Positions 1-41,598 of a DNA stretch of 41,598 nt are shown piece by piece. The translations under genes were made by a program, and so were the position numbers. Every line of letters starts with the position of its first letter. The stretch's first letter is position 1. The notes beneath the pieces are model-generated. The model was not told the DNA's origin, made no database searches, and saw only the letters and a program-made list of their open reading frames with translations. The DNA is from Christensenella sp. UBA941. Lineage in GTDB: Bacteria > Bacillota > Clostridia > Christensenellales > UBA941. Location of the stretch: contig DBDD01000334.1 of NCBI GenBank assembly GCA_002293365.1, forward strand, positions 1 to 41,598. The letters are read 5' to 3'.

Positions 1-406
1 AACGACGGTATAGCGACGGCTCCGTGATCGCCACTTCGTCCGGCGCGAACTGCACCGCGGCTTCGATCTTTGCGCGGTAGGCTTGCGCCTGTACGGGCTG
101 CGTCATGGCCGCGCCGCCCGTTAGGATGGAGTTCGCGTCCGCCAGGGCATCGCGTTCGGTTTGGAGCGCCCGCACGTACTCGGACAGATATGCCTCGCTT
201 ATACTCTCAAGCAGGAACCAGTAGTAATACTTGCCGCTCTCATCTTTTGCTCTAAACAGCCCGTCCGTGTGATAGGTGATTTCCATCACGCCGGTTTGTT
301 GCTTGATCACGCGTGGATCATCCCATATGTACGGCGTATCACACGTCACGATCAGCATATCGCGCCAGATACCGTTTACTTCGATTTTTGTATTGCTGTA
401 TTGCAC
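1..406 (-). CDS. hypothetical phage protein, partial (runs off left edge)
   Basis: Not in ORF track because no stop lies in the window. GTG at 406 follows TAGGAGG just after the stop of 418..1623. 135 codons stay open to position 2 (MQYSNTKIEVNGIWRDML...). Confidence 0.5.
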   Translation of the reverse strand, partial: MQYSNTKIEVNGIWRDMLIVTCDTPYIWDDPRVIKQQTGVMEITYHTDGLFRAKDESGKYYYWFLLESISEAYLSEYVRALQTERDALADANSILTGGAAMTQPVQAQAYRAKIEAAVQFAPDEVAITEPSLYRR

Positions 407-417
407 GGCGCGCCCTC

Positions 418-1623
418 CTAAAAAATCAAGTTGTACGAGCCATCCGTGTTAGGCTGATTACTGACAAGCGTGGCGTTGGGTATGTTGCCAAACATCCTTA
501 AGCCCATGGGAGCCCCATACCATGCGCTGTAGTAAGCCAGTGCGCCTAGGTTGTCGACGATTCGCGCATGCATTGTATATCCATACCGTCCAGTACGAAG
601 CCAATAACGACAGGCAGTAGACACACCAATTTCTTCTTTCGATTCCGAGGCAGAAACGGCCTTATCCGTAGGATAGGCGATCCTTGAGATATTGTCGCTA
701 AAAAAAGCTATGAGTGAGCCTTCCGGAACGTTATTTTCGTTTCCTAGTCCGATTTCGGTAGTAGACGCAGGAAACAGCTTACATACTACGGTTTCTGTAC
801 CGCCGCCATCTATATCGGCACGCGCCGTTACGACAGAAGTATCTAGTAGTATGTCCGTGAAGTCTGTGCCGAGCATTTTAAGGAACCCAGGCCAAGTGTC
901 GCTATCATTAATACCGTTAAAAACGTTAGCGTTCGATGGTGGCTCGTCCGCCGAATGCTGCTTGCTATACCATCTTCCGGGCTCGGCGGTACTGTTTGAC
1001 CACTGGTACAAATTCGAAACCGAAAACCTGTTGTTGCCGAATCCTCTCCGATTGGTGTCGCTGTTTGATGGCTCTTTCACATCAAAAGATACAAAAAGTA
1101 AGCAATCTTTGTTGACAATTGTTGTGCTATTTTCGGGGTATCCTGGATGGTTTGCATCTGCTTTTATCCACAATATATTATCTCCAAGGCGGGATTGGTA
1201 CGAATCTGGAATCCGTGCGCGTATCAGAGTTCCCACAGGCAGATCGCCTACAACTAGCTGGTTTCTCGGCGTCGCGCTCGCCCCCGGCCCAGCATCCAAA
1301 TTCACAACGCCCTTCGTCGTATACGTAAACGCCTGATAAAACAACCCAACGTCGTTTTCGACGTCGATATGCATAAACGGCGATTGCGCGTCCGGCTCGA
1401 CAAGATAGCCGTCGCCGGGGCGCTCGGGGACGTGATCTTCGTTGCACCACAAATCCACGCGTCCAAACTCGGCAACGAGGATTTGATTGCCTATGTATTC
1501 GTCGCCCGGATTAGTCCAGGATAGCTCCACTTGGGCATTGCCCGCGACGGCGTAGAAGTTGGTTACGGGGCCCACGGGGAAGTTTGCGCCGGAGGAGCCG
1601 CCAGCGCCTAGTCTGCTAATCAT
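418..1623 (-). CDS. tail fibre / receptor-binding-like protein (N-terminal FN3-like segment; C-terminal YWLR-type domain)
   Basis: 401-aa ORF. ATGA overlap with the upstream fibre gene. VTNFYAVAGNAQVELSWTNP resembles an FN3 strand pattern. Lies in the tail-fibre block. Confidence 0.6.
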   Translation of the reverse strand: MISRLGAGGSSGANFPVGPVTNFYAVAGNAQVELSWTNPGDEYIGNQILVAEFGRVDLWCNEDHVPERPGDGYLVEPDAQSPFMHIDVENDVGLFYQAFTYTTKGVVNLDAGPGASATPRNQLVVGDLPVGTLIRARIPDSYQSRLGDNILWIKADANHPGYPENSTTIVNKDCLLFVSFDVKEPSNSDTNRRGFGNNRFSVSNLYQWSNSTAEPGRWYSKQHSADEPPSNANVFNGINDSDTWPGFLKMLGTDFTDILLDTSVVTARADIDGGGTETVVCKLFPASTTEIGLGNENNVPEGSLIAFFSDNISRIAYPTDKAVSASESKEEIGVSTACRYWLRTGRYGYTMHARIVDNLGALAYYSAWYGAPMGLRMFGNIPNATLVSNQPNTDGSYNLIF

Positions 1624-2771
1624 GCCGCACCTCCGAATATGTAAATTTCAATCGGTATCGCAATGCTCGGAATCTCGCCGTCCGCGACGATGGTTATACT
1701 GCCGTCGCCAACCGCCACAAGTTCAAACATGGCGTTTCGCCGCGCTTCGCGTACGGCGCTGTCGCTGGTTTCGGGGTAGCCTACTTCGCCGGGTATGCCG
1801 GGCGCAACGCCGGTTAAGTCTGTTATCGTGACCGTGTTGCCGTCCCATGCGGAGCCAGCGGCGGGGATTATGGCGGGGAGGGTGAGTGTTACGGCGCTTT
1901 GGCCGGGAGCGCCGTCTTGGCCGTCATTACCCTTATCCCCCTTCTCCCCCGTCGCCCCAGTCGGCCCTTGCGTTCCTTGCGGCCCCTGTTCGCCCTGCGG
2001 CCCCGGTACGCCGCTCCAGCTTTCATTTATCGTCCAATCTGTGCCGCCCGCGCCGTGAATGTACAAATCTCTAAGCGATTCCACGCTTGGATCGTCTACA
2101 ATAAACTGGTCGCCCTCTACCGTGTCCGTAAACGGCGGGAGCGTTCGATATGGCCCGCTAACACCCGGCATGTTGTAGATGCCGTCCATGATTCTGCCCG
2201 ATACGCCGTCCTGACCTTTCGGCCCGGTTGGCCCGACCGGCCCTTCGATGCCCTGCGGCCCGACCGGCCCTACGCCGCCCTGTATGCCTGTTTCGCCGGT
2301 GTCGCCTTTATCCCCGGTATCACCCTTATCCCCTTTGTCGCCTTTATCCCCTTTGTATTTGTACCACTGGTATGCGGTATAATCGGTCGGAGCCGTCGCC
2401 GCAAGTCCAGTGTAGATGCCGATATAAGCGTCCGGCGTGTTCTTCATGTGGCTGTCGTCTGTCGGCATTTGCGTTGCCCACTTGACAAAGACATTCCCGT
2501 GCGCCACTTTGCCTGTATCCTTATAGTCAATAATGGCAACGTCCCATTCCCACCACGTTTGAGTGCTGGCGTTGAAGTACGGAGGGTGCCCACCGCCCAT
2601 TTCGGCGGCTTCACTTATGGCCCGCGCATAATTATCTTTGGTCGGCGTTGTAAGCTCGGTAGGGTTGCCAAACAGCGCGTCGATCTTATCCGCGTTCTGG
2701 TTGAAATCGTCAACGCGGACGTAATCGCCCCCCTCCGGCTTATTTAGACCGTTGTTCGTCGTGTGGTTCAC
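1620..2771 (-). CDS. collagen-like repeat tail fibre protein
   Basis: 383-aa ORF with GTG start after GGGGAGGG. Two uninterrupted Gly-X-Y runs (GDKGDKGDKGDTGDKGDTGETG..., GVPGPQGEQGPQGTQGPTGATGEKGDKGNDGQDGAPG). Confidence 0.75.
   Translation of the reverse strand: MNHTTNNGLNKPEGGDYVRVDDFNQNADKIDALFGNPTELTTPTKDNYARAISEAAEMGGGHPPYFNASTQTWWEWDVAIIDYKDTGKVAHGNVFVKWATQMPTDDSHMKNTPDAYIGIYTGLAATAPTDYTAYQWYKYKGDKGDKGDKGDTGDKGDTGETGIQGGVGPVGPQGIEGPVGPTGPKGQDGVSGRIMDGIYNMPGVSGPYRTLPPFTDTVEGDQFIVDDPSVESLRDLYIHGAGGTDWTINESWSGVPGPQGEQGPQGTQGPTGATGEKGDKGNDGQDGAPGQSAVTLTLPAIIPAAGSAWDGNTVTITDLTGVAPGIPGEVGYPETSDSAVREARRNAMFELVAVGDGSITIVADGEIPSIAIPIEIYIFGGAA
1902..2012 (-). repeat. Gly-X-Y collagen-like triplet repeat (coding), segment 2
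   Basis: aa 254-290 of the 383-aa protein have G at every third residue. Confidence 0.8.
2205..2351 (-). repeat. Gly-X-Y collagen-like triplet repeat (coding), segment 1
   Basis: aa 141-189 of the 383-aa protein, including GDK/GDT 9-nt tandem units. Confidence 0.8.
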
Positions 2772-2916
2772 TTTCGCCCTCCCCGCTTAACACTTTGTCA
2801 ATCTCTTGGCTTATCCCAAGCACTCTACTACAGTCCTCCGCGCCGCGCACTGAAATCTGGTTTACCGTTGTGCGTAGCGAAAGGAGCCAGCCAGCCTCTA
2901 CTTTAACCAACTTCAT
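2740..2916 (-). CDS. small hypothetical protein (58 aa)
   Basis: Below the ORF-track cutoff. ATG at 2916 overlaps the stop of 2913..5576 (ATGA). Hand translation MKLVKVEAGWLLSLRTTVNQISVRGAEDCSRVLGISQEIDKVLSGEGESEPHDEQRSK. Confidence 0.35.
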   Translation of the reverse strand: MKLVKVEAGWLLSLRTTVNQISVRGAEDCSRVLGISQEIDKVLSGEGESEPHDEQRSK

Positions 2917-5576
2917 GCGGCCACCTTCTTCATTTCCGACAGCTCCGATTCAAGCCGTTTGATTCTATGAAAAAGAATCGGAATCATCATCGGCATGTCG
3001 ATTGTTTCCAACACAATTTCGCCCGTCTTAGTTGTTCGCGTAACGCCAAGCCACGGGCAACCCGTGACGGCTTTTTCCGCAATAAAACCGATATTTATTC
3101 GCTTGGAATCGTCAAAAATATAGTTGAATATCACAGGCTCGAAAGCTTCCCAATCATAATGAAAATCTTCAAGCAGTTTGATATTCTCTTTATATCGCTT
3201 AGAGGACGGCGTAGAATACAGCACTTGGCCCGAACTCTGATTCCATGCGAGATACATGTTGCCGCCACCGCTTTGCGGTATACTCGACGGGTGCAGATAG
3301 ACGTAATCGTTGCGCACGCTCAAGGCTGCAATGTTGCTGCCCAGTTCAATTCGCGGCGAGTCTAAGCCTAAAGAAGAGTACGCCTGTAGGTTCGCCGCCC
3401 CCGAAACGGAATAGAGTTTGGCGTAACCCCCAAAATCTAACTCGCCCGACGATTTTACCGTCAGTGATGGAGATGTAAGGCTGTTATTCGAGAGCGTAAA
3501 CCCGGCAATCGCGCCCTCGTTCGCCGTTACCTTGCCACTAAACGACCCACCGGCGGCAGATAAGGTTCCGCTAAATGTGCCGTCGGCCCCGTTCAAGTGC
3601 TTAACTTGTAGCGTGTCTACATCAATTCGCTCAGAATTGAGTTTTCCTGTGCTTATATTAGCGGCGTTGATATTCGTAATCGTCGCCTTGCTTGCGTCGA
3701 TTGTCCCTGTCGAGATATTCCCGCCGTTGATCGTCGTCTGCCCCGGCGTTGAAAGGTTCGTAAAACTGACAAGCCCTTTCATCTCGATCTTCTCGCTTGC
3801 AATCGCCGCTCCGTTCGCTCTAAGCTCGATGGTGCTTGACGTAGAATCGTTCGCGACGGAAAGCGTAATGCTTTTCGCATACGCCGCGACCTCCGCGACA
3901 TTGCCCTCGATATCGCTAATCTGCGATTTGAAGCCATCAACGGTGACTTCGAGTATGTGCATCGCCCGTTTCTGCGCAAAAACACGCCGATTCTGCGCGT
4001 TCACCGCTGGCCGCAACGGTTCGCCCGTGTTCTGAATTTCGGCGCGCGCACTCTTGCCGTTCCATGTGATGGATTGCGAGTAGATAGGCAGTTGGTATAT
4101 CTGCCCGTCAAGGTCAAACGAAACAATATCCCCGGCCTGTAGCGCCCAATTCGTCCGTACCCGCGTACTGATTGGCGAGAAGTCCGGGAACGCGGTTAAG
4201 CGGTTGTAAATCGGAACCGCCGCGACGCGAATGTCGTAATCGTCCGAGCCGTAAAGGAACGGGTTGTCCAGCGTCACATATGCGTTCTTGCCCGTATCGC
4301 CAACAATAACGCCGATATCGTTCTGCGCGCTCTTGACTTGCAGTTTATCGATGCGCGAAACACTGTACTCCGCGATATCCGCGCTGAACCAGTGGCCGTC
4401 ATTGAACACCACAGGCTGTTGCGTAAACCATGCCAGTTCAACCCCGCCGTCCCGCGTCATTCGCGCAATCGAACACGCGGCTTCCGCAATCCGGCCTAAT
4501 ATCTCGCGGGCACTGACTTGATCTAGCTCTGTCGGCTTTTCGGCATACATGCGCGTCGAGTTGATAAAACTGATCGTCGCTTGCGGTACGCCGACGAACT
4601 GGCATAGCTTCGTGAAGATGCTGCCTAAACTGATCGGCCAAGTCAGGCTGTTCCAAAAGTCCGTCGCGTCTGTGTCGAATTTACGCATGTGGTCATGGCC
4701 GACGATTGAGATTAATTGCACTTTGCGTTTCTTGGGCGTATCGACATTGAACACGCCAAGCTTGACGTACTCATATTTCTCATACGAACCATCGGCCCAA
4801 AACTCATGCAGCACGTCGGCGTTCCAGCTCATGCCGCGACGATCTGCGGCCCATCGTGCGGCTTTGCGGCGCATGAAGGGGTTAAGGTCGGGAAGGTCGA
4901 TGAAGCTGTTCCATGTGAACACCCTCATTTCGTCCCACTTTTTCGGTTCTAGCGTTTTCCACGATTCAAGCGCGGTCGCCGGTACAAGAACGCCCTGTAT
5001 ATCATCCCATTTACTTGTGGCTGTTTCGTCCCACGTCTGGCCCGTCAGCATCGACCATATGCGCCCGTCAACCCATGTCGCTTTCCAAGCTTCGCCATCG
5101 GGTGCAAAGCAGTATACACCATTGCCGACGGTCAGAATAGAGTGAACAGCCCACGGCGGCTGCGCGGTCGGCGCGTACCCGTTGATGGTCAGGTATGGCC
5201 GCGACGACCAGCCCTCGAAGCGCAATTCTTGATTAGCGCCGAATCTCATTACCGTCATGCAGTTGGCGATGGAGTATGCGATACCGCCCGATTCTGTCAT
5301 GGCGGCGAGTTGGGCTGTGCATGGGCCGAAGTCGAAAGAGTCTAGGAGGCGGTGGTCGTTGTTGATAGTGGCGGTTAATACGGAGGAAGGAGTAATGCCT
5401 ATCGTTAATTCCCTTTCCTCGCGGGGAATCAAATCCTCGACAAGCTTTACAACGTCGCCAGACTCTAAGTTGATATCTTCGTTGGTCAACAAGGTATCCC
5501 CGAACCTCAACAGTACACGAGTTTTCGGTGATTCGGATTGTGCGGCCTCATGAAATTTTACACTGGCCGGATACAT
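2913..5576 (-). CDS. tail-associated (Tal/tail-tip-like) protein with C-terminal S74-type intramolecular chaperone domain
   Basis: 887-aa ORF with RBS GGAGG. C-terminus SSKRYKENIKLL...GFIAEK matches the endosialidase/tail-fibre autoproteolytic chaperone signature (S-x-R-x-K-x-N-I). Sits after a Dit-like gene. Confidence 0.75.
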   Translation of the reverse strand: MYPASVKFHEAAQSESPKTRVLLRFGDTLLTNEDINLESGDVVKLVEDLIPREERELTIGITPSSVLTATINNDHRLLDSFDFGPCTAQLAAMTESGGIAYSIANCMTVMRFGANQELRFEGWSSRPYLTINGYAPTAQPPWAVHSILTVGNGVYCFAPDGEAWKATWVDGRIWSMLTGQTWDETATSKWDDIQGVLVPATALESWKTLEPKKWDEMRVFTWNSFIDLPDLNPFMRRKAARWAADRRGMSWNADVLHEFWADGSYEKYEYVKLGVFNVDTPKKRKVQLISIVGHDHMRKFDTDATDFWNSLTWPISLGSIFTKLCQFVGVPQATISFINSTRMYAEKPTELDQVSAREILGRIAEAACSIARMTRDGGVELAWFTQQPVVFNDGHWFSADIAEYSVSRIDKLQVKSAQNDIGVIVGDTGKNAYVTLDNPFLYGSDDYDIRVAAVPIYNRLTAFPDFSPISTRVRTNWALQAGDIVSFDLDGQIYQLPIYSQSITWNGKSARAEIQNTGEPLRPAVNAQNRRVFAQKRAMHILEVTVDGFKSQISDIEGNVAEVAAYAKSITLSVANDSTSSTIELRANGAAIASEKIEMKGLVSFTNLSTPGQTTINGGNISTGTIDASKATITNINAANISTGKLNSERIDVDTLQVKHLNGADGTFSGTLSAAGGSFSGKVTANEGAIAGFTLSNNSLTSPSLTVKSSGELDFGGYAKLYSVSGAANLQAYSSLGLDSPRIELGSNIAALSVRNDYVYLHPSSIPQSGGGNMYLAWNQSSGQVLYSTPSSKRYKENIKLLEDFHYDWEAFEPVIFNYIFDDSKRINIGFIAEKAVTGCPWLGVTRTTKTGEIVLETIDMPMMIPILFHRIKRLESELSEMKKVAA

Positions 5577-5585
5577 TGTTGCCTC

Positions 5586-5975
5586 CTAATACTCAATTAC
5601 GGGGAAGGATAGATCGGCGTACCATCCTTCCGGCAGTTCGCCCTCTGGCAGCCAAACACAATTCCAAGTGCGGTTATTGGAGTACGCCGTAATCGTCCTA
5701 ACCGCCGCCGTGCCGGGGTCGAAAAAAGTAAACGCGAATTTTTCGCGCTTAATAAGCTGCATGATGAATGACAGCATTTTTATATCTATAACTCTATATC
5801 CGATTTCGAGGGGGAGTTTTTCGGCGACCTTATCACGATGCAACAATCCGTCTGCCGTTCGTTCAGCGGAAACGTCCAAATCAGAATCAACGCCGCTGAA
5901 CTCTTTGGGGTCGGGGATAGCAGTTCCGTCCACGGCGAACTTCATGGAATATCTATATAGCCTCTTCTCGGCCAC
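5586..5975 (-). CDS. small tail protein, possibly distal-tail (Dit)-like
   Basis: 129-aa ORF immediately upstream of the Tal-like gene. GTG start has no clear SD, so the start is uncertain. Function inferred from position only. Confidence 0.45.
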   Translation of the reverse strand: MAEKRLYRYSMKFAVDGTAIPDPKEFSGVDSDLDVSAERTADGLLHRDKVAEKLPLEIGYRVIDIKMLSFIMQLIKREKFAFTFFDPGTAAVRTITAYSNNRTWNCVWLPEGELPEGWYADLSFPVIEY

Positions 5976-6057
5976 ATGAGGATTTGGCGCTCGACGGCGC
6001 TCTCGACCTTTCCTGCGTTTTTGTTTTCTTTCCTGTTCTTATTTCATCCTTAACTGC

Positions 6058-6086
6058 ATTATACATCAACATATTGTGGTTGTAAA
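6058..6086 (-). promoter_or_regulatory. sigmaA-type promoter for the tail-tip/fibre block
   Basis: Minus strand reads TTTACA-17 nt-TATAAT. The spacer begins with ACCACAATATGT, the recurrent motif. Confidence 0.55.
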
Positions 6087-6102
6087 CTATCTGTACTACT
6101 AT
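6074..6102 (+). promoter_or_regulatory. candidate plus-strand promoter, back-to-back with the fibre promoter
   Basis: TTGTGG-17 nt-TACTAT. The -35 is the complement of the recurrent motif. Confidence 0.35.
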
Positions 6103-6197
6103 ATATTGATTTGCGATCGGATTAGCGGCAAAAACACAAGGCAGGGCGTTCTAGGCGATAAATTTGGGTCGAAATCTATATATTGCGTTTTCATAGC

Positions 6198-6226
6198 TTG
6201 ACATATACCTTATCTTGTGTTTTAAT
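6198..6226 (+). promoter_or_regulatory. candidate plus-strand promoter
   Basis: TTGACA-17 nt-TTTAAT, with TGT just upstream of the -10. Confidence 0.4.
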
Positions 6227-6238
6227 GAATATAGACAT

Positions 6239-6318
6239 TCCGGCAGAGTGTCACACAAAAATCTTGACCTCGCGGTGAAAACCGCTGTCAAATACAAGCT
6301 TCTAACGGTTCTGCCGGA
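6239..6318 (+). ncRNA. structured RNA element (candidate ncRNA core)
   Basis: A 9-bp closing helix TCCGGCAGA/TCTGCCGGA (6239-6247 with 6310-6318) encloses a stem TTGAC/GTCAA plus GCGGT-GAAA-ACCGC (GNRA tetraloop, 6264-6291). No credible ORF. Confidence 0.35.
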
Positions 6319-6430
6319 CGTTAGGAGCTTTTTTCGCACCTTGACAAACGAACAACCGTAGCAAGGCCGTCTTGAAGGACAAACGACGATAAAACAACCG
6401 CGCGTCCGTGTACGCGAAGCGACGGTTAAA

Positions 6431-6466
6431 TCGGGGCTGCTGCCCTGACGGGCGCTTTTCTTTTTT
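6431..6466 (+). terminator. terminator-like hairpin plus U-rich tract
   Basis: TCGGGGC-TGCT-GCCCTGA, or the alternative GCCC-TGAC-GGGC, followed by GCTTTTCTTTTTT. The stems are short. Confidence 0.4.
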
Positions 6467-6578
6467 ACTGGTTTTTTCTTTTCCTTTTCGTTTTCTTCTT
6501 ACGGTTGTTCATTTGGTTTTCCTGTTTCTTTAGGGCCGATATTGGGGCGGCACACAAGAAATATAACGGAGGTCGAAT

Positions 6579-6851
6579 TTGAATCATCACTTTAGTCACG
6601 AGAAGATTATTATTTGCAAGGATACGGAAGAAGTCTGCGCGGGCTATACGGAATACCTTGAACCCATCCATTGGGCGCAAATTCGTAGTAAGGTATTATC
6701 CACTGAATCATGCTGTACCGAATGCGGCTCAAAGAAGGTCTTGCAGCTTCACCACCTGACATACAAGCGCGTCGGGTGCGAGAATCCGGCAAAAAGCGCA
6801 AAGGCAGAAATAAACAGTATTACGCCAAGAGACACATGCAAGGTACAGTAA
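6579..6851 (+). CDS. HNH/zinc-finger-like protein with atypical C-terminus
   Basis: TTG start 6 nt after ACGGAGG. Contains CCTECGSKKVLQLHHLTYKRVG (CxxC...HH). The usual downstream LCxxCH part is missing. Confidence 0.5.
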   Translation: MNHHFSHEKIIICKDTEEVCAGYTEYLEPIHWAQIRSKVLSTESCCTECGSKKVLQLHHLTYKRVGCENPAKSAKAEINSITPRDTCKVQ

Positions 6852-7054
6852 GAGCCTTGCGCCAAAAGGGTATTCAAGTCGCGGTTGCCAAAGGCGCGTC
6901 GAGGGTATTGCTCTGTTATACAAAAGACGGAAAACAGATACAGTATTATGATATGACAGGCGCAATCTATTTCGAGAATTGCAGCAGGAAGTACGGAAAG
7001 TACGGGAGTTTGAAGGGCGTGGACGAACTGATAAAACTATGCCTCGCGTCATAA
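6836..7054 (+). CDS. hypothetical protein (start uncertain; maximal ORF is 6710..7054)
   Basis: The frame overlaps the 3' end of 6579..6851. First plausible ATG is at 6836. MQGTVRALRQKGIQVAVAKGASRVLLCYTKDGKQIQYYDMTGAIYF... looks protein-like. Confidence 0.35.
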   Translation: MQGTVRALRQKGIQVAVAKGASRVLLCYTKDGKQIQYYDMTGAIYFENCSRKYGKYGSLKGVDELIKLCLAS

Positions 7055-7100
7055 CTGCTCAAATCAAAAGGTTCACCACCCGGTTCATGACGCTGGCGCG

Positions 7101-7131
7101 AAATAAAGAAAAGCCCGCTGTTTAGGCGGGC
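7101..7131 (-). terminator. intrinsic terminator after the ImmA-like gene (also between convergent genes)
   Basis: Minus strand reads GCCCGC-CTAAACA-GCGGGC followed by TTTTCTTTATTT. Confidence 0.6.
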
Positions 7132-7149
7132 CGGGGATACAGTTAATAA

Positions 7150-7677
7150 CTATAACAATTCGCTTTCGTCGTAGACCATTCTAAGGTCAACAATCGCTTT
7201 GTCAATTGATTCCTCGTCGAAATGCCGCGACTCATAAAAGTCTTTATCTCCATATTGTCCAGCGCGACGAGCCGTTACCAGTCTTGCAAAGTACGTCGCT
7301 TGGGTCTCCATCTTTCTGTCCTTAATGACTGCGGTGTTGCAAAAAGGCACCATCGGGTTTACGTGATTTAGGGCTATATGCCCTAATTCGTGTCCGATAG
7401 CCAGCAGCTTATCTAGCCTCGAACCTCTTTCGGAATAATGGATATCGGCGGTGTAGTTCTTGCAAATAAAAGCAGCGCCAACATCATATCTCGACCTCGG
7501 ACATTCGTGCTTGAAGATTTTGAATCTAATCGTTTTGCCCTTAGTGCTGTGGGCGTCCGATACCATCTTCTCGACTGCGCGCGTTTCGTGATCCAGATAT
7601 CCGTTCGCGTCAATTTCTCGAAAAAGCTCTTTGCATAGCTTGTCGATATCCGGCTTCTTAAGCTCGTCATAGTTCAA
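7150..7677 (-). CDS. ImmA/IrrE-family zinc metallopeptidase (COG2856-like)
   Basis: HELGHIALNH is an HExxH motif in the typical context. Likely TTG start at 7677 after GGAGGG, overlapping the upstream stop (TTGA). The track ORF extends to 7692. Confidence 0.75.
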   Translation of the reverse strand: MNYDELKKPDIDKLCKELFREIDANGYLDHETRAVEKMVSDAHSTKGKTIRFKIFKHECPRSRYDVGAAFICKNYTADIHYSERGSRLDKLLAIGHELGHIALNHVNPMVPFCNTAVIKDRKMETQATYFARLVTARRAGQYGDKDFYESRHFDEESIDKAIVDLRMVYDESELL

Positions 7678-7967
7678 GCCTCGGCCCTCCAATGGTCAAG
7701 AAGATAACTCTCTTTTGCGAAGCCGTACATGGTATCGAAATCATCGTCTGTTATTCCGGTGAACTGCGCGCTAATTACGCCCATGCGGTTTATTAGGTAT
7801 GTATACTTCTCTTGTGTGGTTTTGTAGCCGTGACCAGCTAAGATTACGTCAATCTGGTCGTAATCCCTGCACTCCTCTAGGTCAGTGTAGATTACAGCGT
7901 CCATCTCCATCTCTCCTTTGTAAAAAGTAATTGAATAATCGCGGGACTCTATATCGCCCATCGTCAT
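7674..7967 (-). CDS. acidic 97-aa hypothetical protein, translationally coupled to the ImmA-like peptidase
   Basis: ATG after GGAGG. No HTH recognisable. Rich in D/E. Confidence 0.6.
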   Translation of the reverse strand: MTMGDIESRDYSITFYKGEMEMDAVIYTDLEECRDYDQIDVILAGHGYKTTQEKYTYLINRMGVISAQFTGITDDDFDTMYGFAKESYLLDHWRAEA

Positions 7968-8270
7968 ACCATCGCCTCCATTCGGCTAAATGTATTAGCC
8001 TATTTGGGCCAGTATAACGAATACGCGCAACGAATTATGTCGTACTAACTTAAATGAAAATGTATATATGCGCATAACGGCGGCGAAACGCGCCGACTTG
8101 TTACGCTCGGAGCGCGCCGATAGGGCTTGTCCCGCCCCACAAAATGGGTATACAAAACAAGCTCCCGTATCCGATTCGATTTTTCATCATTGCGCACCTT
8201 GCCGATCTGTAAATATTATCTGTATATTATCATAGGAAAATAGCAGAAACAAGTAGTTTTTGTGAACTTT

Positions 8271-8305
8271 TGCGATAATTCTATGCAAATATGCGATAAT
8301 TCTAT
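8271..8305. repeat. two exact 14-nt direct repeats TGCGATAATTCTAT, 21 nt apart (operator-like)
   Basis: Copies at 8271-8284 and 8292-8305, inside the divergent regulatory region between 7967 and 8462. Confidence 0.8.
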
Positions 8306-8386
8306 CGTTGTACGCTACTGACGTTCGTCATATATCTGTGCCGTCGCCGTCATGAAAAAATACTTTTCGACATGGCAAAATGTTCC

Positions 8387-8416
8387 TTGACAAAACAAAT
8401 GGTGCGCCCATATAAT
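8387..8416 (+). promoter_or_regulatory. sigmaA-type promoter of the RHH-antirepressor operon
   Basis: TTGACA-18 nt-TATAAT. The spacer contains GTGCGCC (8402-8408). Confidence 0.6.
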
Positions 8417-8418
8417 AT

Positions 8419-8450
8419 TTACGTAATATATTGAGTTAATGATTACGTAA
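8419..8450. promoter_or_regulatory. inverted repeat TTACGTAAT ... ATTACGTAA just downstream of the -10 (operator candidate)
   Basis: Perfect 9-nt arms at 8419-8427 and 8442-8450, each containing the palindrome TACGTA. Confidence 0.5.
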
Positions 8451-8461
8451 CATGGAAGGAG

Positions 8462-8653
8462 GTGGACGACACGCCACGCGGGAAAGTTACCGACGATCCC
8501 AAGTTTATACGCTTGGAGATAAGACTTACCGAAGACACAAAGGCGATGCTCGATTATTGCGCGGAAGCAAACGGATACTCAATGGCCGAAGGAATTAGAC
8601 GCGGCATAGCCATGTTGTATCAGCAAACTATAGGCGACGAAACAAAAGAATAG
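8462..8653 (+). CDS. ribbon-helix-helix (Arc/Mnt/CopG-like) DNA-binding protein
   Basis: KFIRLEIRLTEDTKAMLDYCAEANGYSMAEGIRRGIAMLY fits a strand-helix-helix pattern. The GTG start abuts GGAAGGAGG, so the exact start is uncertain. Confidence 0.7.
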   Translation: MDDTPRGKVTDDPKFIRLEIRLTEDTKAMLDYCAEANGYSMAEGIRRGIAMLYQQTIGDETKE

Positions 8654-8683
8654 TGCGCCCATCCGACCAAAGAGCGGCGCACT
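8652..8683. promoter_or_regulatory. 8-bp inverted repeat AGTGCGCC / GGCGCACT between the RHH and antirepressor genes
   Basis: Arms at 8652-8659 and 8676-8683 with a 16-nt loop. Shares the GTGCGCC half-site with the promoter spacer. Confidence 0.5.
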
Positions 8684-8769
8684 AAACCCCAAAACAGCCC
8701 GAAGGTTGTCTACAGGTATAATAACACGTAGGCTCCTTCCGGGCAACAAGAAAAAAGAAGGAGCTAACG

Positions 8770-9549
8770 ATGCAAAAATTACAACTGATAAAGTCGGCCA
8801 ATTTTGGCGAAGTAACGTGCGATATCTACGAGGGCGGCGACGAGTTTTTTATGACGCGGGAGCAGATCGGGCGGGCGCTGGAATATGCGAATCCACGAGA
8901 TTCCATTAAAACGCTACATTCCCGATTCAAAGAAAGGCTTAACACGTTGGGTTTTTCGAGGAGGGTTCAAATCGATACCCCTTCCGGGAGACAGACCGCA
9001 ACCGTCTACACCCGTAAAGGTGTTATGGAAATCTGCCGTCATAGCGAACAGCCCAAAGCCGACGCTTTTATGGACTGGGTATGGGACGTGATGGACGGGC
9101 TGATTACCGGGCGCACAAAGGCCGTTCCCGCCGCCGAACTTGAACGCATTCGTATCCAAGCGCAAGCCGACCGTTCCAAAGCAATGCTTATGAACGCGCA
9201 AAACCGAACGCTCAAAACGCTCATGGGCACCATCTCGGACAAAAAGCTCTCATCCATCGCTGTCGAAGTATTTGGCTTGAAGTCCATCGAAGAGGCTACG
9301 GGCATTAACATGGGCCAATATCTGCCCGAATGCGAAAAGACGTTCAGCGCAACGGAGATAGGAATGCAGCTTGGCGGCATAAAGTCGGCCAAAATTGGCG
9401 CACTCGCCAATAAGCACGGCCTAAAAACGAAAGAGTATGGGATTATGGTTATGGACAAATCGCCTTATAGCAGCAAGGAAGTACCGAACTTTCGATATTA
9501 CGCGAACGTCGTTCCCGTCTTGCGCAAGATTCTGGACGAAAGCGTGTAG
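8770..9549 (+). CDS. phage antirepressor (Bro-N N-terminal domain plus antirepressor-type C-terminal domain)
   Basis: ANFGEVTCDIYEGGDEFFMTREQIGRALEYANPRDSIKTLHSRFKERL is Bro-N-like. RBS AAGGAG. Confidence 0.8.
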   Translation: MQKLQLIKSANFGEVTCDIYEGGDEFFMTREQIGRALEYANPRDSIKTLHSRFKERLNTLGFSRRVQIDTPSGRQTATVYTRKGVMEICRHSEQPKADAFMDWVWDVMDGLITGRTKAVPAAELERIRIQAQADRSKAMLMNAQNRTLKTLMGTISDKKLSSIAVEVFGLKSIEEATGINMGQYLPECEKTFSATEIGMQLGGIKSAKIGALANKHGLKTKEYGIMVMDKSPYSSKEVPNFRYYANVVPVLRKILDESV

Positions 9550-9592
9550 GACAACAGCGCAAATGCGCCAGAATAGAGCAAGCGTAAACAAA

Positions 9593-9612
9593 CCGCCCTT
9601 TGACCGGGGCGG
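9593..9612. terminator. hairpin between convergent genes (bidirectional terminator candidate)
   Basis: CCGCCC-TTTGACCG-GGGCGG. The minus-strand copy is followed by TTTGTTTAC. Confidence 0.55.
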
Positions 9613-9643
9613 CTTGTGGGGTGTAAATACTATAGCTATGCGC

Positions 9644-10906
9644 TCAATCCAGAGTAACAAAATCTTCGCGAAGATATCCTTCCATCCCGTCGATACTGAC
9701 TTCGTACCAGTCCCCATCTTCACCTAAAATCGTTGCGCTTGACGGCTCCCCGACCTTACCGACCACATCGTAGTCTGTACCGGGGCCAGCGCGAAGATTG
9801 ATATCTTCGCCGTTAAGGGAGGCGGTACGAGGGGCGGGGTCGGAATCGGTTGGTTCGGCGGGTGCGGAGTTATCGCCGTACAGGCAGAACCACGCACTAT
9901 CATCAAACCTTGCCAGCGGACTATCTTCATCCTTTGGAACAACGCAATATATCCAACCTTTTGCCGTACCACCTTCGTATATTTCGGCCCCAAACTTATC
10001 ATCAAAAACCGCGCTGTAAAACTCGGTTGAAATTTCGGAATAAGAGCTGTCGAAATATTCAAAGCGGCCAGAATACGCATCATACGCTTCTTCGTCGCTC
10101 CAAGCGTTTAACACGAGCGTAACGTTGAATAGCAACAGTTCGCCATCCTCCGGCTTTTCGTTGTATCTGTTCCCTTCCTTCACGACCTCCCACGCTTCGT
10201 TGCCGCGCAAAACTTCGTTGATTGTTATCGTAAAGCTACCGTCCCCAGAATAGCTAGACAAGTCGAAGTCTACGGCTTGTCCAATCGGCGCGGGCATAGT
10301 GCGTGAACCTACCGTCGCGGCTTCGGCGTCTGCTGCTTCATCGTATTGTTCAATCGACGTTGCAAGGAATTTCGGAATCGTCATGCTGCCGCCCATGATT
10401 GTTTCGTATGTTTCCATGCCATCCATTACCCCGTACATGGTAACGATATCGTTTTCGAGAATCCGATTATTGTTGCTCATGCCGGGATAGATAACATAGA
10501 TGGTGTCGCGGTAGGAACTGCCTACCTTTGTGACATTTGCGCGAAGCGTTGCACCCACACCTGTTGAGTCCGCGACAACTTGGATTATCTCGCCTGTGAA
10601 CTTTGCCTTTGCGCCTACGTAATTGTCGGGTGTTCGGGCGATATCCTCATACGCCAATGCTTGAAATTCATCATTTGCGGTAGTCGATTCACTCAATCCG
10701 GGTTCTGCGGAGCCGGTGTCGATCAGGCTTAGATTGGCTTCGGCATCCTCTCCGTCGCCGCCCTCGTATACGGCGAGACGGGCTTGCAGCGCATCTCTCT
10801 CCGCAACAATCTTGTCGTATTCTTCTTGCGATACTCCGGCGCTAACCGGCGCGGCACAACCAGTCAGCAACAACAGACAAATCAACAAAACAAGGATTCT
10901 CTTCAC
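9644..10906 (-). CDS. secreted lipoprotein with C-terminal bacterial SH3 domain (moron-type cargo)
   Basis: MKRILVLLICLLLLTGC is a signal peptide plus lipobox. C-terminus LNGEDINLRAGPGTDYDVVGKV...WYEVSIDGMEGYL is SH3b-like. Has its own promoter. Confidence 0.8.
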   Translation of the reverse strand: MKRILVLLICLLLLTGCAAPVSAGVSQEEYDKIVAERDALQARLAVYEGGDGEDAEANLSLIDTGSAEPGLSESTTANDEFQALAYEDIARTPDNYVGAKAKFTGEIIQVVADSTGVGATLRANVTKVGSSYRDTIYVIYPGMSNNNRILENDIVTMYGVMDGMETYETIMGGSMTIPKFLATSIEQYDEAADAEAATVGSRTMPAPIGQAVDFDLSSYSGDGSFTITINEVLRGNEAWEVVKEGNRYNEKPEDGELLLFNVTLVLNAWSDEEAYDAYSGRFEYFDSSYSEISTEFYSAVFDDKFGAEIYEGGTAKGWIYCVVPKDEDSPLARFDDSAWFCLYGDNSAPAEPTDSDPAPRTASLNGEDINLRAGPGTDYDVVGKVGEPSSATILGEDGDWYEVSIDGMEGYLREDFVTLD

Positions 10907-10977
10907 GGTAAACCCTCTCTTTCGTATCGCGCCGCCAAAGATGCTATCTGTTTTTGTCTGGACGCTTTGATGGATAT

Positions 10978-11006
10978 ATTGTACCCAAAAACAGGATTCT
11001 TAGCAA
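10978..11006 (-). promoter_or_regulatory. promoter of the lipoprotein gene
   Basis: Minus strand reads TTGCTA-17 nt-TACAAT. Confidence 0.5.
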
Positions 11007-11138
11007 TAGAAAAGCCCGTTGCCTTGCTCATAATATACGGTTTGTATATTTTAGATTTCCTGCGTACTATATATAGCGGCTGTGCGAACACGCAAACAAG
11101 TGGTATAGTGAATACAAAGATGCCATTCGGAGGTCGCC

Positions 11139-11342
11139 ATGTACAGGTCATTTTCCGGCTATTGCCCCACGCAAGACAAGAAAACAACGATTGACATAAA
11201 TTATAAGGACGCATCAGATACCCAGAGCAGGATATTCATTAGGGGCTTGATAAGTTGCGATTACGTCAAGCGCGGCGGCGATTGCTCTCTGCCAAAGGGT
11301 TGCCCGATACGAGCAAGTGCGCCGGAGGAATTACGTGGTTAA
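11139..11342 (+). CDS. small hypothetical protein (67 aa)
   Basis: ATG 5 nt after GGAGG. Upstream TGGTATAGT is an extended -10. Its stop overlaps the stop of the convergent 11339..11566 (TTAA). Confidence 0.4.
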   Translation: MYRSFSGYCPTQDKKTTIDINYKDASDTQSRIFIRGLISCDYVKRGGDCSLPKGCPIRASAPEELRG

Positions 11343-11566
11343 GTCCCTCCAAGCTTCGCCTCGCGTACACACACGTCCGCAAGTGTAGTTATATCAACGC
11401 TTTCGGGCATTAGCTCCAGCGTCACGACAGGGATATTGCCCGCTTCTATCGCGACGCCAGCTTTCCGTATGCGCGTAACCTCTGCGCCGTCTATAAAGAC
11501 GCGCGTTTTTCCGCATTCCCGCCGTATCTCCATATGCACTTTCTTGCGTCCGAGCCGATTATCCAT
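11339..11566 (-). CDS. small hypothetical protein following the tape measure gene
   Basis: 75-aa ORF with RBS TGGAGG. Confidence 0.6.
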   Translation of the reverse strand: MDNRLGRKKVHMEIRRECGKTRVFIDGAEVTRIRKAGVAIEAGNIPVVTLELMPESVDITTLADVCVREAKLGGT

Positions 11567-11583
11567 CTATAATAACCTCCATA

Positions 11584-14500
11584 TCAATACGTTCCGCTTG
11601 CCATCTCTGCTGCGTTCATAATCCTAATGAGCGCACGACCGGCCTCTACGTCGGTTATCCTGCCGCCGCCGTTACCTATCGAGGCCACAAGCTGCCGCAA
11701 GAGTTTGTTTGTTTCGCGCTGTAATAAAACTTGTTCACGGTTCGCGCGTTCTACGCCGCCCGTAATGCCCGCGACGATTTGCTCATTGTTCGCCACGGCG
11801 GTTCGGTTGCCCATTTGTGCGACAAGCTCCGGCCCGCGTTCGCGCGCAATAAAGAGCTGTCCCGCATCAACAAAACCGCCGGACGCAAGCTCTGGAATCG
11901 TTCGGATATTGAACCCGAACGACGAACCCCGCGCCATGCCGAGCAAATCAGCTACCCAATCGGGATAGTCGATTTTGATGGAGTTGATACCGTTCACGAT
12001 ACCGTTTATTGCACGAATAACCGTGTTGATTGCGCCCTTGAAAAAGTCGCCTATGGGGGTTGCTACTTTTTCGTTGAACCATGTAGCGACATCCTTCCAG
12101 ACCTTTTCAACGTCGGCCCATAAGTCTGTGAAGAATCCAGATATATCGCTAATAGCTGAATCGAAAGCCGTTTTAACAGGTTGAATTACCGTCGTGTCAA
12201 ACCATGTTGACACAGTGTCCCATACACCCTCAACATCTTCCCACAAGCTCTCAAAGAAACCCGATACGTCTGTCCATAAATCCTTAAAGAATCCGACTAC
12301 TGGCTTAATGACCGTAGTATCAAACCAGCCGCTTACCTCGTCCCACACGCCTTTTATATCACTCCACAAATCCGAGAAGAATTTTGAAACTGGTTTAATA
12401 ACATTCGTGTCGAACCATGTTGATACCGTATCCCACGTAGACTTAATGCCGTTCCATATTGAATCAAAGAGTGTAAGGATTAACGCTATCGGAACCCTTA
12501 CGACCTCCCATATACCGTTCGCAACTCCAGAGAACCACTCGACAGCGCCGTTCCATACACCGACAATATCATCCCAGATTCCAGTAAAGAAATCGGATAT
12601 AGGCTTTGTAACCTCTGTTTCAAACCAATCGGCAACGCCGCCCCACAGGGTTTCTATATCCGTTTTGATTCCCGTAAATGCACCGCTTACCGCGCCGCCC
12701 ACGCGCTCCATGAAAAATTCAAGGAGTGCTATTTGGTCGCCGGACGCAAGAATATCATAGAAGCCTTGTCCAAGCCGTTCGGCCATATATGCGCCCTCGT
12801 TTTCCATAAATGAAACGTCCAGCGTTCCTTCTGCTTGCCTAAACGCATCATCAATGCCGGAATAAGCCGTATGCACCGCTTGATACGACATGGCCTCGAC
12901 AGCGCGGTCGTATTCCGCGCCGGAATAATAGGATAGGCCAAGAGCGCCTAAATGGTCTTTCCATGTAGGGCTACTTGCATCTAGAGCTTGATTAAGTTGG
13001 CTTTCGTACGCAGACCTTACTTCCCCAAAGATTTCGCTAAGCTCGGTCTGTATGCCGCTTTTCTGGTTTGCAAAATCATCTATCAATATTTGCTTAATAT
13101 CGCCAAGCATTTCTACATCTTCGAGGTTTCCGGCTGCTGTGGCGGCGGCAATTGCATTGTCAATTTCGGTAATCGAAACGACCTTCGCTTGCTCTATTCC
13201 GTCTAAAAGCTCCTTGCCGATGGTTTCCATTTCGCCAATGCGCTTTTTCGCATTCTCTAAATCTCCGAAGTCGATAGGCGTATCTTTAAGGTCTGACTTC
13301 ATGAGGTTGAATTTGGTCTGCGAATCCGTAACCGAACCGGATAATTCACCCATCCGCTTCGTGAGGTCGGCTATTTCTTTGGATTGTGCCTCAAATTCGG
13401 GCGTACCCCGCGATAAACCCTTCAGCCCCTGTATGGATTCGTCTAATTGTTTCTTTAACTCCGCGAGTGAGCCTTGTGTTTCGGACGCAAAAAGATTATA
13501 GCTACCGATTAACCCCTCAATGTGTGTGGCGGTTTCGCCTGACGCCCGCGACAGAGCGCCGACCAGCGCCGTATTGATTATTTGGGATGAAAGAGTCAGT
13601 TTTTCATTTATAGTGTTGTAAAGATCGTCGAACATGCCTTTCAGCTTGTCGATATCCTCTTGCATCACCGGCGTATTTATGCCGATTGTATTCATGAATG
13701 ATTCAATCGCGATTATTGAATTGTCGATTTCCTCTTTCTTGCCGACAATTTCTACGCCCATGCGCACGATTTCTCTATTGCGCTGCGCGTCGAGCGTTTC
13801 CCCAAGCATACGCACTTGTTCAACGTATGCCTCAATCGGCGTACCGCCATTATCGAAAAGGAATGTTCCGACAAACTCCTTGCGCAATTGCTCTTGGGCG
13901 AGAATTACGCCCGTGATTGCACCCGCTACCGCGCCTATCGCAGCGACCGCCCACCCAGCGGGGCCAATTACGCTTGCAAGGATAGGCCCAACCAGCGCGA
14001 ACGAGCCCACAGCCGCGATTGCGGCGGCAAGGAAGGGGTCAACGCCGTTCATAACCATTGCGTATGCCCCGGTTGCTGCGATTGCGAAAGCGGCGACAAA
14101 GCCAGCCAGCGCCGCCTTTACGGCGTCGATGCCTCCGAGCAGCCCGCCTTTTCCGATTGCTGTGGCAACCTTACTAAGAGCGCCTATGAAGTCCAGAATT
14201 TTATCAACGAGCCAAAGCCCCGCCAGCGCCGCCGCAATCGTTTTTATGAGCGGCAACCAGCGTTCAAACTCTTTTATGATATCGTCTATCTGACTTTGCA
14301 GATCGCCCAAAAAGTCATACTCGAACTTGCTTAAATCGAAGTCCTCTATAGCGTCCCAATCGACGGACGAACCACCACCAGCGCCACTCGCCCCGCCGCC
14401 CGACTGAGACTGAATCAAATTGATCTGGTCGAAACCGGCAAGTAGGCCCTTCAATTCTTTTGCTTTATCCGACGCGCCGCCTAGTCCATCTTCGAGGTCG

Positions 14501-16026
14501 CCAACAGCGCCTCCAGCGTCCTCAAGGCCGGAATAATCAATCGTTGGCAGTTCAAAGCCAAACAATGTAGCGAGCGCCTGTATCGCGGTCGTTAATACTC
14601 TCACAAAGGCTATCACATAGGGAATAACCTCTATGAGAATCGGAATAAACAGATTACCCAGCGCGCGCGTGAGCTGCTTAATTTGACCATCCAGAATACG
14701 CATTGCATTAGCTGGCGTCATGATAGTACGCGCCATGTCGCCCAAAGCGTTTGTGCTTTGCTGCATTATGGCGATGTAGCGCAACATGCCCTTGTCGGCT
14801 TCGGTCATGTTCGCGACTTTTTGCTCGATGCCGAGCGAAAGAGCTATCTCTTCGAGTTTCGCCTGTGACAAGGCCATGCCCCAGCGCCTTAATGGTTCGA
14901 TCTCCCCAGCAATACCGCTTTGCAGTTTCGTCATTGCTTCTTCGACAGGGGCATTGAAATACGAGGATAAATCGTAACCTAATTGAGTGAGTGTTTTGCT
15001 CATGGAGTAGGCTTTATCTTCGACCACGCCAAACCCGGTCGCCAACTGCATGAACATGCCTTGATTACGTATCCACTCGGACATATCTATGCCCATAACG
15101 TCCTGCACCTTTTCAGCATAACGCATGGCTTCATCCGCATACTCGCCCATCGACACCGTAAACAGATTAACGTTCTCAACAAAAGCATTAGACTGATCTA
15201 TCCAGCCTTTGAGTACGCCGCCTACGCGCTTTATAGCGTAGGTAATTACACCGAGCTTCGCTATAGTGCCGGTCGCCGAATTGCCGAATAACCCCGTACT
15301 CTTTGCAGCCTTACTCATAGCCGGGGAAAGCGCGTGCGCCGCCTTTGCCAGCGCGTTAAGGCGGGCCGTACCGATGTTGGACGTTGCATTGTTCAGCCTG
15401 TGTAGCGCCGCCGCCAGCTTGTCTATGTTTGTAAATATGACATTGGAAATAGGCTTGATCTTGCCAAGCGCGCCCAAAGACGTAACGAGTTTGGCGATAC
15501 CGGCAAACTGAATACGGTCGAGCCCCGCGAAACTCTGCATACCCGTGCCCAATTGGTCGAGGTTCGCGACAAGTTGCGGGTTTACGGGCTTAACTTCGCC
15601 GATCTCGTTAAGCGCATTCGTGATGTTTGTGAGCGAATCGCCCAGCGTTTTCGAGACTTTGACGCCATCCAGTTTTCTTAAAGATTCGGCTACTTGATTA
15701 ACGCCCTCGTAATTGGCGTCGGCGCTGAAAGAGCCTATAGATTTTCCGATATCCGATAGGTTGGTTTTGATAGTGGAACTTATTTTTACACCGTCTAAGG
15801 CTTTTATGGAATCTGAAATTTGTTTAAGTGTGCTTGGAGCATCGGCGGTTCCGTTAATCGCGACATTAATTCGTTCAAGTGACTTGGCTATAGAATTAAG
15901 GCCAGCGCCGCCACGTGCCGCCGACCTAATGGTTGCGAGTGCGGCACCGATGCCGTTAAGCCCCTTAACAGCCTGCGCTGAATTGTCATCGATCTGTACA
16001 GATAACGAATCAACATTGACCGACAC
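11584..16026 (-). CDS. tail tape measure protein
   Basis: 1480 aa. Downstream of the G/G-T chaperone pair. Has a central hydrophobic segment, a long helical region and W/F-periodic C-terminal repeats. Confidence 0.9.
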   Translation of the reverse strand: MSVNVDSLSVQIDDNSAQAVKGLNGIGAALATIRSAARGGAGLNSIAKSLERINVAINGTADAPSTLKQISDSIKALDGVKISSTIKTNLSDIGKSIGSFSADANYEGVNQVAESLRKLDGVKVSKTLGDSLTNITNALNEIGEVKPVNPQLVANLDQLGTGMQSFAGLDRIQFAGIAKLVTSLGALGKIKPISNVIFTNIDKLAAALHRLNNATSNIGTARLNALAKAAHALSPAMSKAAKSTGLFGNSATGTIAKLGVITYAIKRVGGVLKGWIDQSNAFVENVNLFTVSMGEYADEAMRYAEKVQDVMGIDMSEWIRNQGMFMQLATGFGVVEDKAYSMSKTLTQLGYDLSSYFNAPVEEAMTKLQSGIAGEIEPLRRWGMALSQAKLEEIALSLGIEQKVANMTEADKGMLRYIAIMQQSTNALGDMARTIMTPANAMRILDGQIKQLTRALGNLFIPILIEVIPYVIAFVRVLTTAIQALATLFGFELPTIDYSGLEDAGGAVGDLEDGLGGASDKAKELKGLLAGFDQINLIQSQSGGGASGAGGGSSVDWDAIEDFDLSKFEYDFLGDLQSQIDDIIKEFERWLPLIKTIAAALAGLWLVDKILDFIGALSKVATAIGKGGLLGGIDAVKAALAGFVAAFAIAATGAYAMVMNGVDPFLAAAIAAVGSFALVGPILASVIGPAGWAVAAIGAVAGAITGVILAQEQLRKEFVGTFLFDNGGTPIEAYVEQVRMLGETLDAQRNREIVRMGVEIVGKKEEIDNSIIAIESFMNTIGINTPVMQEDIDKLKGMFDDLYNTINEKLTLSSQIINTALVGALSRASGETATHIEGLIGSYNLFASETQGSLAELKKQLDESIQGLKGLSRGTPEFEAQSKEIADLTKRMGELSGSVTDSQTKFNLMKSDLKDTPIDFGDLENAKKRIGEMETIGKELLDGIEQAKVVSITEIDNAIAAATAAGNLEDVEMLGDIKQILIDDFANQKSGIQTELSEIFGEVRSAYESQLNQALDASSPTWKDHLGALGLSYYSGAEYDRAVEAMSYQAVHTAYSGIDDAFRQAEGTLDVSFMENEGAYMAERLGQGFYDILASGDQIALLEFFMERVGGAVSGAFTGIKTDIETLWGGVADWFETEVTKPISDFFTGIWDDIVGVWNGAVEWFSGVANGIWEVVRVPIALILTLFDSIWNGIKSTWDTVSTWFDTNVIKPVSKFFSDLWSDIKGVWDEVSGWFDTTVIKPVVGFFKDLWTDVSGFFESLWEDVEGVWDTVSTWFDTTVIQPVKTAFDSAISDISGFFTDLWADVEKVWKDVATWFNEKVATPIGDFFKGAINTVIRAINGIVNGINSIKIDYPDWVADLLGMARGSSFGFNIRTIPELASGGFVDAGQLFIARERGPELVAQMGNRTAVANNEQIVAGITGGVERANREQVLLQRETNKLLRQLVASIGNGGGRITDVEAGRALIRIMNAAEMASGTY
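12035..12665 (-). repeat. degenerate tandem coding repeats in the tape measure (W-F-x-x-x-V-x-x-P-x-x-x-F-F-x-x-x-W units)
   Basis: At least 5 units such as WFDTNVIKPVSKFFSDLWSDIKGVW, WFDTTVIKPVVGFFKDLWTDV, WFDTTVIQPVKTAF. Boundaries are approximate. Confidence 0.6.
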
Positions 16027-16072
16027 ATCGCGGTACGGCGCTCACGGGCGCTCGGCTCCCTTCCTATACTGT

Positions 16073-16549
16073 CTACAGCGCCGCCTTGCACTTCATACAC
16101 ACGCTGCGCCTCGTCTGGTACGTATCGCAATGCGGACAGATAATCATTTCGCTACCATCGGCAGATAAGAGCATTGAAGCCCGCGCAGCCTCGTTCTCTC
16201 TATCGCTGGCGCGTTCCAAATTGGAGAAATAGGCGATTATTTTGTTCTGTTCCGCGCGCTCCTTCGCTGCTTTTTCTTGCGGCGATAGCGGCGTTATGCG
16301 AATCGGTTCTTTTATGTAGTCTTGGGCACGCGTTCCCTTTTTGCGGAGGGCGTTGCTAATGGCGACACTTACTCCATCGAAGAAATACAGCCCTTGTAGC
16401 CAAGCGAATTGGCTTTCTTGTTCGAGCCGCAAATCATATGCTCGGCGATATTCAACAGCCGCCCACGTTTCGCCATACCAAAATTCTTTGCGCGGCATAC
16501 CCATAGCCATATAGACAGGGCATAGCCTCTCGAATTCGTCACCCCACAA
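16073..16549 (-). CDS. tail assembly chaperone T segment (expressed as a G-T fusion by -1 frameshift)
   Basis: Its frame stays open upstream to the slippery site and lies -1 relative to 16597..17007. Confidence 0.65.
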   Translation of the reverse strand: MWGDEFERLCPVYMAMGMPRKEFWYGETWAAVEYRRAYDLRLEQESQFAWLQGLYFFDGVSVAISNALRKKGTRAQDYIKEPIRITPLSPQEKAAKERAEQNKIIAYFSNLERASDRENEAARASMLLSADGSEMIICPHCDTYQTRRSVCMKCKAAL

Positions 16550-16596
16550 GCCGATTATTTCCGCGCCGTCGTGCTCGTCTGGATCGCGCTGCTCGT

Positions 16597-17007
16597 CTAA
16601 AGCTCCACGATCCTCGTCGAGTTTTTTCTGACTCGCGCGATGTCGTCTTTTGGGATAATCAGTGTATCGAGCGCTTGCCTGTACAGGTCGATCAGCCGTA
16701 CAATTTCTGCGTCCATAAGCCCGCCCAAGTCTTCCAGAATAGCGTCCGTCTCGGGTCTTGTCATGCTTTTGTGGTTTTTTCGGAACGCATAATAGAACAG
16801 GTCGGGAAGGCCACCGGCAACATAATCCGTGACCTCGCCAAACTTGAATTTCCGGTCTTCGGCGTGCTTGATGGATTCGCGACTGAAATCAAGGATATAT
16901 GCCTTGCCCGCCTTGGGTTCGATTACCTTCATCGGATTTATGCGCTTTTTCTCGTCGGGAACGACCTTGATCTCCGTAACAGGATTCGTGGTTTCTTCCG
17001 CAGCCAT
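16597..17007 (-). CDS. tail assembly chaperone G
   Basis: 136-aa ORF between the major tail and tape measure genes. RBS AAGGAG. Confidence 0.7.
   Translation of the reverse strand: MAAEETTNPVTEIKVVPDEKKRINPMKVIEPKAGKAYILDFSRESIKHAEDRKFKFGEVTDYVAGGLPDLFYYAFRKNHKSMTRPETDAILEDLGGLMDAEIVRLIDLYRQALDTLIIPKDDIARVRKNSTRIVEL
16621..16627 (-). promoter_or_regulatory. -1 programmed ribosomal frameshift slippery heptamer A-AAA-AAC
   Basis: The zero frame reads AGA AAA AAC, 8 codons before the G stop. The -1 frame continues into the T ORF. Confidence 0.65.
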
Positions 17008-17040
17008 ATAGAAATATCTCCTTATAAATTATTGCGCTAA

Positions 17041-17059
17041 GGGGCCGATACACGGCCCC
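17041..17059 (-). terminator. hairpin after the major tail protein gene (attenuator/partial terminator candidate)
   Basis: GGGGCCG-5 nt-CGGCCCC, a 7-bp GC stem. The U-tract is poor. Confidence 0.4.
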
Positions 17060-17077
17060 GCGTGTATATGCTTGTCC

Positions 17078-17548
17078 CTACGCCGCCGTCGGCTTCGCGG
17101 CCCAGCCGCCAATGTCGTTCGGCGCGATGTACGCCGTGATCTGCAAACCGGCGTTGACCTCGATTGCTGCAAGGCCCAGCGGAGAAGGTTGCCCCGCAAA
17201 GTAGAACGCCCGCGACAGTTTCGGAATAACGACGGCAAACCACATCGAAAGACTTTCTTCGAGCGCCGATTCGTATTCGTCCACCAGAGCGTCCCAAGCC
17301 GTGTGAAATTCCTCTGTGTGATTCGCGCCGAAACCGATTGCCGAGCCAACGTCCTTCAAGCCGGTAATGTACCGCATGAATTCGGTTTCGGAGAGGTCGG
17401 TTACGTCAATGGTGTTCGGCTCCGGGTTGAAATCGGGAATCGACCGTATGTTCGATATCGTCCTGTACCCGGACGTAGGGCGAGTGCCGGACACGGTTTC
17501 CTTGCAGCATTGCAAAGTGATTCCGGCGGTAGACAGTTCGTTAGCCAT
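17078..17548 (-). CDS. major tail (tube) protein
   Basis: 156-aa ORF with RBS AAGGAGG. Position before the chaperones, and a hairpin after the gene. Confidence 0.7.
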   Translation of the reverse strand: MANELSTAGITLQCCKETVSGTRPTSGYRTISNIRSIPDFNPEPNTIDVTDLSETEFMRYITGLKDVGSAIGFGANHTEEFHTAWDALVDEYESALEESLSMWFAVVIPKLSRAFYFAGQPSPLGLAAIEVNAGLQITAYIAPNDIGGWAAKPTAA

Positions 17549-17738
17549 TGTTGCCCTCCTTCTTCGCGGCGGGGGTCGCGCTCTTAGGCGCTATCTCGCC
17601 CTTGCAGCGGACACAAACCGCGCTGCCCTTCGGCGTCCTCTTGCAGCCGCACGATTCGCAGTAGACGCAATCCTCCGGCGTCTCCTTGCGCTGCTTGTCT
17701 ATGAGCGCTTGGCGCTCTTTTGAGAGCTTCTTTGCCAT
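17541..17738 (-). CDS. small Cys-rich basic protein
   Basis: 65 aa containing CVYCESCGC...CVRCKG. RBS GGAGGA. Confidence 0.55.
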   Translation of the reverse strand: MAKKLSKERQALIDKQRKETPEDCVYCESCGCKRTPKGSAVCVRCKGEIAPKSATPAAKKEGNNG

Positions 17739-17747
17739 TCCATCCTC

Positions 17748-18149
17748 CTACTTCTGGTAAACTATCAGTTCATCCGAGATTTTCGCGCGCCATTTCGCGA
17801 CGCGACGGGCTATTTTTGAATCAGTGTTCGGTATGGGCGAGTTCATCATCCGCACAAATCCGAGCGACAACATTACTTCGTCTGCCGTGTTCATGATCGT
17901 GCGGGCTTGTGCTTTTCGCCCGGACACTAGGTTTGAATAAACTTCACCGACATACACAACCCAAGCGGCGTGATCGACTTTCTGGAAATCGTTCGAGTCA
18001 GCGTCCGTGTAGTTATCATCTTCCCAGAGCAGAAACGCCGGGAACGTTGCGGGAACGGCTTGTGCGTCGCCAGCCACGAATATGCCGGGGTGTTTCTCGC
18101 GCATTATCGGAGCCACTTTGTTGTAGACAAGGAGTTCGCAGTCAATCAT
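17748..18149 (-). CDS. head-tail joining / tail completion-type protein
   Basis: Likely ATG at 18149 (ATGA overlap with the HNH stop). The track ORF extends to 18209. Function inferred from position only. Confidence 0.5.
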   Translation of the reverse strand: MIDCELLVYNKVAPIMREKHPGIFVAGDAQAVPATFPAFLLWEDDNYTDADSNDFQKVDHAAWVVYVGEVYSNLVSGRKAQARTIMNTADEVMLSLGFVRMMNSPIPNTDSKIARRVAKWRAKISDELIVYQK

Positions 18150-18805
18150 TGTGCGCGCCTCATTCCGCTCGGTAGCGCGGGAGCAGTAACGGCCTCGATG
18201 GGATTCCATCCCTTCCGTATTCGATCTCGTGCCGTTTGCGGCTTAACCCCGCGCTCTTCCGCCCACTCTGCTACGGTCTTCTTCACACCGCCAATCTCCA
18301 CAACAATGTTCCTGCGGGTATTTCTGCAATTTATCTTTTGTGTTACCCAGCGGCAATTTGAAGGTTCGTAATCGCCGTCGTTATCCTCGCGGTCTAGCGT
18401 GCAAGCGCCGCGCTTGGCGTTGTCTTGATATCCATTGGCGAGTGCCCATTTGGCGAATTGTGAAAAATCGTGCCATTCTTCACAAACGGATATTCCACGT
18501 CCAACGTAATTCTTTGCCCCGCTCACGTTTGTGTTCGAGCAGCGCCCAATCATATTCATCCACACCCCGAACAAACGAGTATTTGTCATGCCGTGGGTTC
18601 GCCGTATATTGCCTATGGATTCTCTGTATAGGCACCCGCACGATTGGGTGTGGCCGCTCCTCAAGTCGCAGCTACTAACGACGCTTTCGTTCCCGCAATC
18701 GCACCGACACAACCAAAACGCTTTGCCGCCCCTTCTCGTCTCAACGTATGAGAGTACCGTTAAGCGCCCATACCTTTCGCCGGTTATGTCTATGCGTCTA
18801 CTCAC
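18146..18805 (-). CDS. HNH_3-type homing-endonuclease-like protein
   Basis: GRGISVCEEW...LDREDNDGDYEPSNCRWVTQKINCRN. Paralogue of 38695..39261. GTGA overlap with the upstream gene. Confidence 0.65.
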   Translation of the reverse strand: MSRRIDITGERYGRLTVLSYVETRRGGKAFWLCRCDCGNESVVSSCDLRSGHTQSCGCLYRESIGNIRRTHGMTNTRLFGVWMNMIGRCSNTNVSGAKNYVGRGISVCEEWHDFSQFAKWALANGYQDNAKRGACTLDREDNDGDYEPSNCRWVTQKINCRNTRRNIVVEIGGVKKTVAEWAEERGVKPQTARDRIRKGWNPIEAVTAPALPSGMRRAQ

Positions 18806-19335
18806 TTCACCCGCCCCCCAAAAACCTCTTTTGCGATTTGGTTGATACGCTGGCTCACTTCCATTACGGATTTATAGAGGGGCTGCTGCGCCGCTGTACC
18901 GCGAGTCTGCTTCAACTCGCCGTTCTCCTTGAATCTCCACGAGCGCCGCTTGCCCATTCCTTTGCCGTAGCTGCCGATGGTGAATCCGAGTTCGCCGCCT
19001 TTAGGGTGTTTCGACTGCCCAGCGGGGCCGCCGTGTGTGATGCCCGCGCCAAATTCAGCCCAAATTGCGTCTGCGCCACTCGCGACAACGATAGACACCT
19101 TCCCATCATCCTGCGCCGTAACCGTCACTTCCGCTTTCCGCGAACCGTCCGGGATTAAATCGTCAATCCATGCGCTGTCAAACCCCTTTTGCGCCGATTC
19201 GCATATTTCGTCGGCAATGCGTTTGCGCAATTCCGTACATTTGCCGGTCAGCCATTTTTTGTGCTGCTCGATGGCTTTTATGGCCGCGTCGATGCTCTTG
19301 GTGTCGAACAGATTGATGGCGATGGTCTTGTTCAC
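18802..19335 (-). CDS. head-tail connector-region protein (HK97 gp10-like by position)
   Basis: 177-aa ORF with GTGA overlap. Confidence 0.45.
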   Translation of the reverse strand: MNKTIAINLFDTKSIDAAIKAIEQHKKWLTGKCTELRKRIADEICESAQKGFDSAWIDDLIPDGSRKAEVTVTAQDDGKVSIVVASGADAIWAEFGAGITHGGPAGQSKHPKGGELGFTIGSYGKGMGKRRSWRFKENGELKQTRGTAAQQPLYKSVMEVSQRINQIAKEVFGGRVK

Positions 19336-19790
19336 GGCCCGTCACCCTCCGTCTCGCCCTCACCCGCTTCCGGTACTTCCGGCATGGTTGCGACGGTAGG
19401 GGCATACGACACGTTGACCTTGCGAATGGCGACGTAGCATTGGTTACGCGACGGCGAAATAAGATACACTTCGTAATCGTGCGGCAGAAGGTTTCCGCTT
19501 TCGTCTCGCGGCGGTTCACCGTTTACCAGATTGTCAACCCACAGCCTCGAAAGCTCTGTGAACGGGGCGTATCGGTCTTCGAGCAAGAACGTCTTATCGT
19601 AGTTTTCCGCTGCCCCGAACAACTCGATTACCGTTTCGCCCTTTGCCGACGAAATGGAAGCGTCGATCTTCGCGGGTTCGCTGTAGGTTATCTGGAAGCC
19701 AATTTCGTTGCCCCACTGGTCGTAAGCGATTTCGCCATGCTGCTGATTGGCGTACCATATGGGTTCCATGTTTTCGTCCATCAACCGCAT
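19332..19790 (-). CDS. head-tail connector-region protein
   Basis: 152-aa ORF in the connector block. Confidence 0.5.
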   Translation of the reverse strand: MRLMDENMEPIWYANQQHGEIAYDQWGNEIGFQITYSEPAKIDASISSAKGETVIELFGAAENYDKTFLLEDRYAPFTELSRLWVDNLVNGEPPRDESGNLLPHDYEVYLISPSRNQCYVAIRKVNVSYAPTVATMPEVPEAGEGETEGDGP

Positions 19791-19791
19791 A

Positions 19792-20118
19792 TCACGCGCC
19801 CCTGACTACGCCGCACATCGGCACGATATCTCGTAGCATCGACGCCGGAACGTCGCCATCTTCGTAGGCTCTGGTAACGCCCGGTTCTGTGTGGCCGGTT
19901 TCGCCGTCCGCGCCCCGCTTGTCCCAAAGGTAGGCCGCGATTCGGCATTGAAGCGTCTCGTATCGGGCGGGTACGGTGGTTTGACTGGAATCATACGGAT
20001 AAGCCCGCGCCAAAACCTTGTCAGCGGCCATAGCGAGATACGCGCCAAGCTTGGCCTTGTCCTCCGCTTTTACCGGCGTAAGGCTTTTGACAAATTCGAG
20101 CTTTTCCGCGTCCGACAT
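19792..20118 (-). CDS. gp6-like head-tail connector protein
   Basis: N-terminus MSDAEKLEFVKSLTPVKAEDKAKLGAYLAMAADKVLARAYPYD is typical of this family. RBS GGAGG. Confidence 0.6.
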   Translation of the reverse strand: MSDAEKLEFVKSLTPVKAEDKAKLGAYLAMAADKVLARAYPYDSSQTTVPARYETLQCRIAAYLWDKRGADGETGHTEPGVTRAYEDGDVPASMLRDIVPMCGVVRGA

Positions 20119-20120
20119 TC

Positions 20121-20390
20121 CTACCCCTCCGCGCCTTTTTCGGCCTCCGCGACTTTCTTCAAGAGCGTGTCGTCGCTCATGCTGTGGGCGTTCCGTAGCC
20201 CAAGCTCTTTTGCCCTGACATGCAAGGCTTCGCGGTCGATTTCGGTACGGGGCGGGTCGGGGTTGTTGTCGTCGCCGCCGCTGGAAGGAATAGGGTCAAC
20301 CGTTCGCGTCCAACCGCTATTCAGGAACGCCGCTAATTGCACGTCGTTTGTCAGTTTGACGGTTCTGCCGTCCTTGGTTGCGACAAACAT
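20121..20390 (-). CDS. small head-associated protein
   Basis: 89 aa directly after the capsid gene. RBS AAGGAGG. Confidence 0.55.
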   Translation of the reverse strand: MFVATKDGRTVKLTNDVQLAAFLNSGWTRTVDPIPSSGGDDNNPDPPRTEIDREALHVRAKELGLRNAHSMSDDTLLKKVAEAEKGAEG

Positions 20391-20399
20391 GTTGCCTCC

Positions 20400-21218
20400 T
20401 TACGCCGCTGCGGACGAGTAAATCGCGTTCTTCTTGCTTTCCAGAACGAAGCAATCGTAGTACACGCGCCCCTCAATGAGTACGCCGCTGATTCCGGGCG
20501 GGTCAACGTGGACGTGGAACTCGAACAGTTTCACCGGCGCAATCGCGGCTATCGGGTGCAAAAGCACAAACTGCTGATTGACCGGAAGGTAACTGGCCGG
20601 AACCGGGATAAGCGGTACGCCGTCAACCATGCCGAGCACACCCGCCGTGAGCATGTTCTGCGCCATATCGCCCTGCTTGATGAAGTTGTTGTCGAGCTTG
20701 AGCATGTTGTAGTACGCATAGGACATGTACGCGACGCGCCCGAATATCGGAACTTTCGCATTGCCCAACGCCTCCTGCCCAGCGAGGAACAGTTGGTAGG
20801 CGTTGCTTGCGGTAGCCGCCGTATCGTCGGTATTCGCTGCCGCCGCCGCGACGGTCGCGATGCGGTAGGTGTCCAGTTCCGGGATTATCTCTCTGTCAAC
20901 CTGACGGCGAAGTGCGCGCCCAGCGGCCTTTATGCCCATCTGGTCGATATCGTTACCCCGGTCAATCGTCGTGGTGAAAGCGCGGTCGCGGGAGAGCGTC
21001 AACGCTTGCTTGGTGTCCTGCAATTCGGCAGGAGTGCCGTAACGATTCGCGCCAGTGCGCGTATAATCGTTCATCGGCGACGTGGGGATGGAGTATACGT
21101 TGACGGTCTGTACGCCCGCCCAATCGTATTCACTGTTGAACGCGATATTGGTTACGGACGCAAGCGTGAATTGCTCGTCAACAATCGGAGAGTATTTTTC
21201 TGCGAGATTAACAGCCAT
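20400..21218 (-). CDS. major capsid protein
   Basis: 272 aa following the scaffold gene. Sequence looks typical of small siphovirus capsid proteins. Confidence 0.75.
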   Translation of the reverse strand: MAVNLAEKYSPIVDEQFTLASVTNIAFNSEYDWAGVQTVNVYSIPTSPMNDYTRTGANRYGTPAELQDTKQALTLSRDRAFTTTIDRGNDIDQMGIKAAGRALRRQVDREIIPELDTYRIATVAAAAANTDDTAATASNAYQLFLAGQEALGNAKVPIFGRVAYMSYAYYNMLKLDNNFIKQGDMAQNMLTAGVLGMVDGVPLIPVPASYLPVNQQFVLLHPIAAIAPVKLFEFHVHVDPPGISGVLIEGRVYYDCFVLESKKNAIYSSAAA

Positions 21219-21224
21219 AACTTC

Positions 21225-21836
21225 TTATCCTTTCCTGAACGCTTCGATGAATGGATCGAGCTGTTCTTTGTTTTTGCCGCCCGTTACGAGCTCCGGGCTT
21301 TCCTTCAAAACCGCTTCGCGTTCGGCCTTTCGGGCAGCGTCAACCGCCACTTTTACGACCGCCGCGATTTCTTTTGCGATAGATTCCGTCTTTTCGCCGT
21401 CTTCACCGGTAATCAGCTCGGATAGCGGCAAGTAATCATCCTCCGCAAGCCCCATGCCAGCCAAAGCCTGTTTAGCCTTTGCGCCCGACGAAAGCAGCCT
21501 GTACGTTTTTAGCTCTTCTGCCGCCTTTTGCCGATCTTCCTCTAGGAGCTGTTCTGCGCTTTTCGATGAACGCTTTAACGCTGAAAGCTCTTTCTTCGTG
21601 GCGTCCAAAGCGCCCTCTGCCGCTTTTTGCGCCTTAACGCTTGCCTCGACCTGTTTTCTAAGTTTTTCCATTTCGGCATTCATGGCCGATAGGTCGGGAG
21701 CTTCGGGCGCGGGGTCTGTCGCTACAGGGTCATCTACGGGCGCGGGATTCGGGTCTGCCGCTGCGGGGTCGCCGCCAGCCGCCCCGTCTGCCGCAAAAAG
21801 CTGTAGGTTCATGCGATAGGGCTTGTCCTTAAACAT
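21225..21836 (-). CDS. capsid scaffolding protein
   Basis: N-terminal NLQLFA motif and an Ala/Glu/Lys-rich coiled coil. Lies between the portal and capsid genes. Confidence 0.75.
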   Translation of the reverse strand: MFKDKPYRMNLQLFAADGAAGGDPAAADPNPAPVDDPVATDPAPEAPDLSAMNAEMEKLRKQVEASVKAQKAAEGALDATKKELSALKRSSKSAEQLLEEDRQKAAEELKTYRLLSSGAKAKQALAGMGLAEDDYLPLSELITGEDGEKTESIAKEIAAVVKVAVDAARKAEREAVLKESPELVTGGKNKEQLDPFIEAFRKG

Positions 21837-21878
21837 CTGTGTATCTCCTTGCGCTTTACGGCAGCGCCAGCCGCATAT

Positions 21879-23441
21879 TTAAGCCGCTGGGTTGCCGAGT
21901 TTTTCGACTTCGCTGGTCGCATCAACCGCTTGGCTCATTGCACCGTTATCATTAGGCGACGTTGCTTTCGCTTGGGCCGCTAAAAGCCGCTCCTGCGCCG
22001 CCAGATCCTTTTCGGCCTGTTCCTCCTGCCACTTCTTGCTTTTCAGCCAAACGGCGCTCGGATCGTTGAACATTTCGCAGTATTCGTAGGCATCTTCCGG
22101 GTTCACGCCGCAATCGAGCATCATTTTGAGTGTTTGGGCTTTCGTCTGCATCGCGTCTGATCTGTTGCGCGTAAACTTAATTCCGATATCGCGCAAGGTG
22201 ATATCGCCAATATCCACGTTCTGCGTATCGCGGCATATTTTCAAAACGAGTTTCAGATATTCCATTTCGGATTTCTTGAAAGACTTTTCCGTACTCATCG
22301 CGCGGGCTTCCGCTGCGCCCCAGCCGTTACGCAATACAACGGCCTGTCCTGTATCGCCGCCGCCTTGATTACGGTTTTGGCGGTCTGGTACGCCGCAAAT
22401 TTCGTAGATAGAGCGGAGAAGATCGTCTTTAGTAATCTGCGTTTGGTCTTGGTCGAGCTGCGCCACAAGATACTTCACATCGGAGGTTCCTTGACCATTG
22501 CCAACCTCGATAGCGTCACCCGATCTCGGGACGATTGGATTACCATCTTTATCCTTTGGCAACGTGCAATTTATAAAAACAAGTAGCGCCTGAACAAACT
22601 GCTCTATGGCGTCAATGCGATTACTGCCCGTCGTGTTAATGGCATTGAAAAGCCAAAAACACAATTCCACATAGCCCATGCGATTCTCGTTCAGAACGTA
22701 TTCGATTATGGGGATTCTGCCGTAAGCATGATTCTTTCGGGTTTTCGGCGCTGTCGTGGAGTAATCGGTGATTATGATTTCCGACTCCCAAATAAAATAC
22801 GTGCTGTCGGTAAAGAGATTGCATATATAGCGCGGCCCGCTCGTAATGTTTAAGCCTCGGTCGATGAACGCCCCGGCAAATAACGGCTCATGGCCTAGAC
22901 GGTTTGAATACACAATGAACGTCTCTCGCGGGTCGAGCACGTCCGAAAAATAAGGCGCATCATCAACCGTAACATTCCTTTTCGGGAGGCAGATTCGATA
23001 AGCGTTACCCGACTGGTAAAACCATTCCGCAAGCTCCAAATCCTTTGCCTCTTTGCCGTCGATGCGGGCGAAAGCATTCAAAAGGTCGATGGGCGCGATA
23101 TCCTTTTGCCCCGCGTTCGTATACTGGATGGGATGGGAAAACTCGTAGCCCTTCTTAAACTCGACGATCTCGAACGCACGATTTTCTACGACGATGTTTT
23201 TTATCTCCGGCCTAATTTCTTTTTTGCGGCTGATAACCGGTTGATCGCCGCGCGCAAACCAATGGAGATAATCTATTTCTGCCGCGTTGACCATATGGAG
23301 CGGCAAAACATCATTCAGAATCGCGCCTATGGTCTTGGCGGTCAGCCTTTCGGGAGGGTCGGCATAAAGAACACGCCGTCCATAAACACCGGGCGTCAAC
23401 GGTTCGTGATTATAGGCCGTTAGTGTGGGGATTCCCGGCAT
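21879..23441 (-). CDS. portal protein (SPP1 gp6-like)
   Basis: Likely ATG at 23441 after AAAGGAG. The track ORF extends to 23516. EIDYLHWFARGDQPVISRKKEIRPEIKNIVVENRAFEIVEFKKGY is portal-like. Confidence 0.85.
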   Translation of the reverse strand: MPGIPTLTAYNHEPLTPGVYGRRVLYADPPERLTAKTIGAILNDVLPLHMVNAAEIDYLHWFARGDQPVISRKKEIRPEIKNIVVENRAFEIVEFKKGYEFSHPIQYTNAGQKDIAPIDLLNAFARIDGKEAKDLELAEWFYQSGNAYRICLPKRNVTVDDAPYFSDVLDPRETFIVYSNRLGHEPLFAGAFIDRGLNITSGPRYICNLFTDSTYFIWESEIIITDYSTTAPKTRKNHAYGRIPIIEYVLNENRMGYVELCFWLFNAINTTGSNRIDAIEQFVQALLVFINCTLPKDKDGNPIVPRSGDAIEVGNGQGTSDVKYLVAQLDQDQTQITKDDLLRSIYEICGVPDRQNRNQGGGDTGQAVVLRNGWGAAEARAMSTEKSFKKSEMEYLKLVLKICRDTQNVDIGDITLRDIGIKFTRNRSDAMQTKAQTLKMMLDCGVNPEDAYEYCEMFNDPSAVWLKSKKWQEEQAEKDLAAQERLLAAQAKATSPNDNGAMSQAVDATSEVEKLGNPAA

Positions 23442-23528
23442 ACGACGCGCTCCTTTCTGCTGAAATACAAAAAGCCGACAACGCTGGTTTCCCAGCATCG
23501 TCGGCTCTCGGCTCATGGCGCTCGGCTC

Positions 23529-23726
23529 TTAGATATTAACCGTTATTTCACGCTTGCACCCTCGGCATTTAACCGAAAGATTCTGCACTTTTGTATCCTG
23601 CTCTACCGGGAATAATCGTTTCCCGCAGTACGGGCAGCAAAACCAATTGTCTACAATCAAATAGATTCCTTCTCTGCGAATATATTTGTTCACGCTCATT
23701 ATTGCATAAAATCTCATGCGCGTCAA
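23529..23726 (-). CDS. Cys_rich_KTR-type zinc-ribbon peptide (maximal ORF; true start probably internal)
   Basis: NWFCCPYCGKRLFPVEQDTKVQNLSVKCRGCKREITVNI. A TTG at 23660 follows GAAGGAA. The upstream part of the ORF overlaps a promoter-like sequence. Confidence 0.55.
   Translation of the reverse strand: MTRMRFYAIMSVNKYIRREGIYLIVDNWFCCPYCGKRLFPVEQDTKVQNLSVKCRGCKREITVNI
23698..23726 (-). promoter_or_regulatory. candidate promoter for the portal/head block
   Basis: Minus strand reads TTGACG-17 nt-AATAAT. Confidence 0.4.
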
Positions 23727-23787
23727 GCGATAAATCTATATGTTGTGTTTAACGTGAAACATAAGGCACAATATATTGATTTTCCTG

Positions 23788-23816
23788 TTGCGTTCGCGCC
23801 CAAAACACTGTATACT
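23788..23816 (+). promoter_or_regulatory. candidate plus-strand promoter of the non-coding unit
   Basis: TTGCGT-17 nt-TATACT. Confidence 0.45.
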
Positions 23817-23901
23817 TAAAGTGCGGTTTACCTCCTGAATGATGTCCGCTCCGTATTGCTCCTTTCGTGCGGGGCGGGCAACGTGTTATTAGTTCGTATA
23901 C

Positions 23902-23971
23902 GGGGTGTGGCTGGGCCTATCGCGTTGGTCAGCGCGTAGAAACTGCGGTTCAAATCCGTGGCACTCCACCA
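23902..23971 (+). ncRNA. tRNA-like module 1 (acceptor, T-arm and CCA present; no normal anticodon arm)
   Basis: Acceptor GGGGTGT/GCACTCC (5 Watson-Crick plus 2 GU). T-arm TGCGG-TTCAAAT-CCGTG. 3' ACCA. D-arm-like CGCG-TTGGTCAG-CGCG. Only 35 nt lie between the acceptor and the T stem. Confidence 0.45.
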
Positions 23972-24123
23972 GTGGCCGGGTAGCTCCCGGATGATTCGGG
24001 CGTAGCGGTTTACCCCGAAGAGAACAAAAATGCCCCGCCGAAAACGCGCTGATACGGACAGCCCCACCTCTTGCGAGTTGTACGGTTGCTCATGGCGCGA
24101 TAATCAAGCGGGGAACCGCACAT

Positions 24124-24199
24124 GCCAGTGTCGCCCAGTTGGCTAGGGAGGCCGTTTTGTAAGCGCAAAGCGGGGGTTCGAATCCCTCCACTGGCTCCA
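24124..24199 (+). tRNA. tRNA-like module 2; possible tRNA-Thr(UGU), but with a defective anticodon stem
   Basis: 76 nt with canonical spacing. Perfect acceptor GCCAGTG/CACTGGC. D-loop AGTTGGCTA. T-arm GGGGG-TTCGAAT-CCCTC. 3' TCCA. Loop TTTGTAA. Anticodon stem GCCGT/GCGCA pairs at only 3 of 5 positions. Confidence 0.45.
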
Positions 24200-24260
24200 C
24201 GCTTCCCTACCATGCGTAGGGCAAGTTGCTGAATACGCCGACAAAGCGTGTTCTGCAATC

Positions 24261-24326
24261 GCACATGTGGAAGTCGCGCCGGGGTTTAGCTGCCGGGGAA
24301 CGCGAGGGTATCGAACCAGCATGTGC
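24261..24326 (+). ncRNA. 66-nt multi-helix element
   Basis: Closing helix GCACATG/CATGTGC. Inner helices TCGCG/CGCGA and CCGG/CCGG. GGTATCGAACC is T-loop-like (GGTTCGATACC on the other strand). Confidence 0.35.
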
Positions 24327-24330
24327 TGAC

Positions 24331-24355
24331 CGCCGCGAAAGTGCGGCGCTTTTTA
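24331..24355 (+). terminator. intrinsic terminator (plus strand)
   Basis: CGCCGC-GAAAGT-GCGGCG followed by CTTTTTA. Confidence 0.65.
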
Positions 24356-24360
24356 TGCCG

Positions 24361-26040
24361 CTAAATACCCATCGCGGCCCGCGACATGACGGTAACTTTG
24401 TTCGTTCCGACGCCCCTTATCATATCCGTAACAATCGCCAGAGAATCGGGTGCGTCGTCGTTCTTGTTCTTACCCTTAATCTTGAAAGCGAAAACATTCT
24501 GCATGAATGTCTGGTATTCCTTACTCCGCTTGCCGTTCTCCAAGAAGTAAAACTCGCGGATTTCGGAGGCGCGGTCAACAATTCTGACCTCTTTCGCCGC
24601 GTCGTTCGGAGCGGCCTTATTTGTGATGTTTAGGCGGTATCCCTCCGTTTTTAGCTTTTCTTCAATCCAATCCTTATAATCAGCCGTCATTTTATTGGCC
24701 TCAAAGTGAGCGGCCTGTATGCCGTATTTCTTTATCTTCTCGACAATCAGCGGGCGCGTAATGTTCTTTTCCGCATCGCTGTAAACTACGTCATGGACGT
24801 AAACCGTGCCGTCATAATCAAAGCATATCGGAGCGGCCACAAAATCCCCGCCGCCCCAGCTCGGATCGACCGCCATAAAAATCCGATTCGGCTCTCCCGG
24901 CGGCAACACGCCGTTGTAATATAGCATATCGTCGGGAATAAATAAGGCCCCGCTCCGCTCGATGGGTTGTCCCATATATTGTGCCAACCAGCTCGCCATA
25001 TCATTATTGCGCTCATATGAAGCGCGGCGTCGGTGAAAGTATATGGTCGAGTAACCTACGCCGTAATCGTAATCAAAATTGCTTTCGTCGTTCTTGTCGA
25101 GCGCCGGGATATTGATTACCTCGTATCTGTGGCCTACGAATTTATCATCATTTGCGAGTAAATCCATTCTAAGTCCAGCGGGGTCTGCCTCTGCCCAGCG
25201 AGTGCCTACCCATAGTATTTTAGCTTGCTCTTTTGCGCGCGGCATGAGATTGTTGTCAACTTTGAACCATGCGGAGGCCAATCTGTCGGGACTTAGAGCC
25301 TCCTCGATGCCGCCGATCAGGTCGTCCGCCACTAAGAGGCCATTGCAATCACAGGCTCCATTGAGGGTTCCGTAGAGTGAGCGGCATGTTAGAGACGGAT
25401 AACGTTTTTTGCGGTCAATGTTAAGCGTTTCATCCTTCGCGTTCGTCTGTACCAGCTTCGCCGTCGGAAAAACATCATGCCATCCATACGTTGCGGGGTC
25501 ATTGATTATCTCCAACACGCCGCTATAGAGCGCCGACGTTATTGTGTCGCTGTAGGCGCTATACAAGTTTGAGGCTTCGGGATTCCTGCCGATTATCCAC
25601 GTTATGAAAAACATGAGCGCCGTCGTCTTGCCAACTCTCGTTGGCATTGAGACGAACATTTCATCGAGCGTACCGTCAACAAAGCCTTGCAGGTTGTCGA
25701 TAACACGCTTCATAATCCTGCGCCGGGGCAGATAGAAACGCTCCGATGGTTTGCGGTTCCACTCTAAAAAGATCAAGTAATCCTCTAGGTTTTCTTTCGC
25801 CCCATACAAATACGTCCGCTTCACCAACCCATTAAGCCTATCCACCGCATCAAACGACAACTCGCCCCCCGCCTTAACCGCCCCCGTCGCCATCTTCCGC
25901 ACTTCCCTATTGAGTTCGCGGGCAACGGCAACATCGCTTTCAGCCAGCACATAATCGAACAAGATTTCGAGCGGCTTGGGGTCAAACGGATTGCGCTGGA
26001 TATGGCGTTTTAGGGTGGCGATTTCTTGGGCGGTGCTCAT
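24361..26040 (-). CDS. terL: terminase large subunit
   Basis: Walker-A-like PTRVGKTT, with typical length and nuclease-half features. Likely ATG at 26040 (ATGA overlap). The track ORF extends to 26061. Confidence 0.9.
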   Translation of the reverse strand: MSTAQEIATLKRHIQRNPFDPKPLEILFDYVLAESDVAVARELNREVRKMATGAVKAGGELSFDAVDRLNGLVKRTYLYGAKENLEDYLIFLEWNRKPSERFYLPRRRIMKRVIDNLQGFVDGTLDEMFVSMPTRVGKTTALMFFITWIIGRNPEASNLYSAYSDTITSALYSGVLEIINDPATYGWHDVFPTAKLVQTNAKDETLNIDRKKRYPSLTCRSLYGTLNGACDCNGLLVADDLIGGIEEALSPDRLASAWFKVDNNLMPRAKEQAKILWVGTRWAEADPAGLRMDLLANDDKFVGHRYEVINIPALDKNDESNFDYDYGVGYSTIYFHRRRASYERNNDMASWLAQYMGQPIERSGALFIPDDMLYYNGVLPPGEPNRIFMAVDPSWGGGDFVAAPICFDYDGTVYVHDVVYSDAEKNITRPLIVEKIKKYGIQAAHFEANKMTADYKDWIEEKLKTEGYRLNITNKAAPNDAAKEVRIVDRASEIREFYFLENGKRSKEYQTFMQNVFAFKIKGKNKNDDAPDSLAIVTDMIRGVGTNKVTVMSRAAMGI

Positions 26041-26219
26041 GCTTGCGTTCTCCGATTCCAAGCGCTTTCCGGGTCAATGCCGCCGCTGTCCGTAAATCCC
26101 GCGAACGTCACAACCGCGCCGCACTCGACGTTTAGGCAGCATACACCTACAATATCGTCGGTTTCTCGCAATTCAGCCTCGCTCCCACAAAACGGGCAAG
26201 GCTTTAGCTCTACGCTCAT
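26037..26219 (-). CDS. Lar-family (restriction alleviation-like) zinc-ribbon protein
   Basis: MSVELKPCPFCGSEAEL...CLNVECGAVV...ESAWNRR. ATGA overlaps at both ends. The track ORF 26037..26432 is over-extended. Confidence 0.65.
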   Translation of the reverse strand: MSVELKPCPFCGSEAELRETDDIVGVCCLNVECGAVVTFAGFTDSGGIDPESAWNRRTQA

Positions 26220-26617
26220 GCCCGTACCCTCCGATTCCAAGCGTCCACGGCGCCGTCCTCGCTTCCGTACAACGCGCCCGTATTCGCCTTGCACTTTTCG
26301 CACATGACGTACCATTGCGGCTCGTCTAAGGCCAGCAGATTCCCGTATCTGCCTGTGTGCGCCGTGCCGCCGCAGAACGGACACGCCAAAAGGCCAGATT
26401 CGCCTTGCGGCCCCGGTTCGCCCTCTGGACAACCGTTACCGAGCGGTACGATTTTAGACTCTCTCCGTCCGTCTGGCGGTTCGCGCTTCGATGCCAGCGG
26501 GGCGAGACAGCAATCCGCGCAACCCGGCACACGCCCCATGCAGCCGCCGGTACGACTATATGCGCCGAACGGACAGCTGCCGCAACCGGCGGGCAATTCA
26601 TCAACAAATATCTTCAT
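26216..26617 (-). CDS. Cys-rich protein with C-terminal Lar-like domain
   Basis: ACPFCGGTAHTG...VMCEKCKANTG...AVDAWNRR. ATGA overlap with the sigma gene stop. Confidence 0.6.
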   Translation of the reverse strand: MKIFVDELPAGCGSCPFGAYSRTGGCMGRVPGCADCCLAPLASKREPPDGRRESKIVPLGNGCPEGEPGPQGESGLLACPFCGGTAHTGRYGNLLALDEPQWYVMCEKCKANTGALYGSEDGAVDAWNRRVRA

Positions 26618-27183
26618 GCTGTTTTCTCTCGCTCCTTGTCGATTTCGTATTTCTTGCGGATTTTATGGATAATATGATTTATATTGGCGCGGGTACAGCC
26701 TCGAATCTTCGCAATATCCTTTTGCGGTAAGCCAGACAGCGCCATCATCAAGATTTGTTTTTCAGTATTGGTAAGGCGAGCGAAAAGCGAATCGTAGCAA
26801 GCGCCGAGAACATCGCTCTCAACGTCTACGTCCGCAACAAGCGTATCGGCAAGGGTCATGTCGCCCGATTCGCCTACTGGCGCGTCAAGGCTTGACAATT
26901 GCTTGTAGAAGAATGTACTGCCGCACTTTAGCGGCTTGATTAACGCATTCCCTTTGCACTGATACGTCCTAACATGTCCGTCGATGTACGATACGGCAAA
27001 TGACGAAAACGCCGCTCCGTTCTCTGTGTCGAATCTGTCTATAGCAAGAATCAGCCCAACGCAACCAGCTTGAAATAAATCGTCATCATGAGCGCCATAA
27101 TTAAGCTGCATCACTCTGGATGATACGAGCGGTATATTCGATTCGATAAACGCCGCTCTATCGGCTGGCGAGTTAAACGTCAT
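26614..27183 (-). CDS. sigma-70 family RNA polymerase sigma factor (phage-encoded)
   Basis: Region 2-like DDLFQAGCVGLILAIDRFD...FSSFAVSYIDGHV. Region 4 HTH is EKQILMMALSGLPQKDIAKIRGCTRANINHIIHKIRKK. Confidence 0.8.
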   Translation of the reverse strand: MTFNSPADRAAFIESNIPLVSSRVMQLNYGAHDDDLFQAGCVGLILAIDRFDTENGAAFSSFAVSYIDGHVRTYQCKGNALIKPLKCGSTFFYKQLSSLDAPVGESGDMTLADTLVADVDVESDVLGACYDSLFARLTNTEKQILMMALSGLPQKDIAKIRGCTRANINHIIHKIRKKYEIDKEREKTA

Positions 27184-27340
27184 TCGCTTTTCGCTCCACC
27201 TGTATTAACGATTTCAACTTCCTCCGCGCATACCGACGCACAATTCGCTTTTCAGTATGTCGGCCACGGCTCCGATAGACTTTGCGGTTCAAGTCCATGC
27301 CCGTCGCCAGCACTATGCCAGTTCGCCTAAAAGCGTCCAT
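27173..27340 (-). CDS. small basic protein (55 aa)
   Basis: ATG at 27340 after GACGGAGG. MDAFRRTGIVLATGMDLNRKVYRSRGRHTEKRIVRRYARRKLK... Confidence 0.45.
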   Translation of the reverse strand: MDAFRRTGIVLATGMDLNRKVYRSRGRHTEKRIVRRYARRKLKSLIQVERKANDV

Positions 27341-27341
27341 A

Positions 27342-27575
27342 CTAAGCCTCCGTCGCTCCCATCCCGATAAAATCAGCCAGCCCGATACTGCCATCATCGC
27401 AACCGTGCGATGCGTAAAATGGCGGCTTCACTCCGCTATTGTGCGGCCATAATGAAGCGTCGAAATTCTGATGAAACACGCAGTCTCGCGCAATATCGGC
27501 ATTAGCCGTTTGCTGATCGATCAATACACCGCCGCAAATACGGCATTTATAAGCCGCATTATATATCACGTTCAT
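27342..27575 (-). CDS. Cys-containing hypothetical protein
   Basis: Likely ATG at 27575 (ATGA overlap). Contains CRICGG. Confidence 0.5.
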   Translation of the reverse strand: MNVIYNAAYKCRICGGVLIDQQTANADIARDCVFHQNFDASLWPHNSGVKPPFYASHGCDDGSIGLADFIGMGATEA

Positions 27576-27730
27576 ACCATCGCCGCCCCTTTCAACACAG
27601 TCCAAAACAGCATAAGCCATATAAACAGCGGCAACATGCCCAACATGGCCTCTGGTATTTTGAAAATTTCATCGCCCAATTCGTCCCATGCCTTTTGCAA
27701 TTTCTCGCGGTCGGAATCGCTAATAAACAT
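27572..27730 (-). CDS. small membrane peptide (52 aa)
   Basis: Below the ORF-track cutoff. ATG after GGGAGGAA. C-terminal hydrophobic segment LGMLPLFIWLMLFWTVL. Confidence 0.4.
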   Translation of the reverse strand: MFISDSDREKLQKAWDELGDEIFKIPEAMLGMLPLFIWLMLFWTVLKGAAMV

Positions 27731-27878
27731 CGTGTTTTCGTTCCTCCCTCTCCCGCCTCATCTCCCGTATCGCCTCGCCCAATTCCTGCGCCGAATCGTC
27801 CAGAATCGCCAGCAGCGCGTTTGTCGCGGATTTCGGCAGCATGACGAATAGTAGGCGGGCCATTGCGCTAACCTTCAT
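27720..27878 (-). CDS. small hypothetical protein (52 aa)
   Basis: Below the ORF-track cutoff. Fills the gap in the gene train. MKVSAMARLLFVMLPKSATNALLAILDDSAQELGEAIREMRRERE... Confidence 0.4.
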   Translation of the reverse strand: MKVSAMARLLFVMLPKSATNALLAILDDSAQELGEAIREMRREREERKHDVY

Positions 27879-28125
27879 GACGTTTACGCCTCTTACGAAC
27901 CGCCCGCACGATATCTATGGCCGTCCAGACTGCCGCCAGAAGCATTACAGATGCAGCAAGCCAACCCGGACGATAGCTAGGGATAAACGATTTGACAACA
28001 AGGATGATAGTAAGCCAGCCCAACCCCGCCAAGCCAAGCGCCGCCACAGCAAGGCTGAAATTGCCTAGATTGCGCCAAAACAACTTCGCGATGGATATTG
28101 CTGTTTCTTTGTCGATTTTTAGCAT
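27868..28125 (-). CDS. small membrane protein (two predicted TM segments)
   Basis: 85 aa with hydrophobic runs FSLAVAALGLAGLGWLTIILVV and LAASVMLLAAVWTAI. Confidence 0.6.
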   Translation of the reverse strand: MLKIDKETAISIAKLFWRNLGNFSLAVAALGLAGLGWLTIILVVKSFIPSYRPGWLAASVMLLAAVWTAIDIVRAVRKRRKRHEG

Positions 28126-28150
28126 GATTACCTCTTTCGCGCCTCCGCGC

Positions 28151-28615
28151 TCAAAACGTGCTGTAATTGATTTCGATGTTCTCGCGCATCAGGTCGTGTG
28201 CCAGATTGCGCGTGAAAGCGCCCAAATCTACAAAATCATCGTCCTCTGGCACTGCTGCCGAATATCTGGACGTAAAGCAGTATTTTGGCCGGTCGTCGCT
28301 ATCGACCGTAACGCCAGCGTCAAACTCACTTTTGGACAGGTTCATTTCCTGTATTTCGGGAATCGGCGTGATGTTCTCTTTCAACCACGTCATAAGCTCG
28401 TCGTATGTATCGAACTGCCGTAAGTAAAAGTCACTTGTAACCCGCTCAAAATCCCGCTTGTAGAGCGCGGTGACTTTTTCGACAATCGCGTCAATCTTGC
28501 GGGGCAGCGTCGGGTACGTTTTGCACTTTATGGCCTCGTAAATGACATTCGCGACGAGCGAAGCGCCGTTGACCATGTAGTTCGTCAACTGTAAATCCGA
28601 TTTTGTTAAAGACAT
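28151..28615 (-). CDS. hypothetical protein
   Basis: 154-aa ORF with RBS GGAGG. Confidence 0.65.
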   Translation of the reverse strand: MSLTKSDLQLTNYMVNGASLVANVIYEAIKCKTYPTLPRKIDAIVEKVTALYKRDFERVTSDFYLRQFDTYDELMTWLKENITPIPEIQEMNLSKSEFDAGVTVDSDDRPKYCFTSRYSAAVPEDDDFVDLGAFTRNLAHDLMRENIEINYSTF

Positions 28616-28637
28616 AATGAACCTCCATGTTTATTTG

Positions 28638-28883
28638 TTATTTCGCGCGCGGCAACGACGCAACGTCGCCGCGATAAACCTTGTGGCCGTTTAGGTGAAA
28701 CGTGCTGGCCTCGTTTATGAATTGCGCCCCGCCAACCTCTGCCTTGATACATAGGCCACTTCCCAACTGCACCATTTCAAACTGCAACACGTCATATGTA
28801 TTACGCAGCCAATTAAGCCAGCGCATCGCCGCATCGTTCGCGATGGATTCAGCGGACACTATTGTTGTCACCATATCACACAT
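28638..28883 (-). CDS. hypothetical protein
   Basis: Track ORF is 28638..28922. An internal ATG fits the gene spacing better. Confidence 0.5.
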   Translation of the reverse strand: MCDMVTTIVSAESIANDAAMRWLNWLRNTYDVLQFEMVQLGSGLCIKAEVGGAQFINEASTFHLNGHKVYRGDVASLPRAK

Positions 28884-29139
28884 CGCTTTTCTCCCCTCTA
28901 AGCGCGTACAAATCCTGCCCACACATCACTCTTAAATTCTGCGCCCATCGCCAAAACCGGCACCCGCACCAGCACAGCGCATGGCCAATCTTCTCAAACA
29001 CCACCGAGAGCGCCCACGTTGCTTTGCTAGGCGGTTTTGCGTGTGGGTCGTAACCCAACTGCTCTAGGGTCTTATCGAGCTGATACGCTTTTTCTTGCGG
29101 CGATACGCATGGTACGTCTTTAAAAGTGTCTGGAAACAT
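28876..29139 (-). CDS. hypothetical protein
   Basis: 87-aa ORF in the gene train. Confidence 0.55.
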   Translation of the reverse strand: MFPDTFKDVPCVSPQEKAYQLDKTLEQLGYDPHAKPPSKATWALSVVFEKIGHALCWCGCRFWRWAQNLRVMCGQDLYALRGEKSDV

Positions 29140-29164
29140 AATCTCTCCTTCCAGCCTTGCGGCG

Positions 29165-29578
29165 CTAGAAATTCTTAAACCAACTATGGTCTAGTCCATA
29201 CCGTGCCATTATCAGCGTCTTTGCCATCTGTTCGATAAGCACATGCTGATTGTTGCAATACAGGCAGTTTTGCGGGTTCAATTCCAAATCAAAATCGTAA
29301 ATGATTTTTAGATGCAGCAGCTCGTGAACAAGCGTCTTTTCGTGAGACACCTTCGCGATTCTGTCGGCGGGAGGGTTTCGCAAAATGCGTATCATGCTAG
29401 TACGATTGACGTATTGCCATATGTTTTCGCCCGCGCTATCCGGGGTTTGAATTTCGTCTACATCGCACAGTTCGGCCTTTATAATCCAGTTTTCAAGGAA
29501 TAACAACCGTTGCCAGTAAGCAAGGCAAGCGTCCAATTCTTCCTGCGTCTTAAATTCGATGATGGGTTCACTACTCAT
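29165..29578 (-). CDS. putative phage metallopeptidase-like protein (HExxH), paralogue B
   Basis: LVHELLHLKI, WQRLLFLENWIIKAEL and C-terminal SWFKN are shared with 29571..30065. Confidence 0.6.
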   Translation of the reverse strand: MSSEPIIEFKTQEELDACLAYWQRLLFLENWIIKAELCDVDEIQTPDSAGENIWQYVNRTSMIRILRNPPADRIAKVSHEKTLVHELLHLKIIYDFDLELNPQNCLYCNNQHVLIEQMAKTLIMARYGLDHSWFKNF

Positions 29579-30065
29579 TGCGCACCTCCGCAGGATTCTT
29601 AAACCATGAAAACGGCAAGCTGTAACGAATCATGATGATGGATTTTGACATCTTCTCGACCAATTGCTCTTGCCCCGGTTCGCAGCCGATTTGTAGATGG
29701 AGCAATTCGTGAACAAGAAATTGCTCCACACAGTATCTAGTGATTCGCTGGCTCCACGTTTCCGGGTAATTGTGATATTTCGCGTTTATTGTGATTTCCG
29801 CTCGGTTCAAGGCGGGTTCGGGACAAATGGACGCCGCCACGCCATCCTCCGCATCTTTCACTTGGGCGCGGATAATCCAATCTTCGAGAAAAAGTAATCG
29901 CTGATAATCCGCGAGATAGGCGTTTAGTTCGCCCTGATCTGCGAATGTGATTTTGGGTTCGGGCTGTTTGCGCGGTATTATCTTCACGTCTATACCCGCC
30001 GGAACCGTTATTATCGGGCTGTTTAGGTCGATGGTTATAACCTCGTTTGTCGTTTGTTTGCCCAT
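29571..30065 (-). CDS. putative phage metallopeptidase-like protein (HExxH), paralogue A
   Basis: LVHELLHLQI, YQRLLFLEDWIIRAQV and C-terminal SWFKN. Confidence 0.6.
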   Translation of the reverse strand: MGKQTTNEVITIDLNSPIITVPAGIDVKIIPRKQPEPKITFADQGELNAYLADYQRLLFLEDWIIRAQVKDAEDGVAASICPEPALNRAEITINAKYHNYPETWSQRITRYCVEQFLVHELLHLQIGCEPGQEQLVEKMSKSIIMIRYSLPFSWFKNPAEVRNE

Positions 30066-30069
30066 ACCC

Positions 30070-30243
30070 TCAACACTCCACCGTCAATCTCGCGCCGACC
30101 ATTCGGCAATACTTCTTCGCGGCCCGTAACGCCTCTGCCCTGTCCTTATTGTCAACGCCGGAACCAAACACGCCGACGTGCGGAAAGCCGGTCATGTGAA
30201 GGGTGTAAATACCGTTTTTGCAAACGAGTGTGTAGCCTTTCAT
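30070..30243 (-). CDS. small hypothetical protein
   Basis: ATG at 30243 (ATGA overlap). The track ORF extends to 30321. Confidence 0.45.
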   Translation of the reverse strand: MKGYTLVCKNGIYTLHMTGFPHVGVFGSGVDNKDRAEALRAAKKYCRMVGARLTVEC

Positions 30244-30692
30244 GATTGCGCCCTCTCTGTCGACGGCGACGGCAGTGCCATCCAATGAGTAACACGCTCG
30301 AAACACGAACTCCAACGCCATTCGTTCAACGGCTCATGATTCGCGTCGAGCTGTTTTATGCCGCACGGATAGATTATTAGGCGGTTGACTTGGCTAACGA
30401 ACGGCTTCTCGCTGTCGTGCTCGGAATACCCGCAAGCCAGAACGCTCGTAAACTTCATGCGCGAATCTTCGTGAAAGTATAGCGTGTTATCGTTTTCGGG
30501 CAAACGTTCATCAACACTAATCCAGCCCAGCGCCCGCCGATTCCATTTCTCTATGGCCGCTTCTTCGCTATCTTCCCACGGACCGATAGCCGCACATTGC
30601 CCGTTATCGCATACTACGGCCCATTGTTCGCAACCCGACGCCTCGGTCGGCGTGGCGCTGCTTTTGCAGAACGGACATGGTATCGCTTTCAT
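30240..30692 (-). CDS. Lar-like zinc ribbon fused to a DUF551-like domain
   Basis: MKAIPCPFCKSS...VVCDNGQCAA...AIEKWNRR, then WISVDERLPE...THWMALPSP. ATGA overlap at 30689-30692. Confidence 0.7.
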   Translation of the reverse strand: MKAIPCPFCKSSATPTEASGCEQWAVVCDNGQCAAIGPWEDSEEAAIEKWNRRALGWISVDERLPENDNTLYFHEDSRMKFTSVLACGYSEHDSEKPFVSQVNRLIIYPCGIKQLDANHEPLNEWRWSSCFERVTHWMALPSPSTERAQS

Positions 30693-30940
30693 CCCGCGAC
30701 CTCCTGTTCTTCCTGCATGAATACCTTCCATACGGCGCAATTAGCCTGATTGAAACTCATTCCGTATTTCAACTCATTCTCTGTTTCGCGCAGGAGCTTG
30801 CGGGCAAGCTTATTCTGTGCGCAAAGATCACTGTACGGGTCGAACGACGGCGACTTGATTACGCAATCCTTGAATCGGTGCTTGTTTTGGCGTAGCTTTT
30901 CGGCAAACACCTCTATTGCCCTGTTGTATTCTTCGCTCAT
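30689..30940 (-). CDS. hypothetical protein
   Basis: 83-aa ORF with ATGA-type coupling. Confidence 0.6.
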   Translation of the reverse strand: MSEEYNRAIEVFAEKLRQNKHRFKDCVIKSPSFDPYSDLCAQNKLARKLLRETENELKYGMSFNQANCAVWKVFMQEEQEVAG

Positions 30941-31743
30941 GCGCTTGCCTCCATCGCTTTCCGTAGATCGTCCTTTAGGTAGTAATCTCGCTTATACAGC
31001 TTGCAAAGCCTTTCACACTCCCGCCCGAACGCCGCCCAGTCTATCGGCGGAAAGCCGTATTCGGTCGGCTGGTGGTAATTAAGTTTGCCGATTTTGAACG
31101 TGTCGATGTAATCGGCGCTTTTGATCAGGCTGTAAATGCCGCTGGGATTCAAGACGGGTTCGCACGAAACCCACGTCCTTATCCCTTCCCGATGCGCTCT
31201 TTCCAGAACCGCCAGCCGTTCGATTAGCGGCGCGGCGTTCGGCTCGACGCGCAATGGAGTACCCCACGTAGAGCAGTCGCCGGTATCGGTTATGCCAAAC
31301 CAATCGTTTTCATCCAACAAATCAAAATCGCGCTCAGCAATCTCGCCGCCCTTCGTCAATATCTGGACGTGCGAACCGGCCTCCTTGATGAGTTTGATAA
31401 CCTCGCGGGTGATTGATGTGTCGAAGCCGCGCGGATATGCGTCCACCGTGAAGCACAAGTGGATTAACGCGCCTTTGAGCGGTATTCTTTCGGGCGGTGA
31501 AAAATCCTTGACGGCTCCCTTTGTCGGCTCCTTGTACGACACGTAATCCTTTTCGAGCTGCGCCTTTAGCGCGTCCAGTAAACCGGCGCGTGGCTCCACC
31601 GTTCCGTTCCACGGTCTGCCGAATCGTGCGGCCATAGGGCGGGCATAGCAGTAGAGGCAATTGTGTGGGCATGAGTCATACAGGTTCAATGCCAATTTGC
31701 AATATTCGTTTGCTTTCCCTTTTGGAACGTATATTGTTTGCAT
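30937..31743 (-). CDS. radical SAM protein (SplB/COG1533-like)
   Basis: CPHNCLYCY is a CxxxCxxC cluster motif, about 25 aa from the N-terminus. RBS GGAGAAG. Confidence 0.8.
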   Translation of the reverse strand: MQTIYVPKGKANEYCKLALNLYDSCPHNCLYCYARPMAARFGRPWNGTVEPRAGLLDALKAQLEKDYVSYKEPTKGAVKDFSPPERIPLKGALIHLCFTVDAYPRGFDTSITREVIKLIKEAGSHVQILTKGGEIAERDFDLLDENDWFGITDTGDCSTWGTPLRVEPNAAPLIERLAVLERAHREGIRTWVSCEPVLNPSGIYSLIKSADYIDTFKIGKLNYHQPTEYGFPPIDWAAFGRECERLCKLYKRDYYLKDDLRKAMEASA

Positions 31744-31764
31744 TACTTCTTCTCCAAACTCACC

Positions 31765-31902
31765 TTAATATCGCCGCTCACCACGGCCTTTTATAAACGC
31801 CTCGATAACGTCGGCGGCATTAAGTGGCTTGCATTTTTCAGTGAACGCCGCCGCTATATCTTCGTCCACTACTGCACCTACGATTTTGAAACCGATGCTC
31901 AC
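31765..31902 (-). CDS. small hypothetical protein (45 aa)
   Basis: Below the ORF-track cutoff. GTG overlaps the upstream stop (GTGA). Fills the gap before the radical SAM gene. Confidence 0.35.
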   Translation of the reverse strand: MSIGFKIVGAVVDEDIAAAFTEKCKPLNAADVIEAFIKGRGERRY

Positions 31903-32522
31903 AGCGCGTCCTCCAAATCTTCATCATCCCTACGGATCTTCCGCTCGAACGCCGCCAAATCGAACGGAACGCCTTGCCGATCTGCCCGCCGTCGGTCTTG
32001 CAGTTCCAGCGTGTCCTCCCACTCTTTCCTGTCGAACCGATTTCGCCGCTTCAAATCAGCTTCCATCCGCGCAATTTGGCGGCGCAGCGATTCAACCGTG
32101 CTGGGAATATCGCTCCTAATCCGATCATCCGCATACCGATACAGCGACCGAATAAGCGACTTAATCAGCACCGATTCGTCCACAGCCAGTTCGCGGCGGC
32201 GCGGACGCTTTACCAAATCGCGCCCGACATAGACTCCGATATCGGCGGGTATTTCGTGCGCCACTTGCTCGTAAAGCTCTGGCGTAAACACAAAGTAGTT
32301 AAAGTGGCCGACGAACGACAACGCTGCTTTGGAGCGAAAGTCCGCGAGTGTGGCCTTGATTTCGTAGCAGCGCCAAACGCCCTTGCTGTCGTAGGTGAGA
32401 TAATCGACGCGCTCATGGCCGTAAAAGCCTATCGTGACCTCGAAGCAGCCGAACACGCCCATATGCTTACGGGTTGCGCGGAATATGTCGCGTTCGAGGG
32501 ATAGGGTGGTGGAGGATTTCAT
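31899..32522 (-). CDS. MmcB-like PD-(D/E)xK nuclease-fold protein with C-terminal charged coiled coil
   Basis: HERVDYLTYDSKGVWRCYEIKATLADFRS contains a D...E-x-K motif. Confidence 0.6.
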   Translation of the reverse strand: MKSSTTLSLERDIFRATRKHMGVFGCFEVTIGFYGHERVDYLTYDSKGVWRCYEIKATLADFRSKAALSFVGHFNYFVFTPELYEQVAHEIPADIGVYVGRDLVKRPRRRELAVDESVLIKSLIRSLYRYADDRIRSDIPSTVESLRRQIARMEADLKRRNRFDRKEWEDTLELQDRRRADRQGVPFDLAAFERKIRRDDEDLEDAL

Positions 32523-32529
32523 TGCGCCC

Positions 32530-32829
32530 CTACCTTATGCTACCGTTCATTTTCGCGGCAAACAAATCCTGTAGATGCTGTCGCGGGTCGGCTTTATATT
32601 GGCCTATCTTGGATTCAGCCTGTTCCATGAAATCGGTCAGCACCTTGATTTCCGGCAATTGCCGAACATAACCTTCGCAAGCCTGAACGTCAAGGTCGCC
32701 AATTATCCCTTTCTGCTTTAGCAGCTCGACGATTGTGCGATTCCTGATATAAACGTCCAGCAATAGCTTTTTGTCGGCAATCCTCTGCTGTGCCGAATCA
32801 AGGTCGTAATAATCGTTATTCGCAAACAT
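32530..32829 (-). CDS. hypothetical protein
   Basis: 99-aa ORF. Confidence 0.6.
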   Translation of the reverse strand: MFANNDYYDLDSAQQRIADKKLLLDVYIRNRTIVELLKQKGIIGDLDVQACEGYVRQLPEIKVLTDFMEQAESKIGQYKADPRQHLQDLFAAKMNGSIR

Positions 32830-32830
32830 G

Positions 32831-33001
32831 TTACCTGTCCTCCAATAACCGATAGTAAAAACTCAACGTCCCATTCTTCAATACGGCATCACCAAAAATG
32901 CCCTGATCCACAACCTCGCTGATTATGTACGGGCCGTGATCGTCCTCGCCGTCTGGCGCGTCCCAGTTCGGGTCAAAATCATAGACCTTTGCGCGGGTCA
33001 T
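32831..33001 (-). CDS. small hypothetical protein (56 aa), paralogue of 33820..34014
   Basis: Below the ORF-track cutoff. ATGA overlap. MTRAKVYDFDPNWDAPDGEDDHGPYI...LKNGTLSFYYRLLEDR aligns with MTRAVVYDFDDNKEFADGVDVHGAYV...LKNGQLSRFYELLDRE. Confidence 0.5.
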   Translation of the reverse strand: MTRAKVYDFDPNWDAPDGEDDHGPYIISEVVDQGIFGDAVLKNGTLSFYYRLLEDR

Positions 33002-33225
33002 ATCCCATACCCCTCCCGCTTAATCGCATCTATAACCTCTCTGGTACAGAAAAGCGTATTGCCCACGACATAAGCCTCTCCCGGCGAACGCGGAACGGCG
33101 GCATAACCGTAACGCTTGCGCCACTTCTTGTCTATCCGCGCTCTCCTGTGGCGGCGGCGCTGGACGTAATCAACGTGCGGCTGGATTTCGATGATTCGTA
33201 TGCCGCCGAGATAGTGGGTGGTCAT
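32998..33225 (-). CDS. hypothetical protein
   Basis: ATG at 33225 (ATGA overlap). The track ORF extends to 33270. Confidence 0.55.
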   Translation of the reverse strand: MTTHYLGGIRIIEIQPHVDYVQRRRHRRARIDKKWRKRYGYAAVPRSPGEAYVVGNTLFCTREVIDAIKREGYGI

Positions 33226-33542
33226 GTCTTTGCTGCCCCTTCCGGCTCTACGCCAATCGATCTCAGCCAATCCGGGTTAAGCGGCCCTTCACCCGCTGGC
33301 CCTTGTGGATGATCGCGCACTTGCTTGCCCTTAATACCACAGATATCCGAATATTTGCAGTCCGAGCAGCCGCTTTTATTCCAGCCGGTATTACAGTCAT
33401 GCCAATACTGGTATTCGCGCATATAAACCATCCTGATTTCGTGCGGGCGCTCCTTTTGGCATTCGGAACAAAAGTAAATTGCATCACAGGCGTATGCTTG
33501 CGGCAGTTCCTTTTTGCAAAAATGGCATGTTGCGTTTGACAT
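33222..33542 (-). CDS. Cys-rich hypothetical protein
   Basis: 106 aa with CHFC...CSEC...CSDC motifs. Confidence 0.6.
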   Translation of the reverse strand: MSNATCHFCKKELPQAYACDAIYFCSECQKERPHEIRMVYMREYQYWHDCNTGWNKSGCSDCKYSDICGIKGKQVRDHPQGPAGEGPLNPDWLRSIGVEPEGAAKT

Positions 33543-33551
33543 AACGACCTC

Positions 33552-33836
33552 CTAAAACAATCCGCACCCTAAGAGTTTCACGTCATACGGACGATACAGC
33601 ACAACGGACGCGCTCATTTTCAGCGTCTTCTTTGCCTTATCAAGCATACTAGCCGTCAACTCGCCATCCAGCAGGAATAGCGGGACTTGCCCGACTCCGA
33701 GCGGCGTAGATTCGTACTTTTTGTGCGGCTCCGCAAATTTACGGTACGCGCCGATCATCTTTGAAGCGTTGCCGTAAATCGGAAGGTAGCGGGCGATGTT
33801 CGCGCCGGTAAGCTCGAATTTATCGAAGGAAGTCAT
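33552..33836 (-). CDS. hypothetical protein
   Basis: ATG at 33836 after GGAGGAG. The track ORF extends to 33863. Confidence 0.55.
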   Translation of the reverse strand: MTSFDKFELTGANIARYLPIYGNASKMIGAYRKFAEPHKKYESTPLGVGQVPLFLLDGELTASMLDKAKKTLKMSASVVLYRPYDVKLLGCGLF

Positions 33837-34014
33837 AACGCTCCTCCCTGTCCAGCAGTTCATAAAATCGGCTTAATTGGCCGTTTTTCAGCCTCGCATA
33901 ACCGGTGTGCGGCTCGATATAGTCAATTTCGCGAACGACGTATGCGCCGTGAACATCAACGCCGTCGGCAAACTCTTTGTTATCGTCAAAATCGTAGACT
34001 ACTGCACGGGTCAT
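33820..34014 (-). CDS. small hypothetical protein, paralogue of 32831..33001
   Basis: 64-aa ORF with ATGA overlap. Confidence 0.55.
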   Translation of the reverse strand: MTRAVVYDFDDNKEFADGVDVHGAYVVREIDYIEPHTGYARLKNGQLSRFYELLDREERYDFLR

Positions 34015-34787
34015 AACGCGCCCTCCATCCCCGCCGCATACCCAACCACATCAAACTCCACCGGCGCTTCATCATGCCGCAAATACAGCGGATGGTGCGG
34101 GTGTCCGGCCTTTGAAACAGCGCCTATCCGTATCCACCGCGAATCGTACTTGCCGACAGCGGCGAGAATGTCCTTCAAGCACTCGCGCAAATACGGCCTT
34201 TTTTCGATGATCGTTCCCCACGCCGCCCAGATATCGCACGTATTCAGACTAAAGAACCGCTCTATGCACTCCAAATTGGCCTTGTGAAGCGCGGTGTCCA
34301 TGTGCCGGTGTAGGTCGTTCGGGTTCGGCGCGCGCTGGGGGTATATGTTCAGCATCATCCAGCCCTCATAGCCGTGCATAATCGCCCGCTCCGCGTCCGG
34401 CTTAACCGCGAACGCCAGCCACTTGATGCCGTAATCGGCGTAATCCCATGCGCAACCGTAACCCGGCCAGCCGCAATGAAACGATTCATCCTCTTTCCAA
34501 CCGGCGCATGTGCGGTAGTAGCCCGAAAACGGCTTGGAACGCCATTTGGTCGGATCGAATATCTCAATCCATACCCAGTGCTTTAGCGGTTCGGCGTCGA
34601 AGGATTTTAGCTGGTCGATGGTAAGGGGGATGGTTTCGGCGTCCTCGTAGCTGCACAACCGCTCTTGAACCGTTACGCCGTCGAAGTCTGGATACACGCC
34701 GTAGGCTTCCTCGCCGCAGCGTTCGCATGTGACGGGGTGGATGAATACGGGCTGGCCGGTGTTGTTTCGGGTGGTTAGGCGTTGCAT
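34011..34787 (-). CDS. two-part protein: phage M-x-RLT N-terminal module plus DUF1643-like C-terminal domain
   Basis: C-terminus ...IWAAWGTIIEKRPYL...SKAGHPHHPLYL resembles DUF1643. Confidence 0.55.
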   Translation of the reverse strand: MQRLTTRNNTGQPVFIHPVTCERCGEEAYGVYPDFDGVTVQERLCSYEDAETIPLTIDQLKSFDAEPLKHWVWIEIFDPTKWRSKPFSGYYRTCAGWKEDESFHCGWPGYGCAWDYADYGIKWLAFAVKPDAERAIMHGYEGWMMLNIYPQRAPNPNDLHRHMDTALHKANLECIERFFSLNTCDIWAAWGTIIEKRPYLRECLKDILAAVGKYDSRWIRIGAVSKAGHPHHPLYLRHDEAPVEFDVVGYAAGMEGAL

Positions 34788-35200
34788 GACTTCTTCGCCT
34801 CCCGCTCTCTTAACGCAGATTCGGCCTCGGGGCGGGTCAAGAAGAACGTGCTACCCAGCGAGTTTATCTTCAAGACTACGCTCGACGCTTGCCTTACGCG
34901 CATTTCGTCTACAACTTGAATGTAAGCAACTTTCTTAACGCCAAATCCGATAACTTGCGCCTCGATAACTTCTTCGCGCGGTTGAAAATTTGTTTCTCGC
35001 GGGAAGACGGTTTTTATGCGATATATCGTACTGCCGACTGGACACGGCAACCATACCAACAACCCATCTTCCTTCGCGCTCTCATACGCCGCCAGTTCAT
35101 TAACGGCGGTTCCAGCTAAATCGCCGCCTTCGATTTCGTGAATGAGTGAACGGTCAATGCAGTAGCCGCCGTTGGGAGATTTTTTGGTTAAGCGTGACAT
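34775..35200 (-). CDS. hypothetical protein (M-x-RLT family N-terminus)
   Basis: ATG at 35200 after ACGGAGG. The track ORF extends to 35344. Confidence 0.55.
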   Translation of the reverse strand: MSRLTKKSPNGGYCIDRSLIHEIEGGDLAGTAVNELAAYESAKEDGLLVWLPCPVGSTIYRIKTVFPRETNFQPREEVIEAQVIGFGVKKVAYIQVVDEMRVRQASSVVLKINSLGSTFFLTRPEAESALREREAKKSCNA

Positions 35201-35292
35201 TGGCTTGCCTCCGTTTGGATTGAATAAGGATGGGAACGTGCATTTGCGGCGGCTTGTGGCGTCGGCGTCGTGGAGGGCGATGTGGAGGGCGC

Positions 35293-36078
35293 TCATGCTG
35301 AAATACCGAACAAATCGTAAATCTCGCGCGGAATCTTTCGGCAAGCATTACCGTATAGCGGATTGAACGCATAGCAGACGGAATCCCCGGATTTCAGCCT
35401 TGCGATAATGCTGCACTTAGCCATCCTCGCCAAGCATTCTTGCGCTTTTTTCTCTACAATGCCGAAAAGGGCGGCTATGTCTTTAAGCGTAAACGCTTCA
35501 CCCGACTTCCCGATGATGTTTGTATCCTGCATGATTGTTTCGCGAAGCTTAAAAGCTCTCACAAGGTCGATACCGGCTAAACCCACATCGCACAACCGAT
35601 AAACGTTATTTATCCCGACATACGACCGCCCCTCGTCGATAATCCCGCCGCCGATTTTGTCATTCCAGAACTTCGCGCTAGGAGTGCTTGGCATAATACC
35701 GGCTCTAAGCTTCTCGATCTGCTCATGAACGGCGGGAACGTCCGAAAACCATTCGCCGTGCAAGGCGTGCTCGTCCAATGTCTTGTGCAATGCGCTTTCA
35801 AGCCGCACGCCCCCAATCATAGAGTACAGGATTCGCAACTCATATGGATGGGCCGTTTGCAAACTGCGTAATCGCTTGGGGAGGTTCGTGGTATAGCCTA
35901 TTTTTATTGGGCCTCCGTTAACGGCCTGAATGAAATATACAACGCCTTTGTCGCTTTCCGCTTTATCGTGCGTCGAATCGAAAAGGATTTCGTCTGTCTC
36001 CGGGTCTTTAAGGCGAAAATTGGCGGGCAGTGGCGTAACGTCACCATTTGCCCGAAGGATTTTGTATGTGTTGCTCAT
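35293..36078 (-). CDS. T5orf172 (GIY-YIG-superfamily) domain protein with C-terminal wHTH-like region
   Basis: VVYFIQAVNGGPIKIGYTTNLPKRLRSLQTAHPYELRIL...LHGEWF. ATG at 36078 (ATGA overlap). Confidence 0.7.
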   Translation of the reverse strand: MSNTYKILRANGDVTPLPANFRLKDPETDEILFDSTHDKAESDKGVVYFIQAVNGGPIKIGYTTNLPKRLRSLQTAHPYELRILYSMIGGVRLESALHKTLDEHALHGEWFSDVPAVHEQIEKLRAGIMPSTPSAKFWNDKIGGGIIDEGRSYVGINNVYRLCDVGLAGIDLVRAFKLRETIMQDTNIIGKSGEAFTLKDIAALFGIVEKKAQECLARMAKCSIIARLKSGDSVCYAFNPLYGNACRKIPREIYDLFGISA

Positions 36079-37064
36079 TTGCCGTCCTCCGCTACCCGCT
36101 CGTATCCCTTCTCGCATTCAGCCCGAATGGCAATCCCGTTCTTTTCACATTTGAACAATATCTCGGAAATACTTCTTTGCCCTAAATTGTGAATCCGCGA
36201 AAGCTTTTCTAGGGTGGTGTCTGCAAGTTCCTGCACCGTCTTTATCCCATTCCTTGTAAGGCAGTTATACGACCTGACGGTTAAATCCAAAACCTCTATA
36301 GGATGATTCAACTCGTCGTTCTCGCGTATGCGCTCCTGAACAGCAGAAAACCTCTCTCTCCGCCTCTCTGCTTCAACCGCTAATTCGGCCACACGCCTTT
36401 TTGATTCGATTTCGGCCTCTTCCTTTCTCGCCTTGACAATTTCGGCCTGTACCATGATTCCGTTTTTAAGCATTTCCGCTCTGTCGCGATAACGCAATTT
36501 CCTAAGCGCCTTGGCCTCTATTTGGCGTATACGTTCCCTCGTCAGATTGAATTGCTCCGCCAATTCGTCAAGCGTCGATTCATCTTTCACCCTGCCGATA
36601 ATCACAATTTTTTCGCGCGGAGTAATCGTGTCAAGGACGCGCTCTATCGTTTCTTCAACGTCGTGCGGCATATCATCGTAGTTCTTTTCTCCAAATACGG
36701 CGCAATATAGCGATTCTGGCCAAACCGGTTTGTACTGTATAAATTTGCGCACCCTCGGTTCACCTTTGCTTCTTGGCTCCCTTGCAGCTTTATTGACATG
36801 TCGGCTAAACAGAAGCGACAACCGTTGCTTATCCATGCCAATCTTCTCGGAAATTGCTGATAGCGACGCTCCCTCGATTAACATATTTACCGCCGTAAGA
36901 TGCTTTTCAAGCTCGTCGCGCCATTTCTCCGCATCTTCCCTTGTGATATTGGCCGTTGCATCGAGATATCCGAGAGTTTTCCTGTACTCGCTTATACATT
37001 CGGGACAAACGACCTGCTTATTCCTTGTTGCGGAAAAGGTCACGCCACAATGTAAACATGTCAT
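36075..37064 (-). CDS. multidomain transcription-factor-like protein: Zn ribbon, HTH, sigma-70 region 4 and RpoA alpha-CTD-like domain
   Basis: CLHCG...CPEC. LTPREKIVIIGRV...LAEQFNLTRERIRQIEAKALRKLR is sigma region 4.2-like. IEVLDLTVRSYNCLTRNGIKTVQELADTTLEKLSRIHNLGQRSISEI is alpha-CTD-like. Confidence 0.8.
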   Translation of the reverse strand: MTCLHCGVTFSATRNKQVVCPECISEYRKTLGYLDATANITREDAEKWRDELEKHLTAVNMLIEGASLSAISEKIGMDKQRLSLLFSRHVNKAAREPRSKGEPRVRKFIQYKPVWPESLYCAVFGEKNYDDMPHDVEETIERVLDTITPREKIVIIGRVKDESTLDELAEQFNLTRERIRQIEAKALRKLRYRDRAEMLKNGIMVQAEIVKARKEEAEIESKRRVAELAVEAERRRERFSAVQERIRENDELNHPIEVLDLTVRSYNCLTRNGIKTVQELADTTLEKLSRIHNLGQRSISEILFKCEKNGIAIRAECEKGYERVAEDGK

Positions 37065-37432
37065 GGATTCTTCACTTCCAGTTTGCTTTTTTCCGCCGTC
37101 GCGGCTCCGATCAGCCGCTTAACCTCTTGCTCTTGCTCGTTCAAAGTAATCGCAACGCCGACATTGAATTTAGACATCCACATCTTGCCGCCGCTATTTT
37201 TCCAAACGATGCTGTGATTCACGGCGTAGATGTTTTCCTGACCTGTTTTAAGAACCGATATGAACCCACGATCTTTTAGCGTCTTTATTGCGCGTTTTAT
37301 CGTCGAAGTGCTCACGCCCAAAATCTCGCTCAATGCCTTATGGGAACACATGGCTCCGTTCTTCCTGTCCATCACGTCCCAAAAAACGACTAGCAGCGCC
37401 ATAGACGCGGGTGCTTCGAGCGCCAATCTCAT
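37061..37432 (-). CDS. winged-HTH (HTH_36 / replication-initiator-like) protein
   Basis: CSHKALSEILGVSTSTIKRAIKTLKDRGFISV. The frame stays open 61 codons upstream with no start codon. Confidence 0.7.
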   Translation of the reverse strand: MRLALEAPASMALLVVFWDVMDRKNGAMCSHKALSEILGVSTSTIKRAIKTLKDRGFISVLKTGQENIYAVNHSIVWKNSGGKMWMSKFNVGVAITLNEQEQEVKRLIGAATAEKSKLEVKNP

Positions 37433-37841
37433 AAGCTCGTTCGTTTTGTCGAGGTTGTTTTGGACGAACCGCGAAAACGCGCTCTTGTTATATGCTTTAT
37501 GCGCGGCGGCAGCGGCCTTTTGCGCAAGCCCAAGCTCATCTATCCGCTCGTCGAATGTGCGGCTGTTTGGGTTGCTGGGGTCTTTCGTTTTGCCTACAGT
37601 GATTACGTCCGTCGCTCACAACTCCTTAAAAACAGTGCGTAGGGTAGGCCACGTATTTGGCCTATGCCTAGTTCATCCTGTGACCCGTCGGTTTGCCCGT
37701 TTGGCCCTAAGTTTAGACATTTTCTCACAGGCCGTTCTTTATTATCTTTATGCAACCAGAAATATGGTTTCATTATGACTATTCTAGCACAGCCTAGACG
37801 AAAAAACAAGCCCAAAATACAAGATATAGTATATAATATTT

Positions 37842-37869
37842 CTCATACATACTACATATTGTGTTTCAA
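37842..37869 (-). promoter_or_regulatory. candidate promoter of the long early/middle operon
   Basis: Minus strand reads TTGAAA-16 nt-TATGAG. The spacer begins with CACAATATGT, the recurrent motif. Confidence 0.4.
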
Positions 37870-37919
37870 GCAATCCGCAACCGCTCTCCCTTGTACCCCA
37901 TCACGTGCGAAAGCAGCGG

Positions 37920-38132
37920 CTATCCGAGCGCTAACAGCAGCAGCGCCAGCAGCCATAAATAAGCCGGATTTTTGAAGAACATACAGGCGAATACCGTAAC
38001 TGTCAGCACCGCCAGTACCATGACGATCTGTTTGGCATACTTCGCCACCGTGATCTGCGCAATTGCTTTCGCTTGCGCGTCGGCATGGCCGTTCGCGACT
38101 TGGGCGGCGGGTTCGGGTTTGGGATTATCCAT
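37920..38132 (-). CDS. small membrane protein
   Basis: ATG at 38132 after AAGGAG. Two hydrophobic segments. The track ORF extends to 38240. Confidence 0.55.
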   Translation of the reverse strand: MDNPKPEPAAQVANGHADAQAKAIAQITVAKYAKQIVMVLAVLTVTVFACMFFKNPAYLWLLALLLLALG

Positions 38133-38152
38133 TTTCAAAACTCCTTCTGCAC

Positions 38153-38413
38153 TCAATAATCTCTCGTATATCCCCACTTGCCGCATTTCGGGCAGCAGAC
38201 GCGCCATATGCCTACGCGATGGCCGGAAGCATCGAAGCAATCCAAAACCTCGTTCGCATAAACGTACTCATGGCGGCAAAGCAACTGTTTCAGAAAACGA
38301 TATAGTGAAAGATGCTTTGGCTTTGTTCGGAGCTCGACGTTGCCGACATCGGGAATTGGGTTGCCGTGACGGTCGGTAATAATCATTGGTCTGGAATTGA
38401 AGTTATCGCCCAT
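38153..38413 (-). CDS. hypothetical protein with C-terminal CCPKCG motif
   Basis: 86-aa ORF. Confidence 0.55.
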   Translation of the reverse strand: MGDNFNSRPMIITDRHGNPIPDVGNVELRTKPKHLSLYRFLKQLLCRHEYVYANEVLDCFDASGHRVGIWRVCCPKCGKWGYTRDY

Positions 38414-38455
38414 TTCGAAAGCTCCTTTTTATTTTCTCTCGGATTTTCAGAACCG

Positions 38456-38626
38456 CTACAGCGCGGCCAGCTCGGATTCGAGGGCGGCGATCCGATTCCT
38501 TACGCAAGCCGCCATACCATTGGTTGTCGCGGTCTGGACGTCGTCGCCAATTATTTCAAGCGCAGCACGACTCGCGATGATATTTTTGACAATCTCGACC
38601 GCTTTTTCAAGCGTTTTCTTCGCCAT
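38456..38626 (-). CDS. small helical protein (56 aa)
   Basis: Below the ORF-track cutoff. MAKKTLEKAVEIVKNIIASRAALEIIGDDVQTATTNGMAACVRNRIAALESELAAL. Confidence 0.4.
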   Translation of the reverse strand: MAKKTLEKAVEIVKNIIASRAALEIIGDDVQTATTNGMAACVRNRIAALESELAAL

Positions 38627-38694
38627 TGTGAATACCGCCTTTCAATCCATCGTGAATGATTATGCTTCTTTTTTGTATTTTGCGGCGCTAAAAA

Positions 38695-39261
38695 CTACAC
38701 CGCTCGCTTCTTCGGTCTGCCCTGAATTGGCGCTTTCTCTTTCGTCAGTGCTTCGAGTGGCGTCATTCCGCACTTTTTAACCCTGTATTGCGCCAATTGA
38801 TACGAAATGCCATATTGATCGCACCATTGACACATAGGCTTCGTTTCGCCGTTGATCGTCCATGAAACGCCGTTGCCGTCGTGTAGTTTGTGCCGCGCAT
38901 GAGGCTTGTGGGGTCTATGCTTAACCTTGACTCGCCCTAAGTAGCGCCTGTTTTTGCCGTTCTCGCTTGCTGTTACCCAGTGGCAATTTTCAGGACAGTA
39001 ATTTCCGTCATTATCGCGCCGGTCGAGTTGTTGGTCTTTACGGGTTTTGGAATAATCGTATCCGTAAGAGATAGCCCAGCCCTTGAACGAAAAGAAACTG
39101 TTACGCCATTCATCGCACACTGAAATTCCCCGACCGCCGTAATGGTGGAAATTCGGGCATTTCGGATTGTAGCATCGCTGAATCATCGTATTCCATACGT
39201 GATAAAGCCTGTCTTTATAGCGCTGATACGCCCCTATCTTTGTTGATTCAATCTCGGCCAT
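38695..39261 (-). CDS. HNH_3-type homing-endonuclease-like protein
   Basis: GGRGISVCDEW...LDRRDNDGNYCPENCHWVTASENGKN. Likely ATG at 39261 after AAAGGAG. Paralogue of 18146..18805. Confidence 0.65.
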   Translation of the reverse strand: MAEIESTKIGAYQRYKDRLYHVWNTMIQRCYNPKCPNFHHYGGRGISVCDEWRNSFFSFKGWAISYGYDYSKTRKDQQLDRRDNDGNYCPENCHWVTASENGKNRRYLGRVKVKHRPHKPHARHKLHDGNGVSWTINGETKPMCQWCDQYGISYQLAQYRVKKCGMTPLEALTKEKAPIQGRPKKRAV

Positions 39262-39365
39262 GCGTCTACACGCTCCTTTCATTGCCTAGTTATTATTAGG
39301 CTTTTTATTTTCCCGGCCAGAAAAGTAGCTTACTGGCCTGTGGGGGCGGTTTCCATATATAGGGA

Positions 39366-39410
39366 GGGGTGGGGTATTATTCCATATGAATGCAGTCCAT
39401 ACCCCGCCCC
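39366..39410. repeat. 12-bp GC-rich imperfect palindrome with a 21-nt loop
   Basis: GGGGTGGGGTAT (39366-39377) pairs with ATACCCCGCCCC (39399-39410), with one GU. Flanked by GGCGGGG-type repeats. Confidence 0.6.
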
Positions 39411-39491
39411 GCCAGCCCCGCCGCCCGACTGCATACCCCTGTATAATCATACTTTGCATTAGGGTGGAGTCTATCGCAAAAACCACAGACG

Positions 39492-39513
39492 TAAAAAGCG
39501 CCCCGTTTGGGGC
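39492..39513 (-). terminator. intrinsic terminator after the terS-like gene
   Basis: Minus strand reads GCCCC-AAAC-GGGGC followed by GCTTTTTAC, directly after the stop at 39514. Confidence 0.7.
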
Positions 39514-40122
39514 TTAATCGTCAATGTCGGGCATTCCGTCGCCGATTTGTTTGATGTATGCGGCTCGTTCCTCTGGCGGGCGGGGTTGTCCGAGCGGATC
39601 GAGCGGAGAAAGATTGATATCCTGTATGTCCTTCAAGCCGTCATAATTCTTTTGCCAGAAGATGCCGACAGCCTCTTTAACCTTGCCGTCCACCATCAAT
39701 TGTTCGCGTATTATTGCACAAAAACCCTTCACTTTTTTGATGAAGTCGGCATGTGAAGCGCTCGGCCCTCGCCCTTGTGACCAATCATATGCAATATCTT
39801 TGTCTATACCTAATGCAGCATACGCCGCTAGATTCCCCGGCTTAACATCGTTTTGTATGCACAAATCAATATAGCGCTTGAATCTATCTTCCAGCGCCGA
39901 TATGTTTTTACGGTCTACCTCGCCCCAGCTTATGACCTCGCCCGCCATCCAAGCATAGCGCGCGTTATCTCCCGGCTTTGTCTTGATACCGTTATCCCCT
40001 ATAACCGGGCTAGTAGCGCCGCCATTTCCCCCGGCTCTACTCCCCGGCTTGCTCTTGCTCCCCTTCGGCCTACCCCGGCCCCGCTTAACCGCTTGAATAT
40101 CCGTTATCTTTTGATCATCCAT
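39514..40122 (-). CDS. terminase small subunit-like DNA-binding protein
   Basis: N-terminal AT-hook RGRGRPKG. Core LEDRFKRYIDLCIQNDVKPGNLAAYAALGIDKDIAYDW...FIKKVKGFCAIIREQLMVDGKV...GIFWQKNY resembles TerS (Terminase_2-type). Confidence 0.55.
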   Translation of the reverse strand: MDDQKITDIQAVKRGRGRPKGSKSKPGSRAGGNGGATSPVIGDNGIKTKPGDNARYAWMAGEVISWGEVDRKNISALEDRFKRYIDLCIQNDVKPGNLAAYAALGIDKDIAYDWSQGRGPSASHADFIKKVKGFCAIIREQLMVDGKVKEAVGIFWQKNYDGLKDIQDINLSPLDPLGQPRPPEERAAYIKQIGDGMPDIDD

Positions 40123-40340
40123 TATTCGTCTCCTACTACTCTCGCGAACATCTCGCTTAAAAATTGCCGAACAGTATCGACTGTAAAAGGCTCTGGCGGC
40201 GTGTCGTATACGATCGGCGCTGACATTGCATAACCGGCCTTTAATCCTGCTATCCGCTGCCGTATAACCTCCGCTTCCTCTGGTGTTATCTCCGACACCG
40301 ACGGCGGCGCGTACATCGGCGTTATGTTATCCTTGTCCAT
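40122..40340 (-). CDS. hypothetical protein
   Basis: 72-aa ORF abutting its neighbours. Confidence 0.55.
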   Translation of the reverse strand: MDKDNITPMYAPPSVSEITPEEAEVIRQRIAGLKAGYAMSAPIVYDTPPEPFTVDTVRQFLSEMFARVVGDE

Positions 40341-40343
40341 GCC

Positions 40344-40703
40344 CTACCCCCTTAAATGCTGATGCCCGTAAAAGCCCGGCCCGATTACCGGCGTGATCGG
40401 AAAATGCCCGTGCTGCTCCGGCTCTCGCCCCGGCTCCGGCATTAATCCCGGCGTTCCGGCGTCCTCCGGCCAGTAAAATCCTATATGCGGATTATCTAAA
40501 AACCGCACTTTCCCCGGCTCGACCTCCGCGACTTGCCCGTCCTCGTACTCGACAATCGCGCCGGTCGTATCGTGCGAATTGAAATAATCGTCGGAACGCT
40601 TAACCAGTGTCACGCCCGCGCCCCACCCATGAAACAGCGCCCGCTTGCCGTCCACCTCGCACGGGCGAAGCTCGGCGCTTATTTTTATTCCGCTGCTTGC
40701 CAT
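40344..40703 (-). CDS. hypothetical protein
   Basis: ATG at 40703 after GAGGGA. The track ORF extends to 40811. Confidence 0.55.
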   Translation of the reverse strand: MASSGIKISAELRPCEVDGKRALFHGWGAGVTLVKRSDDYFNSHDTTGAIVEYEDGQVAEVEPGKVRFLDNPHIGFYWPEDAGTPGLMPEPGREPEQHGHFPITPVIGPGFYGHQHLRG

Positions 40704-40705
40704 CT

Positions 40706-40930
40706 TCAATCCCTCAAAAATTCTTCGGTCACAAAAGCCATTTCCCCGGCGACGATTTCCGCGCTGGTCTGGTCGATAGTGATTTTCGCGTGCGGATGAT
40801 ATTCCGCGCATAAAAAATCTATTAACGGTTTTGCCAGCGATTCAAAGCGGCGCTTAATTTCCTCTTTGCGCTTTTCCTCATCCTGCTGCTGTATCCGGCG
40901 CGCTATTTCGCCGTTGATATCCTGTTTCAT
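40706..40930 (-). CDS. first gene of the leftward early operon, hypothetical
   Basis: 74-aa ORF downstream of a TTGTGG-17-TATAAT promoter. Confidence 0.55.
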   Translation of the reverse strand: MKQDINGEIARRIQQQDEEKRKEEIKRRFESLAKPLIDFLCAEYHPHAKITIDQTSAEIVAGEMAFVTEEFLRD

Positions 40931-40964
40931 TTCCCCGCCTCAATAATAAATTAATTTCGAATTA

Positions 40965-40993
40965 ATTATATCGCAAAAATAGTAAAACCACAA
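40965..40993 (-). promoter_or_regulatory. leftward early promoter
   Basis: Minus strand reads TTGTGG-17 nt-TATAAT. The -35 lies inside motif copy ACCACAATATAT (40987-40998). Confidence 0.55.
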
Positions 40994-41031
40994 TATATTG
41001 CGTTGTTTAATTCGTCTATACCACAATATAT
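40987..41031. repeat. two exact 12-nt direct repeats ACCACAATATAT, 33 nt apart (operator candidates)
   Basis: Copies at 40987-40998 and 41020-41031 in the divergent control region. Confidence 0.75.
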
Positions 41032-41075
41032 AGATTTTACAATTGTGAACAAATTATGAACAAACGAAAAATGTA

Positions 41076-41104
41076 TTGCTATTACTCCGATAAAGGAGTA
41101 TAAT
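41076..41104 (+). promoter_or_regulatory. rightward promoter
   Basis: TTGCTA-17 nt-TATAAT. A second weaker candidate, TCTATA-17-TACAAT, lies at 41015-41043. Confidence 0.55.
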
Positions 41105-41133
41105 GGACAAAAGAAGGAAGGGAGACCAGGATC

Positions 41134-41598
41134 ATGGCGTGGTACAAGATAAGCAAAGAGGACATCACGGAGTACAAAGCCCTTACCGGCGCGACGAACG
41201 ATTCCCTTAAAAATTCTCCCCTCTGGCTGTCGGTCGATTCCGATGGAGATTTCGTGGCCACAAACCGCGCCCGTCAAGCGTCTTTCTATCGCGAGCTTGA
41301 CGAAGCGAGAGAAGCGCAAGCGAAAAAGGCGTCCGCCGAAAAACTGGCCGCAAAACGCGCTGCTGGCGTAGTCACCTGGACGAAATACAACGGCGAATGG
41401 TGCCTGCTCGTCCCGACCGGCTCAGAAGCGCAAAAGGACGATATCGTCACCGTCTCCAAGCGGGACGGCTCCACCCAAGAAAAGATGCTCGGCGCGATAG
41501 TCGCGGAAACCCAGCGCGGCACATGCTACATAGCGCGTGACCCCGAAGTCAAAAAAGCCGCTCCCGCCGCTGTAGTCGCAGCGCCCGCCACAGACACC
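41134..41598 (+). CDS. hypothetical protein, partial (runs off right edge), divergent from the early operon
   Basis: Not in ORF track because no stop lies in the window. ATG after GGGAGA. 155 codons open to the window end (MAWYKISKEDITEYKALTG...). No HTH recognised. Confidence 0.55.
   Translation, partial: MAWYKISKEDITEYKALTGATNDSLKNSPLWLSVDSDGDFVATNRARQASFYRELDEAREAQAKKASAEKLAAKRAAGVVTWTKYNGEWCLLVPTGSEAQKDDIVTVSKRDGSTQEKMLGAIVAETQRGTCYIARDPEVKKAAPAAVVAAPATDT

Follow-up and report, generated by a model that had tools for sequence, protein, structure and literature searches.

The contig that we analyzed (41,598 nt, called the window below) belongs to a termite-gut phage and carries 5.6 kb of non-structural cargo within a junction of its tail genes, such that TMP is followed by the lipoprotein gene, the antirepressor/RHH genes, DUF6711 and the fibre genes, in this order. 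The upstream flank is the tape measure (TMP) gene (11584–16026, minus strand, 1480 aa; phrog_1535, E 8.7e-72), with a C-terminal block, RTAVANNEQIV, common to ~1,900 homologues. The downstream flank, 5,608 nt away, is a DUF6711 gene (5586–5975, minus strand, 129 aa; DUF6711 E 2.7e-6, phrog_1194 E 8e-16), probably starting at the ATG at 5945. Beyond it lies the gene for an 887-aa tail/fibre protein (2913–5576, minus strand; phrog_6616 ‘tail protein’ E 6e-26), which ends in a Peptidase_S74 chaperone domain (E 2e-5). The initial annotation called 5586–5975 Dit-like. Its position agrees with this label, which is a purely positional one: the gene occupies the Dit position, directly after TMP and before the tail-tip/fibre gene, and is kept there in ~90 related loci. 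A 13-sequence profile of DUF6711 found no sequence relative in the PDB, and the structure model (mean pLDDT 38) was unusable for comparison with the Dit fold (N-terminal belt domain).

Starting 17 nt past the TMP stop is a 75-aa ORF (11339–11566, minus strand) with a GGAGG ribosome-binding site, which had no family match in profile searches and is unrelated to DUF6711. It is followed by a 432-nt spacer (10907–11338) containing a candidate promoter from the promoter scan (TTGCTA-17-TACAAT, 11006–10978, minus strand) and by the gene for a 420-aa lipoprotein (9644–10906, minus strand). This protein has a signal peptide with lipobox LLTGC (MKRILVLLICLLLLTGC, judged by eye), a central DUF4352-like region (DUF4352 E 1e-3, under the cut-off) and a C-terminal SH3b domain (SH3_3, E 8.4e-11), in agreement with its initial description as an SH3b lipoprotein. 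A doubtful plus-strand ORF of 67 aa (11139–11342) gave no family match. A paralogue of the lipoprotein is encoded on MAG contig C45, beside a CI-like repressor, and at least one further prophage is present in the MAG. The lipoprotein may act in superinfection exclusion or in lysogenic conversion.

The opposite strand encodes a 63-aa RHH protein (8462–8653, plus strand), the first gene product of an antirepressor operon, and a 259-aa Bro-N antirepressor-type protein (8770–9549, plus strand). The RHH protein matched phrog_876 ‘transcriptional repressor’ (E 1.7e-10) and, under the cut-off, RHH_1 (E 0.007), and is 37% identical to an RHH-like protein at the same junction in another clade (L119). 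The Bro-N protein matched Bro-N (E 4.4e-8) and phrog_1726 ‘anti-repressor’ (E 6.5e-23), and tblastn gave full-length matches to annotated antirepressors; the profile matches thus bear out the repressor–antirepressor pair named in the initial annotation. The 494-nt divergent control region between the RHH gene and the gene for a 97-aa protein (7968–8461) contains, by consensus scan, a perfect sigma-70-type promoter (TTGACA-18-TATAAT, 8387–8416, plus strand). Downstream of the -10 element and ahead of the RBS of the RHH operon are two TTACGTAA palindromes (8419–8426 and 8443–8450), the only copies of this sequence in the window. The region also holds two exact 14-nt direct repeats (8271–8284 and 8292–8305) and minus-strand promoter candidates at 8266–8237 and 8213–8186. 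A further, weak minus-strand promoter-like site (8746–8718, 9/12) was found by the promoter scan between the RHH and Bro-N genes, the interval that corresponds to the place of the antisense RNA sar (between arc and ant) in P22; it is the one sign of a sar-like RNA in the scan.

The divergent minus-strand pair encodes an acidic helical protein of 97 aa (7674–7967), whose true start is likely M20 or M22, and an ImmA/IrrE-type (M78) zinc metallopeptidase of 180 aa (7150–7692; 175 aa from the called start), with the stop of the first gene overlapping the start of the second. The proposed ImmA/IrrE peptidase operon held up, with a marginal match to Peptidase_M78 (PF06114, E 8.5e-5; 22.8 bits with a cut-off of 22) and with the motifs HELGH (HEXXH zinc site) and ETQATYFA present in the sequence. 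The 97-aa protein had no family match, HTH families included, and its structure model (pLDDT 74) had no fold match in the PDB. It is rare (13 representative clusters among 1.84 billion proteins), and homologues of the ImmA protein are rare also. The two are paired in a sister variant of the phage (L003) and in a further locus (L021), where the pair stands in another context.

Blastn breakpoints define a nested insert of 971 bp (6134–7104, plus strand), in place of which the sister variant has 12 bp. The insert holds an HNH-like N-terminal remnant (6579–6851, plus strand) that overlaps a 114-aa frame (6710–7054). What had been described as an HNH-like gene is not an intact gene: the match covers only positions 2–64 of the 213 in phrog_8060, only CxxC...HH is present, and joining the overlapping 114-aa frame yielded neither a complete HNH/zinc-finger motif nor a fuller phrog_8060 match. 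The ORF is a decayed nuclease gene remnant. Part of the ~600 nt of structured non-coding DNA reported initially was also recovered, namely 445 nt (6134–6578) with moderate structure (z about -2.5 versus shuffles; -2.6 and -2.4), but the spacer at 10907–11338 folded no better than its shuffles (z +0.75 and +1.1). An Rfam search gave no match.

Promoters and terminators were called as consensus matches, and the promoter scan returned 17 promoter-like sites compared to 8.4 ± 3.2 in shuffles. Among them is a near-consensus sigma-A-type promoter (TTTACA-17-TATAAT, 6058–6086, minus strand) that would serve the distal tail genes. It had been proposed as a separate promoter for the fibre block, and both of its hexamers are identical in L003; its spacer contains the phage motif ACCACAATATGT, which occurs 5 times where 0.22 are expected. 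The terminator scan found an intrinsic terminator after ImmA (7112–7132, minus strand), conserved in L003. From sequence and folding, a GC-rich hairpin (9592–9618) separates the antirepressor gene from the convergent lipoprotein gene and is followed on the minus strand by TTTGTTTAC; it was missed by the consensus terminator scan and is likely a stop for TMP/lipoprotein transcripts. The distal tail genes are thus predicted to be isolated by the terminators at 9592–9618 and 7112–7132. The predicted sites are in line with the initial claim that the cargo has its own promoters and terminators, and the consensus ones suggest that the fibre genes may be expressed independently. At 40.9–41.1 kb there is a second divergent control region, in which motifs are repeated.

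In most relatives the tail module is not split. The TMP and DUF6711 genes overlap or are separated by no more than 25 nt in 47 of 57 dereplicated relative clusters (66 of 76 IMG/VR loci are adjacent before dereplication) and appear to be translationally coupled in most relatives. In the nine nearest DUF6711 relatives the gaps range from -4 to +13 nt and the island is wholly missing. The two genes are adjacent in phages PG1, Krappator27 and SMO_1P, in metagenome contigs L007–L010, and in 9/9 prophages of the same bacterial order. The alignment with related prophages that had been suggested as a check therefore agrees with a tail module divided by non-structural cargo, and indeed domain searches find non-structural contents throughout (lipoprotein, RHH, Bro-N, M78 peptidase and HNH remnant). 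The boundaries first given, 5976–11338, were correct on the left only. Because no ORF separates TMP from the DUF6711 gene in relatives, we extend the island to 5976–11583, and the 75-aa ORF, originally grouped outside the cargo, is part of the inserted DNA.

New here is that the TMP/DUF6711 junction is a recurrent cargo slot, and the island is not unique to the source phage. Three unrelated clades have membrane or lipoprotein genes there, and one of these adds RHH, Bro-N, ORF6N and Rha genes. The fillings range from single-gene lipoprotein or DUF4190 inserts to 1.7–5.3 kb islands with DUF4352, RHH, Bro-N, ORF6N and Rha genes. Other clades have gained cargo at this junction independently, a membrane or lipoprotein gene among it in every case. 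The island itself looks like a mosaic of the 75-aa ORF and lipoprotein, the RHH/Bro-N operon, the 97-aa/ImmA pair and the 971-bp nested insert. At least two of these modules move independently, as shown by the absence of the nested insert from the sister variant and by the other context of the 97-aa/ImmA pair.

We consider it probable that 5976–11583 is an accreted accessory (moron-type) island in the TMP/DUF6711 junction, a long-tailed counterpart of the P22 ‘ant moron’. We propose that the late transcript from TMP would stop at the hairpin at 9592–9618 and the ImmA operon at 7112–7132, and that DUF6711, the tail protein and the fibre genes would therefore be transcribed from their own sigma-A-type promoter (6086–6058). 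The lipoprotein would be made in the lysogen and act at the cell surface against incoming phages, like Ltp and SieA. The RHH protein may act on the paired TTACGTAA sites to repress the operon that encodes it; once this repression is lifted, the Bro-N protein could inactivate the repressor of the source phage or of a co-resident prophage, and the ImmA protease may give the trigger by cleaving a putative repressor. Because the 41.6-kb contig has no integrase, CI-type repressor or lysis genes, the temperate lifestyle and the target of the antirepressor and protease are assumed from relatives, in which a recombinase and an HTH repressor follow the lysis genes, a position beyond the left end of our contig.

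The mixed strands of the island, its lower GC content (0.478 versus 0.523) and its high non-coding fraction could point to an assembly chimera or to an integrated autonomous mobile element (satellite, IS or integrative element). However, an independent assembly (L019) matches an 11.7-kb stretch reaching from TMP to the tail protein at 99.97% identity, with 4 mismatches, and spans the whole island and both junctions, and two loci from another assembly (L020 and L003) cover its left part; the island is genuine and no assembly artefact. Domain and family profile searches found no integrase or transposase in the island, the longest repeat common to both flanks is only 8 nt, and no second copy was found elsewhere in the MAG, making a chimera or mobile element extremely improbable. 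The GC of the island genes (0.46–0.51) is close to that of the remaining phage sequence, so that base composition does not by itself mark them as foreign. We find it hardly credible that the intervening genes are structural or assembly parts of the tail, as the close coupling of the 75-aa ORF to TMP and the presence of the lipoprotein gene on the tail-gene strand might suggest. These genes are missing from 47/57 relative clusters and from the nine nearest relatives, the domains of the island are regulatory or cell-surface, and two operons either run on the other strand or end in predicted terminators of their own.

The regulatory genes allow two further readings. The principal lysis-lysogeny switch of the phage might have been relocated to the tail module as this island, with the RHH protein as repressor and Bro-N/ImmA as induction machinery; the lack of a CI-type repressor or integrase on the contig would fit this, as would a divergent control region rich in operator-like repeats with a perfect promoter. 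However, the recombinase and HTH repressor of relatives map beyond the left end of the contig, the region at 40.9–41.1 kb is a separate divergent control region, and the nearest relatives lack the whole island, so we judge such a relocation to be quite improbable. A hot spot for defence or counter-defence, in which the lipoprotein excludes phages, the ImmA pair is a CapP-like sensor-protease controlling defence and Bro-N is a DNA-binding effector or decoy, is unlikely but deserves some weight: ImmA has a weak match to capP in PADLOC (E 0.003), and membrane or lipoprotein genes recur at the junction. Against this, no PADLOC system was called, all other island proteins had no match or a negligible one, and the genes that recur alongside encode regulators (RHH, Bro-N, ORF6N and Rha) and no known defence effectors.

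The accessory island that we favour can be compared with several known systems. In ImmR/ImmA of ICEBs1 and in IrrE/DdrO, a COG2856 protease has an XRE repressor as its substrate. The island pair shares with these an M78 peptidase with HEXXH and a downstream E..A..FA motif, and a two-gene operon in a mobile-element control region. It differs in its upstream partner, the rare 97-aa helical protein without HTH or fold match; no XRE-type HTH repressor that might serve as ImmA substrate is adjacent in the island, and the nearest regulator is the RHH protein on the other strand. Gifsy prophages encode trans-acting antirepressors that are LexA-controlled (PMC3121763). As in these phages, the island antirepressor gene lies at a distance from the main immunity region and might also act on prophages residing in the same cell, whereas no LexA-type box is found in the island.

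The temperate Streptococcus phage TP-J34 encodes the superinfection-exclusion lipoprotein Ltp, whose reported target is the tape measure of incoming phages, and ltp lies beside a metalloprotease-motif gene and a repressor (PMC3952083). Like Ltp, the island lipoprotein would be a prophage-borne surface lipoprotein of moron type, and just as ltp adjoins a repressor, the C45 paralogue of the island lipoprotein adjoins a CI-like one. However, the island lipoprotein is DUF4352-like with SH3b, its gene is in the tail operon and not in the lysogeny module, and family searches detected no Ltp-like or SieA homology, nor any sequence relation to Ltp.

P22-like phages carry the closest analogue of the island, the ‘ant moron’ or immI region (sieA, mnt, arc, sar and ant) between genes 16 and 9 (PMC2629481, PMC8022706). 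The likeness to immI noted in the initial annotation is an analogy without homology, a match of position and gene type only, and it agrees with what other clades carry at this junction, namely genes for a membrane protein, an RHH protein and antirepressor-type proteins. In contrast to P22, the phage here is long-tailed and the junction is TMP/DUF6711. The island has one RHH gene, upstream of the antirepressor, where P22 has two (Arc with ant, Mnt divergent), and the divergent genes are those of the 97-aa protein and ImmA, a pair that is added here together with the HNH remnant. Its antirepressor is of the Bro-N type and has no P22 antirepressor domains (Pfam gives Bro-N only; PHROG antirepressor families match). 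Furthermore, the RHH/antirepressor operon points away from the tail genes, which appear, from the predicted sites, to depend on their own promoter and not on read-through. What the two share is a hypervariable block, predicted here to be independently expressed, within the late operon and just before the receptor-binding genes, that is missing or different in close relatives and brings together genes for an envelope protein of the exclusion type, a small RHH repressor and an antirepressor. In both, the block lies between upstream late genes and the receptor-binding gene and could affect the transcription of the latter.

Nearly all genes of the window are encoded on the minus strand. The terminase, portal, scaffold and major head genes are present, as are genes for a major tail protein (17078-17548), a DUF5055 chaperone (16597-17007) and the tape-measure protein (TMP; 11584-16026, phrog_1535, E 9e-72). 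The downstream part of the tail module begins with a 129-aa DUF6711/phrog_1194 gene in the Dit position (5586-5975), followed by an 887-aa tail protein that ends in a Peptidase_S74 domain and then by a collagen-like fibre and a DUF6273 protein. No integrase, CI-type repressor or lysis genes were found on the 41.6-kb contig; they probably sit past its left end, because in relatives they come after the DUF6273 gene. None of the contigs of this metagenome-assembled genome (MAG), which is 51% complete and the sole genome in its family, overlaps either end of the window. Immediately upstream of the terminase region is a sigma factor gene (26614-27183; phrog_351, E 5e-30); late genes may use a phage-specific promoter type that a sigma-70 scan would not see. 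The early region also encodes a Lar restriction-alleviation/DUF551 protein (30240-30740) and a radical-SAM/DUF5131-like protein (30937-31743).

The initial annotation had described the tail module as split by an island of cargo genes, and every gene it named is present with the domains it gave. The promoters and terminators that it placed in the island were likewise recovered by our scan, which found 17 promoter-like sites compared to 8.4 ± 3.2 in shuffled sequences. The split itself stands; its proposed upper end at 11338 does not, and the insert instead covers 5976-11583 (5,608 nt), because the 75-aa ORF that starts 17 nt past the TMP gene has no counterpart in any relative. We considered that this ORF might be a duplicated fragment of DUF6711, and rejected this since the two sequences are unrelated. 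An assembly artefact as the source of the island is ruled out by independent coverage: a termite-gut metagenome contig (L019) spans the region from TMP to the tail protein with 4 mismatches (99.97% identity), and the left part is covered by a second such contig (L020) and by a sister variant (L003), both from another assembly. The contigs identical or near-identical to the window come from termite-gut metagenomes. About one third of the island is non-coding, and the GC content of its genes is near that of the phage. Neither flanking direct repeats nor a recombinase was found in the island. Of the non-coding DNA described as structured, 6134-6578 does fold better than shuffled sequences (z -2.6 and -2.4), while 10907-11338 does not. 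No Rfam family was matched in the island's non-coding DNA; the only hit, a Trp-leader match below threshold at the ImmA terminator, is taken as a hairpin resemblance. A duplicated leader RNA of the late operon was also looked for and is absent.

If the island is an insertion, the TMP and DUF6711 genes should adjoin elsewhere, and alignment with related prophages shows that they do in most relatives. We gathered 80 IMG/VR loci by alignment of the conserved TMP C-terminus, together with 41 metagenome loci, and measured the gap from the TMP stop to the first match of a DUF6711 profile built from 13 homologues. The gap was 21 nt or less in 66 of 76 IMG/VR loci. After dereplication at 90% DUF6711 identity, 47 of the 57 clusters had adjacent genes, three had 26-100 nt between them, two had a gap of 0.7-1.1 kb and five a gap of >1.5 kb. 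Phages PG1, Krappator27 and SMO_1P have gaps of 3-15 nt, all nine prophages from the same bacterial order have adjacent genes (gaps 1-6 nt), and in four metagenome contigs (L007-L010) the TMP stop overlaps the DUF6711 start. The nine nearest DUF6711 relatives, with 42-50% identity to the window, have gaps of -4 to +13 nt. Because the genes adjoin in most relatives and in all nine of the nearest, the comparison indicates that the island is a gain in the lineage of the window. The only close relatives are L003, L019 and L020: megablast of 5000-12500 and tblastn of ImmA gave no match among phages, IMG/VR single-protein scans with DUF6711, the antirepressor and ImmA gave no close relatives, and a metagenome scan with the TMP C-terminus returned nothing above 40% identity except short fragments. 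The structure model of DUF6711 has a mean pLDDT of 38, and a PDB sequence search with this protein was without hit. Its start was probably mis-set by the longest-ORF rule, as homologues point to an ATG at 5945 (119 aa).

The 75-aa ORF is followed by a 432-nt spacer, which contains a candidate promoter (11006-10978), and then by the gene for a 420-aa lipoprotein (9644-10906). This protein combines a lipobox with a DUF4352-like central part and a C-terminal SH3b domain. A hairpin at 9592-9618, T-rich on the minus-strand side, lies between the lipoprotein gene and the convergent antirepressor gene. A second prophage of the same MAG (contig C45, locus L002 490-2713) carries a Cro-like gene, a divergent CI-like HTH_3 repressor and, directly after the repressor gene, a 381-aa SH3b lipoprotein. 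This paralogue shares the signal peptide of the island lipoprotein and has an SH3b end that is 70% identical, with a different middle. Lysogen-expressed genes classically sit at such a spot, beside a CI-like repressor divergent from a Cro-like gene. The Ltp-type lipoproteins, which are morons, prevent DNA entry, and their genes adjoin a metalloprotease-motif gene and the repressor (PMC3952083). Because the paralogue adjoins a repressor and Ltp-type lipoproteins are such morons, it is plausible by analogy that the island lipoprotein is an exclusion or conversion factor.

The RHH gene (63 aa, 8462-8653) and the Bro-N antirepressor gene (8770-9549) form a plus-strand operon with a perfect TTGACA-18-TATAAT promoter. 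There are only two TTACGTAA palindromes in the window, and both lie between the -10 element of this promoter and the ribosome-binding site; no LexA-type box was found in the island. Divergent from this operon is a second one encoding a 97-aa protein (7674-7967) and ImmA (7150-7692), with two exact 14-nt direct repeats upstream and a terminator (7132-7112) that is conserved in the sister variant. ImmA keeps its HELGH and E..A..FA motifs. The 97-aa partner is predicted not to be an HTH protein (model pLDDT 74, no PDB fold match), and its family is very rare, with 13 clusters among 1.84 billion proteins. Its start (7902-7908) was probably also mis-set, and homologues point to M20 or M22 (~76 aa). 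The pair recurs at ~55% identity on a JGI metagenome contig (L021, 1-1119), where the next gene encodes an unrelated signal-peptide protein and not DUF6711, which argues that the pair moves as a unit.

Nested within the island is a 971-bp insert (6134-7104), in place of which the sister variant has 12 bp; forms with and without it occur in one metagenome assembly. The HNH-like gene of the initial annotation turned out to be a remnant, as the family match covers only positions 2-64 of 213. It might instead have been an intact HNH gene broken by a frameshift; however, joining the 90-aa and 114-aa frames gave no longer family match, and this was rejected. The phage is rich in genes of the homing-endonuclease type: in addition to the remnant (6579-6851), it has full-length HNH genes at 18146-18805, inside the head-tail gene block (phrog_374, E 5e-70), and at 38695-39282 (phrog_3377, E 5e-45). 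Next to the nested insert, the promoter of the distal tail genes (6086-6058) has the same hexamers in the sister variant. Its spacer contains the motif ACCACAATATGT (6069-6080), of which the L003 tail promoter has a version with three mismatches. The motif ACCACAATATRT occurs five times in the window compared to 0.22 expected. One copy is that in the spacer of the distal-tail promoter, two fall within the divergent control region around 41 kb (40930-41133) and one within a promoter-like site (37854-37865, at 37.85 kb); the motif may act as an operator or belong to a phage promoter class. The leader of the distal tail operon (5976-6057, ~80-110 nt) holds a tandem CGAG(A)GCGCC repeat and is nearly identical in L003, although the adjacent genes are ~9% diverged.

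The main new point beyond the first reading is that this junction appears to be a slot used repeatedly for cargo of the exclusion and antirepressor types. L104 and L108 have near-identical flanks and different opposite-strand lipoprotein genes at the TMP/DUF6711 junction, of 274 aa (L104 10346-11170) and 201 aa (L108 10328-10933), both with the signal peptide MKKFIALLIA. The same holds across L104 and L108-L113, which have flanks and signal peptide in common, and the difference between L104 and L108 looks like a cassette swap. At L064 the junction holds a DUF4190 membrane protein. In a clade of loci (L116-L150) whose DUF6711 is just 22-27% identical to that of the window, junction islands of 1.7-5.3 kb carry a zinc-ribbon/DUF4352 membrane protein, an RHH-like protein (37% identity to the window RHH, E 1e-10), Bro-N+ORF6C, Bro-N+ANT, Rha and ORF6N proteins, a bPH_2 membrane protein, GIY-YIG genes and DnaD-like winged-helix proteins. 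Loci without a detected DUF6711 still have DUF4352, RHH or Bro-N genes directly after TMP. By gene content, the junction is filled in at least four clades, with a predicted envelope protein present each time, and RHH and antirepressor-type genes are found in two of these, that of the window and L116-L150. In two loci of the latter clade (L116 5744-10915 and L119 5458-10915) the TMP gene itself is split in two by an intervening ORF, which starts with a GIY-YIG-type motif recognized by eye (YIYKATNKINGKSYIGQT) and suggests a homing endonuclease or intron within TMP; in L118 (194-3793) TMP is unbroken, at 1199 aa.

The interpretation of the island in the initial annotation is thus supported, and we infer its functional parts from sequence. 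Late transcription through the TMP gene would probably stop at 9592-9618 and that of the ImmA operon at 7112-7132, which would leave the distal tail genes dependent on the promoter at 6086-6058. Autorepression of its operon by the RHH protein is probable, and the target of the Bro-N protein would be a repressor, from this prophage or another; trans-acting antirepressors have been described (PMC3121763) and serve as a model for the latter. ImmA could be the trigger. Taken together, one could read the TMP/DUF6711 junction of this Firmicute long-tailed phage group as a dedicated, exchangeable slot for a paired surface exclusion protein and antirepressor, which here would have rewired tail-tip expression by placing the receptor-binding genes in a separate operon under a host-type promoter with a phage operator-like motif, with ImmA, its rare non-HTH partner and the RHH protein forming a previously undescribed protease-gated antirepressor switch; we consider this combined reading rather unlikely to hold in full.

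In long-tailed phages the tail operon is usually regarded as a compact, unbroken unit. Here, kilobases of cargo are accommodated at one particular junction, that between TMP and the gene after it, where prophage- and operon-prediction tools may make the mistake of splitting a phage. If the proposed functions are true, position alone could reveal exclusion and antirepressor genes in uncultured gut phages, and there would be an ImmA protease to study that lacks the usual repressor partner. By analogy, the closest known system is the 'ant moron' of P22, located between genes 16 and 9. This hypervariable block, expressed largely independently, contains sieA, mnt, arc, sar and ant, and it affects transcription into the tailspike gene (PMC2629481, PMC8022706). 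The resemblance to P22 immI, proposed for RHH-antirepressor cargo within late genes, holds for position and gene types, not for sequence. P22 has two RHH proteins and the island one, and no P22 antirepressor domain was detected in the island antirepressor. In a phage type unrelated to P22, several independent fillings of the junction with the same kinds of genes parallel the 'ant moron'.

Follow-up and report, generated by a model that had tools for sequence, protein, structure and literature searches.

The gap between terL and the portal gene in the window, that is, the whole stretch of 41,598 nt analysed here, is well supported as a small plus-strand tRNA cassette, independently transcribed if its candidate promoters are taken at face value, that was inserted at a variable terL/portal junction. 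Apart from a tRNA-Thr(UGU), the cassette encodes a compact 70-nt RNA which, on a good deal of comparative evidence, belongs to a conserved structured family found in unrelated phages. We consider it moderately probable, from the sequences compared, that the cassette thereby holds an alanine-accepting tRNA mimic, probably a non-decoding one. The features on which this reading rests are collected in Table 1.

Table 1. Features in and beside the gap between terL and the portal gene (positions are those of the window)
Feature	Position	Strand	Evidence
Zinc-ribbon gene, 43 aa	23532-23660	minus	TTG start; RBS AGAAGGA; phrog_5602, E 4e-7
Promoter-like site of the neighbouring divergent unit	23726-23698	minus	10/12 positions, TG
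Candidate sigma-70-type promoter, TTAACG-17-TATATT	23749-23777	plus	9/12, chosen by scan
Candidate sigma-70-type promoter, TTGCGT-17-TATACT	23788-23816	plus	8/12, below scan threshold
Leader hairpin, 14 bp, loop UGCUCCUUUC	23843-23880	plus	z -2.98
Compact alanine-identity tRNA-like RNA, 70 nt	23902-23971	plus	model R1, alignment A3
Spacer 1, with hairpins 23976-23990 and 23995-24019	23972-24123	plus	z -1.57 (whole); -1.8 and -2.1 (hairpins)
tRNA-Thr(UGU), encoded CCA	24124-24199	plus	ARAGORN default, Rfam RF00005
Spacer 2, with hairpin 24205-24221 and 66-nt element 24261-24326	24200-24330	plus	z -1.93 (whole)
Intrinsic terminator of the cassette	24331-24355	plus	7-bp stem, 6 GC pairs, 4-nt loop, CTTTTTAT tail

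A plus-strand unit at the terL/portal junction

The gap is flanked by terL (24361-26061, minus strand; PF22530) on one side and by the portal gene (PF05133) on the other. None of the ORFs within it matched Pfam or PHROG, and the gene caller placed no gene there on the identical contig L010, which bears out the original prediction that the gap holds no credible ORF. The non-coding stretch had been drawn from 23727 to 24360; the gap is real, but its left edge was misplaced and lies at about 23661, because the zinc-ribbon gene begins there. A small gene homologous to the zinc-ribbon gene is also found in L173, upstream of the portal gene. The minus-strand promoter-like site that had been proposed next to the gap is present.

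The clean plus-strand intrinsic terminator described earlier was recovered by the terminator scan and ends the cassette 6 nt from the stop codon of terL; read from the sequence, no T-run follows it on the minus strand, and the same scan found no minus-strand terminator inside the unit, for which a gating of read-through from terL into the head genes had been suggested. The promoter that had been assigned to the unit (TTGCGT-17-TATACT) fared less well, since the scan prefers the upstream TTAACG-17-TATATT, and promoter-like sites occur in this region at chance level (3 observed against 1.9 +/- 1.4 expected from shuffles). A plus-strand RNA unit lying antisense in the late operon, as had been proposed, is supported; its terminator is clear, and its promoters are candidates only.

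The unit is not present in the terL relatives L001-L009 (IMG/VR), in the closest terL relatives L011 and L012 or in the closest portal relatives L172 and L173. Since the closest phage relatives are without it, we regard the unit as an insertion. This terL is carried by five contigs from different samples, and the one that was read (L010) is 100% identical to the window over the gap. Searched by blastn against the INPHARED phages, the gap gave no match.

A compact RNA with alanine identity

Of what had been said of the 70-nt element, the acceptor helix, the T-arm and the encoded ACCA were confirmed, and so was the lack of space for a canonical anticodon arm. Read from the sequence, its 7-bp acceptor with G3:U70, together with A73 and the encoded CCA, makes up the alanine identity set. 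Within the acceptor lie a mini D-arm, GGCUGGGCC, which is invariant across the family; a central hairpin with a CGCG/CGCG stem and the loop UUGGUCAG, standing in place of the canonical anticodon arm and readable either as 4 bp closing a loop of 8 nt or as 5 bp closing one of 6 nt; the GAAAC "variable loop"; and a normal T-arm, UGCGG-UUCAAAU-CCGUG. For all family types, a cloverleaf-like structure comes to within 1-5 kcal/mol of the MFE.

A covariance model, R1, for which only enterobacterial and L202 members of the family were used, the window sequence being left out, matches the element at 59.6 bits (E 8e-16, filters off), the runner-up on both strands of the 41.6 kb being the tRNA-Thr at 17.8 bits. 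The general tRNA tools see little of it: ARAGORN needs -ps90 to detect it and then reads a tRNA whose anticodon is 2 nt long, and the tRNA model RF00005 gives no match at E<=10, not even when a slice of 84 nt is scanned. Neither did any Rfam family rise above noise in a scan of Rfam 15 at E<=10 (mascRNA reached 12 bits, E 3.6), and there was no match to the tmRNA clan (RF00023) at E<=10. ARAGORN at default settings found no tmRNA and made only spurious permuted calls at -ps70/80; a permuted or two-piece tmRNA was rejected, as the acceptor closes within 70 nt. A remnant of an attP or integration site was considered as well and rejected, for both acceptor halves are present, int is not adjacent and the scans found only two distant bacterial copies.

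The element resembles tRNA-Ala, including the phage tRNA-Ala with a compact D-arm, in G1-C72, G2-C71, G3:U70, A73 and CCA, in a 5-bp T-stem with a UUCAAAU loop and in a short D-arm carrying GG; it shares the GAAAC variable loop with the phage tRNA-Ala genes of L168-L170. In contrast to tRNA-Ala, it has no 7-nt loop with an NGC anticodon, is not matched by the Rfam tRNA model, and its D-arm is reduced to a 3-bp stem and a UGG loop directly abutting the acceptor. Because G3:U70, A73, CCA, the T-arm and the GAAAC reminiscent of phage tRNA-Ala are kept, the 70-nt RNA looks like a derivative of a tRNA-Ala. With the tRNA-like domain of tmRNA, which is likewise phage-encoded in places, it has in common an alanine-identity acceptor, a T-arm, a D region cut down in size and the lack of an anticodon, but it is devoid of the mRNA-like domain and of the UUCGAC...GGAC motifs (P2a) within the tmRNA pattern 5' GGGG..UUCGAC and 3' GGAC-T-arm-CUCCACCA. 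The 67-nt "TLD-only" mini-tmRNAs of marine viral contigs score 56-64 bits with RF00023, whereas the element does not match that model at E<=10.

Like the element, the species 1 and 2 RNAs of T4 (rnaC and rnaD) are small stable RNAs in a phage tRNA cluster with tRNA-like acceptor/T-arm features; they show no sequence similarity to it, are longer (119-139 nt) and have no G3:U70 acceptor. YrlA, mascRNA and the tRNA-like structures of plant viruses mimic the top half of a tRNA, and tRNA enzymes act on these non-decoding RNAs. They differ from the element in architecture and context, and YrlA is without an encoded, aminoacylatable CCA end. By its match to R1, the element belongs to a compact alanine-type tRNA-like family (the HK639 type), defined here and matched by no Rfam family at E<=10.

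Relatives in unrelated phages

Pattern scans recovered relatives in unrelated phages, comprising HK639 and enterobacterial prophages, two metagenomic lineages and two bacterial MAGs; only about six or seven lineages of the family are known. The two MAG copies are distant and were found by the relaxed scan only. In L166 a bona fide phage tmRNA is 532 nt away from the element, in L174 the element lies directly upstream of tRNA-Pro and tRNA-Val, and the L202 phage shares nothing with the others except the element. Among 5426 E. coli genomes the element occurs in one; the matches in 115 E. coli genomes are to its flanks. There was no match to the 70-nt element in the PLSDB plasmids (blastn) or to the exact 27-nt pattern in IMG/VR; the first pattern had 0 matches in the genome contigs, and the pattern scan of JGI metagenomes returned only a duplicate of L166.

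Literature searches, by sequence and by keyword, turned up no account of the family. It was unannotated at every site inspected, GenBank and PGAP having no feature for it in HK639 or PEC148, and ARAGORN calls the elements tRNA-Ile, tRNA-Pro or tRNA-Pyl. Annotation is affected accordingly, the elements being either missed or called as tRNAs.

Conservation was assessed on the model-guided alignment A3, which replaces a MAFFT alignment (A1) with a mis-registered central hairpin. In A3, 96.5% of cells are paired and 9 stem pairs have changed on both sides; its covariation score is 0.482, against 0.154 for shuffles (0 of 500 reaching the observed value) and at most 0.142 for slid partners. A3 was fitted to the model, and this biases it towards the structure. 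With this bias in mind, the covariation check suggested for the element finds four helices kept by compensatory changes, which points to selection on the structure. The central hairpin and the T-stem are wholly re-paired between lineages, while GGCUGGGCC and G3:U70 stay unchanged. Central hairpins range from 4 to 7 bp in the stem and from 5 to 14 nt in the loop (in the window 6/8 nt, against 9 for the enterobacterial type, 14 for L174 and, above a stem of 7 bp, 5 for L166), and a loop hexamer UGRUCA is kept in three lineages with differing stems, as UGGUCA in the window and UGAUCA in the relatives.

Since most relatives were found with patterns requiring GGGG...CTCCACCA, the conservation of G3:U70, A73 and CCA is partly imposed by the search, and L202 is its one independent test. 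It was found by a pattern without an acceptor constraint and has the same acceptor nevertheless, G3:U70 included; the lineage carries G73 and no encoded CCA.

In HK639 and the enterobacterial prophages the element sits in the pL early-left operon, in HK639-type phages between putL or an ORF and the ribosome-binding site of the next ORF. Such a position would suit a tRNA-like fold that serves as a processing signal only ("tRNA punctuation"), where RNase P and 3' nucleases cut the transcript to separate or stabilise the flanking RNAs and the excised RNA has no function of its own; the tRNA clusters of T4 also hold stable RNAs of tRNA-like form, processed alongside the tRNAs. However, RNase P recognition needs neither G3:U70 nor the invariant mini D-arm nor the conserved UGRUCA loop, and in the window no plus-strand gene lies downstream, only a tRNA and a terminator. 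We find this explanation quite improbable.

Can the 70-nt RNA decode?

On a rival reading, the 70-nt RNA would be an unusual decoding tRNA with a compact D-arm, charged with alanine and reading ACY or a quadruplet through the 8-nt loop UUGGUCAG (a U33-like U, GGU, C, A, G), while AUY (GAU) or UAG (CUA) would be read by the relatives, in the service of deliberate recoding, mistranslation or frameshifting. ARAGORN at default settings does call the enterobacterial and L202 types tRNA-Ile(GAU) and L137 a CUA suppressor, an observation that counts against a non-decoding role in these relatives; the stems covary around a conserved loop, N-U-G-R-U-C-A, and there are phage tRNA-Ala genes whose D-arms are similarly compact and whose UGC loops are perfect. 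Frameshift suppressors of the sufJ type, which are tRNA-Thr(GGU) with an 8-nt loop, offer a precedent. Against decoding stand the inconstant loop length, a loop-closing pair that is mismatched in three lineages and the failure of the Rfam tRNA model to match at E<=10. Furthermore, position 37 would be C, whereas to our knowledge natural elongator tRNAs have a purine there, and an alanine-charged RNA with an Ile or Thr anticodon would introduce errors into the proteins of the phage itself. We therefore hold decoding to be unlikely and retain the non-decoding, alanine-accepting mimic as the preferred reading.

The tRNA-Thr and the rest of the cassette

The second tRNA-like module had been described with a perfect acceptor, a T-arm, an encoded CCA and only 3 of 5 anticodon-stem pairs, and the cloverleaf drawing shows exactly these features. 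Its 7-nt anticodon loop, UUUGUAA, with U33 and a purine at 37, is perfect, as are acceptor and T-arm, and the mismatches are 27:43 (G.A), 28:42 (C.C) and one D-stem pair. ARAGORN at default settings calls it tRNA-Thr(tgt), and RF00005 gives it 46.8 bits, where the gathering score is 29. The original prediction held that both modules keep the acceptor/T-arm/CCA half and lose the decoding half. This stands for the 70-nt element, as part of a conserved structured family; for the second module, which scores as an ordinary tRNA, an outcome fixed beforehand as speaking against a decoding-dead mimic, it fails. The tRNA-Thr(UGU) is probably functional despite its weak anticodon stem, as far as its sequence tells.

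Ahead of the 70-nt element, the leader (23817-23901) folds at -29.6 kcal/mol against -21.0 +/- 2.9 for its shuffles, and its hairpin contains four G.U pairs and therefore forms only in plus-strand RNA. Both CU-rich motifs that had been pointed out, ACCTCCT and GCTCCTTT, are present in the sequence, the second within the hairpin loop UGCUCCUUUC; as ribosome-binding sites of the minus strand they were rejected, no start codon following on that strand. The long-range helix that had been drawn between 23869-23875 and 24032-24038 loses ground to this leader hairpin, a stronger local structure that competes with it.

Spacer 1 matched neither the family nor Rfam, and it probably holds processing or spacer structure. 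The other spacer hairpins that had been listed fold only marginally (z -1.8 to -2.5), and the supposed multi-helix element of 66 nt in spacer 2 dropped out at z -0.97 against shuffles, with no match to a tRNA, Rfam or R1 model. Homologues of the spacers were not found either by INPHARED blastn of the gap or among the terL and portal relatives. Most simply, the leader and spacer hairpins would be processing or stability structures of a precursor.

ROOL and GOLLD are large RNAs that often lie in prophages near tRNA genes, and the whole 0.53 kb had been likened to one large ornate RNA of this or a new kind, with two decoding-dead modules and a gating role in late transcription. One candidate promoter region, one terminator and a whole-unit fold slightly better than shuffles (z -1.94) would fit such an RNA. 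Rfam 15, run on the whole window at gathering score and on both strands of the gap at E<=10, gave no match to ROOL, GOLLD, tmRNA, Y-RNA-like or any large RNA, however, and nothing here indicates a large conserved fold. In addition, the second module is a normal tRNA, the 70-nt element occurs alone in other phages without the surrounding sequence, and the spacers are without recovered homologues. A single ornate RNA is thus extremely improbable.

The same weakly structured spacers, the three stem mismatches and modest score of the tRNA-Thr, and closest relatives that manage without the unit could instead betray a decaying phage tRNA cluster, in which one working tRNA, a tRNA-Ala pseudogene and remnants persist under no selection. 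Yet the 70-nt element is conserved with compensatory changes in phages sharing nothing else, and the terL is present on five contigs from different samples, with an identical gap in the one read. Decay strikes us as very improbable, and a tRNA cassette carrying an alanine-accepting mimic remains the explanation we favour.

A possible mode of action and its significance

The course of events that we infer for the mimic is, taken as a whole, tentative and on balance somewhat doubtful. The precursor would be cut by RNase P and trimmed at its 3' end, and the 70-nt RNA might then be charged with alanine by the host AlaRS, an enzyme that reads the acceptor stem only, as is established for G3:U70 minihelices and tmRNA. 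Since a usable anticodon loop is absent, the RNA would be non-decoding and act in trans; as competitor or decoy, it would engage some host factor whose recognition of tRNA is by the acceptor/T-arm half. Candidate targets would be a tRNA-targeting defence toxin or the ribosome-rescue machinery; a role linked to SmpB is weakened, because the tmRNA motifs UCGAC and GGAC are absent and RF00023 gives no score. The loop (UGGUCA, or UGAUCA in the relatives) is self-complementary and may serve for loop-loop pairing. That UGRUCA is kept in three lineages counts against the simplest form, a pure acceptor-half decoy, which would have no need for it.

More speculatively, and in our judgement unlikely enough to be put forward with reserve, phages of unrelated hosts may possess dedicated anticodon-less, alanine-charged mimics, the GGCUGGGCC family and the TLD-only mini-tmRNAs in parallel, which would enter the host aminoacyl-tRNA pool via AlaRS, blind as it is to the anticodon, and there influence ribosome rescue or tRNA-targeting immunity, perhaps while dimerised through the self-complementary UGAUCA/UGGUCA loop. 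The function of the family can be tested directly in HK639, a cultured E. coli phage that carries one member in the first pL RNA. Should the 70-nt RNA be made and alanylated, tmRNA would be joined by a second natural class of non-decoding alanyl-tRNA mimic, this one carried by phages; and if the broader reading is true, these RNAs would amount to a novel type of phage counter-measure based on RNA, or of translation modulator.

Locus and transcription signals

The window is a phage contig of 41.6 kb (GC 51.7%), in which the non-coding stretch between the terminase and portal genes proved to be real, but its extent had been slightly understated in the original prediction, since the ORF at 23529-23726 is a shorter gene. 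That 65-codon ORF was rejected; the true gene encodes a 43-aa zinc-ribbon protein from a TTG start at 23660, preceded by the ribosome-binding site AGAAGGA, matching phrog_5602 (E 4e-7) and homologous to a small gene found in L173 upstream of its portal gene (L-numbers denote other contigs compared with the window). As had been claimed, the gap holds no credible ORF: those present have no Pfam or PHROG match, and none is called in L010 (Logan SRR5322548, another sample), which is 100% identical to the window across the whole gap. A very strong terminator-like hairpin precedes the portal gene, suggesting that expression of the head genes depends on a late promoter of their own or on antitermination; a similar hairpin with T-run follows the zinc-ribbon gene of L173.

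On the plus strand, the expected terminator was recovered, with a 7-bp stem (six GC pairs), a tetraloop and a CTTTTTAT tail, and the scan found no minus-strand terminator within the unit. The promoter TTGCGT-17-TATACT, also anticipated, is present but matches at only 8 of 12 positions, and the promoter scan favours another site. Because the consensus match is weak and promoter-like sites are no more numerous than in shuffles (3 seen, 1.9 +/- 1.4 expected), a promoter for the plus-strand unit is a plausible candidate only. For the idea that the unit may gate read-through from terL into the head genes, the convergent arrangement is the sole support that the sequence offers.

Features of the terL-portal region and locations of related elements
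Feature	Location	Strand	Remarks
Portal gene (SPP1-type)	start about 23441		PF05133, E 9e-51; other side of gap from terL
Terminator-like hairpin	23509-23470	minus	18-bp stem + T-run; between zinc-ribbon gene and portal start
Promoter-like TTGACG-17-AATAAT	23726-23698	minus	10/12, with TG; just upstream of zinc-ribbon gene
Promoter-like TTAACG-17-TATATT	23749-23777		favoured by scan
ACCUCCU	23830-23836	plus	16S anti-Shine-Dalgarno core
Leader hairpin	23843-23880	plus	14 bp
Alanine-type module	23902-23971	plus
tRNA-Thr(UGU)	24124-24199	plus
Terminator	24331-24355	plus
terL	24361-26061	minus	large terminase, PF22530
Two tandem Lar-like zinc-ribbon genes; sigma-70-family gene	26037-27183	minus	restriction-alleviation, PF14354; PF04542/PF08281; directly upstream of terL
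Enterobacterial type			70 nt; GGGGTGTGGCTGGGCCTGCATGGACTGATCACCCATGAAAACTTCGGTTCGAATCCGGAGCACTCCACCA
Copy in HK639 (cultured E. coli phage)	HM208537.1, 33694-33763	minus
L166/L171 member	L166 3344-3415	minus	72 nt; L171 identical
Full tmRNA in L166	3948-4273	minus	identical in L171
L202/L220 member			70 nt
L137			distant member; 43 bits
L174			distant member; Planctomycetota MAG; tRNA-Pro + tRNA-Val immediately downstream
L175			distant member; Dehalococcoidia MAG
Mini-tmRNAs	L013 7487-7553; L017 2559-2625; L028 607-686		contigs L013-L029, L040, L052, L061, L071, L087, L097, L100
GGCUGGGCC element, CCGGC/GCCGG acceptor	L189 7899-7950, 10927-10978		also L200, L209, L213

The two modules and their surroundings

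The downstream module had been taken for a decoding-dead mimic; ARAGORN (default settings) and Rfam (46.8 bits, gathering score 29) both call it a plain tRNA-Thr(UGU). Its acceptor (G1-C72, C2-G71), T-arm, encoded CCA and 7-nt loop UUUGUAA are canonical. The anticodon stem indeed keeps just three pairs (mismatches G27.A43 and C28.C42), the D-stem has one mismatched pair besides, and by the standard of the L022 phage tRNA array (38-69 bits) the score is on the low side. We read it as an ordinary phage tRNA, somewhat weakened.

The upstream module reads GGGGUGU-GGCUGGGCC-UAU-CGCG-UUGGUCAG-CGCG-UAGAAAC-UGCGG-UUCAAAU-CCGUG-GCACUCC-ACCA. Its 7-bp acceptor stem contains G3:U70, and A73 and an encoded CCA come after it. 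A mini D-arm (GGC/GCC flanking UGG) abuts the acceptor directly, and a central hairpin (4-bp stem and 8-nt loop; counting a closing U.G pair, 5 bp and 6 nt) leads through the linker GAAAC to a standard T-arm. ARAGORN detects it at a relaxed threshold only, calling a tRNA whose anticodon is 2 nt long. In Rfam, no family appeared at E<=10 (tRNA, tmRNA, YrlA, ROOL and GOLLD included), even with the search space cut to 84 nt. A covariance model of the family, R1, trained on enterobacterial and L202 sequences only, scored this module at 59.6 bits (E about 8e-16, with filters off); the runner-up in the window was the tRNA-Thr (17.8 bits), with nothing else prominent.

Elsewhere in the unit, the leader hairpin (z -2.98) has four G.U pairs and would thus form in plus-strand RNA only; it takes up the GCGGGGC formerly assigned to a long-range helix. 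Hairpins in the spacers reach only marginal values (z -1.8 to -2.5, as against -0.6 to +1.1 for coding controls), and the 66-nt element described as T-loop-like could not be told from shuffles (z -0.97), nor did any model match it. That the unit forms a single large ornate RNA, as first proposed, is hardly credible. On the minus strand ACCUCCU reads AGGAGGU, with no start codon after it.

Relatives of the alanine-type module

Relatives of the same architecture were retrieved by pattern scans of IMG/VR. About 20 viral contigs carry the enterobacterial type (three single-base variants), as does E. coli PEC148; the element is annotated neither there nor at the HK639 site, and it is rare (1/5426 complete E. 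coli genomes). Its place is the pL early-left operon, after a putL-like antiterminator and with variable small ORFs just downstream. A bona fide phage tmRNA (RF00023, 90.7 bits) precedes the L166 member by 532 nt on the same strand; ARAGORN gives this tmRNA the tag DKTYISERAAA, and no long same-strand ORF lies between the two. The L202/L220 member was found with a pattern constraining GGCTGGGCC and the T-loop only. Its acceptor is unchanged, G3:U70 included; its hairpin stem (CGCAG/CUGCG) and T-stem (GUUGG/CCAAC) are entirely re-paired, its loop is AAUGAUCAA, and it ends in GCAA instead of ACCA. No resemblance of the L202 flanks to a known phage was found. The literature searched, with incomplete coverage, yielded no description of the family.

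Ten sequences were aligned under guidance of the model; 96.5% of cells were paired, 9 of 20 pairs showed two-sided changes, and the covariation score was 0.482 (shuffles 0.154, 0/500 reaching the observed value; slid partners <=0.142), figures biased towards structure by the fitting of the alignment to the model. The wholesale swap of hairpin and T-stem sequences is visible by eye, and the cloverleaf-like fold lies 1-5 kcal/mol from the MFE in each type; a decaying pseudogene is very unlikely. Acceptor pairs 1-4 with G3:U70, GGCUGGGCC, (G/A)AAAC and the T-loop are invariant across lineages; acceptor pairs 5:68 and 7:66, the T-stem and the entire hairpin stem vary. Most relatives were fetched by patterns requiring GGGG...CTCCACCA, so that the constancy of the alanine identity set counts as independent evidence only in part, L202 being the independent case. 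Since genuine phage tRNA-Ala genes (L168-L170) likewise have GAAAC as their variable loop, and phage tRNA-Ala(UGC) genes with comparably compact D-arms were found, the family is likely descended from tRNA-Ala.

The hairpin varies across lineages from 4 to 7 bp in its stem and from 5 to 14 nt in its loop, which argues against canonical decoding. By ARAGORN, the enterobacterial and L202 types are called tRNA-Ile(GAU), and L137 a CUA suppressor; the window loop is 1 nt shorter than the enterobacterial one, so that, among these, decoding is least likely for the window copy. Of the rival readings, an unusual decoding tRNA is, in our estimate, unlikely, and a mere processing signal quite improbable. 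Two lineages with differing stems share the loop hexamer UGAUCA, and the window has UGGUCA, both self-complementary (the latter via G.U pairs); corresponding loops are UGGAUCCA in L174 and UCUAGA in L137. This pattern would point to loop-loop pairing, a sequence-specific partner or residual anticodon-loop function.

Other compact tRNA-like RNAs

Marine and environmental viral contigs also carry a 62-80 nt family of "TLD-only mini-tmRNAs", with tmRNA-like ends (5' GGGG..UCGAC, 3' GGAC-T-arm-CUCCACCA) joined via a short covarying hairpin (CUUGGU/ACUAAG vs CCCGGU/ACUGGG); the mRNA-like domain is absent. Those scanned with Rfam (L013, L015, L017, L027, L028, L029) score 56-64 bits against a tmRNA gathering score of 47, with about 300 model positions deleted. 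RAGATH-24 RNA hits fall on two such marine contigs (L013 5029-5100, 49.9 bits; L017 5205-5312, 80.1 bits). Additionally, very short tRNA-Ala(UGC)-like genes of viral contigs, 59 nt (L058, L068, L081, L134) or 62-63 nt (L037, L042, L055, L101, L104) in length, combine a G3:U70 acceptor of 7 bp with a T-arm and a canonical anticodon loop of CUUGCAA type, and are apparently D-arm-less. A further compact element shares the GGCUGGGCC motif, has a non-alanine acceptor, occurs twice in L189 and gives no score with R1.

Nature of the unit

In the closest terL and portal relatives, the junction holds tRNA-Pro, small ORFs or nothing, and no spacer homologues; as these relatives differ there, we infer that the unit is an insertion at a variable site. 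The closest, L012 (69% terL identity), has tRNA-Pro(UGG) at 3394-3468, just after terL and on its strand; upstream of terL, L002 carries Thr/Gln (2403-2725) and L003 Gln/Ser/Asn tRNAs (2290-2762). The terL flanks resemble an insertion hot spot for tRNA genes.

The description that fits the unit best is that of a small phage tRNA cassette, in which a tRNA-Thr is accompanied by one of a conserved family of compact alanine-type tRNA mimics. Judging by the known behaviour of AlaRS and tmRNA, this mimic would be processed like a tRNA and then charged with alanine, and it may, as a tentative reading, act in trans as a non-decoding mimic or decoy.
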